Assembly: GCA_030390025.1 (NCBI GenBank)
Contig: CM059432.1
Location: forward strand, 31,684,001-31,748,000
From: Squalus acanthias
Taxonomy: Eukaryota
Direction of reading: 5' to 3'
Length of the DNA stretch: 64,000 nucleotides
The notes under the pieces: model-generated
Seen by the model: the letters and a program-made list of their open reading frames with translations, nothing else
Told to the model about the DNA's origin: nothing
Databases searched by the model: none
Shown here: positions 1 through 64,000 of the stretch, piece after piece
Numbering within the stretch: position 1 is the stretch's first letter
Layout: the number at the start of each line of letters is the position of its first letter
Translations under genes and position numbers: made by a program

Positions 1-74
1 CATTTGTGACTTTGATGAGGGCCGTTTCGGTACTGTGGCAAGGGCGGACACCTGATTGGAGGGATTCAAACATG

Positions 75-1262
75 CAAAGTTAAAGCACATGGGATTGGGC
101 ATAAGGTACTGATTTGGATAGAGAACTTGTTGGCAGACAGGAAGCAAAGAGTTGGAATAAACGGGTCTTTTTCCGAGTGGCAGGCAGTGACTAGTGGGGT
201 ACCGCAGGGATCGGTGCTAGGACCCCAGCTATTCACAATATATATTAATGATCTAGACGAGGGAACTAGATGAAATATCTCCAAGTTTGCAGACAACACA
301 AAGCTGGGTGGGCGTGTGTGCTGTGAGGAGGATGCAGAGAAACTCCAGTATGATTTGGACAGGTTGGGTGATTGGGCAGATGCATGGCAGATGCCGTATA
401 ATGTGGATAAATGCGAGGTTATCCACTTTGGTGGCAAAAACAGGAAGACAGATTATTATCTGAATGGCAATAGATTGGGAAAAGGGGAAGTGCAACGAGA
501 CCTGGGTGTCCTTGTGCACCAGTCGCTGAAGGTAAGCATGCAGGTGCAGCAGGCGGTTAAGAAGGCAAATGGTATGTTGGCCTTCATAGCGAGAGGATTC
601 TAGTACAGGAGCAAGGATGGCTTGCTGCAGTTGTACAGGGCCTTGGTGAGACCACACCTTGAGTATTGTGTGCAGTTTTGGTCGCCTTATCTGAGGAAGG
701 ATGTTCTTGCCATGGAGGGAGTGCAGCGAAGATTCACCAGATTGATACCTGGGATGGCAGGAATGATGTATGAAGAGAGATTGGGTCGATTAGGCTTATA
801 TTCACTAGAGTTTAGAAGAATGAGAGGGGATCTCATTGAAACTTATAAAATTCTAACAGGACTAGACAGACTAGATGCAGGAAGGATGTTCCCGATGGCA
901 GGTGAGTCCAGAACCAGGGGTCACAGTCTAAGGATAAGGGGTAAGCCATTTAGGACTGAGATGAGGAGGAATTTCTTCACCCAGAGAGTGGTGAACCTGT
1001 GGAATTCTCTACCACAGAAGGCAGTTGAGGCCAATTCATTAAATATATTCAAGAAGGAGTTAGATATATTTCTTAAGGGAGAAGTCGCACAACACCGGCA
1101 TCTCCGCATCATATTTCTTAAGGCTAAAGGGATCAAGGGATATGGGGAGAAAGCAGGGACAGGGTACTGAATTTGGGTGATCAGCCATGATCTCATTAAA
1201 TGGCGGAACAGGCTTGAGGGGCCGAATGGCATACTCCTGCTCCTATCTTCTATGTTTCTATG
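75..1262 (+). mobile_element. 5'-truncated, degenerate CR1-type LINE (RT C-terminal part and 3' UTR)
   Basis: Fragmented ORFs 316-603 and 622-1170 carry CR1 motifs (KCEVIHFG, LYRALVRPHLEYCVQFWSP, FFTQRVVNLWNSLP). Ends in a short (TTCTATGT)-type tail at about 1248-1262. Inserted into an older L2-type element (1-74 and 1263-1650). Confidence 0.9.
1079..1110. mobile_element. 32-bp miniature Penelope-derived insertion
   Basis: GAGAAGTCGCACAACACCGGCATCTCCGCATC is flanked by a 13-bp direct repeat ATATTTCTTAAGG (1066-1078 and 1111-1123). Its two halves match the two ends of the element at 61795-61954. Confidence 0.8.
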
Positions 1263-1650
1263 GGATTGCAGGAAAGATAGGCACGGATTTGGGAGGCAAC
1301 AACACATTCAAGGACTTTGGAGAGGAAAGGGAGGTTGCAGATGGGGCGGTAGTTTGCAAGGACGGAGGGATCAAGGTTTGTTTTTTTGAGGAGAGGGGTG
1401 ATAACGGCAGATTCGAGGGAGAGGGGGACAGTACCTGAGGAGAGAGAACCGTTAACAATATCAGCTAACATGGGAGCCAGAAAAGGAAGTTGGGTGGTCA
1501 GCACTTTGGTGGGAATAGGGTCGAGGGAGCAGGAGGTGGGTCTCATAGACAAGATGAGCTCAGAGAGATCATGAGGGGAGATCGGAGAGAAACTGGAGAA
1601 AGATGTGAGTTCAGGGCTAGGGCAGTGGGGGAACTTTAGAGGAAATAGCT
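1263..1650 (-). mobile_element. Degenerate L2-type LINE RT fragment (continues at 1-74)
   Basis: Minus ORF 1250-1552 reads CSLDPIPT..LAPMLADIVNGSLSSGTVP..AVITPLLKK..LDP..NYRPICNLPFLSKVLE, typical of an L2/CR1-group RT N-terminus. Confidence 0.8.
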
Positions 1651-2069
1651 AAGGATGAAACTGACTAAGATCTGGAGGTCTTCATAGACTCTAGGTTCAA
1701 TATTTCCAATCAGTGCTGAGCAGCACATCAACAAAATCAGCCATGATCTAACCGAATAGCAGAAGGGGCAAAATGGCCAACTCTTGTTCCTATGTAACAA
1801 AGCAAATTGAATTCTGAACTACATAGCTAAAACAATAAGTAGTCCGAGGAAGTCATGGTCAACCTGTATAGTGCTCTGGTCAGACCAAAATCTCGAGTGA
1901 TATGCCCAGATCTGATCCAAGACACAACGAAGGCATTCAAACACTCGAGGAAATTAAGGAGACGACGATGACAACTTGTATTTATATAGCGCCTATAACG
2001 TAGTAAAACGTCCCAAGTCGCTTCACAGGAGTATTATAAGACAAAAAATCTGACACCGAGCCACATAAG

Positions 2070-2394
2070 AAAGACTTGCGTTTATATAGCGCCTTTCACG
2101 ACCACCGGATGTCTCAAAGCGCTTTACAGCCAATGAAGTACTTTTGAAGTGGAGTCACTGTTGTAATGTGGGAAATGCAGCAGCCAATTTGTGCACAGCA
2201 AGGTCCCACAAACAGCAATGTGATAATAACCAGATAATCTGTTTTTGTTATGTTGGTTGAGGGATAAATATTGGCCAGGACACCGGGGATAACTCCCCTG
2301 TTCTTCTTCAAAATAGTGCCATGAGATCTTTTACATCCACCTGAGAAAGCAGATGGGGCCTCGGTTTAACGTCTCATCTGAAAGACGGCACCTC
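2070..2394 (-). mobile_element. Deu-domain SINE (SacSINE1-like), 3' part; 5' part lies at 15260-15397, split by the provirus
   Basis: Reverse complement matches the intact + strand copy at 62542-62995. Removing the provirus and one CCTC restores ...AAAGACGGCACCTCCGACAGTGCAGCACTCC... Confidence 0.85.
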
Positions 2395-2970
2395 TGTAGA
2401 ATTCGCAATATATCGCGATTTTATTAATAAGGAGAAAAACACAGAGTTTCGTTCAAACAGCTTTTATTTCAGCAGAATGCTGTCAGGTTTCAAAGTGGAC
2501 ACAAGCAGCTTGTAAAATGGCCGCCGCACCTCGTGGCGGAACATTCTAGACTTTTCGACAGGCAGACAAGATGGCGTTCCAATAAACATTTGTGCAAGAT
2601 CGATTAAGACTCAGCACATTGAAGATAATACACGAGACATCATGGGTTTACAGTATACACATAAATACTGAAATCGGTCTCCCAGGTACGAATGAAAGCT
2701 ATTGTACCAAGTAATCAAGAGCCCATCCAAAGACATTAATATGTAAAATCCCAACGACTCTACGATGAGAGAGCCGTTAGCGGGTAGTTACAGAAAACAC
2801 TTGGAAGCCCCAAAACCCCTCCAGGGAGAACACCGACCGATTAAACAATGGGAGAAATATTAACAGGTACTCAGACATTTACGAGTAGCCCCGAAACCCA
2901 TTAAAAACGGAGATCACCCTATACAAGACATTTGAGCGCCAAACCCTAACAAAAGAAAAGACATTAAGGT

Positions 2971-3004
2971 TGGGCGGGAAACGGAAGATTTTGTACTATA
3001 ATTA
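2971..3004 (+). promoter_or_regulatory. Putative LTR core promoter: GC box, ETS-like site and TATA-like box
   Basis: TGGGCGGG (2971-2978), ACGGAAG (2981-2987) and TATAATTA (2997-3004), followed by a pyrimidine-rich initiator-like tract. YY1-like AAAATGGCCGCC and AAGATGGCG motifs lie upstream in U3. Motif inference only. Confidence 0.5.
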
Positions 3005-3856
3005 CAAGCTCCAAACCGTCCATCTCTCTCTTATCCTCTTATCTTGCTGGTGTTCATCCTCGTGGCTGCTCCTGTGCTCTTGACTCGCCGTCTTGTTCCT
3101 GCTTGCCTCGTGTCTCTTTTAAAAGACTGTTGAACTTTGTGATCCGCTCGGATCTACCTCGTGTCGTGTCGCGAAGACCTGTGTAGAACTGGGCTCTGAA
3201 GCCTTGAAGCGGGCGCACCATTCCGATAAGTCGGTAAACGGTGTCGGAACCGAAGGCCCAAGACGAGATGAGATGAGATGAGATGAGATGAGAAGAGAAG
3301 AAGACCATACTTATCGCCACGGTCAGTAAGCCCCGACCGCGCCTGTAGGTCGAATAGACATTTTCCTTGCCAGGAAGACTTCTTTGAGTTCTACAGAACT
3401 GACACAGGAAGACTCTTCTTCGAGTTTTATCGAACCGGTGTGAGGGCACAGGAAGACTCTTTTTTTGAGTAGAGTCGGAACTCCGAGGACAACACAGATC
3501 TTCATGACAGCAGACGTTCCAGCCTGCTAGCCGGAGCAGAACGAGTAAACAAGTGGGGCCAGGAGACCCCCTGATCGACACGTGGGTGCTGCGGTGAAAA
3601 ACATCCGATCAGAGTTTTCGGAATTCTCCGAGTTATCACGAGTGGTGAGCATGAGTCTCGAATCCTACGAATCTAGCTAGGACAGATATTGATAGGGGAG
3701 GGTTTCAAGTATTAAGGATAATTGTAATGTGTGCCCCCATTTACGGTGTGTCATTCGTTCCTCGTTTCCCTGAAATTAGTTACATAACTGCGTGTAAGAT
3801 TGTACTGTCATGAATCTGTGCTTATGACATGTATTTCGTAATCTTAAGTATTATGC

Positions 3857-3862
3857 AATAAA
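3857..3862 (+). terminator. Putative LTR polyadenylation signal (3' LTR copy at 15007-15012)
   Basis: The only AATAAA I found downstream of the TATA-like box within the LTR. Confidence 0.5.
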
Positions 3863-4109
3863 GATTTTCCATTTCGTACCATTCAACCGAGTCTACCTGA
3901 GTTTCATCTCCATTACTGCTCTCGCATCTAAGTCCAGTGTCTAGAACCGTAAGGGCGAGTGGGTCGAACCACTCACAGGTGTGTCTAGTGCTCCCAGACT
4001 GGCTGGAGACCAGAACAGGCAATAAGGCCTAAACCCGCACTAGCATCCAGGCTGCACAGAGCCACACGAATCTCACAGGCTGAGAGACGGTCAGAAACCC
4101 TTACAGAAA

Positions 4110-5915
4110 ATGGCGACCGCGGCAGGACACTGGCAGCGAGAGGGTAGTGTGTTAGACTTTGGTGTGAATGTACGAAATGTTATGCAGGAAAAGATAGCAG
4201 ATTATGTGTTCGGAAAGGTAAATCTAACTAAGAAATGGATAAGTGACCTGTTAGCGGATAAGAGTCCACTAGAGGCAGCCGAGAGGTGGACAGATAGTAA
4301 GGAACATAAAAAGACAGTCGAGAAAGCAGTCTGGTTAATGTGTTACAAAAGGCAGGTCCAGATTTCAAACCAAGTCATTACAGCGCAAACAGCTCGGATC
4401 AGGCATTTAGAGGAGGAAATGGATGAGAAGGTCTCTGGAGGGGAGTTGCTCATTAGGAATTTAAGTGTGCTGCACCAAGAACGCCAGGAAATCACCAGTC
4501 ACCATAAAACAAGGATAGATTACCTCGAGTGCCAGGTCACTGAGGCAAAGTTAAGTGAGGGCAGACTAAAGGAACGATGTGCCCGCCAAGCTGCCCAGAT
4601 AAGAACCCAGGAAGAGAGCTTAACGGGGGTTAGGGCGGCATATAAGTTGTCCCTTGAGGATAAGTTTCAGGGGGCCGATCATAGCGCCTGCCAACAGGAG
4701 ATAGAGCACCTTAAAAGGGCCGTGAACAAAGCGCACGGCATGGTGTGCCTTATCAGTCCGTCAGCACACCAGCCGCTAGTAAATGAGGAGTTTCAGAAAT
4801 CCCCACCAAGTAAAGCAAAGGAAGTATTGGCCACTGCGCCCTCCACGCCACCCAGCTATTCGGAAACCTGGGTAAGGGAGGAAGTAGTGGAAGAAACGAA
4901 AGAGCCCACTGAGGGAGAAGTGGAAAAGGGACCGTTGTATCCGGTAACGGGTATAAAAAGGGGCCCAAACAGAAACGGGGAGGAAGAAGGGGTTCTCCTC
5001 AACCAGCTTGTGTTGCCTCACAGCTCACACCAGCTGAGAGTTATGATAAATCACGTACGGAAGCTGACCGAGTCAGACGACCCTTCCGTACATTTCAGAG
5101 AAATTGAGCAAACCGCAGCCATCAACGGCTGCGATGATGGGGAAACAGCAAAAATACTGTTATTTTCGTTAGGCAGTTCAATCCTTCAGTGTCTCTCGGA
5201 CGAGAGCAAGAGGGGAACCAAGACTTATGAGGCATTGAAAAATGAGGTCCTAGAAGTGTTGGGGGCGGACGATGAAGGTCCGTTTGCTAGAGTGGGACAG
5301 ACAGTGCAGATGGAGGGAGAACCCCCGAAGGTTTTTGCCGACAGGCTGTGGCCAGTATATCAGCGCAGCTGTCCAGGTGCGCCAGAGCGCGACGCCGTGG
5401 ACGGCGCCGGTTTAAATCATTGGCTCAGGTGTATAGTAGCCAACAGTTTGCCAGCCGTCAGAGAACAGGCAAAGGCGTGGTTTGATCCCAATGACCCCAA
5501 CATTACGGAAGACTCGGTCTTGAATCGACTCACGATAGGATATCGCAATATCAGGGGTATGGGAACACGTCCCCTTAAGGGAAAAGTACATGAGGTACGA
5601 CCCGCAGCCCCGGCTCAAAGGGAGTGGCATCAGGAGGGTAACCGCGCCCCGCAGGCAAGTAATGCTTGTTACGGGTGTGGGAGGACAGGGCACTGGCGCA
5701 AGAACTGCAGGAACCCTTGGAAGGATTCCAGGGATAAAAATCCCGCAGCCCGAGCCCAGATGCCTGTCTCTGTTAGGGAAGCTAGTGCACCCACCCCTCC
5801 CGACGACCTCGAATCAGTGTTGGGAGCCATGCGCAACTTCATGAGTGCGCATGGAAAAGTGGCGGTTGCTACCGGCCCCGTAGGTGCCGCAGGACCGTCT
5901 AACCAGACCCAATGA
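4110..5915 (+). CDS. gag: Gag polyprotein (601 aa)
   Basis: Open ORF with strong Kozak context (AAAATGG), an N-terminal coiled-coil-like region, a PPSY motif (4848-4859), a putative capsid region and a CCHC knuckle CYGCGRTGHWRKNC. Ends TGA at 5913-5915. Confidence 0.92.
   Translation: MATAAGHWQREGSVLDFGVNVRNVMQEKIADYVFGKVNLTKKWISDLLADKSPLEAAERWTDSKEHKKTVEKAVWLMCYKRQVQISNQVITAQTARIRHLEEEMDEKVSGGELLIRNLSVLHQERQEITSHHKTRIDYLECQVTEAKLSEGRLKERCARQAAQIRTQEESLTGVRAAYKLSLEDKFQGADHSACQQEIEHLKRAVNKAHGMVCLISPSAHQPLVNEEFQKSPPSKAKEVLATAPSTPPSYSETWVREEVVEETKEPTEGEVEKGPLYPVTGIKRGPNRNGEEEGVLLNQLVLPHSSHQLRVMINHVRKLTESDDPSVHFREIEQTAAINGCDDGETAKILLFSLGSSILQCLSDESKRGTKTYEALKNEVLEVLGADDEGPFARVGQTVQMEGEPPKVFADRLWPVYQRSCPGAPERDAVDGAGLNHWLRCIVANSLPAVREQAKAWFDPNDPNITEDSVLNRLTIGYRNIRGMGTRPLKGKVHEVRPAAPAQREWHQEGNRAPQASNACYGCGRTGHWRKNCRNPWKDSRDKNPAARAQMPVSVREASAPTPPDDLESVLGAMRNFMSAHGKVAVATGPVGAAGPSNQTQ
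4111..4128 (+). other. Primer-binding site, tRNA-Arg(TCG)
   Basis: TGGCGACCGCGGCAGGAC is the 18-nt reverse complement of the 3' end (...GTCCTGCCGCGGTCG-CCA) of vertebrate tRNA-Arg-TCG as I recall it. It sits 5 nt (GAAAA) after the LTR. Confidence 0.85.
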
Positions 5916-8900
5916 CTAGAGCCCGCGCAGCCCGTCTACCTGTGTCCGCTCAGCTATGATGCGTGGAAGCGACCCCTGGTGGAAATGGAGGTAGAGAAAC
6001 AGAAGGGTAGTTATTTGTTAGACACGGGAGCTTCTTGCACCGTGATTCATACAGATAGCCCTTTTGACTCACCGCTATCTACCAAGGTCCCATTCACATT
6101 AGCGGGGTTCACGGGAAAAGAACAGGCTGGCGCGTTCTCCTTTCCGCTATCCATTCGTTTGGGGGCACTTCACATCAAGTGGAAGTGCATATTGATGGAA
6201 TGGCAGGAGGGGGGTGGAAGAGGTATCCTCGGGTCCGATCTTCTATCAGGACACGGGATCCTCGTGGACCTCAGAAATCATTGTCTCTGGGGGGCTAAGA
6301 GTGAAAAAGGCGAGGTAGTGGTAATTCCGGGGGAGGAAGGAACAGGGGTCCTGTGTACCATGCAGCCATCCGGAGGCTACGACCTCGGGCTTATGGTCGC
6401 AGATGTCCCAACGGACATGCAAACGTACGTGTCAGATAATATGCACGCGTTTGCAACCCACAAGCACGATTGTGGGAGGGTTACCGGGTTTGAGGTCAGC
6501 GTAGATGGGGACCCCATGACCCGGCCCCAAAAGCAGTATAACTTCCCCAAAGAAGCAGAACCCGATATGGAGACAGCAATGTCCTCCTTGGTGCAGCAGG
6601 GCGTGTTGAGGCCAATAGCCACACACGTGAACTCCCCATTATGGCCGGTTAGGAAGCCGGATAATTCGTGGAGGGCCACGGTGGACTACAGAGTCCTTAA
6701 CAGTAACATTCCCGCCTGCGCGCCCACGGTAGCAGCAGTTGCTGACCTAATAGGGAGTATCCCAGCGTCCGCGACCACGTTCACGGTGCTGGATATCTCG
6801 AACGGTTTTTGGTCCATCCCGCTGCGGCGAGAGGACCAGTACAAGTTTGCCTTTACTTTCAAAGGACAACAGTACACATGGAACTGTCTGCCACAGGGTT
6901 TCCACAATAGCCCCAGTATTTTCCATCAGTGTATGGCAGGAAGTTTAAAGGAGTTTAGTCAGCCCCATCAGATAGTGCAGTACGTGGATGATTTGCTCCT
7001 GTTTACGGATTCAAGGGAGGAGCATGGACCACTGCTGGCCGAGTTATTGGAGCTGCTAGCGAGAAAGGGTTTTAAAGTAAACCCTAAGAAAGCACGTATC
7101 GGTCAGCAGGAAGTAAAATTCCTGGGACTGACCATTCGCGCTGGGGAAAGAGCCATAGATAAGGCTAGGAGGGAGTCGGTGCAAGAGTTACCGATTCCTA
7201 ACAACATAAGGGGTGTGAGGTCCTTCTTGGGACTGACCGGTTACTGCAGGGATTTTATCGAAGACTATGCGGCCACAGCGGCGCCGCTCCTCCGACTCCT
7301 CCATAAGGGAGTGGAGTGGTCTTGGGACGAGGGCTGCCAAGCAGCCTTCGAGAAGTTAAAAAGGGATCTGCAGACCGTGCCAGCCTTAGGGGCCATAGAT
7401 GGGGGGAAGGAGTTTTTCCTGGAGGTAGCTGCCAGCGGGGACAGCTTGAGCGCTGTGCTGCTCCAAGAGCGTCACGGCAAGCTGAGGCCGGTTGTCTATT
7501 CGTCCAGGGTGTTAACGGATGTGGAGAGAAGTTTCTCCAATTGCGAAAGGCACCTTTTAGCCACGCATTGGGCTGTGAAAAGATCAGCGATCTTCACAGG
7601 GCTCTCTCCCATCACTCTCCTCACCCACCACACACCAACTAAGATGCTTCTAGATGGGAGGATTAAAGATGGGACTGTAAGCAGCGTGCGTATTGCGCGC
7701 TGGACCCTTCTTCTTTCCCAGATGGATCTTAGAGTAAAAGGTCTTTGCGAGCCCAGGCTTGCGGCCAATTTGGTATACCCCGGTACAGCCCACCGATGTT
7801 CGGTGGAAGGGGTGTGGGACGTCAACATAGGTTTGCGGGCCGGGATACATCCCACTGGGCGCGAGATTTATGTTGATGGTTCTAGCACAGTATCTGCTGG
7901 CGAACGACTCACAGGGTGTGGAGTTTATGACCCTGCGGCAAACCTTGCCCTGGCGATCAAGCTCCCTAGCACCATGAGCGCGCAGCAGGCTGAGCTGTCT
8001 GCTGTGGTGTACGTTGTTACCCACCCAGACCTTTTCCCAACCCCATACACGATTTGCTCGGACAGTATGTTCACATGCAATTCGTGTACGGAATACCTGG
8101 CCATTTGGTCCCGCCGTGGATACACCTCCGCGGACGGGCGACCTTTAACGGTGAAGCCCTTGCTGGAAAAGATCCTAGCAGCAGTAGGGGAGGAAGGGGA
8201 GATTTTCATCCATAAGGTGAAAGCTCACTCCTCCACAGAGCCCCGTGGGGAGGGCAACCAGCAGGCGGATGCGCTAGCCAGGGAAGGTGCCCGCAACGGC
8301 ATTTTCTGGGACCCCTATGGGACCAGACCCATGGCAGTGATCCAAGGCAGGGACGGGAATCCCGGGAACTCCAGGGTAGCATTGCCCCTGGACCTTAAGA
8401 CCGTCCAAACCCAGGATCCCGCCCTAAAAGCAGTCCTAAAAACCATTGCTGAGGGGAAGCAAGTAGAGGGTCCGTACAGTACGGCAACCCTCTCAGTTAA
8501 GGAAGGCATGCTGTTCCGCGAGGAGCAGTGGGTTGTGCCGCAGCAGCACAGGAGGGAATTCCTCCAGTTGGCTCACGAGGGACCAGGGGCAGGGCACCCC
8601 GGGCCCGAGGTTACCTGGCAACGGGTAGAGCAAGCGGGATGGTGGCCAGGGCTCAGGGAACAGGTCCGAGAGTTCTGTGCAAACTGTCTTGTGTGCGCTG
8701 CAAACAACCCAGACCCCCAGAAAAGGAAAGTGCCCATGGGGCACGTAAGAAGGGTAGAGGGACCATGGCAGTCGATGCAGATCGACTATATAGGGCCCCT
8801 GCCCACCACCCAGGGAGGCTATAAATACTGCCTCGTCTTGGTGGATGTGTTTTCCAAGTGGGTGGAAGCCTTCCCCTGTCGAACAGCTACGGCACTGGGT

Positions 8901-10442
8901 ACTGCAAAAATCTTGGTCCGGGAAGTGTTCTCGCGGTGGGGACTCCCCCGTTTTGTGGAGTCAGACCAAGGGAGTCATTTCACCGGCCAGGTGATGCAGA
9001 ACACCCTCATGCTTTTGGGCATTGAAGGGAAGTGGCACGTAGCACACAATCCCCAGTCATCCGGGATTGTTGAACGCATGAACCGGACCCTGAAGGAGAA
9101 ATTGAGGAAAGAGACTAGGAACTCGCCCCAAAAATGGGCGAAAGTTCTGCCTTTAGTCCTCATGGGGGTCCGGGCCAGTCAGTCAAAAAGTACGGGGTAC
9201 TCCCCGCACGAGGTGATGACTGGGAGGCTCATGCGAACCCCCACCCATGTGCTAGCGCCGGTGCTCACTGAGGGTCAGCTCCAAGAGATAAGCAGGGACA
9301 AGTTCGCCCAGACCCTCTTGGAGCGCCTAAAACAGGTGTATGAGCAGGCGGCTGGGAACATGGGAAGGCAGCATCAGGGCAATCGCCTGTTGCCGGAACC
9401 CCGCAAAACGCGGGAGTGGGAAGTAGGAGACCAGGTTATGGTCAGAAACTACGCCAGAGTAGGGAGTCTGGAACCACTGTATATGGGACCCTACAATATT
9501 GTAGATAAGGCGAGTCCCATGGTATACGCCGTAAAGGTACCTCGGCGCAGTAAGTGGTTCCATGTAAACCAGTGCAAACTGTACAAGCCAGGTGCGCAAG
9601 GGAAAACCACAGGGGTAAACCCTGCGAGTGGGGACGCGCAGCCCCAGGTAGGACCACAAGGCACACAGGCAGGCAAAGCAGCTTGCATCAGGGGAGGAGA
9701 CATCCTGGAAAATTGTGAAACATTTTTGTGGGGTTGGGAGTCAGATGAGGGAGAGTTCCTGGAACTCGAGTCAGATGAGGATAGTGATGAGGACGAGTGG
9801 GGATCGGGGAACGCAAGGGTCGCCCCCGATTCAGGTATAGGGAGGACAGGGGCTGCAGATAGAGATCCACACAGGGTGGACACCGAGGCTGCAGGTCCCG
9901 AACACAGGAGGGAGGAGCTAGGGGAGGCGGAGCCAGCCGCTGTGAGACCACAGGGAGTGACGGTGAGAACCTCAGAGCCCGAGCCGCCCACCTTGAACGT
10001 CCTGCCCTCGGGGGAGGTAGGGATTGCGAGTGAAGGGCCGCCTGCTGGGCCGAGCAGGGCAGTGCCACAAGCTGCAAGTCCCGAGGTCAGGGAGGCGGAG
10101 TCAGGGGAGGCGGAGCCAGCGACTGTGGTGGGACCACAGGTCGTCCCGGCGAGAGTCTCGAACCCCGGTCCGTCGGTCCTGGGATTCCTGCCCCCGACAA
10201 CTCCTCGTAGGTCAAGTAGAGAACCCCAGCCCAGGAAGATGTGGGTATGGCCCCAGACGGTCCCAAGGCGTAGACTCAAGGTTAAGGCAGCCCAGATAGA
10301 ACCCAGTCCCATCGCGGCAGCAACAGGCTGCGGCAGATCAGAGGAAGGGGTCAGTGCAGCAACAGGCTGCGGCAGATCAGAGGAAGGGGTCAGAGCCCTC
10401 CCACCGTCGGGAAGAGCTCGCAGCAGCCTTCTCAGAATTTAA
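5916..10442 (+). CDS. pol: Pol (PR-RT-tether-RNase H-IN plus C-terminal extension), in frame with gag
   Basis: Protease LLDTGAS (DTG 6021-6029). RT LPQGFHNSP and YVDD (6981-6992). Degenerate RNase H LEVAAS (about 7419). Second RNase H IYVDGS..SAQQAEL..SDS..KVKAHS..GNQQADALA (7866-8290). Integrase HHCC, D(8784)-D(8964)-35-E(9072) and GPY module. No stop between 5916 and 10439. Confidence 0.96.
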   Translation, partial: LEPAQPVYLCPLSYDAWKRPLVEMEVEKQKGSYLLDTGASCTVIHTDSPFDSPLSTKVPFTLAGFTGKEQAGAFSFPLSIRLGALHIKWKCILMEWQEGGGRGILGSDLLSGHGILVDLRNHCLWGAKSEKGEVVVIPGEEGTGVLCTMQPSGGYDLGLMVADVPTDMQTYVSDNMHAFATHKHDCGRVTGFEVSVDGDPMTRPQKQYNFPKEAEPDMETAMSSLVQQGVLRPIATHVNSPLWPVRKPDNSWRATVDYRVLNSNIPACAPTVAAVADLIGSIPASATTFTVLDISNGFWSIPLRREDQYKFAFTFKGQQYTWNCLPQGFHNSPSIFHQCMAGSLKEFSQPHQIVQYVDDLLLFTDSREEHGPLLAELLELLARKGFKVNPKKARIGQQEVKFLGLTIRAGERAIDKARRESVQELPIPNNIRGVRSFLGLTGYCRDFIEDYAATAAPLLRLLHKGVEWSWDEGCQAAFEKLKRDLQTVPALGAIDGGKEFFLEVAASGDSLSAVLLQERHGKLRPVVYSSRVLTDVERSFSNCERHLLATHWAVKRSAIFTGLSPITLLTHHTPTKMLLDGRIKDGTVSSVRIARWTLLLSQMDLRVKGLCEPRLAANLVYPGTAHRCSVEGVWDVNIGLRAGIHPTGREIYVDGSSTVSAGERLTGCGVYDPAANLALAIKLPSTMSAQQAELSAVVYVVTHPDLFPTPYTICSDSMFTCNSCTEYLAIWSRRGYTSADGRPLTVKPLLEKILAAVGEEGEIFIHKVKAHSSTEPRGEGNQQADALAREGARNGIFWDPYGTRPMAVIQGRDGNPGNSRVALPLDLKTVQTQDPALKAVLKTIAEGKQVEGPYSTATLSVKEGMLFREEQWVVPQQHRREFLQLAHEGPGAGHPGPEVTWQRVEQAGWWPGLREQVREFCANCLVCAANNPDPQKRKVPMGHVRRVEGPWQSMQIDYIGPLPTTQGGYKYCLVLVDVFSKWVEAFPCRTATALGTAKILVREVFSRWGLPRFVESDQGSHFTGQVMQNTLMLLGIEGKWHVAHNPQSSGIVERMNRTLKEKLRKETRNSPQKWAKVLPLVLMGVRASQSKSTGYSPHEVMTGRLMRTPTHVLAPVLTEGQLQEISRDKFAQTLLERLKQVYEQAAGNMGRQHQGNRLLPEPRKTREWEVGDQVMVRNYARVGSLEPLYMGPYNIVDKASPMVYAVKVPRRSKWFHVNQCKLYKPGAQGKTTGVNPASGDAQPQVGPQGTQAGKAACIRGGDILENCETFLWGWESDEGEFLELESDEDSDEDEWGSGNARVAPDSGIGRTGAADRDPHRVDTEAAGPEHRREELGEAEPAAVRPQGVTVRTSEPEPPTLNVLPSGEVGIASEGPPAGPSRAVPQAASPEVREAESGEAEPATVVGPQVVPARVSNPGPSVLGFLPPTTPRRSSREPQPRKMWVWPQTVPRRRLKVKAAQIEPSPIAAATGCGRSEEGVSAATGCGRSEEGVRALPPSGRARSSLLRI

Positions 10443-10741
10443 AGGGGGCTGCCCTGAGAACGGGCGGCGCTGTACAGGAATAAGTTTAGGATAGGTTTCT
10501 AAGTTCATAGTTTAAGGTTAAGAATAAGTTTATAGTTTTAAATCAGGTTAAGTTTGTAGTTTAATTTTAACAGAAAATGGTAAAATGATGGGAGTTAGAG
10601 ATAGGTTTAGTTAAAGTTTATTTAGTGAACATTGAAGTTTACGTGAGGCGAGGTCAGGGGACCCGCTCACTCTTCACAAAAGCCAGAGACTCTTGCGAGG
10701 CTGGCTACCTCATTCTATCTGATCACAGGAACCAAGGAAGG

Positions 10742-13093
10742 ATGGAACGAATTCTAGTATTGCTCGCGGCAATCGGATGTGGATTGGCCTATCGAGGCCG
10801 CACCAAGGATGTCGTGGTGTTTGGATGCTCCGGGGACACGGCCCCTATCGCGGTGGATGGGACCGGAAGACGGGAGGCTGAGGAGACCACCACCTATTTC
10901 CACAAGGGAAGGTGGCCAGGATGGCTGGGAACGAACTCAACGGAGTATTCCAGCACATCGGGGTTTGCCTACCAAGAGACTTCTTTAATGTGCCCCAAAG
11001 TAAGGATCATCGCACCCAGGATCAGCGTCACCGTCGGCAAACGGATTTGTTTGACTTGTAGTGGGAATGTCCCATTGAGCCGATGGTGGTGGCTGCGAAA
11101 GCTGAGCAAAAACATGAGGAACTCTTCGGTCGAGTGGGAACGACTGGGTAATAATACCCATCGGACAATTACGGGGACAAACGGACAAGTGAGAGTCTGT
11201 TGGGACAAATGGTGGGAACCGGATGAGGGAATTTATGTATGTATGTGGGGGTCAAAGTACGTTTGCCCCAAAGGCATCTCCATATTTTTCATTAACCAAT
11301 GGCAGGATAACGGACAGGGGATGAGGTGGGATGCGAGCACCAGGGGGTGCGGAGCCCCATTCTCCCCGATCCCAGTAAATGCCACTGAACTCATTACGCG
11401 CCCACGCAAAGCCCTGCCCACGATTCCGGTGGTTCTAGCTGAAGAGGAAGGGTGCCCTAAAACTAGTAAGGGACCCGGGAATGGTTTGGTACTGGTCCCC
11501 ACAGACCAGATACTATTTCAGGGGGTACATTACGCGGTGGCCTCGGTGATTTTAAATCTCACCGAGGTGCGGTTACCAGAGTGGTGCCCCAAAAAGACGG
11601 AACAGTTGTATCAGGTCCTGTTGACCAAGATGTTCAGACAATTTTACGAATTCGATTTCGCGGAAATTGATAAAACAAGTTTGTACACCGCACCACATGA
11701 AGTTTTGGATCAAGTAGGGAGGCAAAGAAGGGGTGTAGTGAACGACGTGTTCACTGCTTTTAACACGGGTACATCTGTGGTCAACGCTCTAGACAGTGTG
11801 GAGCTGCAGACCCAGATTAATGGTCTAAAGACGCAATTAAAAGACATTCTAACAGATGAGAATAAAGTGGTAGGGTCGGGTTTACACGAGGACCAAGCCA
11901 TGACTCTCCATTTAAAGGAAATTATAGCAGAGCTAGAGAAACACGCGAGAACGGTAAATGCCCTGATTAGGGAAGATCGGAATGCATCCGATCAAGCTGC
12001 GCAGAATGAGGTGTGCGTGCTTTACGGGGCGTGGTTACTGGGCGAGGGCCGCAGTAATTTGGAGGATTTAAAACAAGGTTTGGTCCCGTCCTGGATAAGT
12101 AACAAACACCTGCGGACGCTCCACCCTTTTCAGAACGCATTAAGTCCGTGCCAGCTCAGGCTAGCTTCAGAAGCATACCCAGTCCCCGTGGACTGCGGAC
12201 GATCAAACCATACTATCATGGGTATAGTTTTACGTATGCCGGTTTTGGGCGACACAGCAAAGCCCGCCCCGGTGTATCGGGTAGAGAACATTGGTGTCAT
12301 TCAGGGGGGAGCCCACATTCGCTATGCAGCGGTTCCACCCTACGTCATCCGCTGGGAGCAAACGATGACAGGTACAGATCTCTCTGGTTGTCGTGGCAGG
12401 GGAGCACACATAATACTGTGTCCCCAGCACTTGAATGCCTTTTCAACACCACAGTGCGGGTTCAGAACGGCTGGCGCCAAGTCCATGAATTGCACCATGG
12501 AGGCAATGGCACAAGATCATGTGCCTCCGCAGGTAGCATACATCGGGGGTGGAACATATTGTGTTACCACTGCAGCGCAACACTACCAGCATGGAAACCG
12601 TAGCCGGTGTCCGGTGAGTGCCAGCAGTTTCTGTTTCAAACCCAGGGCGGAAGTTCAAGTAGCACAACAGCGAATTGTCCCAATCCCTGAACCATCCACT
12701 GTTCATCTAACAGTAAAAGAGAATTTCACCGACTTGCAGCGATTCGTCGCGCATTTCGGACACCTCATTCCCCCTCTCCCTGAACACCTCACCAAGCTTT
12801 TAAAAGCCGTCGCGGTGTCACAAAAACATTTTTACACACTAGAGCAGAAAACTGTCGAAATAGGAACAGACATTCTGGATATAGTAATTCCACCGTGGTG
12901 GAATCTGTTCACCAATATTGAAGTGCCGTCATGGATCAGGATAGCCTCCCACATTTTAGTCGTATGCCAAGTTTTTATTGTAGTGTACCTATTGGTCGTA
13001 CATTGTAAAAGAGACAAACGCCTCACCAAGCATGAAAACACGGGAGAGTGGCGAGAACGTTACGTGCGCGTGCACGATGAAAGCACCGTGTAA
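10742..13093 (+). CDS. env: Env-like class I fusion glycoprotein (783 aa) with N-terminal Ig-like domain
   Basis: ATG 10742 in strong context just after a candidate acceptor (..CTATCTGATCACAG at 10728). Signal peptide MERILVLLAAIGCGLA, N-glycosylation sequons, furin site RQRR (11720-11731), fusion-peptide/heptad region, Cys-rich region, TM helix at about 12941-13000 and a short tail. Confidence 0.88.
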   Translation: MERILVLLAAIGCGLAYRGRTKDVVVFGCSGDTAPIAVDGTGRREAEETTTYFHKGRWPGWLGTNSTEYSSTSGFAYQETSLMCPKVRIIAPRISVTVGKRICLTCSGNVPLSRWWWLRKLSKNMRNSSVEWERLGNNTHRTITGTNGQVRVCWDKWWEPDEGIYVCMWGSKYVCPKGISIFFINQWQDNGQGMRWDASTRGCGAPFSPIPVNATELITRPRKALPTIPVVLAEEEGCPKTSKGPGNGLVLVPTDQILFQGVHYAVASVILNLTEVRLPEWCPKKTEQLYQVLLTKMFRQFYEFDFAEIDKTSLYTAPHEVLDQVGRQRRGVVNDVFTAFNTGTSVVNALDSVELQTQINGLKTQLKDILTDENKVVGSGLHEDQAMTLHLKEIIAELEKHARTVNALIREDRNASDQAAQNEVCVLYGAWLLGEGRSNLEDLKQGLVPSWISNKHLRTLHPFQNALSPCQLRLASEAYPVPVDCGRSNHTIMGIVLRMPVLGDTAKPAPVYRVENIGVIQGGAHIRYAAVPPYVIRWEQTMTGTDLSGCRGRGAHIILCPQHLNAFSTPQCGFRTAGAKSMNCTMEAMAQDHVPPQVAYIGGGTYCVTTAAQHYQHGNRSRCPVSASSFCFKPRAEVQVAQQRIVPIPEPSTVHLTVKENFTDLQRFVAHFGHLIPPLPEHLTKLLKAVAVSQKHFYTLEQKTVEIGTDILDIVIPPWWNLFTNIEVPSWIRIASHILVVCQVFIVVYLLVVHCKRDKRLTKHENTGEWRERYVRVHDESTV

Positions 13094-13532
13094 TCGGAAA
13101 ATGGCGTCACTCCCGCTCGCCACGTGCGCCGCGGAAGTTTGTACTCGATCATGATTTTCAAAGACTGTAAATACGTTTGGAACTCGACATGTTTTAAGAG
13201 TTGGTGTTGATTATTTTTGGTAATGGTGTTGTAGTTAAAAATGATTGTTTGGTTTTGGGTTTTGTTTTTCCTTTCCCTGAATAAAAAATGTGAATATATA
13301 GGTGATACGAGAGGCATCGGCCTGGTTACGCCTGGAAGGAAAACAAGTGGTGTAAGTTTAAAGGCAAATAATGCCTACGGTACTATAAAATGTAATTTTC
13401 TTGGGAAATAAGGACGACGCAAAGACCCTAGAGAGTTTAAGTTATGGGATTAAATTTTCTGGATTCGGAGAAAATCGAGATAATATTGCTCACCACAATA
13501 TTTTTGATACGATAAGCGGAGTTATTCGCATC

Positions 13533-13544
13533 AACAGGAGGGAC
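13533..13544 (+). other. Polypurine tract
   Basis: AACAGGAGGGAC immediately precedes the 3' LTR. Confidence 0.75.
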
Positions 13545-15255
13545 TGTAGAATTCGCAATATATCACGATTTTATTAATAAGGAGAAAAACACAGAGTTTC
13601 GTTCAAACAGCTTTTATTTCAGCAGAATGCTGTCAGGTTTCAAAGTGGACATAAGCAGCTTGTAAAATGGCCGCCGCACCTCGTGGCGGAACATTCTAGA
13701 CTTTTCGACAGGCAGACAAGATGGCGTTCCAATAAACATTTGTGCAAGATCGATTAAGACTCAGCACATTGAAGATAATACACGAGACATCATGGGTTTA
13801 CAGTATACACATAAATACTGAAATCGGTCTCCCAGGTACGAATGAAAGCTATTGTACCAAGTAATCAAGAGCCCATCCAAAGACATTAATATGTAAAATC
13901 CCAACGACTCTACGATGAGAGAGCCGTTAGCGGGTAGTTACAGAAAACACTTGGAAGCCCCAAAACCCCTCCAGGGAGAACACCGACCGATTAAACAATG
14001 GGAGAAATATTAACAGGTACTCAGACATTTACGAGTAGCCCCGAAACCCATTAAAAACGGAGATCACCCTATACAAGACATTTGAGCGCCAAACCCTAAC
14101 AAAAGAAAAGACATTAAGGTTGGGCGGGAAACGGAAGATTTTGTACTATAATTACAAGCTCCAAACCGTCCATCTCTCTCTTATCCTCTTATCTTGCTGG
14201 TGTTCATCCTCGTGGCTGCTCCTGTGCTCTTGACTCGCCGTCTTGTTCCTGCTTGCCTCGTGTCTCTTTTAAAAGACTGTTGAACTTTGTGATCCGCTCG
14301 GATCTACCTCGTGTCGTGTCGCGAAGACCTGTGTAGAACTGGGCTCTGAAGCCTTGAAGCGGGCGCACCATTCCGATAAGTCGGTAAACGGTGTCGGAAC
14401 CGAAGGCCCGAGACGAGATGAGATGAGATGAGATGAGATGAGAAGAGAAGAAGACCATACTTATCGCCACGGTCAGTAAGCCCCGACCGCGCCTGTAGGT
14501 CGAATAGACATTTTCCTTGCCAGGAAGACTTCTTTGAGTTCTACAGAACTGACACAGGAAGACTCTTCTTCGAGTTTTATCGAACCGGTGTGAGGGCACA
14601 GGAAGACTCTTTTTTTGAGTAGAGTCGGAACTCCGAGGACAACACAGATCTTCATGACAGCAGACGTTCCAGCCTGCTAGCCGGAGCAGAACGAGTAAAC
14701 AAGTGGGGCCAGGAGACCCCCTGATCGACACGTGGGTGCTGCGGTGAAAAACATCCGATCAGAGTTTTCGGAATTCTCCGAGTTATCACGAGTGGTGAGC
14801 ATGAGTCTCGAATCCTACGAATCTAGCTAGGACAGATATTGATAGGGGAGGGTTTCAAGTATTAAGGATAATTGTAATGTGTGCCCCCATTTACGGTGTG
14901 TCGTTCGTTCCTCGTTTCCCTGAAATTAGTTACATAACTGCGTGTAAGATTGTACTGTCATGAATCTGTGCTTATGACATGTATTTCGTAATCTTAAGTA
15001 TTATGCAATAAAGATTTTCCATTTCGTACCATTCAACCGAGTCTACCTGAGTTTCATCTCCATTACTGCTCTCGCATCTAAGTCCAGTGTCTAGAACCGT
15101 AAGGGCGAGTGGGTCGAACCACTCACAGGTGTGTCTAGTGCTCCCAGACTGGCTGGAGACCAGAACAGGCAATAAGGCCTAAACCCGCACTAGCATCCAG
15201 GCTGCACAGAGCCACACGAATCTCACAGGCTGAGAGACGGTCAGAAACCCTTACA
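13545..15255 (+). repeat. 3' LTR (1711 bp)
   Basis: Copy of 2395-4105 at a constant offset of 11150, followed by TSD CCTC. Confidence 0.97.
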
Positions 15256-17146
15256 CCTCCGACAGTGCAGCACTCCCTCAGCACTGCACTGGAGTTTCAG
15301 CCTAGCTTTATGTGCTCAAGTCCCTGGAGTGGGACTATGAACCCACAACCTTCTGACTCAGAGGCGAGTGTGCTTCTGAGTGAGCCACAGCTGACACTGG
15401 AGAAATTAGGGCAGGTGACCAAAAGCTTGGTCAAAGAGGTAGGTTTTAAGGACTGATCTGTGTCTGAGTTATGAAAAAGACTGTGGAAACTTTGACTTTT
15501 CAGCTTTCAAAGAAGGAGGCGGAAAAGTGATCTTTAAAATTATATCGTAGTATGGAAATCCAGAAAATTAATTCAAACTAAATTGTGCGAATAGAACAAG
15601 GAAATAGTTTTACACCAAAAAAGCAAATTTAGGACTTATGTCAGGAGGTTCTCCTTCACACAATTAGCAAATGAAGATGGATGGGCCTAGGACACTGCAC
15701 TGAGGAACTCCTGCAGCAATGTACTGGGGCTGATGACAGTGCAAGCAATTAACCAAATTCAAGTACTAAACTAGGGTTGCCAACTCTGGTTGGACGTTTT
15801 TGGAGTGGTTTCAACGCATGACCTCCTGCCTCCAACTGCCCCGCCTCCCATTGGTCACCCCATGTGTGCATCCTGGTGACACACCGACTTCAAATGCCAA
15901 ATGGCAGGCAAGTGGATGTCGATGCTTGGTTACCCAATTGGAAGATTCTTGAATATTAATCAAACAGGCTTCTGCACCAACCCCCCCCCACCCAATTTCT
16001 TCTTTTATTCCCCTATAATCTTTCTTCATGGTCACTTGCAGAATTGCCTGGGAGATTAATAATTCCTGGAGACTCCATGACAATCTGGGTGAGTTGGTAA
16101 CCCTAATTTAAACATAGGAACAGGAGAAGGCTGTTCAGGCACTCGATCCTGTTCCACCATTTAATTAGATCTGTCTGTTCTGTACCTCAACTTCACATTT
16201 GATCCATATCGGCAGCACGTCCCAAACCCGGGACCTCCACCACATAGAAGGACGAGGCCAGCAAGCGCGTGGGAACACCATCATCCCCAAGTTCTCCTCC
16301 AAGTCACACACCATCCTTACTTGAACAGATAAAGGGAAATCGTGTTTGACAAATTTATTCGAGTTTTTTGAGGATGTAACTAGCAGGGTAGATAAAGGGG
16401 AACCAGTGGATGTAGTATATTTGGATTTCCAAAAGGCATTCGATAAGGTTCCACATAAAAGGTGATTACACAAGATTAGGGCTCACAGGGTTGGGGGTAA
16501 TATAGTATCATGGATAGAGGATTGGTTAACGGACAGAAAACAGAGAGTAGGGATAAACGGATCTTTTTCAGGTTGGCAGGCTGTAACTAGTGTTGGGGCC
16601 TCAGCTATTTACAATCTATATTAATGACCTAGATGAAGGGACCGAGTGTAATGTATCCAAGTTTGCTGATGATACAAAGCTAGGTGGGACAGTAAGCTGA
16701 GGAGAACACAAAGGGCTGGATTTTGTCTTGGGGTCGGGTTGGGGTCATGTTACCCGCATTTCGTGTTGCCCCCCCCAACTCCAGATTAATGTGGATGAAT
16801 GATGCGATTTTAACTTAATTGGCCAATTGAGTTCCAACATGTGGGAACCCATGGCCAATGAGTTATTCCAGTCTGAAAGTCGCCTCCGATGACGTCATCA
16901 TTGCTGCTGCATTTAAGGTCTGCAACAAGCCTTGCTTCCTCTGCAGGCTGCCAAGCTTTTGGACCTCTAATCTAAAGGCACCTGCAGCAGGAATGGCCAG
17001 CCAACGGCCATGGGCTGCTCCCAGGTTCCATGAGGTTGCCCTTCAGGCTTTGGTGGATGGAGCAAGAGCCAACAGGGAGGTGCTCTTCCCCTCCTCAGAG
17101 AGGAAGAAGCCTCCCTAGCAGACAAAGGCTGTGTGGGTCCATATCG

Positions 17147-17955
17147 AGAGGTCGCACAACACCAGGTTATAGTCCAACAGTTTTATTTGAAATCACAAGC
17201 TTTCGGAGCTATCGATTTGCTCCTTCCTCAGGTGAAGTAAATTAGATACAGAATCTCCAAAGCATATATAGATGGAAAACAAAGCATGTGTACTTTACAA
17301 TTGCAGACCAATAAATTAAATCATCCTGACTATCTGCCGAGGTGTGATAAAGTTAATTAAGTCAGCCAGGAAGGTACCACATCAAAGACATAGCAAGATA
17401 CAACTGAGACAATGAGGTGTAGTCGCAGGGGTTCTAACGTGTCAAAAGCTGCCGTCTGTATGTAAAACGAAAAGCTTTAACATTTTTTTACTTTTTTACT
17501 GGGAAAATTTTTACTTTTTTACTGGGAATCACATCTGTGAACAAGCTAACGACGACTCGAGTCCGGATCACGTCATGTATCGTGACATAAACCCAAGATC
17601 CCGATTGAGACCGTCTTCATGAGTGCGGAACTTGGCTATCAGTTTCTGCTCGATGATTTTGCGTTGTCGTGTGTTTCTAAGGTTGCCTTGGAGAACGCTT
17701 ACCCGCAGATCCGAGGCTGAATGTCCTTGACTGCTGAAGTGTTCCCCAACTGGGAGGTAACAATCCTGCCTGGCGATTGTTGCGCGGTGCTCGTTCATAC
17801 GTTGTCTCAGTGTCTGCATGGTCTCGCCGATGTACCATGCCGCGGTGCATTCTTTCCTGCAACGTATGAGGTAGACAACGTTGGCCGAGTCACATGAGTA
17901 TGTACCATGTACCTGGTGGGTAGTGTCCTCACGTGTGATGGTGGTACCCGCATCA
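17147..17955 (-). mobile_element. 5'-truncated Penelope-like element (GIY-YIG endonuclease and 3' end)
   Basis: ORF 17568-17955 reads NVVYLIRC...WYIGET.QTLRQRMNEH...EQKLIAKFRT..DGLN. 13-bp TSD TGGGTCCATATCG (17134-17146 and 17956-17968). Confidence 0.9.
17193..17236 (-). ncRNA. Minimal type I hammerhead ribozyme motif of the Penelope-like element
   Basis: Minus strand UUCAC-CUGAGGA-A-GGAGC(loop)GCUCC-GAAA-GCUU-GUGA shows the CUGANGA and GAAA core, a perfect 5-bp stem II, UCAC/GUGA stem I and a palindromic AAGCUU stem III region. Confidence 0.7.
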
Positions 17956-20031
17956 TGGGTCCATATCGCCCAGGAGGTCACCTCCTTATCATTCACATGC
18001 AGAACCTGGATCCAGTGCAGGAAGAGGTTTCATGACCTTCTACGTACTGCTAAAGTGAGTATGACTTTCCCTTCACCCTCAATCTGATCCCCATTGCCTC
18101 TCCTCACCAACACTCAGCTTTAGCAACCTCTTCCTCCATATCCCACTTGACACTGACATCCATGCACCCTTACCCATTCCCTCTCCCTCTATGGTCACAA
18201 TCACCTTACTATTCGACTATGCAGCCCTCACACTCCCTATCACTGTCATGCTTTGAAAACAACTTACAACACATAGGGAGGGCCCTTAGTCTCGCCACCT
18301 CAATCCATCTTTGTCTCCTTCTAAGCATCTATGCTATGTATTCTCTACACTCACTCCTTCAATCTCACTCAAACTCCACTTGTCTCCCTCATTGCAGGAA
18401 AAGAGAGCTCACAATAAAAGGGAAAGAGCCAGGACAGGAGGAGGGCCACCCTCATTAGCCCAGCTCACCCCCTGGGAGGATGCGGTCCTGGAGATCGTGG
18501 GCGTAGAGGAGGAAATGCAAGTGGGGGACGGACAGACGGGTGCATCAGAGCAAGCTGGTGACTGAATAGTGTTCCATCTCTCTCATTGACATTGCATGCG
18601 TCGCTGATAATGAATCTGAAGCTCTAACAGATGGATTTATGATCATCTGCAATATGCAAAGTGCATGTAACCTCACATCTCTGACCCTTTCCTTTACTCC
18701 CCCACAGGACCATCGCAAGCACCCATCCCCACTAGCCAGGAGGAAGAGCCTGAGCAGACAGACTCCTCAGAGGAAGCTGCAACCTCTGAGGGCGCAGCGT
18801 CAGCAGAACTCAGCACACCCAGCACCAGCGCAGACACTCACACCTCGGTGGGACCCTCGGGACATAGTGTAGTGTTGTCACCTGGTCTATCACAGCTCAC
18901 AAGTGAGCATCAGCAGATGGTGGAGACAGGGACAGCAGTGGAGAGTCCTAGTCGGAGGGCGCAGGACTCTCCTAGCTCGGCTCAGCTGCATGTCGACCCT
19001 CTGCCTTTGGGTCCATCCATAAGATCAGCGGTGCTGGGACTCCAGGAACAGATGCAGGAGTCTCTGACAGGTTTTGTCTCCAGGGTCGCTGCGAGTGTGG
19101 AGCGAATGGAGGAATCCATAGCGAACATGAGCAGAGCCTTTGTGGAGTCATTGGCGCATGAACGCATCACCACGGAAAGGATGGCAACCTCCGTGGAAAG
19201 GATGGCTACAGTAGAGGAGAGGATGGCTACGGCTATGGAGGAGATAAGTCGCCAGAGTGCAGAAAACATGGTCATTGTTCAGAATAGACTGGCATCTCTT
19301 GAGGAGCGTTGGTCATCTATTGAACAGAGAAACCAGACCTTCATGGAAGTCCTTCTGAGTAGGACTTCCAGTGCAGATACGGGTCCCCATGTCCCCCCTG
19401 ATGTGCAGCAAGGTGCTCTCAAGCCACTTGCAAGCGCTGAGGTGGACCTGACCCATGAGAGGGATGTTGGTGGCGCACAACAAGGAGGTGGGGGCTCCTC
19501 TCCAAGCGCTCACACTTCCATGCCACTGACAGGTCCTCGGTCAGAGCCCCACCAGAGTCCGCACCCAAGTGAAATCAGCGTCTCAACCCCTGCCCAGCCG
19601 CAGGAGCAGCAGACTGTTGCCGAGCCCTCGCAGGTTCGCAACCCCAGAGGATGCCCACCAAAGGAGTCAAGACAGGAGCAGCAACAAAGTGAGCAGGGGG
19701 CCTCCACTTCTGCTGAAGCCACAGGGGAAGCACCACGTAGGAGCACGCGTAAGAGAAAGAAACTGCACAAATAGTCACAAGGGTAGTCACTTGGGTGAAT
19801 TTTGATGTGTATTGTGAAAAAGCCATCAGGTGTAAAGTTTAAATAAAAACTCTGATGGCTACAGCTGCAATTGTGGCGTCTGTCATTTCGCTAATGGGAC
19901 TTCCACAATGAGGCCTTAGGATAACTTGCAATTGTCAGTATGGTGGTCACATTGTTAGGGATCCGCTGGGTCTGGGCCATTGTCGTAGCTCTGGTAAGAA
20001 GCTGCGAGGCAAAAGTGCTTTCTTGTCTAGG

Positions 20032-21267
20032 CTAAGCAAATCTGGCCAAGATGAGTGCGTTCCTTGCATTCCGGGCAGCTATGGTCTCGCGTAATGCTGC
20101 CGCTGGTTGAGGGGCCTCTGCAAGTTGTTCGTTCTCTCTCTCCTCCTCCTCATCTGAGGAGGCTATGTGAGGAGCCACTTGGTCCTCCGGCATCTGTAAG
20201 CCACGACGCTGTGCCATGTTGTGAAGTGCACAGCAAACCACGACGATTCTGGAGACCCTGGCTGCTGAGTATTGCAGGGCTCCACCTGATCTATCCAGGC
20301 ATCTGAAGCGCATCTTCAGCATACCGATGGTTTGCTCGATTATGGCTCTGGTGGAAATGTGACTGGAGTTGTAGCTCTCCTCAGCTGCGTTGGATGGGCT
20401 CCTCAACGGCGTCATTAGCCACGTCTTCAGAGGATAGCCCTTGTCTCCAAGTAGCCATCCGTGAAGTTGGTCTGGCGGACTGAATAGCGGAGGCACACTA
20501 GACTGGCGCAGTATGAAGGAGTCATGGCAACTGCCAGGGTACTTGGCACAAACATGCAGAACTTCCTTGTTGTGGTCACACGCCAGCTGAACGTTGAGGG
20601 AGTGGAAGCCCTTGCGGTTGACAAAAATACCTGGATTGCGATGGGGTGCCTTAAGGGCCACATGTGTGCAGTCAACGATGCCCTGCACCCTTGGAAAGCC
20701 TGCCAGATTAGCTAATCCAACCGCACGCGCCGTGACACTTGCTCGATCCTTGGTGAAATGGATGTGAGTGTGCGCGATGGCAAAGAGGGCATCGGTTACC
20801 TGCGTGATGCAGGTGTGTGCGGCCGCCTGGGAGATGCTGCTGATGTCTGCTGCTGATCCCTGGAATGAGCCTGAGGCAAAAAAGTTGAGTGCGGTGGTGA
20901 CTTTGACGGCCACTGGTAAGGGTTGTCCACCTGGTCCTCTGGGCTCCAGGTCTTGTTGCAGCATTGCACAGATGTCACCCACTACCTCTCGCGAAAGTCA
21001 GAGCCACATTTGACACTGCTGCTCAGACATGTTGAGGTAGCTGACCCTGTGTCTGTAGACCCTGTTTGGGGGGTATCTCCTGCGCCGACGGCCTTCCATG
21101 CGCTGGCCCCTTCTGTCCTGTGCAGCTTCAGGTGGGTGAGCAGCAGCTTGGCGCTCCTGCTGTTGCTGCTGCTGTTGGTGCTGCTGTTGTTCATGGTTCT
21201 GCTGGTGCCGCGGCTGTTGTTCGTCCTCATCGGATACCCAGGTGGGAAAGAAATAAATGGCTCCCAT
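20032..21267 (-). pseudogene. Harbinger DDE transposase (HARBI1-like), about 411 aa with one internal stop
   Basis: Motifs [56 protein letters not shown] and CCALHN. The ORFs 20998-21303 and 20032-20982 are in the same frame, separated by TGA at 21000-20998 (likely CGA>TGA). Confidence 0.92.
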
Positions 21268-22470
21268 GCCTCTGGTAATTGTCTCAATTGAGGAAGCCGT
21301 CAATGAGGGTGGCGAGAGGGGGTTCCCAGGAGGTCACACTGCAGATGGGTGTCAGGCTCCAAACTTCCAGAGCTGTGGTTATGCCTTATAAAAGTTCCCT
21401 CAGACCTGTGACAACAAAGTCCTGCCACCTGCAATTGATGGCTGATCAAATCTCCTATTTAAAGGTTGAGCTGCAGCTGAGAGTCAGCAATCCACTTGTG
21501 CTCCCGCCAGGTTTCACTGGAGTGTTTCCCATCAGGCATGCTTCACGTGGGAAAAGGATTAAACTACCTAAAATGCTTCAAAATCGCATTAATGAGCCAC
21601 TTTAGGGATTGTTAAGGGCTTTAATGGCCTCTCCCACCTCTTGGCGGCGGGACAGAGTCGGGAACCCCGCGACCGATTTTGTCAAAATTGCGTGGAGGCG
21701 TGTTGGAGTCGGGATGGGGTCGGGTCCCCCAAATCTGCTACTTTAACCCCCCACACGCCTCCAAACCCGACTCCACGGGTCATTCAAAATCCAGCCCAAA
21801 GAGTCTGCAAAGTTATATAGATAGACTAAGTGAGTTGGCAGTAAGGTGGCAGATCGAGTATAATGTAGGGAAATGTGAGGTTATTCACTTTGGTAGGAAG
21901 AATAGAAAAACAGAATATTTTTTAAATGGTGAGAAACTTTCAAATGTTGGTGTTCAGAGAGATTTGGGTGTCCTCGCGCAAGAAACACAGAAAGCTAGCA
22001 TGCAGTTACAGCAAGCAATAAGGAAGGCAAATGGCATGTTGGCCTTTATTGCAAGGGGGTTGGAGTATAAGAGTAAGGAAGTCTTGCTACAATTGTACAG
22101 GGCCTTGGTGAGATCACACCTGGAGTACTGTGCACAGTTTTGGTCTCCTTATCTAAGGAAGGATATACTTGCCTTGGAGGCGGTGCAACGAAGGTTCACT
22201 AGATTGATTCCTGGGATGAGAGGGCTGTCCTATGATGAGAGATTGTGTAGAATGGGCCTATACTCTCTGGAGTTTAGAAGAATGTGAGGTGATCTCATTG
22301 AAACATACAAGATTCTGAAGGGGATTGACAGGGTAGATGCTGAGAGGTTGTTTCCTCTGGCTAGAGTGCCTAAAACTAGGGGCCACTGTCTCAGGGTAAG
22401 GGGTCGGCCATTTAAGACTGAGATTAGGAGGAATTTCTTCACTCAGAGGGTTGTGAATCTTTGGAACTCT

Positions 22471-22630
22471 TTTTTTTGAGTCAACATAAAACGACTGTAA
22501 ATTAACAAAACTTCAAATTAAACTTATCTCATTAAACTAAAATAACATTGTCCGGGGAGACGATGCACTCCAGTCCCTGTGGCGCCCACCGGTCTCGGAA
22601 GGCTTCAAGTGTGCCGGCGGACACCGCGTG
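22471..22630 (-). mobile_element. 3' terminal fragment of a Tx1/L1-like non-LTR retrotransposon
   Basis: Poly(A) tail (T-run at 22470-22477), ~18-bp TSD GTGAATCTTTGGAA(C/T)TCT (22453-22470 and 22631-22648). The minus strand reads HAVSAGTLEAFRDRWAPQGLECIV..*. Clade call is tentative. Confidence 0.6.
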
Positions 22631-23539
22631 GTGAATCTTTGGAATTCTCTGCCCCAGAGGGCTGTGAATGCTGGGTCTTTGAGTATATTCAAGGCTGAGA
22701 TAGATAGATTTTTGGACTCCAGGGGAATCAAGGGATATGGAGATCGGGCGGGAAAGTGGAGTTGAGGTCGATGATCAGCCATGATCTTATTCAATGGCGG
22801 AGCAGGCTCGAGGGGCCATATGGCCTACTCCTGCTCTTATTTCTTATGTTCTTATCGCTGTTTGTCCTACATTACAACAGTGACTACACTTCAAAACTAC
22901 TTCATTGGCTGCAAAGCACTTTGGGACGTCCTGAGGCCGTGAAAGGCGCTATATAAATGCAAATCTTTCTTTTTGTCACTGGTTCAAAATCCTGGAACTC
23001 CCTCTTTAACAGCACTGTGGGAGTACCTTCACCACACGGACTGCAGCGGTTCAAGAAAGCGGCTCACCACCACCTTCTCAAGGGCAATTAGAGATGGGCA
23101 ATAAATGCTGGCCTTGCTGGCGACGCCCATATCCGAAGAATGATTTTTTTTTAAATCCCTTGATACCCACACATAACAAAAAACGATGTAAATTACTAAA
23201 CTTAAAAAATATGTAATTAAACCTGCTTTAGTTTCTTTATCTCCCACAATTTTATCTCGAGAAAAAAGCCTTTCTTTTCCACCTCCTTGAACCACTGTTA
23301 GAGAGGAAGTTCCAGCATTTTGAACAGCGATAAAAAGACTTGCATTTATATCACGCTTTTCACCTAATAAAAAAAATCAATGAGTGTTGAAAATTTCAAT
23401 TGACCCACATATGAAAAAAAGTAATTTGGTGTGTTTAAAGGTATAGCCTTTCTTCCATCTTTAATATAACTTCAACCTTTTTTTGTTTCGCATTACAGGT
23501 TAGACAACAAAGCAAGCCTAATAATTAAATGATTGCCCA

Positions 23540-23820
23540 ACACGGAAATGAAACATTTCTGCTCCTCCCCAAGTTGCGATTTCTGGTCAGTTTCATGGAC
23601 GTCATTTCCACGAGCTGGAAGAGACCAAGGAAATAACTTCAGAGTTTAAAAAAATAAGACCTTCGGATTCCTTCAATATAAACTCGAATTAAGTTCAGAT
23701 CTTCGGAGAGAAGCGTTCAAGAGAGAGGCCCTTTTTTTGGTGTGTTTACGTTGTCAGCGTTGACGGTGACAAAACGAAAAGCAAGTTTAGTTGCTACTTA
23801 GAATATATATTCCGCAGAAG
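23540..23820 (+). promoter_or_regulatory. Putative myd88 promoter with IRF/ISRE-like, CRE-like and STAT-like motifs
   Basis: Non-repetitive stretch upstream of the ATG with GGAAATGAAAC (about 23544), GACGTCA (about 23598), AAAACGAAAAGC (23771) and TTCCGCAGAA (23811, TTCN4GAA). Motif inference only. Confidence 0.4.
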
Positions 23821-24110
23821 CTCAGTATGTTTCTTTTATTTTTTTACGTAAAGAAAGGCTTTATTCTCGTGGTAAAATTGTGGGAGATAAAGAACTTAAA
23901 GCAGGTTTAATTACATATTTTTTAAAATTCAGCAAAAAGTTTGTTTTACTTTGATTTTTGTTTAATGTGCTTTTTGTTCTGAGGTTTATGTGTGAGAGAA
24001 AGTTGGGGGAATGTGCAATATAATTATTTCCGGGAGAGAATAACGAAGATTTTTTTAATTGTAATTTTGTCTATTTTTGTAAAGAATTCTGCACAAATAT
24101 TGCTCACAAA

Positions 24111-24447
24111 ATGGCAAGCTGTGAGAAGAAAAAAGGTGAGACCGCGGATTCATTGGGGCCCATTGACTTCTTCTCCATTCCCCTGATTGCCCTGAACTTC
24201 GCGGTGAGGAAGAAGCTGTCTCTGTTTCTCAATCCGAGGAGTGTGGTGGCGGCGGACTGGACGGTGCTGGCCGAGGAGATGGCCTTTAGCTATCTGGAGA
24301 TTAGGAACTACGAGAGATTAGACGACCCCACCGTAAAACTCCTGGAGGATTGGCAAGGCAAGGAAGGCTCTACCGTGGGCAGACTACTGCAGCTACTCCA
24401 GAAGATAGAACGGGATGACATCCTTGAAGACCTGAAACCATCTATTG
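24111..24447 (+). CDS. myd88: MyD88 coding exon 1 (death domain)
   Basis: Reads IPLIALNFAVRKKLSLFLNPR..AADWTVLAEEM.FSYLEIRN..DPT.KLLEDWQ..TVGRLLQLL.KIERDDIL. Donor G|GTGAGT at 24448, phase 1. Confidence 0.96.
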
Positions 24448-26045
24448 GTGAGTCTCTTTTTCCTACAATAGTATATTGTTTTTTTTTTCTAATAACACAC
24501 TTGTACCTATTATTGTTTCCCCCTTGGGGGAGCACATTCTACCTCTTCTCACCCCCACCCGCAAGAGGCTGTTGCCAACCCCAATGAACCAGTCAAGTTG
24601 AAAGGATTTAACCATCCTGCATGTGGCATTCTGTTGATTAACACAGTGTGGGACGCATGGAGGTATTGGAGGTCATAGTGAATCGTAACTGTCAGTTCAA
24701 CTTAACTAGTCAACTGGGTTATGTTCATCTGGCACAGTCCATGCAATATCTAAGATAAGGTCCTACAGAGGTATATGGGAATGGTGTGGAAAAGGCAAAT
24801 CTGGAGCACCACTTTAAATTAAACCATGATTAGTAGGACAAGGGGCACAGTTTAAAACTAGGGAAAGGTAAATTTCTTCCTGATTTGATTAGAAAGTATT
24901 TTGTATAGTTGATGAGTATGTGGAATTCAATTCTGGGTAGGTTTGTGGAGGTGGGAAACTTGGAATTATTTAAAATTAGTATTTGGAGCGTCTTTATTAA
25001 TGGGTGAGCTAGGATTGGCCGAATGGTCTTCCTCATTCATATCTATCTTGTTGAGATTTTGGGTATATGAAATTTGCATTCTGGTTACTTGTTAGGTTGT
25101 GTTCTCCTTGTCGGAATGGTACATGAAGGATTATACATTAGTCTCCATGAATGTGTTTGGGGTGTGGGTTGAGGCAGGGTGGAGCAAGGGGGTTGGGAAG
25201 ATCTCTCTATCCCATGCTGACCAACCTTCTAATTGAATGGGGCTCACTGAATCAGGAACTCTTTTTTAATATATTTCTTCTTCCTAGCCCAGAGGTGCTG
25301 AAACTAATTGCTGCCCTACTGAGTTCAGCTAACTCATTTCAGACCAGGCATTGAACTTGGAACTTTCTGGTCTGTATAACTTAGTGCCACAGTACATTTA
25401 CCCACCGAACCATCTATAATGGGTGCCTTGGCTCGGCATCTATTTCCCTCTTGGCTCTGAAGCGTCTTGGGATGCTAATTGACATTAAAAGCACTATATA
25501 AATGCAAGCTTTTGTTGTTGTAAGCTTTGGCTGATGAACTTCAATGCTGTTGTAATTTCCTTGGTACATGCTGGTTGGGCAAATAATAATCTCACTCGGA
25601 AAAGGTGCGTTGGAGTGGGTATGTTGAAGGGTAAGTTTACACTACAGCTGCAGTGTCAATCTTTGTGATTTTGACAGCAGACCCTCCTCCAAACCTGCAC
25701 TCTGAGTGCCGGTAAAATTCTGGCCATTGTGTACAAAAGGTTATGGAGAGGTGAGGAAGAGTGAATGATATAATTTTACTCTTTAAACCTTAGAGTGGAA
25801 TTTCCTGTGGGGACATAATCAGGAAGTTGCACTTGAAGATACGCCCATTCGTGCACCCATTTTGCCGAGATATCTTTATACCTAAATTTCCTTCCAATCT
25901 CATTAATGTATGCTTGATCATAAAAATGGGAATAAATAATCCGGGCACAAGGAAAGCTCCAAACTTGCACCATATATTCCCTCTTTTTAAGTATGAAAAC
26001 TTTAAGTTTCAAGCCATCTAACAATCGTTTGTACACATTAGGCAC

Positions 26046-27010
26046 AACAACAACTTGTATTTATATAGCGCCTTTAACGTAATAAAACGTCCCAAGGTGC
26101 TTCACAGGAGTACTATAAGACAAAAAATTTGACACTGAGCCACATAAGGAGAAATTAGGGCAGGTGACCAAAGGCTTGGTCAAAGAGATAAGTTTTAAGG
26201 AGCGTGTTAAAGGAGGAAAGAGAGGTAGCAAGGTGGAGAGGTTTAGGCAGGGAATTCCAGAGCTTAGGGCCTAGGCAACAGAAGGCATGGTCACCAATGG
26301 TTGAGCGATTATAATCAGGGATGCTCAAGATGGCAGAATTAGAGGAGCGCAGATATCTCTGCGGGGGGCATTGTGGGACTGAAGGAGATTACAGAGATAG
26401 AGAGGGGCGAGGCCATGGAGGGATTTGAAAACAAGGATGAGAATTTTGAAGTCGAGGCGTTGCTTAACCGGGAGCCAATGTAGGTCAGCGAGCACAGGGG
26501 TGATGGGTGAACGGGACTTGGTGTGAGTTAGGACACGGGCAGCCAAGTTTTGGATGACCTCAAGTTTACATAGGGTAGAATGTGGGAGGCCAGCCAGGAG
26601 TGCATTGGAATAGTCAAGTCTAGAGGTAACAAAGGCCTGGATGAGGGTTTCAGCAGCAGATGAGTTGAGGCAAGGGTGGAGACGGGCGATGTTACGGAGG
26701 TGTAAATAGACGTTCTTAGTTATGCTGCGGATATGTGCGCGGAAGCTAATTTCAGGGTCAAATATGACACCAAGGTTGCGTACTGTGTGGTTCAGCCTCA
26801 GACAGATGTTAGGGAGAGGGATGGAGTCAGTGGCTAGGGAACAGAGTTTGTGGCGGGGACCAAAAACCATGGCTTCGGTCTTCCCAATATTTAATTGGAG
26901 AAAATTTCTGCTTATCCAGAACTGGGATGTTGGACAAGCAGTCTGACAATTTAGAGACCGTGCAGGGGTTGAGAGAAGTGGTAGTGATGTAGAGCTGGGT
27001 GGCACAGCAT
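26046..27010 (-). mobile_element. L2-type LINE 3' fragment in myd88 intron 1
   Basis: ORF 26325-27026 reads FLQLNIGKTE..VRNLGVIFD..FVTSRLDYSNALLAGLP..LHWLPVKQRLDFKIL. Tail GCGCTATATAAATACAAG(TTG)n. Confidence 0.88.
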
Positions 27011-28659
27011 GTTTAAGACCATGCAATTATGGGCCCTTTTTAATTTTTAATGTGACTCATACTGATGCCATAGAAATGATTGGCTGAACCTGGGGCCATG
27101 CTGGTTTGTATGGCTCAGTTGCTTGCTAGTTGATTTATTTACTAACTGACACTTCAGGAGGATCTAGAAATCTAATTTTAGTTAACTGCTTTGTCAGTGG
27201 GCTAATGACCAGCCACATGATTGTTGAGCATTTGTAAAACATTTAATTTAGAGCCCTACAACCTGTGGAGTTCTGGTCTGTGAAATGTTTATTATCCCAG
27301 AACAGCCTGTATGATCGTTGGTTATACATCTGCTGTAATATATTTGAGTCGGTGTTGCTCACTTCCCCTTTTTGTGGTCTGTGTCCTGGAGGCAGTATTC
27401 GAGTAACGGGAGTTGCGTTTCAATGCAGCAATTACAGACCCTGCATTCACACAATGTCCAAGTGAAATCAGTCATTTTCTTGTCAATGCAGTTAAATATT
27501 TTTTTTTGGCGTAATTCTGGTGTTGATCTAATTTGAGGAACGAGTTTTAAGTTTCCATTCCCTTCTTGTGGTTTGAGCAGAGGCAAGGTCATGTGACTGC
27601 CTTTTTCCATGAGATACAAGATTGTTTCAAGTCTGAATTAATTTATTGGCCTCGACCAGTTTCACTGCAATTTTGGTTCCACAGGATGCTATCTTTATAG
27701 TAAAATCTCAAATTCCCGGTGGGTCTCAGTGCGCCGAATTGAGTAGTGGCGGGACTTCCACCCGACCGTCAATTCCACAATGTCCTAACTACTGGGAATG
27801 GGTCATTTACATAAAGGGGAAGGCGCCCCGATCATTCACAGTGGTTTATTTTATATTCATTCTCAGGCTGTGGGTGTCGCTGGCAAGTTTGGCATTTATT
27901 GTACATCCCTAGTTGCCCTTGAGAAGATGGTGATGGGCCATCTTGAACTGCTGCAGTGCATGTGGTAAAGGTCTTCCCACAGTGTTGGGTAGAGAGTGCT
28001 AGGAATTTGACCCAGCGACGATGAAGGAACGGCGATTATATATCCAAGTCGGGAAGGTGTTTGACTTGGATGGGAACGTGGAGGTGGTGGTGTTCCCACG
28101 CACCTGCTGCCCTTGTCCTTCCAGGTGGTGGAGATTGCGGGTTTGGGAAGTGCTGTTGAAGAAGCCTTGACGAGTTGCTGCAGTGCAATTACAACACACT
28201 GGGGTGACCCAGGAATATTGGAGCTGAATCCTGCTGCTCCATCGGGGTGGGTGGCATTGCTGTCAAGGATAGAAGAAATACTTTGAAGCTTCCAGGAGAT
28301 CAGTGTTGTGGGCCCCACTTCAGCTATTGTGCAAGCATATCAGCGGAATTTCACGCAGGGTACTTCATTGTGCGAGAGTCTCACCTCTTATAATGGAATG
28401 ACGGGAAGCATCCACCAAACATTTATCCCCTCCCCAGTCAAAATTTTACATTGTGGTTAAAAAGGGCTGAGATATGACTGAAGTGAGCCCTCCCCTCCTC
28501 CGGCTGCAAATCCCTAATCTCCCAGCCAACTCTGATTTTCATGCTAAAAATTTGAGTTGACAACGAAAGGCGAAAAGGTTATAACATACATATGGTCTGA
28601 AATGAGTAGATATGCCATGGTGGTGCTGGGATGAGAGGGGAATGTTGCATTTTTTAAAA

Positions 28660-29320
28660 TTTATTCATTCATGGGATGTGGGCGTCGCTGGCAAATCCAG
28701 CATTTATTGTCCATCCCTAATTGCCTTTGAGGCAGTGGTGGTGAGCCGCCGCCTTGAACTGCTGTTGTCCGTACGGTAAAGGCATTCCCACAGTGCTGTT
28801 AGGGAGGGAGTTCCAGGATTTTGACCCAGCGACAATGAAAGAACAGCAATATATTTCCAAGTCCGCATGGTGTGTGACCTGGAGGGGAACTTGGAGGTGG
28901 TGGTGTTCCCCTGCACCTATTCTAGGTAGTAGAGATCGCAAGTTTGGGAGGTGCTGTCGAAGAAGCCTTCTTGAGTTGCTCCAGTGGATCTTGTAAATGG
29001 TACACACTGCAACCACGTGGAGGGAGTGAATGTTTAAGGTGGTGGATGGGGTGACTTCAAGTGGATTTCTTTGTCCTGGATGGTGCTGAGCTTCTTGAGT
29101 GTTGTTGGAGCTGCACTCGTCCAGGCAAGTGGAGACTATGCCAAGTGGAAAGGCTTTGGGGAGTCAGGAGGTGAGACACTCGCTGCAGAATACCTAGCCT
29201 CTGTTATGCTCTTGTAGCCACGGTATTTATGTAGCTGGTCCAGTTAAGTTTCTGGTCAATGGCACCCCCCTAGGATGTTGATGGTGGGGAAATTAGACGA
29301 TGGTAATGCCATTGAATGTC
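28660..29320 (-). mobile_element. LINE 3' fragment (related copies at about 27870-28190 minus and 22975-23140 plus)
   Basis: Shared tail GGCAATTAGGGATGG(G/A)CAATAAATGCTGG..GACGCCCACATCCC and ..SFIVAGSKSWNSLP.. coding remnant. Confidence 0.7.
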
Positions 29321-30227
29321 AAATGTGGATGAATAAATAAGTAGGGTGCAGTTTGCAATCGTGTCTAATATTTATGGATGGAAAAGTGGAGAGAGCTTGC
29401 ATTTATATCTGAGGCAGATTTGATGAAAGAACTAGAGACTTGTTTTGTGTCTCTTAGAAATTCTCAAATAATTTCACGCACAATGGACTACTTTCATGTG
29501 CAGGCAGCCATTTTCTATACAGCATGATCCCACAAATTAATTTATTTTTGGTGGTGTTGGTTGAAGGAGGGTTGTTATCAAGACAGAGGGGAAAAAATTC
29601 CCCTCTTCAAAATATGCCACGTGGCCTTTAATGTCCACCGGGACAGGAGTACAAGTCCTGGGTTTAGCATCTTCTCTGCGGAGCAGCCCCTCCAACAATG
29701 CCGCACCCCCTTGTTTCTGCACTGGAGTGTCACCTTGGATGATGTGCTCAAGTGAGACTTAAGCTCCTTACTTTCTGGCTCTGAGGAGAGAGTGCCGCCA
29801 ACTGAGATGAGCTGATTTGCAAATGGGACATTTTGTTACCCCATTTTATAAGGTTCCACAATGTAAACTCAAAACCTGCTGCCTTAAAGTCTCTAACTGG
29901 AGATTTTGAAGATGATTATTCCCTGTAATGGCCCCGTCCCACACCAATGAATGTGGTCAACTCGGTGACTTACTGTAAAGCTTTTAAAAGACCAGAGAAT
30001 TTAATATTCATAGGGAACTTTCTACTTCTTCAGTTTTAGTACTAATTATCAGGAAAAGGAAGTGAATCTTAAAGCTGCAGTTCTCATTTTACAATTCTGC
30101 TGCAAGGCTAGTTTCCCTCAGCTGTCACAGCCATCAGAACCCCTGCCTGATCACATGCAAGCTCATTGGGCCATTTTAAATATACATAATGTATTGATGA
30201 AAATGTTTACTTCAGATTCCACCATTA

Positions 30228-32420
30228 GAAACATAGAAAAATAGGAGCAGGAGTAGGCCCTTCGAGCCTGTTCCGCCATTCAATATGATCATGGCTGATC
30301 CTCTATCTCAATACTATATTCCCGCTCTCTCCCCATACCCCTTGATGCCTTTTGTGTCTAGAAATCTATCTATCTCCTTCTTCTTAAATATATTCAGTGA
30401 CTTGGCCTCCACAGCTTTCTGTGGTAGAGAATTCCACAGGTTCACCACCATCTGAGTGAAGACATTTCTCCTCATCTCAATCCTAAATGTCCTACCCCAT
30501 ATCCTGAGACTGTGACCCCTTGTTCTAGACCCCCCAGCCATGGGAAACATCCTCCCTGCATCCAGTCTGTCTAGCCCTGTCAGAATTTTATACGTTTCAA
30601 TGAGATCCCCTCTCATTCTTCTAAACTCTAGTGAATACAGGCCTAGTCGACCCAATCTCTCCTCCTACGACAGTCCTGCCATCCAAGGAATCAGTCTGGT
30701 GAACCTTCGCTGCACTCCCTCTATGGCAAGTATATCCTTTCTTGGGTAAGGAGACCAAAACTGCACACACTACTCCAGGTGTGGTCTCACCAAGGCCCTG
30801 TATAACTAAGACATCCTTGCTCCTGTACTCAAATCCTCTTGCAATGAAGGCCAACATACCATTTGCCTTCCTAACTGCTTGTTTGCTTTCAGTGACTGGT
30901 GTTCAAGGACACCCAGGTCCCTCTGTACATCAACATTTCCCAATCTATCACTATTTAAATAATACTCTACCTTTCTGTCTTTCCTACCGAAGTGGATAAC
31001 TTCACATTTGTCCACGTTATACTGCATCTGCCATGCATTTACCCACTCACTCAACTTGTCTAAATCGCCTAGAAGCCTCTTTGCATCCTCCTCACAACTC
31101 ACAATCCCACCTAGTTTTGTGTCGTCAACAAACTTGGAAGTATTACATTTGGTTCCCTCATCCAAATCATTGATATATATTGTGAATAGCTGAGGCCCAA
31201 GCACTGATCCCTGCGGTACCCCACTAGTCACTGCCTGCCACCGCAAAAAAATCCATTTATTCCTACTCTGTTTCCTGTCTGTTAACCAATTTTCAATTAT
31301 ATTACCCCCAATCCCATGTGCTTTCATTTTGCACATTAACCTCTTATGTGGGACTTTATCAAAGGCCTTCTGAAAATCCAAATACACCACATCCACTGGC
31401 TCTCCCTTATCTATCCTACCAGTTACATCCTCAAAAAAACTCCAGTAGGTTTGTCAAACACTATTTCCCTTTCATAAAACCATGTTGACTCTGTCTAATC
31501 CTGTTGATATTTTCTAAATGTCCTGTTATCACATCCTTTATAATAGACTCGAGCATTTTCCCTACTACTGATGTTAGGCTAACCAGTCTGTAGTTCCCTA
31601 TTTTCCCTCTCCCTCCTTTATTAATAGTGGGGTTACATTTGCTACCCTCCAATCTGTAGGAACTGTTCAATAATCTATAGAATTTTGGAAGATGACAACC
31701 AATGCATCCACTATTTCCATGGCTACCTCTTTTAGTACTCTGGGATGCAGATTATCAGGCCCTGGGGATTTAGCGGCTTTCAGTCCCATTAATTTCTCCA
31801 GCACTATTTTTTTACTAATACTAATTTCCTTTAATTCCTCCTTCTCACTAGACCCTTGGTTCCCTAGCATTTCTGGGAAGTTATTTGTGTCCTCTTCCGT
31901 GAAGACCGAATCAATGCTACTTTTTCTGGCAACTTTATATGACTCCTCTTTGGACCTAATACTATCCTTAATTTCCTTTGTTAACCATGGTTGGGCCGCT
32001 TTTCCTTTTGTGTTTTTGCGCCAGAAAGGAATGTATAACTATTTCAATTCATGCATTCTTTCCTTAAATGTTAGCCATTGCCTATCTATTGTCATGCCTT
32101 TTAATGAAGCTCCCCAATCTATCATAGCCAACTCACTCCTCATATCTTCGTAGTTTCCTTTGTTTAGATTTAGGACCCTAGTTTCAGATTGGACTGCTTC
32201 ACTTTCCATCTTAATGAAGAATTCTACCATGTTATGGTCACTCTTCCCTAAAGGATCCCGCACAACAAGATTATTAATGAACCCCTTCTCATTGCACAAT
32301 ACCCAATCTAGGATAACCTGTTCCCTAGTTGGCTCCTCAACGTACTGGTCTTAAAAAACCATCTCGTACACACTTCAGGAATTCATCCTCCACAGTATTA
32401 TTGCTAATTAACGTACATCT
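30228..32420 (-). mobile_element. Degenerate CR1-type LINE in myd88 intron 1
   Basis: Frameshifted minus ORFs 32039-32299, 31667-31870, 31461-31670, 30806-31396 and 30314-30655 cover the endonuclease C-terminus and RT ([43 protein letters not shown]). Confidence 0.92.
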
Positions 32421-33184
32421 GGGTAAGATTTTCAAGAATGTTTCCCTTGCGCTGCTAGACAGGACAGAAAAAAAGGTTTTTATTTGATGGATATTCCTCT
32501 CAACCCCAGCCTCTAATTTCGTATGCTTTTGTGCTACTCCTATCTTCTGTTGTGTTTCCTTCTCCACCCTCCCTCTCCTCCCCTCTCCCTTCACCATCAC
32601 TAATTTCCTCCAGCCCTACAACCCTCTGAGAACTATTCCTCTGACTCTGGCCTCTTAAGCAGCCCTCCACCCCACTCCCTTTGCCTCACCATCGGTGGCC
32701 GAACCTTCAGACGTCTAGGCTTTACGCTCTGGAATTCCCTCCCTAAACCTCTTCACATCCTTTGCCTCCTTAAGACTTTCCTTAAAACCCACCTCTTTGA
32801 CTAAGCTTTTAATCACTACTCCTAATTTCGCCGCCTTTGGTTGGCATCCATTTTATCTGATTATACTTCTGTGAAGTGCTTTAGGATGTGTTCCTATGTT
32901 AAAGGAGCTATATGAAAGCAGGTTGTTGTAGGTGCGCATGTGTGCAAGAGACAGGGAGAATATACTGTGAGTATGTGCATGAGAAGGAATATACTGTACT
33001 GAGACTAGGTATATGTGATTGAGCGAATATGCCACATATCTTTGAGGAATTATATAGCAGAGTATTGTAAGAATTATTTCTAGAAGCATACATTATCAAA
33101 TGTTATTTGTAAAAGTTGTTTAAATTTGAGAATAGTGAAAGAATGCCAACCAAATCATCTGAAAACAAGCATGAATTTTATAAT

Positions 33185-34725
33185 AAAAACAGAAAATGTT
33201 GGAAATACTCAGCAGGTCAGGCAGCATCAGTGGAGAGAGAAACAGAGTTTCAGGTCGATGACCCTTCGTCAGAACTGGAAAAAGCTGGAGATCGAACATG
33301 TTTTTAAGCAAGGGCAGGGGGAGGGGAGGAAAGAACAAAAAGGAAGGTCTGTGATAGGATGGAAAGCAGGAGAGAATAAGAGACATTAAGAGATGGTGCA
33401 AGGCAAAAGGAGATGGTAATGGGACAAGTTAAGAAACAAAAGATGGCTCTCGCTGAAGTGTAAATGGCACTGGCAGAATGAAAGACAGCTGCCATGTGGG
33501 AGAGAGAAAAATAATAAATAAAATAAATGGGGCGGGGGGGGGGGAGAAAGAATAGGGGCAGAGGTTATGGTCTGAAATTGTTGAACTCTATTTTGAGTCC
33601 AGAAGGCTGTAAAGTGCCTAATCGAACGATGAGGTGCTTTTCCTCGAGCTTCTGTTGAGCTTCATTGGAACAGTGTAAGAGGCTGAGGACGGTGAGGTCT
33701 GAATGGGAGTGGAGCGGAGAATTAAAGTGACAGGTGACCGGAAGCTCGGGGTCACCCTTACGGACTGAGCGGGGGTGTTCCACAAAGCAGTCACCCAATC
33801 TGCGTTTGGTCTCCCCAATGTAGAGGAGACCGTGTCGTGAGCAGCGACTACAGTATACTAAATTGCAAGAAGTACGAGTAAGTCGCTGTTCACCTGGAAG
33901 GAGTGTTTGGGGCCCTGGACAGTGGGATGGGTGGAGGTAAAAGGGCATGTGTTGCATCTCCTGCGCTTGCACGGGAAGGTGCCGGGCAAAGGGGAAGGGG
34001 TGTTGGGGGTGATAGAGGAGTGGACCAGGGTGTCGCGGAGGGAGCAGTCCCTTCGGAATACTGAAAGGGGAGGTGAGGGGAAGATGTGTTCGGTGGTGGG
34101 ATCACGCTGGAGGTGGCAGAAATGGTGGAGGATGATCCGTTGAATGTGGAGGCTGGTGAGGTGAAAGGTGAGGACAAGGGGAACCCTATCGTGGTTCCGG
34201 GAGGGAGGGGAAGGGGTGAGAGCAGAAGTGCGGGAAATAGAACAGACACGGTCAAGGGCCGTGTCAACCATAGTAGAGGGGAATCCTCGGTTGAGGAAAA
34301 AGGAAGACATGTTGGAAGCACTGTTATGGAAGGTGGCATTTTCAGAGCAGATGCGGCGGAGATGGAGAAACTGTGAGAATGGAATAGAGTCCTTTACAGG
34401 AAGCGGGGTGGGAGGAAGTGTAGTCCAGGTAGCTGTGGGAGTCGGTGGGCTTGTAGTGAATGTTTGTCAATAGCCTATCCCCAGAGATGGAGACAGAGAA
34501 GTCGAGGAAGGGAAGAGTCAGAGATGGACCATGTGAAGGTGAGGGAAGGGTGGAAATTGGAAGCAAAGTCAATGAAATTTTCTAGTTCGAGGCGAGAGCA
34601 GGAAACGGCACCGATACAGTCATCAATGTACTGGAAAAAGAGGTGAGGGAGGGGACCTGAGTAGGACTGGAACAAAGAATGTTCCACATATCCCACGAAA
34701 AGGCAGGCATAGCTAGGACCCAACA
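33185..34725 (-). mobile_element. Degenerate Penelope-like element (RT C-terminus, GIY-YIG and 3' end with damaged hammerhead motif)
   Basis: Minus ORFs read GPSYACLFVGYVE..QYIDDC, YKPTDSHSYLDYTSSHP and LVYC..LYIGETKRRLGD. CTGACGA-AGGGTC..GACCT-GAAAC at about 33247-33273 (minus). A different family from 17147-17955. Confidence 0.88.
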
Positions 34726-36217
34726 CCCTTAATTTGGAGGAAGTGAGTGGAGTCAAAGGAGAAGTTGTTCAATGTGAGAACAGTGAATTTTATAATGACA
34801 GCACACTGAAATAAAGCCAAGCAAAGGAGAACTACGGAAGATAGTGTAGCAGGTATTGAATCGAGTGAGAGAAAGACATTTAATGTACTGTCTGTTAGAG
34901 CTGCGAGGTGCCCAGAAATGAACAGGAAATGTTAACATTTTGATTGATGCTCCAGAACACCAGACTCCAGCAGAGTAGTTTAAACCCTGTCCCACAACGC
35001 TGGATTAAATTAAAAAGGGCTCAACTCTTGAGTCAATTCACTGCAGTACAGATGGGAAGATCTCCGCTTTGATTCCTGGTCTGTGCTGAGTTAGCTGACC
35101 TTGGTAGGGCAATTTGCAATTGGCCTCAGTGTCCTTGAATAGTGAGGGGAAAATTCAACCAGGGCCCTGGCTCCTCAGCACTAACTAGTTCCCCCTGCTG
35201 GAAAGATTGCAGATATCGGGTAACTATAGGATCAGGCTTGGTTTTAATACCTTGTCCCATTCCTCCACCATCCCACCTTTGGTTGAATAGCCTAGGCTCA
35301 CCCATGAAAAATAGGTACTTGGGTGAGGGATAGAGAGCTGCTGATGCCTCTATCAAAACACACATCAAAAATTAGGTCAAGATTTCTGCATTTTGCAGCA
35401 GATAGCGTTAAAGAGCAGGTGTGCAGGCATCTGGTGAAGATGAGATAAAGCTTGGCTTTAATACCTTCCCTACAGAAACATCCAGCTAACCTGGATGACC
35501 GGTTTACCTCTCGTGCAAAGAGTAACACCGAATCAGTAATCTCACACTGTGAGTGTCTGCTTAGATTATGCGCTCAAGTTCTGGAATGGGACTCAAATCC
35601 ACAACCCTATGACGCACGGGTGAGAATGCTGCCAAATGAACTAGGTGATGCTGAGGATAGGAGTGGAGAAATCACTTCACAAAGTTTCCACAAAATCACT
35701 TAACGTTGTGCGATTTACCTCAGTAGAATTGTAATACCTCCCACAAAGGAGAATCTTTGTTGTTGATGATGCGGTTGGCAATCTCTGAATGTGATTGGAT
35801 CGGTCTGCCTTTTCCATTGCTGCTTGGACTATCCCAATCTTGTGGCTGCGGAGTAGTTCAAAATGGCATGGTCCCCTCTGCTGGCTGAAGGGGACGCCAG
35901 ACTGCCTTTACGCCTGGAGGACAATGTGGAGTGGCAACTAACACGGACCACTTTGCTCTCACAGCTGGAGAGTAATAAACCAAGACAAATGGAGAAAAGT
36001 GGAAGAACTTGGGAAATATGGAGAGGTGGTGGTGGTGACAAGCTGAGTAACATAACTGATCACCAGTGTCCAAGGAAGAGCTGTGAGGAACTGGATAATC
36101 TGCAGCTCTTTTCCCTCAGAGATGTCGGAGGTCACCTTTTATAGAGGGAAATAAGTCACTTAACAGGATCGAGGAAGTAAACCCAGAGCAGTACTTGAGC
36201 AGCAGAACAAGAGGGTA

Positions 36218-36530
36218 CAGTGTAGTGGTTGTGTTACTAGACTAGTAATCCACAGGTCTTGATCTGTGGAACGTGAGTTCAAATCCCATCATGGCAGTTT
36301 ACAAAAATATGGAAATACAGAGCTGGTATCATTAAAAGTAACTATGAAGCTGTCGGACTGTTGTAAAAATCCAACTGGTTCACTAATGTCCTATTAGGGA
36401 AGGAAACCAGCAATCCTTCGTTGGTCTGAGACTCATGTCCCAACCTACTGGTTGACTCCCAAACCACTCCGTTGAATCAAAACAGAACCTGCAGAGGTTC
36501 AAGGTAAAGATCCACACCACCCCTTCAGGA
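36218..36530 (+). mobile_element. tRNA-derived SINE, second family (another interrupted copy at about 42200-42960 in the myd88 3' UTR)
   Basis: Box A/B-like head (GTGTAGTGG...GAGTTCAAATCC) and shared body CAACTGGTTCACTAATGTCC..AGGAAACC. Confidence 0.65.
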
Positions 36531-36734
36531 CAGTATTTTAAACTCAAAAGGGTAGATCAGATTGGCAGGAATGGTGGTTGAAACGGAAGATGGTAGGGTT
36601 GGTATTCTGGAAGGATGAGATCAAATGGACAGCAGATTGGGATGAAGAAAGCTTCATTTTTAGGGAAAAATAGCATGAATTCAAAAATGTGCATCTGCGT
36701 TTAAAATATTGTAATCTACTTTCATTCTTTACAG

Positions 36735-36845
36735 AAGAGTACTGTAGACGGTACCTCAACAAACCCCTTCAGGTGCCATCAGTGGATAGCAGTGGGCCCA
36801 AGACACCAGCTTTGGCTGGAATTACAACAGGCGATGACCCCACAG
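36735..36845 (+). CDS. myd88: MyD88 coding exon 2 (intermediate domain, 111 nt)
   Basis: Acceptor TTCTTTACAG and donor G|GTAAT. Reads (E)[36 protein letters not shown](G). Phase 1-1. Confidence 0.93.
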
Positions 36846-38403
36846 GTAATCTGCAGAACAAGATTTCATTTTATTTTCCATTAATATAACTTTTTTATAT
36901 ATACAAGATCAAAGGAACCTCCATTATCTGCCATAACGAAGACCATCCTCCCCATTGGTTTACATTACCATGTCAAGTTACAGGCATCTGAGGATCAGGC
37001 CCATATTTCCTCCATCTTAAAAATTGATATTTTTTGAAAAAGTGCGGATGGTCCTGACCCCAATTGGTCTTTGGGATCGGAAGCCCTGGTTTCTGCGGGT
37101 GCCCCCGGCCCGACGCCCTGCCTCGTGCGGGTGTCCTGACCAGAAACTAAATATTATGGATGCTATATTTTGCCAGTTACTGAACAATTCAAATAATAAC
37201 TACCTATCCTCCTGGATCAAGAATGCAGAGTCTGTAGAATCAATTCAAAACATCAATTAAATTTTAACTTTTATACAAAACTGAATTAGACTGAAAGCCA
37301 TGAAAATTGTTGCGGATGAGCGGGAGTGCCAATAATCTGAGCTCCACATTTATTATGAAATCTTTGGATCAAAACAGAGAGCAATAGCAGTGCAAACACA
37401 TTTGCAGAGAAATCTAATGGCCTCATACATTTAAGTTAGGATTTTCTTATTTAGGCTGGGAATAATATTTAAGATAGATATCCCTTCAATTTTTGGTTGT
37501 GACCTCTAAATTGAGAGAGCATGACCATGACTGGTTGACTCCCAATCTAATATCTCCTCCCAGTGGGAAGTGATTTTTTTAAATTTTCCCCCTGGCCTGG
37601 GTAAGATGAGGAACTCTAAGCATGTGAAGGAACAGGGGCTTCAATGCTGAGCTTGAAATAGAAGGCCAGCTATACAGTGCGATCATCCAGTTGAAGTACG
37701 AGTAAGAACCCCCAACCTTGATCTACCCAAGGACTGTGACCCTAACCATTGGGATCACCTTGTTTTTAACCCAACCCAACTGGACACGGCCACAAGACCA
37801 AACTGATTGGTTCAACTCTTAAATATTCAGTACAACCTGCTTATTACTACAGTCTACGTTGTACGCAATACACTACATAAAACGTAAGGGTAAATTCAGT
37901 GCTCCCAGCAGGAAGCCACTTGAAGGGAGCACAGGTTAGAGAATCAGTTCTACAGTTTTGTAGTCCAGTCTCCGACCCTCGCTCCCATTGAAAGCAACTC
38001 TCGCTGGGAGCATAGTTTCAGTGAATTTACCCTCTAGATCACCAACATAAAAGACTAATCAAGGAAGAACAATTGCGGCAACATTAAAAATAGAGAGTAG
38101 CAGGACATGAGCTTAATGCTAGAACAGCAGGAATAAAATTTAAGGAGGCCAGTGTATCTCTCAGTTTATGGAGTCACAGGAACATAGGAAAAAAGATGAA
38201 AAAAGACCACGGTCTCTCTAGTTCCCCTTTTACCATCCTGGTTATCGGAATGACACAGCAATAATGGAGTTGCTGACTAATCCTAGCAATCAATCTCTAT
38301 CAATTGTTCTACAACAGACCCAGACATGAGGTGAGGAAACCACAGTGGTGGAGCACTTTAGGAACCATAGGAGGGTACCATGTAGTAGGTGATGGATCAA
38401 TAA

Positions 38404-38619
<216 letters not shown>

Positions 38620-39872
38620 TAGGCGGAATTTGAAAGCGTGGCAAGTTTCTGGGATAACAGGCATGCATCAGCAGAGAGTTCTACTCCGAGTTGGCTGTGC
38701 TAACCACCTGTTCCCAATAATTTGCCACACGATTAGGGAAGGGCATTCAATATGTCTCATGGGTACATGGTCTTAAGGTCCATCTCCTTTGCCTTCGACC
38801 ATCCTTGTAGTCGCAGGATACAATGATAATGGAGTTGTTGACTAATCATAGCAATTAGTCTCCAACAGACCCAGACATGAGGTGAGGAAAACTCCCAGTG
38901 GTGGAAAGCTTTGGAAACAAAGTCACCTGTTCCTCCCAAGCATGGTCTCTTAGTTAGGTATCATAGAGCAAGGTTTTGAACTTAAAAGGTTCTAAAATGC
39001 CTTCTGGTACCTCATACAAGACTCTTATTCACATGTGAGCTTTGACTGTGAGTCTTGGCAGGCTACTCAAAACCAAGGAGGATCACAGCCAAGCCTAATT
39101 CAAGCTTTCCCTAATGCTCCCAGCAGGGATTGCTGCATAGTGATCAGGAGCAGAACCCCAAGCCAATTTATCTTTCCTCCCTGGGGCCAAGGATCTTGCC
39201 CCTACCGTTGCTTGTCCTGAGAACGACTAACACAACACAGACCGGGGATTGAATAAGGATCTTTCTGTATGGCTCGGGTGGATAAGCTCGCCAAGTCATT
39301 TGGGGAGCTGTGACTCTAGCTTTGACTGACTCTCAAACTCCTGTAACCTTATGTCAGTTTTCATATGGTGGATTGAGATGAGATGGAGGACACCCCCTTC
39401 AGGGGAGGATGGTTTATTAGCACAATTACCCCAGACGTGTACCTTCCATCAATCAAGGAAACGCATCAGTGGCAAAAATGGAGACTTTCCAGCTCAGATT
39501 GCCCACCCACCAGTCCCTGACTGAAGGAGAAAATAAAGGCAGGCACAATGCCAAGGGTAAATGGGGACCTGTAGTTCCACTCTGGATAATGAGTTGGGAT
39601 GGGCTGAATTTGCTGCTTCATTTTGCAATAAAATTTGGAATCAAACCAATGCCTTTACTGCCAGTTGCAAGGCCATCTCATTTAAATACTTTTCAATTGG
39701 CAATTACATTTAGTTCTCTGGCTCCAGTACTCCATAGATGATCATTTCACTTTTGTCAGCAAATAACCTTTATGCAATTGAACACATTTGTAAGCAAACT
39801 TTTTTCAAGCTGAAATCTACATCAGACAAAAAAGGTCAAAAGTAATTAAAATAGTAAACCAGAATGAGATGA

Positions 39873-40106
<234 letters not shown>

Positions 40107-41073
40107 TGATTCATCTCATTTTCACTTCTACTTTTTTCAACCTATATGGTCTCTTGCTTTAGCCCTACACTTGGGTTTTTCAACTTTTCTCTCTCTTTGA
40201 GCAATGTAACCCTGATGAGTTTTATTGCTTTTTTTTTCCAAGTGATGTTTCACATCCTGTGTCACTTCACAAAGTTTTGCTATTTTTCACCTGTGATCAC
40301 TCACCTACTGAACTCCCAACTGTAATGTGTCACAGTGCAACGGTAATGACTGAAATCCTGGCAAGCCTTCTTTCCATCCCTACTCCCATTGGGATGATGA
40401 GATGAGTCTTCCTCAGCCCCAGTGTGACTTGCTTGCTGAAGGACACTATTAGAGCAGCAGAGACTTCCAGCAGTTGATGCTTGGTGTGGTGAGAAGAGGG
40501 AGGAAAATGCCTTTCTTTTGGCTCCTCATGGCTCTGCAAGGTGCGGTACTGCGCTATATAGAGCCCATTCCAGTTTTGTTTCTTTTTCTGTCTTCAGTCT
40601 TGACTCATCTCAGCCAGAGAGATAGTGGGAGTACTGCAGAGAAGGGGGGGGCGGAATGGTTGCAGTTCTTGATCGCTAATCATTGACACCAGCTGGAAAG
40701 TTCCCAGTTTAATAGACATTTGGCGAAGACGGGATCGGGGTTGGCTGTGATGCCACTCACCTTAGAATGGCCTGCTGACGTCTATTGTCTGGGCTCACAC
40801 ACAAATGCAGAATTAGTAGTAGATAAATTAAAAGGAAGTTGGATAGCAGGAATTTTTTCTCATGCAAAGAGTCTTAAGGATATAGACTGCTTTACTGACG
40901 TGGTGATTGAAACCAAAGGAATGACACTTGAGGGAATTCGATAAGCACTTGAAAAATATTAAAGGGTTTGGAGAAAGAGTAGAGAAATGGAATTAGAGTA
41001 GATAGCTGTGCTAGCGATGGGAATCATTGGATGAATGGCCTTCTGTGAAGAATCGTTTGTTGGGGTGGGGTGA

Positions 41074-41373
<300 letters not shown>

Positions 41374-43192
41374 GAGGAGAACCTAGAGAGGGAGCGGAAG
41401 TACTCTAGGTGGTTGGTGTCATTTTCGTTGTAAAAATGAAGACAGTATGGGGATTCTACCACAAGCTGACTCTGGTGGACTGTACCCAATGACCAGCTCC
41501 AGTGTCTTGACTACACCGTACTCTCTCTTCAGTATTAAAAGGACTAGGTCTCTTCTCACTGGGGCCAAATTTAAATTAAAAGAAAAAAAGTTTTTCAACA
41601 ATTTCAAGGATGCAGTCAAGATTACCATGTTGAGGAGGTGCAGAGCTGTTGATAAATTATAACTACATCTTTTTTCAGCTAGGTATCGGCCTCATGCAGA
41701 AGCCCATCACCGTGTTTGAGTCTATAAATCAAGCTAATGAAAAGTCTGTAGTCATGTGTAGATTTTCTGTTTGCCCAGACATGTTATCGTTGACCCCAAA
41801 GAGGCAATGTCTGCTCCTTCCTTTCACCCCACTCTGTCACCTGGGAGGATAGTCCCTAGTTGGTTATGTGACAACTGACATTATGAAACTTGTGTTAGGA
41901 TCTGAAACGTTGGCCATGTTGGAGATGTCCATATTGGCCCCATGGTAACGTGAAACTCAAGCTGTGCAGGTGCAAACAAGGTTATATAATTCTCATTTTG
42001 TTGTGAGTTCCAAGTCTATCGATCAAAATCTGGCCAGCCACTGCTTGATGATGTCAAACCATGATCTCCTTGGGCTTTCACTTAATTTCTTCCCTTTTGA
42101 ATTCTCCACAAAAGTGGTGTGTAAGCTCCCAGCTGGCATCACAAACTGCAGTGCTGAAGTAGGACATTGTGTCAACTCACTCAAACAAATACACACACAT
42201 TGTAATGGTTATCTTACCGGACTATTCATTCTCGACTAATAATCCAGGGACTGTGAGTTCAAAGCTGGGGCTCTTTTTGTGTGTGGTAGGGTAAATGTAG
42301 AGAAAATGTCTCCGCTTGTAGGGGTGCTCAAAACTAAGAGGTCATAAATATGAGATAGTCACTAATAAATCCAATAGGAAATTCAAGTGAATCTTCTTTG
42401 CCCAATGAGTGGTAAGAATGTGGAACTTGCTATCACAAGGAGTAGTTGAGGTGAATAGCATAGATGCACATGAGGGGAAAGGAATAGAAGGATATGGTTA
42501 GATGAAGAGGGGTAGGAGGAGACTCATATGGAGCATAAATGCCAGCATAGACTAGTTGGGCCAAATGGCCTGTTTCTGATCTGTAGACTCTGAATAACTT
42601 TATGTAAATCCCACCATGGCACTTTGAGAATTTGCATTCTGTTTTGGAAAAAATAATTAGGAAATAGCTGGTATTAGACCATAAAGCTGTAGGATTATTG
42701 TAGAAACCCAACTGGTTCACTAATGTCCTTTTGAGGAAGGAAACCTGCTGTCCTTGCCGGTCTGGCATATTTGTGATTCCAGTCCCACACAAATGTGTCT
42801 GACTCTTAACTGCCCTCTGAAGTGACCTAGCAAGCTGTTCAGTTGTATCAAACCGCTATCAGCGGTTCAAGAAGAAGGTCCACTACTATCTTCTCAGAGC
42901 AACTAGGAATGGGCATAAAATGTTGGCCTCGCCAGTAACTCCCGCATCCTGAGAATGAAAAAAAAATGGTACTTATAAGAGAACACGTTCTAGTCAACAA
43001 TTGGAGCTTTCAGTGTTATCCACGTTCTGAGAACTAAAAGTGGGCCTTTTTTCTTGGCCTCTGTGGTTATAACTTTTCAATTCAGTGCGTGTAATGGTTT
43101 TGTTCCTTTTTTTTCCTCTCTGGTTTTACATATTTTTACTGACGTTTTATATATGTTTTTTTCTATGTGAAAAGCCAATTGTAAAAGCATTC

Positions 43193-43198
43193 AATAAA
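43193..43198 (+). terminator. Candidate myd88 polyadenylation signal
   Basis: AATAAA after a U-rich region and followed by a GU-rich downstream element, implying a 3' UTR of about 1.8 kb. Confidence 0.55.
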
Positions 43199-44999
43199 CG
43201 CTTTATAAAAGCTTAGTTTCAGGTGGCTGATGTGCTCACTGTGGTTGGTTTTCCAGTGATAAAATGTGTTACATGTGCACAAAACACTCATTTTAAATGA
43301 TAGATTCGAACTCTACTTGATCTCTTCCTTTTTCTCCCAACTGGTTTAAAAAAAAAACACCACAGAAGCACTGTGTACAGTTCTGGACGCTACAACCTAT
43401 TTGTTCCTAGTGACTGCAAAGGAGAGCTGTTTGATTCGCAATGATTGCGGGATGAGCTGGAATTAATTGGGAGGGAGTGATCTTAAGGCCAGAACACTTG
43501 ACTGTTTTCATCAACAGATTATGTAATGGGAATCAAGTGAGAGAGAATTTGCATTTATGGAGCACCTTTCACAAGCTTAGGATACCCCCAAGTGATTCAC
43601 AGCCAATGAAGGACTTTTGAAGTGTAGTCATGTTATTGTAATATAGGAAATCGCAGCAGCCAATTGACATGTAGCAAGATACCACAAACCACAATGAGAC
43701 ATATGTTTTTTAATGATGTTGGTTAAGGTATAAATGTTGGACAGGAACCAGGAGAGCCAGGAAGCACTCTCTCTGGAGTGTCAGCCTGCATTTTGTATTC
43801 AAGTCTCTTGAACCCAAGGTGTTCTGATAAAGGCAAGAATAATATCACTGAACTAAACGCAGACACCTAGTTTGAATTGCTGCCTTCATCCAAACTGATC
43901 TTATCACCAAATGCAAGTCTTTGGCCACAAAATTCGGCTCATAGCGCCTGTTGTTTGGGGGCCATTTAGCTTCCAAAATGGCGTCCATGGTGCGCGTCCT
44001 CACTTCTGGTGCGAGCCGCACCGGACACAATCTTGGGTAGGGCGTTCGAGTGCGTGCACGTAGGGATCGTCCGCCGGAAGCATGCAGAGTAGGCGGATTG
44101 TGAAGACCGTCATCATGCAACGCTGATTTGACGCCAGCACTGCCATTTTGGAACTCAACTCTCCAGCTAACACTCTCTCTCAAACTCTCTCAGCTGAACA
44201 CACATTTGGCAGCACCACCAGTGCTATTTAAAGGGATCATTACCAACTTCCAGGTTAGTTGCAGATAGATTTCTGCTGGCTTTTGCTGCATTTCTAGAAG
44301 TGGCTGGTGGTTTCTAGAGTTCTTTAAAGTTGCTAAAGTCTACAGGGTATGGTGTGACAGGTGCTGAAGGACTTTGCCCTGACTTCAAGGCTTCTGCACA
44401 GACCACTTGCTCCCAGACATGGGTGCACTAGTAAGCATTCCCCTTGGCCTATAGCATAACAGGGAGAATGAGCAGAGCAGGACAAGCTGCTGGAAGAGGG
44501 AGGAGGGGAAGAAGGGCTCTCAGCAGGAGGCCATATCTGCCCAGGGTGTTCAAGCAGCAATACTTTCTGAACCTCAGCGAGGAACTAAGGATGTCCTCAC
44601 TGAAATCTGTCACCTGCTGCAGCCACAACTGCAACCTCAGAGCAGGGCAAGGACTGCATTGCTAGTGGCTGTGAAGGTGACATTGGCCATGAACTTTTGT
44701 GTTGGGCTCCTTCCAGGCTGAAGCAGGAGATATTTGCAATATCTCCCAGTTTGCCATTCACTGAGGCTCTGTATTGCAAGAGAGCTGAATACATTTCATT
44801 CCCTCTAGCCAGAAAGCAGCAGGCGGAGTGAGCACACGGCTTTGCGAGGACTGCATGCATGTCACTTTGCAGGCGCCGCATGTAAACTCTGATGTACAGC
44901 AACCGAAAGGGATTCCACTCTCTCAACATCCAGCTGGTGTGTGATCATACTCAGCGAATCATGCAGGTGAATGCCCGGTATCCTGGCAGTAGTCATGAT

Positions 45000-45175
45000 C
45001 AAAGTTCCCTCTAAGCTGCGCTTTGTTGTGTGCAGCCTGTCTATTTCAATGCGCAGTCCCTTTAAATTTCTGCGCATGTGCAGTATTTCCAATGGAAAAG
45101 CTTGTGAGCGGCCTGCGTAGTACCTTGCAGGTTACTGAGTGGCTGTGCACGCATGCAACTTAGAGGGAACATTTG
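45000..45175. mobile_element. Small MITE (hAT-like TIRs) inserted in the Harbinger remnant
   Basis: Inverted ends AAAGTTCCCTCTAAG.TGC and GCAACTTAGAGGGAACATTT interrupt the transposase right after the SHD motif. Confidence 0.65.
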
Positions 45176-45847
45176 CTGTGCCTTCTGCATTTGAGTCACC
45201 ACAACAAAATAGAGGGTGGCTACTGGGCGATAAGGGCTATCCGTTAACGATATGGCTCATGACTCTAGTATGCAACCCATGCGCACGTGGGTAGCATGTA
45301 TATACCGAAAGCCATGGTGCCACATGAAATATCATCGAGCACACCATTGGCGTGCTGAAGCAATGCTTCCACTGCCTGGACCACTCTGGAGGAGCTCTGC
45401 AGTACTCGGCAGAGTGAGTGTCAAGATTTGTGGTGGTCTGCCGCATTCTGCGCAACCTTGCCATCATGAAGGCACAGCCCTTGTCACCAGCTATATGGTG
45501 ACCAGCTGAGGAGATAGAAGAGGGAGGAGGAAGAGGAAGGAAGGAGGCAACCTAGACAGCCCCTTTCTGCCTGTCTAGTGACCGACTCATCCGACTACAA
45601 TACCAATAAACACAGCCCCAATTCCCCATTCAGCAACAGTCCCACACCTTACCTTCCCTCTGTCACTGACCATCACAATGGCCGCTTGGACGCAATGCAA
45701 AAATAAAAGCCACCACAAAATAAAAATTCCAAACCAAAATGCCTTATTGCATACAAAAGTCAACTAATCACCCTTGTGCATTCCCTTAATTCCTGTCTTC
45801 TTTGTACCTTTGACTGTCCTAATGCTCCTACGCAGTGCTATCCCAAT

Positions 45848-46358
45848 GGAACATAGGAACAGGAGTAGGCCATTCAGCCCCTCGAGCCTGTTCCGTCGTT
45901 CAATGAGATCATGGCTGATCTGCGACCCAACTCCATATACCCTCCTTTGGCCCATATCCCTTAATACCTTTGGTTAACAAAAGGCTATCAATCTCCGATT
46001 TAAAATTAACAATTGATCTAGCATCAATTGCCGTTTGCGGAAATGAGTTCCAAACTTCTACCACCCTTTGTGTGAAGAAGTGTTTCCAAAGTTCACTCCT
46101 GAAAAGTCTGGCTCTAATTTTTAGACTATGCCCCCTAGTCCGAGAATCTCCAACCAGCGGAAATAGTTTCTTTCTACTACCCTATCTGTTCCCCTTAATA
46201 TCCTGAAAACTTCAATCAGATCACCCCTTAACCTTCTAAATTCTAGGGAACACAACCCTAATTTGTGTAATCTCTCCTCGTAACTTAACCCTTGAAGTCT
46301 GGGTATCATTCTGGTAAACCTACGCTGCACACCCTCCAAGGCCAATATATCCTTCCTA
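45848..46358 (-). mobile_element. CR1 3' fragment nested in the Harbinger remnant
   Basis: ORF 46121-46375 reads RKDILALEGVQRRFTRMIP..LEFRRLRGDLIEVF, followed by a CR1 3' UTR. Confidence 0.88.
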
Positions 46359-48389
46359 CGGTGTGGCTGCAGCATGACTGGTGGAAGGCTACTGATTTCA
46401 GTGGAGGAGACTGCAGATGGCCCTGGAGGACGACCTCAAGTAGCTTTGTGCCTAGAAGGTCCGGCTGTGGACTTCGCCATCTCAGCATGGGCGGCAGCAG
46501 TCCAGTCTGGCTGGCTGACAGGCAACAGCAAGGGCAGTGGTGGGAGTACAAATGCTGTCATCCTGAGAGAGGACAGCAGGTTCGTTCTCCATGGAGCCAC
46601 TGCCACTCCGCTGGGGCGGCACCTCAGCAATCCTAATAATCTGTTGGAGGACAGATTGCTGGACTGCTGTGACACACTGCTCCCTGTGGATAGAGGACCT
46701 CTCTCCTCCTGTCCACCTCCTCCACCAAGGCCTCCAGTGCAGCATCTGAGAACCCTGGAGCACACTCTCTCCCCTGTTGTGCCATTAGTGTCTTCTTGCA
46801 GGTCAGACTCTCTTCCCCAGCCACTGCCCCAGCCAGAATGCTCCTCCCCTTTATGAAGTGCAGGCTAGCTTTAAGTGGTGCTAGCCTGGCATGAACCTGG
46901 GCCCCATGCTGAGGCGTGCAGCCACTCAAGCGTGTTTAGTGCTGGGCTGCACGTTGCAATCATTTAAATTAGCAGGCAGCACGAAGTTTGCGTGCTGCCT
47001 GCATCGGACTCAACGGGCGCGGACTAATTGCGCATCACGATACCTGTGTCCGTTTTCAGGGGTTTATCAAATTTATCCCCTTTTAACTTTATAGCACAGA
47101 GAGACCATGATCTGATGGTGGTGATGAATGATGAGCATCATCAGGATTTTCTGATTTTACTTTGCCAAGGATTGTTATGATGCCCATGCCAAAAACAGTC
47201 TTTTTCTTGGTAAAAACTCCCATGCTATACACATCATGTTCACCATCTTAAAATTAGAGCCAGGCCATTTAGAAGTGAAATCAGGAAGCCCTTTTTTCAC
47301 ACAAGGGTAGTGGAAATCTGGCACTCACTCCCCCAAAAGGCTGTGGATGCTAGAATTGAAATTTAAGATCGAGAGCAACAGATGTTTGTTAAGTGATATG
47401 GATCTAATGAGTGAGAATGGATTTGAGGTACACATCAGCCATGGTCCATGATCTAATTGAATGGTGGAACAGGCTGAGGGGCTGAATGGCCTACTCCTGT
47501 TCCTATATATCACACTATCGATCACCATTTAGCCTCAAATATGAAGTATGATGAGGTACTGCAGAGTGTCTGGTGTCCATGGAACCATATCCCAGTCAAC
47601 AGTCAGAAAAGAAGGGGAGAAATTTGGATAGGGGAGATTTATTTTACAATAGAAGCCTATGCATTAAAAAATCAGTTAATCCTGTCACCCAAATGGTGTA
47701 AAATTTGTAGAATTCTTGAAGTTTTCAACACAGGAGACCATTCGGCCCGTGTACCTGTACTAGCTCTCTGAAAAAGCTATACACTCAGTCCCATTCCCCT
47801 GCCCTTGCTACATACCATTCTAAATTTTTCTTTTACAAATTTACCCCCTTCTCGTTCAAAAACTATTACAGATTCTGCTTCCACCTCTGTTTCTGGTAGG
47901 GCCTCCACGTCATAACAACGCTCTGTATGTAAAATAATTATTAATTCTCCTAAATTATACCATTATTCTTTTGGTGATAATCCTAAAATTATCCCCTCGA
48001 GTTACTGACTCACCAACCAGTGGAAATGGTTTTTCCCAATTTACCTTATCAAAGCCTCTCGTAATTTTGTACGGAGTTATCAGCAGTAGTATAAATTATC
48101 CCTTTAAATGGGTATAACCTTTATTGAAAAATGGCTGTGTTTGGTAAACATCAGGCTGCAATGATACAAGTGACGGCAGAATGAGTTGTTGCGTCACAAA
48201 GACGCCAATTAGGACAAAACATACGGGTCTGTCTCTAGGTATAAAGAGAGGTCTCTTAACTGAACAGTCTCACTAAGTGATTAATGTGAGCGATAGTTCA
48301 CCATAGTGTTCTCTAAATTGTGTGTCTAATTATTATATCAAATTGACCAGCATTAAGAGGGATTGGCAGAAACACAGCTGTTATCTGAA

Positions 48390-51096
48390 GTAACTCTATT
48401 GGACGGAGTATCAATCAGGAAATAGTTGAGGCATGTAATAAGGGAACATCTATAATTATGGGGGATTTTAACTATCATATTAATTGGACAAATCAAATGG
48501 GGCAGGGCTGCCTTGAGGATGAGTTCATTGAGTGTATTAGGGATGGGTTTCTTGAGCAGTATGTAACTGAACCGACCAGGGGGCAAGCAACCTTAGATCT
48601 GGTCCTGTGTAACGAGACAGGATTAATTAAAAATGTCCTAGTAAAGGATCCCCTTGGAATGAGTGACCATAACATGGTTGAATTCCATATTCAATTAGAG
48701 GGTGAGAAGGTTGGATCTCAAACAAGCGTGCTAAGCTTGAATAAAGGAGACTATGAAGGTATGCGAGCGGAATTGAGTAGAGTGGATTGGGAAAATAGAT
48801 TAAAGGGTAAGACGACACATGATCAGTGGTGTACATTCAAGGAGTTATTTTACAACTTCCAAAAAAAATATATTCCACTGAAAAAAAAGGGTGTAAAAGA
48901 AAGGACAGTCATCCGTGGCTAAGTAAAGAAATTAAGGATAGTATTCGACTAAAAACAAGGGCATATAGGGTAGCGAAATCTAGTGGGAGGACAGAGGATT
49001 GGGAAAACTTTAAAAGGCAGCAAAAAATAACAAAAAGATTGATTAAGAAAGGGAAGATAGATTATGAAAGTAAATTAGCAAAAAATATAAAAACAGATAG
49101 TAAGAGTTTTTATAGTTATATAAAAAGAAAAAGGGTGGCTAAAGTAAATGTTGGTCCCTTGGAGGATGAGACCGGGAAATTAATGGTGGGAAATATGGAG
49201 ATGGCAAAAACACTGAATGAATATTTTGTATCAGTCTTTACAGTAGAGGACACTAAGAATATCCCAACACTGGACAAACAGGGGGCTATAGGGGGAGAGG
49301 AGCTAAACACGATCAAAATCACTAAGGAAGTGGTACTCGGTAAAATAATGGGACTCAAGGCGGATAAATCACCTGGACCTGATGGCTTACATCCTAGAGT
49401 CTTGAAGGAAGTGGCGGTAGGGATTGTAGATGCATTGGTAATAATTTTTCAAAACTCCCTGGATTCCGCTAAGGTCCCGGCAGACTGGAAAACTGCTAAT
49501 GTAACACCCTTATTTAAAAAGGGCAGTAGACAGAAGGCTGGTAACTATAGACCGGTTAGCCTAACATCTGTGGTAGGCAAAATTTTGGAGTCCATTATTA
49601 AGGAAACAGTAACAAGACATTTGGATAATCATAATTTAATAGGACAAAGTCAGCATGGTTTTACGAAGGGGAAGTCATGTTTGACAAATTTGCTGGAGTT
49701 CTTTGAGGAAGTAACATATAGAGTGGATAAAGGGGAACCAGTGGACGTAGTGTATTTAGACTTCCAAAAGGCATTTGACAAGGTGCCACACAAAAGATTA
49801 TTGCTTAAGGTAAAAAATCACGGGATTGGGGGTAATATTCTGGCATGGATAGAGGATTGGCTATCTAACAGAAAGCAAAGAGTTGGGATAAATGGTTCAT
49901 TCTCAGACTGGCAATCAGTAACTAGTGGTGTTCCACAGGGGTCAGTGCTGGGTCCCCAACTCTTCACAATCTATATTAACGATTTGGAGGAAGGGACCAA
50001 GTGTAACATATCAAAATTTGCAGATGATACAAAGATGGGAGGGAAAGTAGTGAGTGAGGAGGACATAAAAAACCTGCAAGGGGACATAGACAGGCTAAGT
50101 AAGTGGGCAGAGATTTGGCAGATGGAATACAGCACTGGAAAGTGTGAGGTGATGCACTTTGGCAGGAAAAATCCTAGAGCAATTTATTATCTTAATGGCA
50201 AGAAACTGGAGAGTACTGAAGTGCAAAGGGATCTGGGGGTCCTGGTGCACGAAACTCAAAAGGTTAGTATGCAGGTGCAGCAAGTGATTAAGAAGGCAAA
50301 TGGAATGTTGGCTTTCATTGCTAGGGGGATAGAATATAAAAATAGGGAGGTATTGCTTCAGTTGTACAAGGTATTGGTGAGACCGCACCTGGAATACTGC
50401 ATACAGTTTTGGTGTCCTTACTTAAGGAAAGACATCCTTGCTCTCGAGGCAGTGCAAAAAAGGTTCACTCGGTTAATCCCGGAGATGAGGGGGTGGTCAT
50501 ATGAGGAGAGGTTGGGTAGATTGGGACTCTACTCATTGGAGTTCAGAAGAATGAGAGGCGATCTTATTGAAACATATAAGATTATGAAGGGGTTGGATCG
50601 GGTGGATGCGGGGAGGATGTTCCCGATGACGGGTGAGACGAGAACTAGGGGACATAGTCTTAGAATAAGGGGCTGCTCTTTCAAAACTGAGATGAGGAGG
50701 AACTACTTCACTCAGAGGGTGGTAGGTCCATGGAATATGCTGCCACAAAAAGCTGTAGAAGCTACAACATTAATTAAATTTAAAACAGAAATAGACAGTT
50801 TCCTAGAAGTAAAGGGCATTAAGGGTTACGGGGAGCGGGCAGGAATTTGGACATGAGTCTAGGTTCGGATCGGTCATGGCCCTGTGGGTAGTGGACCGGG
50901 CCCAGGGACTGTGTAGCCTGATTCTGCTCCTATTTCGTGTGTGCAATTCTGTTAGATGCAGGAGATGTTTCTGTGATAGATAGTAGATTGGCGGTTAGGA
51001 TCAGATCAGCCATGATCTTATTGAATGGCGGAGCAGGCTCGATGGGCCGATTGGCCTACTCCTGCTCCTATTTCTTATGTTCTTATGTTCTTATGT
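48390..51096 (+). mobile_element. Young 5'-truncated CR1-type LINE (partial APE endonuclease and intact RT)
   Basis: ORF 48458-48922 (GDFNY..LDLVL..SDHNMV) shifts frame at an A-run near 48880-48890 into the 676-aa ORF 48826-50856 ([24 protein letters not shown]). (TTCTTATG)n tail. Confidence 0.95.
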
Positions 51097-54000
51097 AATT
51101 AAAGTGCTTTGGAGACTTTAGACTTAAAGCCCACTACAGTTTTTAATCAACATTTTATCAAAATTCCCTTTGCTCAGAGTGATAAGATGGGCTTTGTATT
51201 TTTCCCTCTACTCATAAGGAAGCTGACTCCCAAATACAGGCCTCAAACCTAAATCCTGATTTTATGTGGAAATAAAATTGTGTCCAAACTGATCCTCATC
51301 CCTCTGCCCTCTTATTCTCCACTCAATGTCTAGTAACACTGTTTATACAAAGGAATCAAAGTGTGACGCAAATACATTAAATCTGACATTCAGTAAATGT
51401 ATGTTTATGTTGGTTGCATTCTGCGCATTATTGGAAACCATTGGCTGAATCCTTTAACCCTTCGACGACTGAATCTATTACAGTTTCCATCTTTTTCATT
51501 GTGTTCCAACACAATTTTGTTTGTGCGTGTATGAATTTTATGCTGATCAGGTTAAGGGATATTATTGCTGTGAAGGGAACTATTCACTTCAGACATCCAG
51601 TATCCTGCACCAAGCACATGAAGCTCTTGCTGGGCTGGAGTATCAGATGGATTCAGAGTAAAGCTCCTTCCAATAAGCAACCCAGGGCCAGGTTAGGCAC
51701 AATGGTTAGTTCATTCTGCACTGTCTCATCAATATCAGGTACAGCATCAATTGATGCATAATAAAGTTCCTTCTAGTCTGCTCCAATAATGTACTTCAAC
51801 CCAATAAGTGATCCCATAGCATTTCTCCATTTCCCATACCAGCCATCGTGTGTCCTTGCAATATAGGATTTCAAATTACTGTCAAATAAGGAGAATGTTG
51901 GGCCTAAGGGCCCACACTCACTAGAAATTGGGTCAAGAGTGCCCATAATTATATCACAATTTACAGAGGAGACTTACATATATCATCAATATGGGCTGGA
52001 CTTGAACCCAGTGCCAGACATGGATCTGCAGAATTTTATAGCACAGAAGGAGGCCATTGGGCCCATCGCATCAGTGTTGGCTCTGTGGAAAATCCACCTC
52101 GTGGATCATGCCCTTTCAATTTTTTCTTTTTCAAATATTTATTCACCTTTTTAAAAACGATTGTGGATTCTGTTTCTACTACTGTTTCTGGTCAGGCATA
52201 TTATGCTGTGCTGTGCTGTGCCATGCCATGGGATGGCAAGTTGGCGTGTCTGCGGGTGCAGTTTCCCATAGTGTGACTTTCTGATTAACTGGAGAAAGAA
52301 AGAGAGAGAGAGAGAAACTAAGGGTGAGTCATCGCAGACCACACGGGCACATTTGTTGGACACAGGATATGGTGTGACCTTTTCAGTACGGAGCACTAAT
52401 GAATTGTCACTCATCTCATCTTTGTTTTCAAATCCCTCCATGGCCTTTCCTCCAGCCCTACAACCCACCGAGAAAACGGGTGTAAAATAAAACAAATATT
52501 CCAAACATAGGAAAATTTGAATAAAATACAAGTAAACTTGTTTAGTGAACACGTTATAGAGTTCAAACGTCTGCTCTTGCGCATATTATGCATATCACAC
52601 CTCAAAGAACTTCACCTACAGTATATGACTTTGAAGTGGAGTGTCTGTTGTGTAGACAAATAGAGCAGTCATCCTGCACCAACAATATCCTACAAAGCAC
52701 AATAATAACAACAACCAACTTGCATTTATATAGCGCCTTTAACATAGTAAAACATCCCAAGGCACTTCACAGGAACATTGTCAAACACCGAGCCACAAAA
52801 GGAGATATTAGGACACATGACCAAAAACTTGGTCAAAGTAGGTTTTAAGGAGTGTCTTAAAGGAGGAGAGAGAGGCGGAGAGGCGGAGAGGCTTAGGGAG
52901 AGAATTCCAGAGCTTAGGGCCTAGGCAGCTGAAGGCACGGCCACCAATGTTGGAGCGATTAAAATCAGGGATGCGCAAGAGGCCAGAATTGGAGGAGCGC
53001 AGAGATCTCGGCGGGTTGTAGGGCTGGAGAAGGTTACAGAGATAGGGACGGGAAAGGTCATGGAGGGATTTGAAAACAAGGATGAGATGAATGACAATTC
53101 ATCTGGGTTGTTTTGCTGGCATTGGTTGAGAAAGGAATGCTGCCCAGGACACTGGGAGGATTTCCTGCTCCTCTTCAAATAATATCATGGCTTAACCACC
53201 TGAACAGGCAAACAGGGTGTGTTTAACAACTCAGCTGAAACATAACACCTTCAACAGTGCAGCACTCCCTCTGTACTGCACTGGATTGTCAGTCTAGATT
53301 ATGGGCTCAAACTCTAGAGTAGGACTTGAACCTACAACGTTCACACTCAAAGCCAAGGGTGCCATCAACTGAGCCAAGGTGACACTGCAAACTATATATA
53401 TAGTATGTATATAGGTTTCTTCCCTCACCCAATAGAGTTCCTGGAAAAGACACGGTGAAATTATTATTCGAATAATGTTTCACAGAGTAGTGGCGTAATC
53501 TGAACTACTGCTTTTCTTGATTCCAGTTTTCACCACTTCCCTATTTTATCCAACAGGGTCCTGTAACTAATGCTAAAAATACTGGTCAGAAGGAAGCTTG
53601 TACTGGGCAATGCTGAAACAAAGCAGAAGATGCTGTAAACTCAGGCCAGTCCATCAATGTGTGAGAGAAAAACAGGTCAACTTTTTAGTAGAAAGCCTTC
53701 CTCGGAACTGACTTTGTGGTTTTTTTTGTTTTATCTCTGCAAGCTGCTTCCATTTCAAAGAAGAGCAGGGGAGTCTCCCCGGTGTCCTGACCAATATTTA
53801 TCCCTCAAGCAACATCACTAAAACAGATTATCTGGTCATTATCACATTGCTGTTTGAGGGAGCTTGCTGTCCACATTTTGGCTGTCGCATTTCCTACATT
53901 ACAACAGTGACTGCCCTTCAAAAGTACTTCATTGATTGTATAGCGCTTTGGGACGTCCTCAGATCGTGAAAGGCACTATATAAATGCAAGATCTTTCTTT

Positions 54001-54907
54001 CTTTTGCTGCTGATTTGAAAGGTAACACAACATCAACTACTCTTAAAAGGCCTTTTATATTGTAGGCCTAGTGTCAGGAATGCGGCCTGAGTGCTGCTCT
54101 CCCGAATTTACTCTTAACTTGCACTACCAGATTCCCTGTGAACTGACTGCAGAGACGAAGAGACACCGCAACTTGCTGGTGACAAATTGGCCGTCATGCG
54201 TGCATGGCACAGTGGCCTCATGGCATCATCAACTAGTGCTGCCACAATACACAAAATGAATAGGGCATGAAGTCATGACATCACTGAGGGAGCATGTGTC
54301 GATCACGCTACTGCTGGAGCAGCACATTTACTGGACACAATTAGACCACCAGGAGGTGCTAGGAATTCCAGGGGAAAACAGGTCTTCCTGGTCTCACAAC
54401 ATTTTCATCTGGCTGTTGGCTGCAGGAGATCTGGGCTACAGAGCCAGTGGCAGAAGAACAATATAAAGGAAGGAAGGAATTTGCTTTTACATAGCACCTT
54501 TCATATCCTCATGACATCCCAAGCAGTTTATAGCTATTGAAGTACTTTTTAAATGTAGTCACAGCTATTGTGTAGACATTGTGCACTGCAAAGTCCCACC
54601 AACAGCAATGAGATAATTGACTAGTTAATCTATTTTGGTGGTATTGATTGACGGATGAACACAGGAATCCCGCCCCAACTGCGGTTTTGCCATACGCGGA
54701 TTTCAAGTATACACGGTTTCCTCTCTGCGACAACTTTTGCCAACCACGGCAGTGAATTTTGCGTATATGCGGTTTTTAATTTAGGATTAAGGTAAATAAC
54801 ATGATTTTATTGCTTTTACATTCTTTTTTATTGTGTTATTTGAACATTTATACTGTATTTGCCAAACGCGGTTTGACTAACCACGGGGGTTTTCAGGGAC
54901 GTATCCC

Positions 54908-57900
54908 GTTTTGGATAATGATGGGGGAGAGGGTTTCTCAGGGGAATGCAGCAAGAGCCAAGTCCGTGGCACTACGACTGGCTCAGCTGCACAGGAGGGG
55001 AGAAAAAAGAGTGGGAGAGCAATAGTGATAGGGGATTCTATCGTAAGGGGAACAGATAGACGTTTCTGTGGCCGCAGACGTGACTCCAGGATGGTATGTT
55101 GCCTCCCTGGTGCCAGGGTCAAGGATGTCACTGAACGGCTGCAGGGCATTCTGAAGGGGGAGGGCGAATAGTCAGAGGTCGTGGTTCACATTGGTACCAA
55201 CGACATGGGTAGAAAGAGGGATGAGTCCTGCAACAAGAATTTAGGGAACTAGGTAGCAGATTAAAAAGCAGGACCTCAAAGTTTGCAATCTCTGGATTAC
55301 TCCCAATGCCACGTGCTAGTGAGTATAGGAATAGGAGGATAGAGCAGATGAATGCATGGCTAAAGAGTTGGTGCAGGAGGGAGGGCTTTAGTTTCCTGGA
55401 TCACTGGGTCTGCTTCTGGGGAAGGTGGGACCTGTACAAGTTGGACGGGTTGCACCTGAACCGGAACGGGACCAACATCCTTGCGGGGAGGTTTGCTAGT
55501 ACTGTTGGGGGGGGGTTTAAACTAACTTGGCAGGGGGATGGGATACGGAGTGGAGCTATAGTAGGGGGTGATGCACAGCCAAATATAGAGGAAAAAACAA
55601 GTCAGCCTGGAAGGCAGAGCAAATATGTAACGGCACAAAGGAGTATGGCAAGGCTGGATGGCATTTATTTTAATGCAAGGGGTCTTGCAAGTAAGGCAGA
55701 TGAATTGAAGGTGTTGATGAACACATGGGAGTATGATATTGTTGCTATCACAGAGACATGGTTGAGGGAGGGGCAGGACTGGCAGCTCAATATTCCGGGG
55801 TATAGAATCTTCAGGCGAGACAGAGGTGGGTATAAAAGAGGAGGGGGTGTCGCAATATTAATCAAGGAGTTCATTACTGCTGTATGGAGGGATGATATCT
55901 TAGCAGGTTCCTCTAATGATGCCATATGGGTAGAACCTAAAAACAAAAAGGGGGCAAGCACTTTAGGCTATAGGCCCCCAAACAGTCAGGGGGAGATAGA
56001 GGAACAGACATGTAGGCAAATCTCAGAGAAGTGTAGAAATGATAGGGTAATAATAGTCGGGGATTTCAACATCCCCAATATTAACTGGGATCGTCAGAGT
56101 GTGAAAGGCTTAGAGGGTGCGGAATTCTTAAAGTGCATCCAGGAGAGCTTTTTGAGCCAGCATGTAGAAAGTCCTACAAGAGAGGAGGCGGTACTGGACC
56201 TAATTCTAGGGAATGTAGCCGGGCAAGTGGTAGAAGTGTTAGTAGGAGAGCATTTTGGTGACAGTGACCATAATTCAATGAGATTTAAGGTAGTCATGAA
56301 AAAGGACAAAGATGGACCGGAAATAAAGGTTCTAAATTGGGGGAAGGCCGATTTTAATATGATAAGGCAGGATCTGGCCAAAGTGGACTGGGATCAGCTA
56401 CTTGTAGGAAAATCCACATCAGAGCAGTGGGAGTCTTTCAGAAAGGAAAGAGAGAGAGTACAATGGCAACATGTTCCCGTAAAGGTCAAGGGTGGGACCA
56501 ACAAGCCCAGGGAACCCTGGATGTCAAAGGATATACGACAATGGATTAGGAAAAAAAGGGAGGCTTTTGGCAGATACAAAGGACTAAAAACAGTGGAAGC
56601 CCTAGAGGAGTGTAGAAAGTGCAGGGGGGTACTTAAAAAAGAAATTAGGAGAGCGAAGAGGGGGCATGAAATAACACTGGCGGGCAAAATAAAGGAAAAT
56701 CCCAAGGTGTTTTATAAGTATATTAAGAGGATAACCAGAGAAAGAGTAGGGCCCGTTAGGGACCAAAGTGGCAATCTGTGTGTAGAGCCAGAAGATGTAG
56801 GTGGGGTTTTAAATGAATATTTTGCATCTGTGTTCACTATGGAGAAGGACGATGTAGGCATAGAAATCAGGCAGGGGGATTGTGATATACTTGAACAAAT
56901 TAGTATTGAGAGGGAGGAGGTACTAGCGGTTTTAGCAGGCTTAAAAGTGGATCAATCCCCAGGCCCAGACGAGATGTATCCCAGGCTGCTGTGTGAGGCA
57001 AGGGAGGAGATTGCAGGGGCTCTAACACAAATTTTCAGAACCTCTCTGGCCACAGGGGAGGTGCCAGAGGACTGGAGAACAGCTAACGTAGTACCATTAT
57101 TCAAGAAGGGTAGTAGGGATAAACCAAGGAATTACAGGCCAGTGAGCCTAACATCAGTGGTAGGGAAAGTATTGGAAAAAATTCTGAGGGACAGAATTAG
57201 TCTCCACTTGGAGAGGCAAGGATTAATCAAGGATAGTCAGCATGGCTTTGTTAGGGGGAGATCATGTCTGACCAATTTGATTGAATTTTTTGAGGGGGTG
57301 ACTAGGTGTGTGGATGAGGGTAGTGCAGTTGATGTGGTCTACATGGACTTCAGTAAGGCTTTTGACAAAGTCCCGCATGGGAGACTGGTCAAGAAGATAA
57401 AAGCCCATGGGATCCAGGGCAACTTGGCACATTGGATCCAAAATTGGCTTAGTGGCAGGAGGCAGAGGGTGATGGTCGAAGGTTGTTTTTGTGACTGGAA
57501 GCCTGTGTTCAGTGGTGTACCGCAGTGATCGGTCCTGGGTCCTTTGCTGTTTGTAGTGTACATTAATGATTTAGATATGAATGTAGGAGGTATGATCAGT
57601 AAGTTTGCAGATGACACGAAAATTGGTGGGGTGGTAAATAGCGAGGAGGGAAGCCTCAGGCTACAGGACGATATAGACGGGTTGGTCAGATGGGCAGAAC
57701 AGTGGCAAATGGAATTTAACCCTGAAAAGTGTGAGGTGATGCATTTTGGGAGGAATAACAAGGCAAGGGAATACACAATGAATGGTAGGACCCTAGGAAG
57801 GACAGAGGATCAGAGGGACCTTGGCGTGCATGTACATAGATCCCTGAAGGCAGCAGGACAGGTAGATAAGGTGGTTAAAAAGGCATATGGGATACTTGCC

Positions 57901-58514
57901 TTCATTAGCCGAAGCATAGAATATAAGAGCAGGGTGGTTATGATGGAACTGTACATAACGCTAGTTAGGCCACAGCTGGAATACTGTGTGCAGTTCTGGT
58001 TGCCACACTATAGGAAGGATGTGATTGCATTGGAGAGGGTTCAGAGGAGATTCACCAGGATGTTACTTGGCTGCAGCGCTTCAGCTATGAAGAGAGACTG
58101 GACAGGCTGGGGTTGTTTTCCTTAGAGCAGAGAAGGCTGAGGGGGGACCTGATTGAGGTGTACAAAATTATGAGGGGCATAGATAGGGTAGATAGAAAGG
58201 AACTTTTCCCCTTCGTAGAGGGGTCAATAACCAGGGGGCATACTTTCAAGGTAAGGGGCAGGAGGTTTAGAGGGGATTTGAGGAAAATCTTTTTCACCCA
58301 GAGGGTGGTTGGAATCTGGAACTCACTGCCTGAAAGGGTGGTAGAGGCAGGAACCCTCACAACATTCAAGAAGCATTTAGATGAGCACTTGAAACGCCAT
58401 AACATACAAGGCTACGGACCAAGTGCTGGAAAGTGGGATTAAAATAGACAGGGCTTGATGGCCGGCACAGACACGATGGGCCGAAGGGCCTCTTTCTGTG
58501 CTGTATAACTCTAT
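54908..58514 (+). mobile_element. Long CR1-type LINE: ORF1 SGNH/GDSL esterase part, APE endonuclease and RT, with disabling mutations
   Basis: Esterase motifs IVIGDSIVR, HIGTND and DGLHL. APE motifs YFNARGL, AITETWL and SDHN. RT motif KFADD. Stops at 55169-55171 and 57526-57528, frameshifts near 55225 and 58070. (GACTCTAT) tail. Confidence 0.93.
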
Positions 58515-60289
58515 GGGGGAAAAATTCAGTTGGTTGCGCCTTCCGTTAGCGCCTTAAGAGGGCGCTAATGGGGCGCAAAGCATCGAGCGGCCAGGCGTGG
58601 CGAAGTTTGCGCCGCTCGCGAAATTAACTAGACATTTTGCGGCGGCGCTAAACACTACCGCCACGATCTCCTGCGCTGGCAGATCGTGACGTCAGTCGAG
58701 TGCGCAACGCCCCGGTAACGCCCCGGAGCGGAAATTGAGTGGCGCCCCCTGCCTTACCGCCTGACGCTAGCAACGACAGGTTGAGGGGAGCATTCTGCAG
58801 TCATGAAGGGAAAGGGGGAGCGCTATTTAAAGGTGACCGCTTCCTGCCTTTTATTGTTGGTGCCATTTTTGAACTACGCATTCTGAGAGAGAGAGAGACT
58901 TCTGGAGAGATTCAACGTTGTGTGAAGGAGTTTTGGGTACTGAGCAGCACTTTGCAGGTTCATTTTGATCTGCCATTCCTTGTATCGATTTAGAAGAGAC
59001 TGTGGGGGCTGCACTCTGAGCTCTTTGCCTGGTACTCTCCATTGTTCTTTCCAGCAGATTTGATGTGCAGGTCTCTCCAGGCCGAGATTCAAGGCTGCAA
59101 TGAGCAGGATGTGGATGGAAAGCAAGATTAACCATCCCCTTTAAGAACTGGCCCATGCCATTGTGTGTGTGTTCCATTGCTGACTGACATTACATGAGCT
59201 TCGCCAGCGCTCTGAGGTAGCGCCTCGCTCCTCGGCCTTTGCGCCTTAAGACAGGTGTGAAGCGCCTGATTTAGCGCTCCAATCACCTCCAGGGGCGATA
59301 AAAGTCAAGTTTGCAGTCGGTGGCGATAATTAGCGCCAGGCGCTAATCTTTGCGCCCGGCCGATAATTGCGTCCCAAATGGGGCGATACTGAATTTCTCC
59401 TCCATTAGGGGGAAAAATTCAGTTGGTTGCGCCTCCCGTTAGCGCCTTAAGAGGGCGCTAATGGGGCGCAAAGCATCGAGCGCCCAGGCGCAGCGAAGTT
59501 TGCGCCACTCGCGAAATTAACTAGACATTTTGCGGCGGCGCTAAACACTACCGCCACGATCTCCTGCGTCGGCAGATCGTGACGTCAGTCGAGTGCGCAA
59601 CGCCCCGGAGCGGAAATTGAGTGGCGCCCCCTGCCTTACCGCCTGACGCTAGCAACGACAGGTTGAGGGGAGCGTTCTGCAGTCATGAAGGGAAAGGGGG
59701 AGCGCTATTTAAAGGTGACCGCTTCCTGCCTTTTATTGTTGGTGCCATTTTTGAACTACGCATTCTGAGAGAGAGAGGGAGAGACTTCTGGAGAGATTCA
59801 ACGTTGTGTGAAGGAGTTTTGGGTACTGAGCAGCACTTTGCAGATTCATTTTGATCTGCCATTCCTTGTATCGATTTAGAAGAGTCTGTGGGGCCTGCAC
59901 TCTGAGCTCTTTGCCTGGTACTCTCCATTGTTCTTTCCAGCAGATTTGATGTGCAGGTCTCTCCAGGCCGAGATTCAAGGCTGCAATGAGCAGGATGTGG
60001 ATGGAAAGCAAGATTAACCATCCCCTTTAAGAACTGGCGCGTGCCATTGTGTGTGTGTTCCATTGCTGACTGACATCACATGAGCTTCGCCAGCGCTCTG
60101 AGGTAGTGCCTCGCTCCTCGGCCTTTGCGCCTTAAGACAGGTGTGAAGCGCCTGATTTAGCGCTCCATTCACCTCCAGGGGCGATAAAAGTCAAGTTTGC
60201 AGTCGGTGGCGATAATTAGCGCCAGGTGCTAATTATTGCGCCCGGGCGATAATTGCGCCCCAAATGGGGCGATACTGAATTTCTCCCCC
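58515..60289. mobile_element. Tandem dimer of a ~885-bp non-autonomous Harbinger-like element (58515-59403 and 59408-60289)
   Basis: Each unit has TIRs GGGGGAAAAATTCAGT...ACTGAATTTCTCC(C/T)CC and many subterminal GGCGC/GCGCC motifs. Outer 3-bp TSD TAT, internal spacer ATTA. Confidence 0.85.
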
Positions 60290-60979
60290 TATGACTCTAT
60301 CCCCCGCGGTTGGGGAGGGATTACTGTATTAGCTAAAAACTGAGACAATTCCCTCCTCTTCTTCGAAAAAGTGCCACAGGATCTTTTACATCCACTTGAG
60401 CAGAAACTGGACGGGACCTCAGTTTAACATTTCATCTGAGAAACAAAACCTGTCCCAATTCAGCAGCTCAGTGCTCCAAGCTGACTCCACCCTATAAACT
60501 AGACAAGTTCATTCCACCATGGGACCTCTGGTTTTTACATTGGACTCTTTAATAGTTTCTCCTCCCTATCCTCTGTTTACAACTAGGACATAGCTATCCT
60601 AACCTTCGCTATACCTATGTAACCTGAATTTCCTGTGTCTAATCACGTGTGCATTTTGGCTGCTGCTCCGGGCACAAGCCCTTACTTCTATGTCTCTTTT
60701 GTTTCTCTTTACCCCTCTTGGAGCGCTCTCTTCTGTCTCCTCCCCTTTCCTTTCACCAAGTCATGCCACCTTTCATTTCTCCCCTCTCAGGTACTTTGCT
60801 CCACCAATCGCTACCCAACCCACCATTCCTCGACCGTCCTACTCTCCTGTCGTTGTCCCAGGCAGGAATCCCTTTTGGATAAGCCCACAACTTCTCTCTG
60901 TGCCTCTGTCACCTTACAACCCCAACTGCCCCATCCTCCTCTCTCGCTCATCTTCCCGCCCAGCCGTCTGCTGGGGGCT

Positions 60980-61590
60980 AATCTAGTTAACCTCCTTCCT
61001 GTCTCTCTCACCTCCCCCAGTAGATCAACAATCACTGCCCCTTTCCGCATTTCCCTCCAGAATGTCCTTCACTTGCGAACAAGTGTCCTTGCCATCCAAA
61101 ATCTTATTGTGGATGATTGCATTAACATCATGGCTTTGACAGAGACCTGGCTCACAGGTGATGACACCTTCACCCTTACTGAAGCCTCCCACCCAGCTAT
61201 ACTTTCCACCACCTGCTCCACCCAAACCCAAATCGCTATGGTGGTGGTGCCGTCCTAATCACCAAATATCACCTTGATCTCTCCCCTACTCCTGTGGCAC
61301 TTTCCTCTCCTTCAAGCATCTCACCTTGTTCCACCCCTCTCATCTCCCCTTTAAAATCCTCGTTCCCTATCACCCACCAAAGCTCCACCTTTCTAACCGA
61401 TATATCCTCACTGCTTTCCTCCTTCAACAACTCCTCATCCTTGGTGCTTTCAATCTTCCTCTCAACTCACCTTTCTCTCTTTCCTCTGATCCTTCTGCCC
61501 TTCTGTCCTCCCTTAACCTCTCCACCTATAAACTCTCCTACCCATATTCGCGGCCATCCCCTTGACTTTGACATCTCACATGGCCTCTCT
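60980..61590 (+). mobile_element. Degenerate L2-type APE endonuclease fragment
   Basis: Reads ISLQNV..L..IQNLIVDDCINIMALTETWL, LLILGAFNL and PTH..GHPLD in shifted frames. Confidence 0.7.
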
Positions 61591-61794
61591 TACTATGTTG
61601 CACAGATTACAAGGAAAAAAGTTATCCCCTCTGAGAGGCATTTCTTCTATCATGATTAGACTTTCTCTCTTCCTCTTTATTACAACCTTTCTTGTCTCTA
61701 TTTTATTGATGCCACTATGGTAAGTGCTCCTCACAAATGTTCTCTCTTGTCCTTCAAATGTGCCACCCTAAACAGTCTTCCTCTTCTTGTATAT

Positions 61795-61954
61795 TGTGAG
61801 AAGTCGCACAACACCAGGTTATAGTCCAACAGCTTTATTTGAAATCACAAGCTTTCGGAGCGCTGCTCCTTTGTCAGGTGAAGCTGTTGGACTATAACCT
61901 GGTGCTGTGCGACTTCTCACATTTGTCCACCCCAGTCCAACACCGGCATCTCCA
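61795..61954. mobile_element. 160-bp non-autonomous Penelope-derived hairpin element with hammerhead-like core
   Basis: 12-bp TSD CTTCTTGTATAT (61783-61794 and 61955-61966). 40-bp inverted repeat (61795-61834 and 61882-61921). The first ~88 bp match the end of the PLE at 17147-17237. Confidence 0.85.
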
Positions 61955-62541
61955 CTTCTTGTATATGCACTGTGTTAAAGATTCACTGCAGTGTCACTTA
62001 CTCTAACTCATTCTTTTTTAGGACCTCAGAACTTTGGAATTCTTCACCCCCATCAGTTTTCCCTTCCTCTTAGAAAAAAGAAAGGACTTACATTCATAAA
62101 GAGCCTTATCATGTCCTCAGGACATCTCAAAGTGCTTCTCATACAATTAATTGTTTCTGTAATGTCACCATTGTTGTTAAGTAGGCAAAACACACATTGT
62201 GTAGACTCCTACTATCAAAGGGCTTTTAAAACTCAAGCTTGGTGTTACATAAATGCTACTTCCTGATTAAGCTTATCTTCCCTGGTGCTCTTTACAACCT
62301 TGGTGGCGGCCTGCGTTTTGGGCCTTAGGCTTTAAGCTAGACTCGTCCTTTGAAAAGTAATGAAGGCATGCTTCAGTCTATGTTTGAGCTCTAACTGGCT
62401 GATTAATAAGAGATGCAATCTGTACACTGATGAACTAGTTCTTAATGCAAATTAATTCCCCCAATCCCAACACAGTTGCCCCAAATTTGCCAAGTCCCAC
62501 TGCCAAACTTCTTCCAAGGCAGTGTGTCAGCCAATGGCTAG

Positions 62542-62995
62542 TGTGTCAGCCAGTGGCTCAGTGGGTAGCACTCTCGACTCTGAATCAGAAAGTTGTGGGT
62601 TCAAGTCCCACTCCAGAGACTTGAGTCCAAAAATCTAGGCTGACACTCCAGTGCAGTACTGAGTACTGCACTGTCGGAGGTGCCATCTTTCAGATGAGAC
62701 ATTAAACTGAGGCCCCGTCTGCCCTCACAAGTGGATGTAAAAGATCCCACTGCATCATTTCGAAGAAGAGCAGGGGAGTTATCACCCGTGTCCTGGCCAA
62801 TATTTATCCCTCAATCAACATTACTAAAAAAAACAGATTATCTGGTCATTGCTGTTTGTGGGAGCTTGCTGTGTGCAAATTGGCTGCCGCGTTTCCTACA
62901 TTACAACAGTGACTACACTTCAAAATTACTTCATTATCTGTAAAGCGCTTCAGGATGTCCAGTGGTCGTGAAAGGTGCCTATTAAATGCAAATCT
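62542..62995 (+). mobile_element. Full-length tRNA-headed Deu-domain SINE (SacSINE1-like); partial copies at about 29480-29815, 43545-43830, 53140-53390 and 53760-54000
   Basis: Box A TGGCTCAGTGG, box B GTTCAAGTCC, Deu-like core GGAGGTGCCATCTTTCAGATGAGACATTAAACTGAGG, and an L2-like tail. Confidence 0.85.
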
Positions 62996-63437
62996 CTCTC
63001 TCTCTGAAGCCTGATCTTCATCATGTAACATAACATTGCCCTATAATACTATGACCAAAAGATGGCGCTCTAAACATTGTTTTGCATCTTATGAGCCAGT
63101 ATCTAATCGCAACAGCAACTTGCATTTATATGGTACCTTCAACATAGGAAAAATTCACACGGTGCATCACAGAGGCATAGGGGAATAAATGGAAGCTGAA
63201 CCAAAGAAGGAGATATCATGAGGGGTGACGTGGTCAAAGCAGTGTCTTAAAGCGAGAGGTGGCGAGGTGGAGGGTTTAGGGAGAAAATTCTAGAGTTTGG
63301 GGCGTAGATAGCTGAAGGGACAGCCACCCATTGTGGGTGAAAGAGTGGGATGCACAAAAGGCTCTGTTCGAGGAATGGCGATTTGAGTGGTGTGTACAGC
63401 TGGTGGAGGTTGCAGAGATAGAGAGAGGCAAGGCCAC

Positions 63438-64000
63438 AACAACAAAACTTGTATTTATATAGCGCCTTTAAAATAGTAAAACGTCCCAAGACGCTTCACA
63501 GGAGTGTTATAAAACAAAATTTGACACCGAACCACATAAAGAGGTAGGTTTTAAGGAGCGTCTTAAAGGAAGAAAGAGAGATAGAAAGGCGGATAGGTTG
63601 AGGCAGGGAATTTCAGAGCTTAGGGCCTTGGCAGCTGAAGGCACAGCCACCGATGTTCAAGAGGCCAGAATTACAGGAGTGCAAATATTCAGAGGGTTGT
63701 GGGGCTGGAGGAGATTACAGAGATAGGGAGGGGCGATGTCCATGGAGGGATTTGAAACAAGGATGAGAATTTTAAAATCGAGGTCAATGTAGGTCAGCAA
63801 GCACAGGGGTGATGGGTGAACGGGACTTGGTGCAAGTTAGACATGGGCAGCAGAGTTTTGGATGACCTCAAGTTTATGGAGGGTAAAACGTGGGAGGCCA
63901 GTCAGGAGTACATTGGGATAGTCAAGTCTAGAGGTAATAAAGACATGGATAAGGGTTTCAGCAGCAGATGAGCTGAGGGAGGAGCGCAATCAGCGATATT
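63438..64000 (-). mobile_element. L2-type LINE 3' fragment (same family as 26046-27010; further tails at about 1970-2070, 52710-53085 and 63110-63435)
   Basis: Nucleotide similarity to 26046-26670 including the (TTG)n tail. Confidence 0.85.

Follow-up and report, generated by a model that had tools for sequence, protein, structure and literature searches.

What kind of retrovirus lies between positions 2395 and 15255 of the window, the 64,000-nucleotide stretch of Squalus acanthias DNA analysed here, and is it a lokiretrovirus? The first-pass annotation described an intact lokiretrovirus-like provirus. As an intact, young provirus of a cartilaginous fish it stands; membership of the lokiretroviruses, or a special closeness to them, is not supported.

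Provirus structure and host

Self-comparison of the window at an offset of 11150 bases bears out a complete LTR-gag-pol-env-LTR provirus, with boundaries exactly as first claimed (Table 1). The LTRs are identical at 1707 of 1711 positions, the mismatches lying at 2415, 2502, 3260 and 3753. The AATAAA at 3857-3862 in the 5' LTR may serve as polyadenylation signal. The primer-binding site (PBS) is matched by the 3' end of host tRNA-Arg(tcg) genes, with 422 exact sites and ARAGORN calls on two loci (L045 and L046).

Table 1. Features of the provirus in window coordinates.
Feature	Position	Strand	Remarks
Target-site duplication, left copy	2391..2394	+	CCTC; 4 bp, repeated directly outside the other LTR
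5' LTR	2395..4105	+	1711 bp, TG...CA; 1707/1711 bases match 13545-15255
PBS	4111..4128	+	18 nt; complementary to the tRNA-Arg(TCG) 3' end (15 nt and CCA)
gag	4110..5915	+	601 codons from the first ATG; open; stop TGA at 5913-5915, then CTAG
pol	5916..10442	+	1508 codons; same frame as gag, separated from it by one TGA; no start codon of its own
pol, protease			DTG at codon 36; weak Pfam match
pol, RT	6648-7136	+	Pfam; YVDD at codon 356
pol, tether	7323-7721	+	Pfam
pol, RNase H	7863-8291	+	Pfam
pol, integrase	8535-9053	+	Pfam zinc and core domains; SH3-like part at 9456-9584
env	10742..13093	+	783 codons; open reading frame; F-like model, gp130 profile match
Polypurine tract	13536..13543	+	AGGAGGGA; one base ahead of the 3' LTR; read directly
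3' LTR	13545..15255	+	1711 bp, TG...CA; pairs with the 5' LTR
Target-site duplication, right copy	15256..15259	+	CCTC; same bases as the left copy

The stop-to-stop frames and their translations agree with the earlier statement that gag, pol and env have neither frameshift nor internal stop. The first ATG of gag overlaps the PBS, and the second Met (codon 25, position 4182) may be the true start; 5' of this Met the gag frame is closed in two of six sampled genomic copies. Gag carries a CCHC knuckle at 5667-5708 (codons 520-533), a weak Pfam match. RNA 3' of the gag stop (5913-5992) is not predicted to fold more stably than shuffled sequences (z = +1.83), in a model that does not cover pseudoknots. 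Pol ends in a C-terminal tail of 268 residues rich in Pro, Ala, Glu and Gly. Downstream of env there is no plus-strand ATG open reading frame of at least 60 amino acids that could serve as an accessory gene.

The host had been proposed to be a cartilaginous fish, with MyD88 as the check. The MyD88 death-domain exon at 24024-24587 bears out a shark: identity is highest with Pristiophorus japonicus (85%), Heptranchias perlo follows at 82%, a further five sharks lie at 76-79% and two rays at 65-71%.

Relationships of Pol

In Pol, Pfam finds both a tether and an RNase H domain, the dual RNase H of the retrovirus type; this arrangement is common to all retroviruses and does not discriminate. By sequence, the PDB matches of Pol are the RTs of Ty3, XMRV and foamy virus and the integrase of PFV. 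A search with the RT-IN region gave 227 matches among 7997 candidates, with the best 120 listed. The closest relative is an unnamed protein with 88% identity, followed among the matches listed by frog gene models named "NYNRIN-like" or "Gypsy integrase-like" (40-44% identity, 99-100% query coverage), an ostrich gene model (38%) and gamma-like ERVs (about 30%). A scan of viral contigs for named reference retroviruses returned one locus, unnamed, at 25% identity. Relatives P0014-P0017 were considered as SnRV itself and dismissed on their differing motifs.

The Pol tree comprises 43 rows with SH-aLRT support, SnRV, FLERV and full-length Loki sequences not being among them. The provirus falls in a clade of 13 rows (support 95) that includes frog and ostrich elements, and groups with the frog rows at a support of 98; gamma, epsilon and other ERV rows are joined at 96. 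Rows with a dual RNase H, including the provirus, are split from 14 of the 15 rows entered as Ty3/Gypsy with a support of 100. This split, together with the presence of both tether and RNase H, speaks against membership of Ty3/Gypsy (Metaviridae). The Loki-like row (P0021), a single truncated protein labelled by motif only, lies outside the query clade, and the tree gives no order among this row, the query clade and the other ERVs.

A closer placement comes from short RT words of the provirus, searched for in the printed RT alignments of the Loki paper's supplement. SNGFWS, LPQGFH, IFHQ and QQYTW (3/3 each) and NPKK (2/2) occur in SnRV rows only, QGVLR in SnRV and two foamy viruses (BFV and SFV), and FAFTF in SnRV and WDSV. 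None of these seven words occurs in any Loki row, and where the Loki rows show the PFGY-NSPAEF box, a part of their RT signature, the provirus has LPQGFHNSP. Across a 47-residue RT core, aligned by eye and not computed, 36 positions match SnRV vs 23 for a fish Loki row.

SnRV-like and foamy-like ERVs of cartilaginous fish have already been published (PMC4422223; PMC5512871; PMC6001957). In the second of these papers, a frog FLERV is nested among shark FLERVs and pol is the only gene detectable (Aiewsakun and Katzourakis, 2017). The shark-plus-frog pattern recurs for both Pol and Env of the present family.

The envelope protein

Env begins with a signal peptide and an N-terminal region some 230 residues long, and becomes F2-like at about residue 245; a furin-type site (RQRR, 11720-11731), a fusion peptide from 11732 and heptad regions follow. 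The membrane anchor is at 12941-13000 and the tail has 30 residues. The AF2 model of Env is of middling quality, with a mean pLDDT of 61 and 319 of 783 residues below 50. Its best fold match in the PDB (Foldseek) is the F protein of hPIV3 (E 1.2e-10); it also aligns with postfusion Nipah F (Z 12.1; 290 residues at an rmsd of 5.2) and foamy Env 8rm1_D (Z 8.7). The predicted Envs of WEHV-1 and WDSV match the model at E 7.9e-12 and 7.4e-9. The first-pass annotation had named an Env resembling Mononegavirales fusion proteins as a lokiretrovirus trait. For the provirus that likeness holds for the fold, while Pfam PF00523 (fusion glycoprotein F0) gives no match at E <= 0.1 to Env or 14 relatives.

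Sequence comparison leads instead to foamy viruses. A profile of 41 Envs matches foamy gp130 weakly (E 4.7e-4) in the Cys-rich beta part, with a common Cys pattern, and gp130 is the sole solved structure related to Env by sequence. Relatives of Env number 51 among 1.84 billion representatives. Ten of them were checked for their source, and those with a name belong to sharks and frogs; overall, the relatives come from sharks, one skate and frogs. In the ESM Atlas the best cluster (874 aa, score 0.84) is a lead only.

The extra N-terminal region probably binds the receptor. Folded alone with nine sequences, the first 224 residues of Env gave an unusable model (mean pLDDT 34.8). Weak hints of an Ig-like domain come from three sources: the only PDB match of Env as a single sequence is a JAM Ig-domain (E 0.86), a V-set match occurs in relative P0157 (E 0.045) and UniProt places such a label on P0135.

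Lokiretrovirus or foamy virus?

Is the provirus then a lokiretrovirus or a deep sister group, with a host range extended to cartilaginous fish? Its F-like Env would favour this. However, the F-like fold is common to foamy-virus Env (PMC11468914) and is therefore no lokiretrovirus marker; an F-like Env is unsafe as a label for this group. PF00523, without a match here, is matched by Loki-Str at E 2.2e-7 (PMC7947760). For Pol, the dual RNase H and the lack of order in the tree relative to the single Loki-like row would be compatible with a lokiretrovirus, while the exclusion of that row from the query clade (95) and the score of 0 of 7 RT words in Loki rows argue against one. The relatives' gene models are named NYNRIN-like, a further point in favour, and Loki integrase has been linked to CGIN1 (PMC7947760).

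The distribution of hosts also speaks against it. In the survey by Wang and Han, all six genomes of cartilaginous fish came out Loki-negative, as did that of Pyxicephalus adspersus (PMC7947760). Relatives of the provirus Env or Pol are found in Chiloscyllium punctatum and P. adspersus, so that genomes bearing relatives of the family are among those scored negative. In Xenopus tropicalis, Loki-Xtr, with a printed Env tail that looks different by eye, occurs alongside a distinct relative of the provirus Env. A literature search found neither a lokiretrovirus of cartilaginous fish nor an Env fold of SnRV-like ERVs, PMC9972966 on endogenous foamy viruses of cartilaginous fish falling outside it. 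A position within the lokiretroviruses, or as their deep sister, is highly unlikely, and since the F-like fold is not Loki-specific, the proposed extension of their host range is not shown.

A basal spumaretrovirus, that is, a true foamy-like ERV and not an SnRV-like orthoretrovirus, is a somewhat better alternative and still an unlikely one. In its favour, gp130 alone among solved structures is related to Env by sequence, the integrase of PFV is the best PDB integrase match (1.9e-33), the word QGVLR occurs in BFV and SFV, and shark and frog Pol relatives were published as foamy-like ERVs (PMC5512871). In the same PDB search, however, the RTs of XMRV/MLV and Ty3 outscore that of foamy virus, and the genome itself is organized differently. 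Members of the Spumaretrovirinae have a Gag without a Cys-His box, make no Gag-Pol fusion and carry accessory genes after env; mammalian foamy viruses differ from the provirus in knuckle, pol expression, primer tRNA and post-env reading frames. The provirus shows none of these subfamily traits in Gag, Pol expression or accessory genes: it has a CCHC knuckle, a pol in the gag frame behind one stop and without its own start, a PBS that fits tRNA-Arg and no open reading frame 3' of env. Homology of Env to gp130 is present and modest (profile E 4.7e-4, fold Z 8.7).

Copy number, age and selection

The divergence between the LTRs is 0.23% (4/1711). The first-pass annotation had suggested counting genomic copies and solo LTRs. 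In genome searches the LTR-PBS junction was hit 2922 times, the PPT-LTR junction 2161 times and the LTR start 4760 times; reversed control patterns had no hits. The LTR starts do not exceed the summed junction counts (2922 + 2161), and as the three patterns differ in sensitivity they yield no solo-LTR number. A young subfamily is represented by about 40 genomic sites that carry the provirus's own gag word. Among the matches listed, a variant shorter than full length, its LTR starts spaced by about 7.7 kb, is common.

Is env needed for this multiplication, or is it a passenger in a family that spreads mainly as an intracellular LTR retrotransposon? The very high copy number and the common 7.7-kb variant would suit a passenger, as would the finding that none of six copies sampled with less bias has all three genes open. 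Selection on env tells against it. Thirty env copies gave a pN/pS of 0.075, with 92 synonymous vs 36 non-synonymous single-copy variants against a neutral expectation of 1 : 3.3, in a sample that is biased because the best-scoring of 14024 candidates were taken. Copies drawn regardless of protein score gave 0.11-0.24 for env and pol, and for env the ratio stays at 0.07-0.21 in every comparison. Of the 30 best-scoring copies, 29 have an open env frame, as do two of the six less biased ones. Purifying selection on env is strong, and a passenger env appears improbable.

As env has been kept under purifying selection, the family would have spread by infection or reinfection and not by purely intracellular copying, reaching the germline of this squalomorph shark thousands of times. 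Near-identical pieces of the shark family were also observed in sequencing runs under six organism labels. Among 14 runs listed, none is an RNA run that contains the family, and the contigs listed show no joining of the LTR or leader to env. In two runs guessed to be RNA the contig depth of env exceeded that of pol, a figure unusable as a measure of expression.

Proposed replication and significance

Taken together, the provirus probably represents an SnRV-related lineage, that of CmiERV lineage I, clade Huo and the shark-frog foamy-like ERVs, with a simple genome, readthrough expression of pol, an Env of the F/foamy type and infectious spread; the link to SnRV itself draws on word look-ups and a by-eye alignment. 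Replication of this simple gag-pol-env genome would start with reverse transcription primed by tRNA-Arg(TCG). Gag-Pol would arise from readthrough of the UGA in its UGA-CUAG context, and integration would yield the 4-bp target duplication. Env is predicted to be a class I fusion protein that is cleaved by furin, belongs to the paramyxovirus-F/foamy-Env type and has an extra N-terminal region.

Pol-only relatives in the elephant shark and Xenopus are known already. New are the intact gag and env of the shark-frog lineage in a squalomorph shark, and the scale of the family, with about 2,900 LTR-PBS junctions of which about 40 belong to the young subfamily; the strong purifying selection on env (pN/pS 0.07-0.21) is new as well. 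The earlier record of the lineage consisted of fragments of pol and of copies that were old and broken; it is now represented by an intact young copy with the whole gene set. It joins an orthoretrovirus-style Gag and Gag-Pol expression to an Env of the foamy/paramyxovirus-F type, which eases study of the history of this fusion machinery. For shark genomics, the family means proviruses in their thousands, each up to 12.9 kb long, and the constraint on env suggests that they spread by infection in recent times.

A wider reading is offered tentatively and is more doubtful than the lineage assignment. The F-type ("class Ib") Env could be an old envelope common to a wide set of lower-vertebrate retroviruses (foamy, SnRV-like, epsilon and Loki) and no special capture by lokiretroviruses, in keeping with the matches of the predicted WEHV-1 and WDSV Envs, and the shark family a virus circulating now or very recently among sharks; the latter part is proposed because env is maintained by selection, the LTRs are near-identical and near-identical pieces appear under six organism labels.

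Comparison with known systems

In fold, the fusion machinery of Env resembles foamy gp130 (8RM0/8RM1; Z 8.7) and the F proteins of paramyxo- and pneumoviruses (Z up to 12.1). Foamy Env differs in having a leader peptide and a receptor-binding domain between its subunits (PMC11468914), whereas the extra region of the provirus Env is N-terminal; the F proteins of paramyxoviruses have no such N-terminal region.

Lokiretroviruses (Wang and Han, 2020) have the same LTR-gag-pol-env-LTR order, dual RNase H and an F-type Env with an RXKR-like cleavage site. They differ in their RT signature and their match to PF00523, and the Loki-like row stands outside the clade of the provirus. Ovex1, an ERV of chicken and zebra finch, is likened to the provirus by description only: PMC2717909 gives it an SnRV-related Pol and an 873-aa third reading frame in which a coiled coil precedes the anchor, the tail is short and the motifs CWLC, CKS17 and CX6CC are absent, while its Gag differs in lacking a zinc finger.

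SnRV, an unclassified exogenous fish orthoretrovirus, was compared through its printed RT rows. It is alike in RT words found in no other printed row, in the zinc knuckle of Gag and in having gag and pol in one frame across a readthrough stop. According to PMC12193657 and PMC13517186, SnRV has accessory reading frames, an Env tail of 136 residues and a UAG-GGC stop, whereas the provirus has no accessory reading frames, a tail of 30 residues and UGA-CUAG. Accessory reading frames and a long Env tail are traits of SnRV itself and need not define the clade.

CmiERV lineage I (Han, 2015), CmiFLERV/XtrFLERV and clade Huo (Xu et al., 2018) share with the provirus a Pol near SnRV and foamy viruses, a cartilaginous-fish host and frog elements nested among shark ones. 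They are set apart by their descriptions, as old elements (54-75 My estimated for CmiERVs) of a chimaera in which only pol was detected. The present family, in contrast, resides in a squalomorph shark in thousands of copies, and its provirus combines 0.23% LTR divergence with intact gag and env.

A complete provirus beside shark MyD88

The element at 2395-15255 is a complete provirus, as the first-pass annotation had described: LTR pair, target-site duplication (TSD), primer-binding site (PBS), polypurine tract and three open genes were all confirmed. The 5′ and 3′ LTRs mismatch at 4 positions over 1711 bp in an ungapped comparison, and CCTC stands on either flank. The 22-nt tRNA 3′ end matching the PBS has 422 exact copies in the host genome, and ARAGORN called tRNA-Arg(tcg) at both loci examined. 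In this genome tRNA-Arg(TCG) genes stand with tRNA-Ser(GCT) in extended tandem arrays that repeat every ~1.62 kb (contig C26, ~38.99-42.2 Mb). Pfam matches above cut-offs comprise RVT_1, the tether (RT_RNaseH_2), RNase_H, Integrase_H2C2 and rve, while a protease match and a CCHC knuckle are both weak; 3′ of env there is no plus-strand ORF of at least 60 codons. The initial ATG of gag overlaps the PBS; the second Met, codon 25, may be the true start, because the frame 5′ of it is closed in two of six other copies.

The Death-domain ORF downstream is MyD88's first coding exon, and lies 8.8 kb from the provirus in the same orientation. Its identity is highest to Pristiophorus japonicus (85%) and Heptranchias perlo (82%), lower to five other sharks (76-79%) and lowest to two rays (65-71%). 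The host is therefore a shark, nearest the squalomorph orders, which bears out the cartilaginous fish of the annotation.

Features of the provirus and its neighbors
Feature	Position	Strand	Description
TSD	2391-2394, 15256-15259		CCTC
LTRs	2395-4105, 13545-15255	+	1711 bp each; TG start, CA end; compared at offset 11150
Frames within LTRs	3054-3608, 14204-14758	-	184 codons stop to stop; 84 from ATG
PBS	4111-4128	+	18 nt, begins five bases past 5′ LTR; complement of tRNA-Arg(TCG) 3′ end plus CCA
gag	4110-5915	+	Open frame
pol	5916-10442	+	Open; gag frame, behind single TGA then CTAG
pol tail	9636-10439	+	Codons 1241-1508; 268-residue C-terminal tail, Pro/Ala/Glu/Gly-rich
Frame opposite pol end	9491-10438	-	315 codons, open
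env	10742-13093	+	Open frame
Polypurine tract	13536-13543	+	AGGAGGGA; one base 5′ of 3′ LTR; read directly
GIY-YIG frame	17568-18029	-	153 codons; borderline match (E 1.3e-4); may be a Penelope-like element
Transposase frame	20032-20997	-	321 codons, open; DDE_Tnp_4 (Harbinger/PIF-type), E 5.9e-38
MyD88 exon	24024-24587	+	Death domain
Non-LTR remnant	30806-31453	-	Endonuclease + RT domains
Non-LTR remnant	48389-50856	+	Endonuclease + RT domains
Non-LTR remnant	55225-58125	+	Endonuclease + RT domains; weak GDSL-lipase-like match at start

A large family under constraint

Junctions were counted across the 3.71-Gb assembly with 33-nt exact-type patterns allowing at most two mismatches; reversed control patterns gave zero matches. 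There are 2922 LTR end-PBS junctions, 2161 polypurine tract-LTR start junctions and 4760 LTR starts, a family of a few thousand proviruses with no clear excess of solo LTRs by these counts. Among the matches listed, many LTR-start pairs lie ~7.7 kb apart, not 11.15 kb, which suggests a shorter variant that has itself multiplied. Six copies picked at even steps along the junction list are 78-97% identical to the provirus (Gag 68-92%, Pol 93-96% and Env 86-97% at the amino-acid level), and none of the six has all three genes open. The tail is the least conserved part of Pol among copies (40-69% identity vs. 93-96% for the remainder). A gag word particular to the provirus occurs at 40 sites, so the young subfamily is small. 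The provirus would be ~5 My old at the tenfold slower rate assumed for elephant shark by Han (2015).

Selection on env was gauged from the 30 best-scoring of 14024 candidates, a sample biased toward conserved proteins, in which 29 copies are open. Pooled over these copies, pS is 0.068 and pN 0.005 (ratio 0.075), and single-copy variants number 92 synonymous to 36 non-synonymous against a neutral expectation of 1 to 3.3. The sampling bias, however, cannot produce an excess of synonymous change. In the less biased copies, too, the env and pol ratios lie at 0.11-0.24, and pS reaches 0.33. Most differences therefore arose before integration, with env and pol in use, and this divergence fits spread by infection or reinfection.

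Fourteen public runs from six studies hold 25-40% of sampled provirus words, under six organism labels that are codes and need not equal six species; none of the fourteen is recorded as RNA. Four of these runs gave contigs over all 30 bins, with 58 to 320 contigs per run at least 99% alike.

An Env of F-like predicted fold with shark and frog relatives

No Pfam family matches Env, and a search of the PDB with the single sequence gave no match either. HMMER found 51 relatives among 1.84 billion representatives; the named sources among the 10 looked up are sharks (Mustelus, Chiloscyllium, Heterodontus, Pristiophorus) and frogs (Pelodytes, Mantella, Xenopus), and a skate model is a further relative. 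Their common region, residues 230-756, contains a furin-type site, fusion peptide, long heptad region, Cys-rich beta part, second heptad and anchor; in front of the F2-like part, the protein has ~230 additional N-terminal residues. With a profile of 41 Env sequences, foamy gp130 was the only PDB match below E 0.01 (4.7e-4), the aligned cysteines falling within the fusion-subunit beta part.

An AlphaFold2 model from the 41 sequences (mean pLDDT 61) is confident at residues 240-310 and 420-650. In Foldseek searches of the PDB this predicted fold most resembles F proteins of hPIV3, RSV, Langya and Nipah viruses (E 1.2e-10 to 1e-8). A second aligner likewise places it near postfusion Nipah F (Z 12.1, rmsd 5.2 over 290 residues) and postfusion foamy-virus Env (Z 8.7); all 50 matches it listed are F proteins or foamy Env. 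Predicted viral structures (BFVD) matching the model include baculovirus F, arli-, lispi- and chu-virus glycoproteins, and the epsilonretrovirus Envs of WEHV-1 (E 7.9e-12) and WDSV (E 7.4e-9). Abalone and ranid herpesvirus proteins also match. The Mononegavirales-like Env of the annotation thus holds as a fold but not as a lokiretrovirus (Loki) marker, because foamy Env has the core common to paramyxo- and pneumovirus F (PMC11468914).

Lineage of the provirus

To which lineage does the provirus belong? Against PDB sequences Pol scores near-equally with Ty3 (2.4e-70), XMRV/MLV RT (~1e-68) and foamy PR-RT (~2e-63), and far lower with HIV RT (~1e-14); the top integrase match is PFV integrase (1.9e-33). 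In the best 120 of 227 matches from a large protein collection, the nearest RT-IN relative is one unnamed protein (88% identity), followed by models from the frogs Rhinophrynus, Pyxicephalus, Aquarana and Xenopus tropicalis (40-44% identity, 99-100% query coverage), labeled “NYNRIN-like” or “Gypsy retrotransposon integrase-like.” Among the matches listed, an ostrich model (38%) and gamma-like ERVs (~30%) come next.

The maximum likelihood Pol tree has 43 rows, named reference retroviruses not being among them. Grouping inside Ty3/Gypsy, which the annotation had listed against its own reading, is not seen: every dual-RNase-H row stands apart from Ty3/Gypsy (support 100). The provirus clade comprises 13 rows (support 95), and sampled gamma-, epsilon- and other ERV rows fall together (support 96). 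The sole Loki-like row, a Bufo protein (P0021) labeled by motif alone, begins mid-RT, has Loki-type YVDD surroundings and stands on its own; with this one truncated row, the tree gives no supported order among P0021, the provirus clade and other ERVs.

Seven short RT words of the provirus were looked up in the supplementary RT alignments of the lokiretrovirus paper (PMC7947760). There SNGFWS, LPQGFH, IFHQ, QQYTW and NPKK occur in snakehead retrovirus (SnRV) rows only, QGVLR in SnRV and two foamy viruses, and FAFTF in SnRV and WDSV; Loki rows have none of the seven. In a 47-residue RT core aligned by eye, 36 positions agree with SnRV and 23 with a fish Loki row. Judged from these word look-ups and this alignment, the provirus lineage is probably SnRV-like/foamy-like, not Loki. 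The Loki membership proposed by the annotation is not supported, while its account of the Env fold, intactness and host group is retained.

Wang and Han found Loki elements in none of six cartilaginous-fish genomes screened, and Pyxicephalus adspersus was also negative (PMC7947760). Relatives of the provirus nonetheless occur in Chiloscyllium punctatum (Env) and P. adspersus (Pol); hence Wang and Han left this clade outside Loki. Among elements already published, elephant shark “lineage I” ERVs cluster with SnRV (Han, 2015; PMC4422223), the SnRV-related clade “Huo” occurs in all major vertebrate lineages (Xu et al., 2018; PMC6001957), and elephant-shark and Xenopus elements were termed foamy-like, the frog element nested among shark ones and pol the sole gene detectable in either (Aiewsakun and Katzourakis, 2017; PMC5512871). 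The shark-plus-frog pattern of Pol and Env relatives fits this shark-frog lineage, a match of pattern rather than of compared sequences. The provirus is an unusually well-preserved, abundant new representative of what is probably an already known SnRV-like/foamy-like lineage.

Follow-up and report, generated by a model that had tools for sequence, protein, structure and literature searches.

The window analysed here, a 64,000-nucleotide stretch of DNA, contains a 12.9-kb provirus with the order LTR-gag-pol-env (Table 1); the host genome is probably that of a shark or ray. Comparison of the 5' and 3' LTRs shows 4 mismatches in 1711 nt, all four being transitions, and the provirus is young. Its leader is long, with 12 ATGs upstream, and the PBS-like stretch presumably resembles tRNA-Ser.

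Table 1 Features of the provirus, in window positions.
Feature	Position	Strand	Basis
Target-site duplication CCTC, 4 bp	2391..2394, second copy 15256-15259	.	
5' LTR, 1711 bp, TG...CA; TATAA at 2997, AATAAA at 3857	2395..4105	+	LTR comparison
gag, 601 aa, ATG 4110, ends CAA-TGA	4110..5915	+	
PBS-like stretch, starts TGGCG, overlaps first gag ATG	4111..4128	+	inference
Putative readthrough site CAA-TGA-CTA-G (Beier-Grimm type II, UGACUAG)	5910..5919	+	
pol in gag frame	5916..10442	+	profile matches, alignment
Stretch common to otherwise divergent families; matches stop at 5947, 5966 or 5998	5916..5966	+	
Candidate helix 5923-5929/5960-5966	within 5916..5966	+	prediction
Alternative predicted hairpin, outer helix 5935-5941/5989-5995	5935..5995	+	z-score not significant
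env, 783 aa: signal peptide, RQRR at 327, TM ~732-755	10742..13093	+	
Polypurine tract	13533..13543	+	
3' LTR	13545..15255	+	LTR comparison

The gag frame is open from stop to stop over 4044-5915, and translation from a second Met at 4182 would give a Gag of 577 aa. Gag carries a coiled-coil region, a PPSY late motif, a capsid-like region and a single CCHC knuckle. Pol follows the order protease, RT, tether, RNase H, integrase and a ~280-aa low-complexity tail, the tether and second RNase H appearing as matches to RT_RNaseH (497-602) and RNase_H (650-792). Env contains neither CX6CC nor ISD, has 0 Pfam matches and finds no match under E 0.86 among PDB sequences; its language-model (Atlas) features lie at 0.93-0.95 to the Gypsy env, Baculo_F and Fusion_gly clusters, and by these model features it looks F-type. 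Single-sequence AlphaFold models of the protease (pLDDT 36) and Env (pLDDT 34) were unusable.

Gag and pol share one frame, with a single in-frame stop between them. Codon by codon, the junction reads CAA (5910-5912), TGA (5913-5915) and then CTA G, and the frame stays open over the 1508 codons of 5916-10442, both in agreement with an earlier sequence-only reading of this DNA. Counted from ATG 4110, the joint frame is 2110 codons long up to the pol stop (2086 from the second Met), which matches the ~2110-aa Gag-Pol proposed there, and the protease DTG does start 35 codons past the stop, at 6021. Its further statement that the frame runs open for 21 codons into the pol ORF holds for the open frame, but 21 codons reach GTG 5979, and the first in-frame pol ATG lies at 5985, 23 codons past the UGA. 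The junction has the type II form, UGA followed by CUA or CGG, and its conserved stop is followed by a functional ORF in the same frame. Given the element's base composition, CTA would follow a stop by chance with p ~0.012 and CTAG with p ~0.004; CTA accounts for 19 of 2111 codons. HIV PR residue 1 aligns to codon 12 past the stop, and protease residues 16-46 align ungapped with HIV PR 5-35. Because this alignment places the first pol ATG (codon 24) inside the protease fold, initiation there would remove PR residues 1-12.

Copies were compared in four sequencing runs with four organism codes. The bins over the stop are covered in all four runs, and none of the substitutions listed (40 of 97) falls inside 5842-5967; the other 57 may include rare variants at the stop. 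The probability of a gap of 60 nt free of variants is ~0.011 for one fixed place and 0.36 anywhere in the stretch, and protease-coding constraint could contribute to it. In three of the four runs, divergent contigs begin to match the window only at 5910 or 5912, and their identity at the stop is deduced from this match start; by eye, their last gag codon varies (CAA, ACA, TTA or GCA) and is always A-final. In families that retain the stop together with its 3' context, the upstream Gag tail is unalignable. None of 29 Gag homologues is fused to Pol, the longest being 628 aa. The C-terminal ends of P0038 (47% identity) and P0040 (37%) lie 1-2 alignment columns from the provirus gag stop, and all three members of the P0040 cluster likewise end within that distance of it. 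Relatives' DNA was also sought in metagenome contigs and viral contigs, with 0 loci found. The sequence-only reading had called for a check of TGACTAG in other copies, where a sense codon would have spoken for a copy-specific mutation. That outcome is not borne out: the stop and its 3' context are kept in related copies and families, and Gag relatives at 37-47% identity end there. Judged from these alignments, the stop is not a mutation peculiar to this copy.

The RNA around the junction was folded in a series of windows. In six of seven, folding was no better than in shuffles (z +0.3 to +0.9), and window 5916-6065 gave a z of -1.3 to -1.55, which is not significant. The earlier suggestion that GC-rich downstream sequence may assist readthrough finds no support here, as no window folds significantly better than shuffles. 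Type II sites usually have a stimulatory 3' stem-loop, although for UGACUA this is conditional. The two predicted 3' helices compete, neither with a significant z-score; the 3' arm of the 5935-5941/5989-5995 helix is missing from one divergent family, and another alters the 3' arm of the 5923-5929/5960-5966 helix. A pseudoknot formed from both is topologically possible and unsupported. A search of 5700-5990 showed no slippery heptamer. Stop codons close the +1 frame at 5917, and in the +2 frame they lie at 5900 and 5957; on these grounds -1 and +1 frameshifting were ruled out.

Taken together, the sequence comparisons make programmed type II (UGA-CUA) stop-codon readthrough the best explanation for how Pol is made, and a very probable one. 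The same proposal in the sequence-only reading is supported by the kept stop and context, and by a junction that showed neither a usable start for Pol itself nor a splice joint. Because relatives keep the UGA in a leaky context, readthrough most likely supplies the enzymes. Most ribosomes on the full-length RNA would halt at the gag UGA, yielding Gag of 601 or 577 aa. In a minority, helped by the 3' CUAG and perhaps by the -1 A, a near-cognate tRNA would supply an amino acid at the UGA, and these ribosomes would continue in frame to a Gag-Pol of ~2,100 aa. The protease, beginning ~12 codons past the stop, would then cut itself out, and readthrough would set the Gag:Pol ratio. UGACUA is the sequence by which type II is defined, and in 23 human genes with UGACUAG at least ~1.3% of ribosomes read through, according to PMC13517186. 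By analogy, we infer a readthrough level of 1-10%; any 3' structure that stimulates readthrough is likewise presumptive, as is the residue inserted.

Several observations speak against readthrough. In the coelacanth gene model P0007, a Gag-like part continues into protease with no intervening stop, and 10 of 24 lokiretrovirus consensuses carry a fused-ORF annotation, CTA being preceded by a sense codon in two of the ten. For Tca2, PMC2194720 also indicates that the flanks of a gag-UGA-pol junction need not be enough by themselves to cause readthrough. The same source describes a junction promoter in Tca2, a precedent for Pol being made from its own spliced (foamy-virus-like) or internally started RNA, with the conserved stretch serving as a splice or promoter signal. 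We regard this as improbable here, despite the long leader with its upstream ATGs and an AG at 5952-5953 whose pyrimidine run (15/20) is the best in the junction region, with a TGAC-like branch site lying 38 nt before it. One divergent family, with contigs that part from the window at 5947 (three runs), lacks that AG, and the AG position shifts among lokiretrovirus consensuses (CTAG in four, CTAA in three) without any change of frame. No joint was seen to end close to the junction, and one contig from a presumed-RNA run covers 5877-6034 unspliced, although contigs show presence only. A spliced pol mRNA, which the sequence-only reading had named, together with unmeasurable readthrough, as fatal to its proposal, finds neither a usable Pol start nor a splice joint at the junction, the first ATG truncating the protease. 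The Spumavirus type, with pol in another frame and its own ATG before the protease, differs from this same-frame arrangement, whose first ATG is inside the protease.

Tca2 (PMC2194720) is equally a precedent for non-canonical bypass, whether by reinitiation at a near-cognate codon just past the UGA or by a host-factor-dependent route other than tRNA readthrough. CTG and GTG codons do occur 21-22 codons downstream, but these too fall within the protease fold, and what is conserved is precisely the context in which experiments have shown readthrough; bypass is a highly improbable account. A nonsense mutation confined to one copy or family, such as CGA to TGA, in a once-fused gag-pol could draw on fused relatives such as P0007, Loki-Pfl (CGA-CTA) and Loki-Str (GGA-CTA). 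It is largely refuted, and very improbable, given a stop common to families with unalignable Gag tails and to Gags at 37-47% identity, in an element whose Pol and Env are open and whose LTRs are nearly identical. Selenocysteine decoding, for which the in-frame UGA is the attraction, is just as remote: Rfam yielded no SECIS up to E = 1 over 2390-15260 (three weak unrelated matches), and the site is a linker rather than a catalytic position.

The RT appears to be SnRV-related, and neither gamma/epsilon nor lokiretroviral. In a 51-row RT tree built without foamy, ERV-L or lokiretrovirus references, and with clade labels assigned from motifs, it falls outside the 100/99 clade holding the MLV-like row and, within the non-gamma/epsilon retroviral RTs, shares an open polytomy with P0013. 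The latter carries SnRV motifs and is 33% identical over 713 aa; the provirus RT motifs are nearest SnRV among the rows read in the alignment of Wang and Han 2021. The tree has no lokiretrovirus row because no fetched protein carried the motifs of that group. Gamma/epsilon traits are absent, the junction lacking UAG-G, the RT falling outside that clade and Env having no CX6CC/ISD. Lokiretrovirus membership was dropped on RT motif comparison. We found no earlier description in the literature of an SnRV-related Pol joined to an F-like Env.

UGA gag-pol junctions are already known from SSSV, ZFERV, a toad ERV and XtERV-S, and because retroviral UGA has been described, the novelty lies in the UGA-CUA(G) context and not in the UGA. 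A 2026 review has UGACUA at none of its gag-pol junctions, and our literature search found no report of this alphavirus-style context in retroviruses. Stop-codon readthrough is thus a known strategy, here in a new sequence form. The mechanism of retroviral readthrough is known only from the gammaretroviral UAG-plus-pseudoknot signal, and fish and amphibian UGA junctions show no common context; the conserved UGA-CUA(G) of this lineage, present in many lokiretroviruses too, provides a testable hypothesis on Pol production in two deep branches. It is possible, though rather unlikely, that the signal did not arise twice by convergence: lokiretroviruses, which are sister to the sampled retroviruses, would then share it by inheritance with an undescribed cartilaginous-fish lineage that is SnRV-related and has an F-type Env. 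If so, readthrough would be the ancestral route to Pol for the group as a whole, later replaced by UAG-pseudoknot signals, frameshifting and foamy splicing. A UGA junction also explains Pol proteins cut short at an internal Met by gene callers, and natural UGA/sense-codon pairs, as in alphaviruses, suit studies of Gag:Pol balance.

Among retroviruses, SnRV, XtERV-S, SSSV, ZFERV and the cane toad ERV resemble the provirus in having in-frame stop junctions. SnRV has UAGGGC in place of UGACUAG, the UGA junctions read UGAAGA, UGACGA or UGAAGU, and XtERV-S combines its TGA junction with a gamma-type Env. MoMLV and WDSV (gamma/epsilon) likewise keep gag and pol in one frame with the stop between zinc knuckle and protease DTG, but use UAG-G with a pseudoknot (type III). 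Lokiretroviruses (Wang and Han 2021) share LTR-gag-pol-env, a dual RNase H (tether and second RNase H being common to all retroviruses) and, apparently, an Env like Mononegavirales F (PF00523), with a basic cleavage site. By eye, 7 of their 24 published consensuses have TGA-CTA in frame with pol, which the text of that paper does not mention; five cartilaginous-fish genome rows looked up in its table are unmarked for lokiretroviruses. They differ from the provirus in its Gag CCHC knuckle and, by eye, in RT motif, PFG(Y)xNSPAEF (NSPAEF 57 occurrences) against PQGFHNSP. Outside retroviruses, human UGACUAG genes (OPRL1, MDH1) have a like context, and the alphavirus nsP3/nsP4 opal signal (Sindbis, CHIKV; Beier-Grimm type II) has the same UGA-CUA(G). 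The provirus differs from alphaviruses in its site, a retroviral gag-pol junction, and in a 3' stem-loop that is only predicted; like the proposed site here, the alphavirus signal gates a polymerase, and some relatives have CGA for UGA, as does Loki-Pfl.

The gag frame of this young Squalus acanthias provirus ends in CAA-TGA-CTA-G and is the frame of pol, with the protease DTG lying 35 codons past the stop, as the sequence-only reading had described; its full readthrough product also holds, at 2110 residues if counted from the ATG at 4110. Apart from this single stop, the gag, pol and env frames are uninterrupted. The chance of CTAG directly after a stop is ~0.4%, as expected from the base composition of the element.

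Four of 24 sequencing runs, each with a different organism code, were aligned to 5640-6240, and the stop is covered in all four. Among the 40 rows listed (of 97), 5842-5967 is free of substitutions, and paired one-base gaps at 5903-5907 alter the codons directly 5′ of the stop while keeping the frame. The variant-free gap over the stop (p 0.011 when its place is fixed, 0.36 for a gap anywhere in the stretch) is, taken alone, weak evidence for conservation. The loose contig ends are a stronger sign of a shared stop. Three of the four runs have contigs whose match starts no earlier than 5910 or 5912 and ends at 5947, 5966 or 5998; their letters upstream of it, read by eye, are open Gag-like tails, one agreeing with the C-terminus of the Gag homologue P0038 at 10 of 11 residues. 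The last gag codon in these divergent contigs reads by eye as CAA, ACA, TTA or GCA, and the position where the match starts suggests that the TGA itself is identical. None of 29 Gag homologues is a Gag-Pol fusion, and the two best full-length ones, P0038 (47% identity) and P0040 (37%), end 1-2 columns from this stop. A contrary case is P0007, a coelacanth sequence known as a gene model only, whose Gag-like part runs into protease with no stop. Contig match starts and Gag homologue ends thus agree that the stop is not private, and the copy-specific nonsense mutation that could have undone the first proposal is not borne out across the four organism codes. The gag UGA-CUA junction is real and conserved. 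Several relatives (the contig loose ends and P0038) carry a PSAP late-domain motif close 5′ of the gag stop; this copy instead has PPSY, farther upstream.

Alternative routes to Pol were weighed at the same junction. An ungapped alignment pairs residues 16-46 past the stop with residues 5-35 of HIV protease, placing the protease start near codon 12, so that initiation at the first pol ATG (codon 24) would cost protease its first 12 residues. For frameshifting, the junction offers neither a slippery heptamer nor another open frame. For splicing, the best candidate acceptor nearby is absent from a divergent family; none of the four aligned runs has splice joints ending close to the junction, and one contig, from a run tentatively taken as RNA, reads across it with no splice. 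Rfam detects no SECIS. The element Tca2 is a caution against reading a gag-UGA-pol layout as flank-driven readthrough, its gag UGA flanks having failed to direct readthrough in yeast and having contained a minor promoter (accessible text of PMC2194720). UGA-CUA is the defining signal of type II readthrough (accessible text of PMC3159437), and in human genes UGACUAG gives at least ~1.3% readthrough, with 3′ structure needed only conditionally (PMC13517186, in part). We predict that Pol is very probably made by programmed type II readthrough of the gag UGA.

Help from the GC-rich downstream sequence, also suggested initially, is not supported, as the junction folds no better than shuffles. A candidate 7-bp helix begins at +11, stops where one family's match stops and dominates in short windows only; a longer hairpin is preferred in windows of 78-143 nt. 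Neither is clearly retained in the aligned contigs of divergent families.

The LTR signals imply an R region of ~850 nt, which contains short tandem repeats; 12 ATGs precede gag, whose translation may therefore depend on shunting, internal entry or splicing. The MATAAG start recurs in the 37%-identical Gag relative.

Features of the provirus and its surroundings (window positions)
Feature	Position	Observation
Provirus	2395-15255	LTRs of 1711 bp, 4 sites differ; TG...CA ends
Flanks, 3′ features		CCTC target duplication; polypurine tract
LTR	2395-4105	very long; TATAA 2997, AATAAA 3857
First gag ATG	4110	601 aa; strong Kozak context; 5 nt past LTR, overlaps PBS-like TGGCG, both within 4106-4128
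Second gag Met	4182	conserved in both close relatives
Gag domains		one CCHC knuckle
gag stop context	5910-5919	TGA 5913-5915
Candidate helix	5923-5929/5960-5966	7 bp
Longer hairpin	5935-5995	
Best acceptor near junction	5952-53	AG
pol	5916-10442	protease, RT, tether, RNase H, integrase
Strongest local gag-pol fold	6420-6479	between protease and RT; z ~-7 (30 shuffles; 210 windows scanned)
Opposite-strand ATG ORF	9491-10312	273 aa
Tail after integrase	9590-10442	~280 aa; acidic, Pro/Ala-rich, short repeats
pol-env gap	10443-10741	T-rich; candidate acceptors 10572-73, 10727-28; ACAGAAAATGG, also at LTR/gag boundary
Env	10742-13093	783 aa; signal peptide, RQRR, then fusion-peptide-like stretch and heptads; TM helix; no CX6CC or ISD
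Env N-terminal part	10742-11400	weak match to Ig domain of junction adhesion molecule (E 0.86)
Repeat	58515-60070	period ~885 bp, 97-99% identical; adjoins LINE-like remnants

The RT motifs PQGFH, QYVDD and DISNGFW agree with the snakehead retrovirus (SnRV) row in the alignment of the lokiretrovirus paper (Wang and Han 2021, PMC7947760), whereas lokiretrovirus RTs have PFG..NSPAEF. In a tree of 51 rows from our own matches, selected from 126 RT regions and including no foamy, ERV-L or lokiretrovirus reference, the element is not part of the gamma/epsilon clade and shares an open polytomy with a row bearing the SnRV motifs. Because of these motifs and this position the element appears SnRV-related and not a lokiretrovirus, the latter separation coming from the motifs. 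Among named Pol relatives, gene models from frog and coelacanth come nearest (43-45%). Env homologues (n = 3, 62-78% identity) were found only within chimeric skate and sawshark gene models, which points to a host among the cartilaginous fishes. Atlas feature similarity of Env to F-type fusion proteins is 0.93-0.95, a lead only, by which an F-like Env would be joined to an SnRV-related Pol; the Env N-terminal part is possibly an Ig-like receptor-binding domain.

Gag and pol in one frame are typical of the gamma/epsilon/SnRV branch (PMC1224870, in part). The consulted portion of a 2026 review (PMC13517186) lists UGA junctions in SSSV (UGAAGA), ZFERV (UGACGA) and a toad ERV (UGAAGU), gives UAGGGC for SnRV and does not mention lokiretroviruses; XtERV-S has TGA (PMC8278194, in part; codon only). 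In our literature search no paper described a retroviral gag-pol junction with UGA-CUA(G), and none is mentioned in the accessible parts of PMC9040795, PMC12440569, PMC8310308, PMC12193657, PMC10435555, PMC5210030 and the preprints 10.1101/2024.03.25.586437 and 10.1101/2021.11.23.469661; a mention could exist in repeat databases, in papers under subscription or in the supplements of preprints.

Lokiretrovirus junctions were tallied by eye from passages in 300 of the 318 supplement pages of PMC7947760, whose main text, the genome-structure figure apart, has nothing on readthrough, stop codons, termination or frameshifting. TGA-CTA stands in frame with the pol N-terminus in 7 of the 24 consensuses (named by host code), as TGA-CTAG in Ofa, Cne, Pyo and Sau and as TGA-CTAA in Bsp, Dcl and Lro, the Bsp frame being broken farther on. 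Tfu has TGN-CTA. In two others CTA follows a sense codon, CGA in Pfl and GGA in Str, the latter placed by its flanks. Six more are fusions in which the motif was not seen (Oja, Sri, Ame, Sme, Pma, Xla); the remaining eight are Npa and Xtr (fused or unseen, and unread) and Aro, Ape, Lch, Lca, Bpe and Rca (partial or unread). All clear gag stops seen in these pages are TGA-CTA. Readthrough is a known strategy; this signal class, which we did not find reported for retroviruses, occurs in two widely separated lineages. Motifs as short as UGA-CUA are prone to convergence, and we therefore consider it unlikely that this lineage and the lokiretroviruses have the signal in common by shared ancestry.

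Follow-up and report, generated by a model that had tools for sequence, protein, structure and literature searches.

Residues 85-186 of the envelope protein (Env) of a young endogenous retrovirus in Squalus acanthias are a divergent immunoglobulin (Ig)-superfamily domain, positioned ahead of a core whose sequence features look like those of an F-type (class Ib) fusogen. The element lies in a 64,000-nucleotide window (64 kb; the whole stretch of DNA that was analyzed) and is organized as follows:

2391-2394, second copy 15256-15259, + strand: 4 bp target-site duplication
2395-15255, + strand: complete LTR element, flanked by the target-site duplication
2395-4105, + strand: 5' LTR, 1711 bp, TG...CA, with 4 mismatches relative to the 3' LTR
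4111-4128, + strand: primer binding site (PBS), complementary to the 3' end of host tRNA-Arg(TCG)
4110-5915, + strand: gag, with one CCHC knuckle; its stop is TGA followed by CTAG, with pol in frame
5916-10442, + strand: pol, encoding protease, RT, tether plus RNase H (two RNase H-like domains) and integrase
10742-13093, + strand: env, an open frame of 783 codons from Met
13545-15255, + strand: 3' LTR

The PBS shares bases with the ATG that opens the gag frame (4110), and we infer that gag and pol are joined by stop readthrough across TGA-CTAG. Pol matches the Pfam families RT_RNaseH (E 1e-17) and RNase_H (E 2e-20), the tether plus second RNase H being common to other retroviruses too, and its C-terminus is a long tail that is both acidic and Pro-rich. 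Since gag, pol and env are the only sense-strand ORFs of the element, it has no separate attachment gene. LTR divergence, converted using t = d/2u with rates that were both borrowed, corresponds to an age of ~0.5 My at a mammalian rate; the rate that PMC4422223 assumes for sharks gives ~5 My. The leader had no match in Rfam, and a leader-to-env joint was present in none of the matches listed (contigs of four runs, guessed RNA, all 30 bins covered), which is evidence neither way. All 57 scored matches to full-length env in this genome were 98-100% identical (at least 57 copies), and all 150 scored matches to the Ig region were 97-100% identical, 64 of them at 100% (at least 150 copies). General knowledge suggests that the family spread by reinfection.

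Within Env, where residues are numbered with the Met as 2 (P0001), the following features were assigned:

10742-10792, + strand: signal peptide, a hydrophobic N-terminus with an approximate cleavage point
10796-10990, + strand: pre-Ig segment, residues 20-84, with Cys30; conserved in head family A
10991-11296, + strand: Ig-superfamily domain, residues 85-186
11351-11452, + strand: Pro/Thr-rich linker from head to fusogen core, read off the sequence
11453-11731, + strand: F2-like segment, from a conserved Cys-Pro...Gly-Pro motif to the furin site
11720-11731, + strand: furin site RQRR, residues 328-331
11732-12940, + strand: F1-like ectodomain, comprising fusion peptide, heptads and Cys-rich region
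12941-13003, + strand: the one transmembrane helix, from hydropathy, with a short tail after it

The head of ~220 residues contains one Ig domain and the Pro/Thr-rich linker. The initial annotation had proposed an Ig domain at 11003..11260, after the signal peptide and before the F-like part, and that placement was borne out. The signature that it described is exact in the sequence: the B-strand Cys107 lies at 11057, a WWW C strand (Trp 117-119) at 11087-11095, and the D-x-G-x-Y-x-C motif, in the form D-E-G-I-Y-V-C, at 11222-11242, with Cys168 at 11240 and a Cys107-Cys168 spacing of 61 residues. The head therefore contains the B-strand Cys, the C-strand Trp, the D-x-G-x-Y-x-C motif and a Cys spacing within 55-75 residues. 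The extent proposed for the domain fared less well, in that the domain is real but probably larger, its sequence suggesting ~10991-11296, from Cys85 to a G-strand-like stretch near residue 186. Shuffling the Env ectodomain 20,000 times produced the pattern C-x(8-16)-W-x(35-60)-D-x-G-x-Y-x-C in 4 cases, and the pattern has a single occurrence across the six frames of the window. In addition to the canonical Cys107/Cys168 pair, the domain bears Cys104, Cys154, Cys85 and Cys176, together with sequons at residues 128 and 138; strand register by itself suggests 107-168, 104-154 and 85-176 as the likely disulfides. There are no adjacent cysteines anywhere in Env. We also considered the CxxC at 104-107 as a gamma-type isomerase motif and ruled it out, Env being without CX6CC and the CxxC sitting inside the Ig B strand.

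Searches with the isolated domain pointed to the same fold at modest scores. Ig_3 was the only Pfam family matched (E 0.014-0.017), albeit at 16 bits, short of the cut-off of 30, and was matched again in the divergent families L022 and L021 and in P0012 (E 0.004-0.009); scores spanned 16-18 bits across the window, L021, L022 and P0012, and no Ig score passed a curated Pfam cut-off. PDB sequence matches were to the Ig superfamily in all 60 of those listed (62 in total), with a best E of 0.056. In the ESM Atlas, Ig families scored 0.88-0.90, a lead-level result, and 10 of the 10 best matches having a family were Ig, at 0.90. A family-A profile (A3) gave 5 PDB matches, the best of them on a non-Ig part, and did not sharpen the Ig signal (best E 0.21-0.87 in the Ig region). 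Separately, P0010 is a zinc-finger fusion, and the profile of alignment A1, which included it, matched zinc fingers only.

An AlphaFold model of the head, built from a 13-row alignment, had a mean pLDDT of 49, with strands at 50-71, values below 50 after the F strand and a poor G strand. Compared with 48,161 chains, its listed matches were Ig domains or chains whose title and length mark them as antibody fragments. The best of them had Z 6.7-7.0 and rmsd 2.5-2.8 A over 86-88 residues; none reached Z >= 8, and values of Z <8 are common among unrelated models. Thus the modeling check put forward in the initial annotation returned Ig chains as best matches, but at low confidence. The first Env residue in these structural alignments is 32, which precedes the assigned boundary at 85, and the model raises the prospect that an upstream strand may complete the Ig sandwich; the pre-Ig segment (residues 20-84) had no Pfam family match. 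Foldseek comparison of the model with PDB and BFVD produced no match at E <= 0.001. Taken together, Pfam, PDB, the ESM Atlas and the low-confidence model each speak weakly and all agree, and we hold the Ig fold of the Env head, as claimed in the initial annotation, to be very likely.

As to where the head came from, it would have derived long ago from a cellular Ig-superfamily gene, subsequently diverging beyond tracing and gaining extra disulfides. No host donor stands out among the sequence or structural matches, the latter being 9-20% identical, and a search of the element's own genome says nothing on donors, all 150 scored matches being viral copies. The absence of a donor from these matches, together with scores that are all sub-threshold, would also suit a domain of non-host origin, acquired from another virus or retroviral Env (e.g., a gamma-type RBD-C) by intragenic recombination or arising as a convergent beta-sandwich, and transfer of receptor-binding domains (RBDs) among Env groups is documented in the available part of 10.1101/2024.03.17.585361. 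We nevertheless regard a non-host origin as very improbable: the B-F Cys pair and D-x-G-x-Y-x-C are kept here, while RBD-C is described in that part of the same source as being without the B-F disulfide, there was no convincing viral match in BFVD, and the motif is rare by chance, as the shuffles described above indicate.

Comparison with the divergent families L022 and L021 revealed 65% and 57% identity, respectively, across the Ig domain, with synonymous sites near saturation (pS 0.72 and 0.80). Its conservation is intermediate, below that of the core (67-83% identity over fully covered segments) and above that of the flanks (44-54%). Among 9 young copies the domain displayed 6 synonymous and 2 non-synonymous variants, a ratio of 0.09 that is biased downward, these copies being the top protein-score matches. 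There was no sign of diversifying selection on the domain in either the divergent families or the 9 young copies. Judged from these substitutions the Ig domain is under purifying selection, and from this selection pattern it follows that the replicating element needs it.

By analogy with known systems, we somewhat favor the view that the surface subunit uses the head for attachment, or receptor binding. After furin cleavage the N-terminal subunit would retain the head, which would sit at the tip of the trimer and engage a receptor; the F1 part would then be free to refold and fuse the membranes. Strong conservation is as compatible with a structural role as with receptor binding, and the domain could instead serve as a cap or chaperone, locked by disulfides and glycosylated, that protects or stabilizes the pre-fusion trimer, with the receptor bound by the pre-Ig segment or F2. 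The strong purifying selection, the lack of hypervariable loops, the six cysteines and the two sequons are all in keeping with such a cap, and the headless relatives (P0040, P0050 and 22 loki Envs) indicate that the core can enter cells alone. However, the heads diverge sharply among families while the core is conserved, as would be expected of a module contacting a receptor, and a cap would follow the core; moreover, an N-terminal Ig domain followed by a Pro-rich linker is a known RBD layout (10.1101/2024.03.17.585361, in its available part). On balance we consider a purely structural role unlikely.

A search of 1.84 billion representatives returned 51 matches, and 24 of these, together with P0004 and P0005, were inspected. 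The head type of this element (type A) was also present in skate, sawshark and whale-shark proteins and in other families of this genome, at 37-72% identity. Where both the N-terminus and the core of a homologue were visible, a head was present in 7 of 9, the 2 headless ones being P0040 and P0050 of the coelacanth. Several further heads resemble Ig domains to varying degrees. The bamboo shark protein P0015 carries the automatic UniRef name 'Ig-like domain-containing protein' (Ig_3 E 0.11), the frog proteins P0022 and P0049 appear Ig-like by eye with no Pfam match, and P0014 and P0025 possess another Cys-rich head type, that of P0014 giving no match when scanned alone. Seven of 12 isolated heads had no Pfam Ig match. 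Additional Env families of this genome bear heads designated B, C, D and E, and a B/C/D profile matched the Ig superfamily in 18 of 18 PDB hits (best E 0.0078). As a side observation, integrase C-termini lie upstream of env in L028 and L029.

The head of P0037 is a Cys-less V-set domain (Pfam E 0.0016) for which a PDB sequence search gave no match at E up to 1. Its more host-like character bears on whether the domain of the present element acts as an immune modulator or decoy, mimicking a host JAM, CD2/SLAM or CEACAM-type ligand on virions or infected cells with entry independent of it. We view this as quite unlikely. The Env domain has diverged too far to look like a particular host protein (E 0.056 at best), whereas mimics usually keep their sequence likeness, and it is fused to the fusogen rather than secreted. 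These points stand against the facts that JAM-A was the best match in the whole-Env PDB sequence search (E 0.78), and that retroviral capture of host Ig-superfamily genes is known, as for nectin3 in a crocodilian ERV (PMC4299795, available in part).

Of 28 pairs compared by hhalign, just two were significant, B-C (E 3e-8) and B-D (E 1e-6), and by this measure heads B, C and D are homologous. For A versus B the score was 16.6 over 78 columns (E 0.036), with a maximum of 15.9 and a mean of 11.9 in 15 column shuffles; the cysteines, Trp and E-F motif align in register. Since A versus B is barely above the shuffles, a single origin of all heads was not demonstrable by hhalign. In a core tree (17 rows, midpoint-rooted, three long branches), Ig-like heads were found on either side of the deepest split (98/97), and headless P0040 was sister to P0037 (96/99). 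Both one old gain followed by losses or replacements and repeated gains fit these sequences. Across the lineage the head would have been remodelled, replaced or lost, and on the sequences compared it is a variable module (Ig-like, Cys-rich or none) rather than a one-off fusion.

We tentatively raise a broader reading, to which we give less than even weight, in which the F-type fusogen of a large clade of non-loki, non-foamy retroviruses (from sharks, skates, frogs and coelacanth) is a socket that accepts interchangeable heads, captured repeatedly from host Ig-superfamily genes. Under this conjecture, the old Cys-rich Ig type of the present element would stand beside another Ig type from sharks, one from frogs and a V domain that lacks Cys and resembles CD2/CEACAM, with some members headless. 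If true, retroviruses would have their own equivalent of the coronavirus S1-on-S2 design, and receptor capture would have happened repeatedly within a group with undescribed envelopes.

With regard to the core, the F-like fusogen proposed in the initial annotation held up. Fusion glycoprotein F0 was the first ESM Atlas match for residues 239-760 (0.94, with 210 of 256 features in common), and a 24-row core profile found foamy-virus Env as its best PDB match (E 0.003, also 0.019). Paramyxovirus F was absent from the 13 PDB matches of that profile, and Pfam PF00523 did not match Env. A whole-Env AlphaFold model from the single sequence had a pLDDT of 33, the fold of the core being too poorly modelled to read.

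The initial annotation had assigned Env to the loki type, and here our results differ. We tallied RT identities by eye across 114 positions in five motif blocks, using rows of the supplement alignment of PMC7947760, one of them loki: of 114, SnRV (snakehead retrovirus) shared 74, Loki-Sri 52, FFV (feline foamy) 52 and MuLV 51. A search of viral_contigs yielded no relative of the RT. The complement of the PBS matches 431 genomic sites, and 3 of the 3 sampled were tRNA-Arg(TCG) genes by ARAGORN; a tRNA-Ser primer, considered as an alternative, was dropped on this result. Hart et al. are said to have found in 1996 that SnRV uses an Arg-tRNA primer. The element probably belongs to the snakehead-retrovirus-like clade, an assignment drawn from the by-eye RT count and not from a tree, and the fusogen probably works like those of loki and foamy viruses while the clade would be SnRV-like. 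These results suggest that F-type Envs extend to the snakehead-retrovirus-like branch, a point relevant to whether the ancestral retroviral Env was F-type.

The survey of loki-type Envs for the Ig domain that the initial annotation had suggested also spoke against the loki label. N-termini are visible in 22 of the 23 loki Envs in the supplement of PMC7947760 (a source available in part), and none of the 22 has an N-terminal extension; in every one, the signal peptide leads straight to the Gly-Pro motif, which lies at residue 239 in the present Env. In the available main text of that paper, 'immunoglobulin' and 'shark' each occur 0 times, and in its available part no loki mark stands on the four cartilaginous-fish genomes that we looked up. 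Lokiretroviruses as described there resemble the element in their dual RNase H, F-like Env, Gly-Pro opening motif and R-x-x-R (R-x-K/R-R) site; they differ from it in their headless Envs and in RT. Members of the SnRV clade (Huo; CmiERV lineage I) share with it a provirus of ~11-13 kb and an in-frame gag-pol stop (available parts of PMC6001957, PMC12193657, PMC13517186 and PMC4422223), in addition to the best RT match by eye, and elephant shark carries SnRV-like ERVs (PMC4422223, as far as available). In contrast to the TGA-CTAG and short Env tail found here, SnRV has a readthrough codon UAGGGC and a tail of 136 residues (PMC6001957, PMC12193657 and PMC13517186, each in its available part).

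The initial annotation knew of no description of such a fusion, and had considered that the domain might prove to be a documented general feature of this Env family. The head is indeed widespread in the lineage, but our literature search, which covered a minority of subscription papers, found no F-type retroviral Env for which an Ig head has been described in print. What would be new here is that combination. Ig-type RBDs and host capture are already known on gamma-type Envs, which lessens the surprise. In the available part of 10.1101/2024.03.17.585361 (Hotzel), the RBD-C of gamma-type Envs (MLV, FeLV, Env-Pb1) is likewise an N-terminal IgV-like domain before a Pro-rich linker, and the SIRP-like RBD of Env-Dbi, for which host capture was shown, has a B-F disulfide as found here. 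The Envs of that study are gamma-type (orthoretroviral), whereas the present one has an F-type core without CX6CC and no recognizable host donor. The portion of the study available does not cover this group, 'shark' occurring 0 times and 'SnRV' once, as a tree label. Being only ~100 residues long and expressible alone, the domain could serve as a probe for a cell receptor, which would be the first for any retrovirus of cartilaginous fish.

The closest parallel in fusogen type is foamy-virus Env gp130 (8RM0/8RM1; PMC11468914, available in part), a retroviral fusogen of F type that contains its own receptor-binding domain. The view in the initial annotation that F proteins have no such domain, attachment being left to a separate protein, thus applies to paramyxoviruses but not to foamy viruses, whose F-type Env has a receptor-binding insert. 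In foamy viruses the RBD has a novel fold and forms a large insertion lodged between the subunits, immediately ahead of the furin site, unlike the N-terminal Ig domain of the present Env. According to the available part of PMC11468914, F is a minimal scaffold to which receptor-binding modules are added either N-terminally (coronavirus) or between subunits (foamy), and viruses bearing such modules have no separate attachment protein. The coronavirus spike head is placed N-terminally, as is the Ig module of this element; the Ig-fold domain II of F itself is part of the core and distinct from the Env head. By analogy, the layout described here matches both precedents, that of modules on an F scaffold and that of a gamma-type IgV RBD with a Pro-rich region. 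It would represent a third way of placing receptor binding on a retroviral F scaffold: no domain visible in loki viruses, an inserted RBD in foamy viruses and an N-terminal Ig head here.

In the gag frame of the provirus, the first ATG lies at 4110, overlapping the primer binding site and only 4 bases past the LTR (window 4106-4128), so that nearly the whole leader falls inside the 1.7-kb LTR. ATG 4110 may serve as the gag start. The 3' end of tRNA-Arg(TCG), to which the primer binding site is complementary, has 431 matches in the host genome; many of the 100 matches listed are contained in tandem arrays with a period of ~1623 bp, and both of the array loci retrieved also carry tRNA-Ser(GCT).

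Beyond the integrase, Pol extends for a further ~280 residues as an acidic, Pro-rich tail that contains short duplications (window ~9600-10442, + strand). This tail is overlapped by an antisense frame in which a Pfam scan found no match:

9491-10438, - strand, open frame of 315 codons

The provirus split a short interspersed repeat (family D18), whose two parts lie at 2340-2394 and 15256-15330, and further copies of this repeat are found at 29679 and 53238 of the window. The following features were also identified in the window:

18671-19774, + strand, 367-codon open reading frame facing the transposase at 20032-20997
20032-20997, - strand, DDE_Tnp_4 transposase (Pfam E 6e-38)
24024-24587, + strand, Death-domain open frame (E 4e-15)
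48823-50856, + strand, LINE reverse-transcriptase frame
55225-58125, + strand, LINE reverse-transcriptase frame with endonuclease
58515-60070, tandem duplication of ~890 bp, 97-99% identity

The transposase is presumably Harbinger-type, and the 367-codon frame, for which a Pfam scan returned no match, is possibly its partner gene. The Death-domain frame is probably a host exon. The N-terminus of the LINE frame with endonuclease bears a weak GDSL-esterase match.

Four public shark gene models (P0005, P0010, P0013 and P0043) consist of pieces of the provirus env joined to host genes, the partners being Niban-like, zinc-finger, cadherin-like and fbxo15. While these env-host fusions may reflect exonisation, they are probably annotation chimeras.

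Related Envs vary in their heads. The sister Envs P0037 and P0040, both from Logan contigs, differ in that P0037 bears a Cys-less, CD2/CEACAM-like V domain while P0040 is head-less, a difference that makes this pair the leading candidate for a head capture or loss that was separate and more recent. The P0049 cluster from the frog Mantella aurantiaca represents an F-type Env with a head that, as judged by eye, is Ig-like; because it comprises 16 members, most of them 677 aa in length, this cluster suggests a young Env expansion in a frog.
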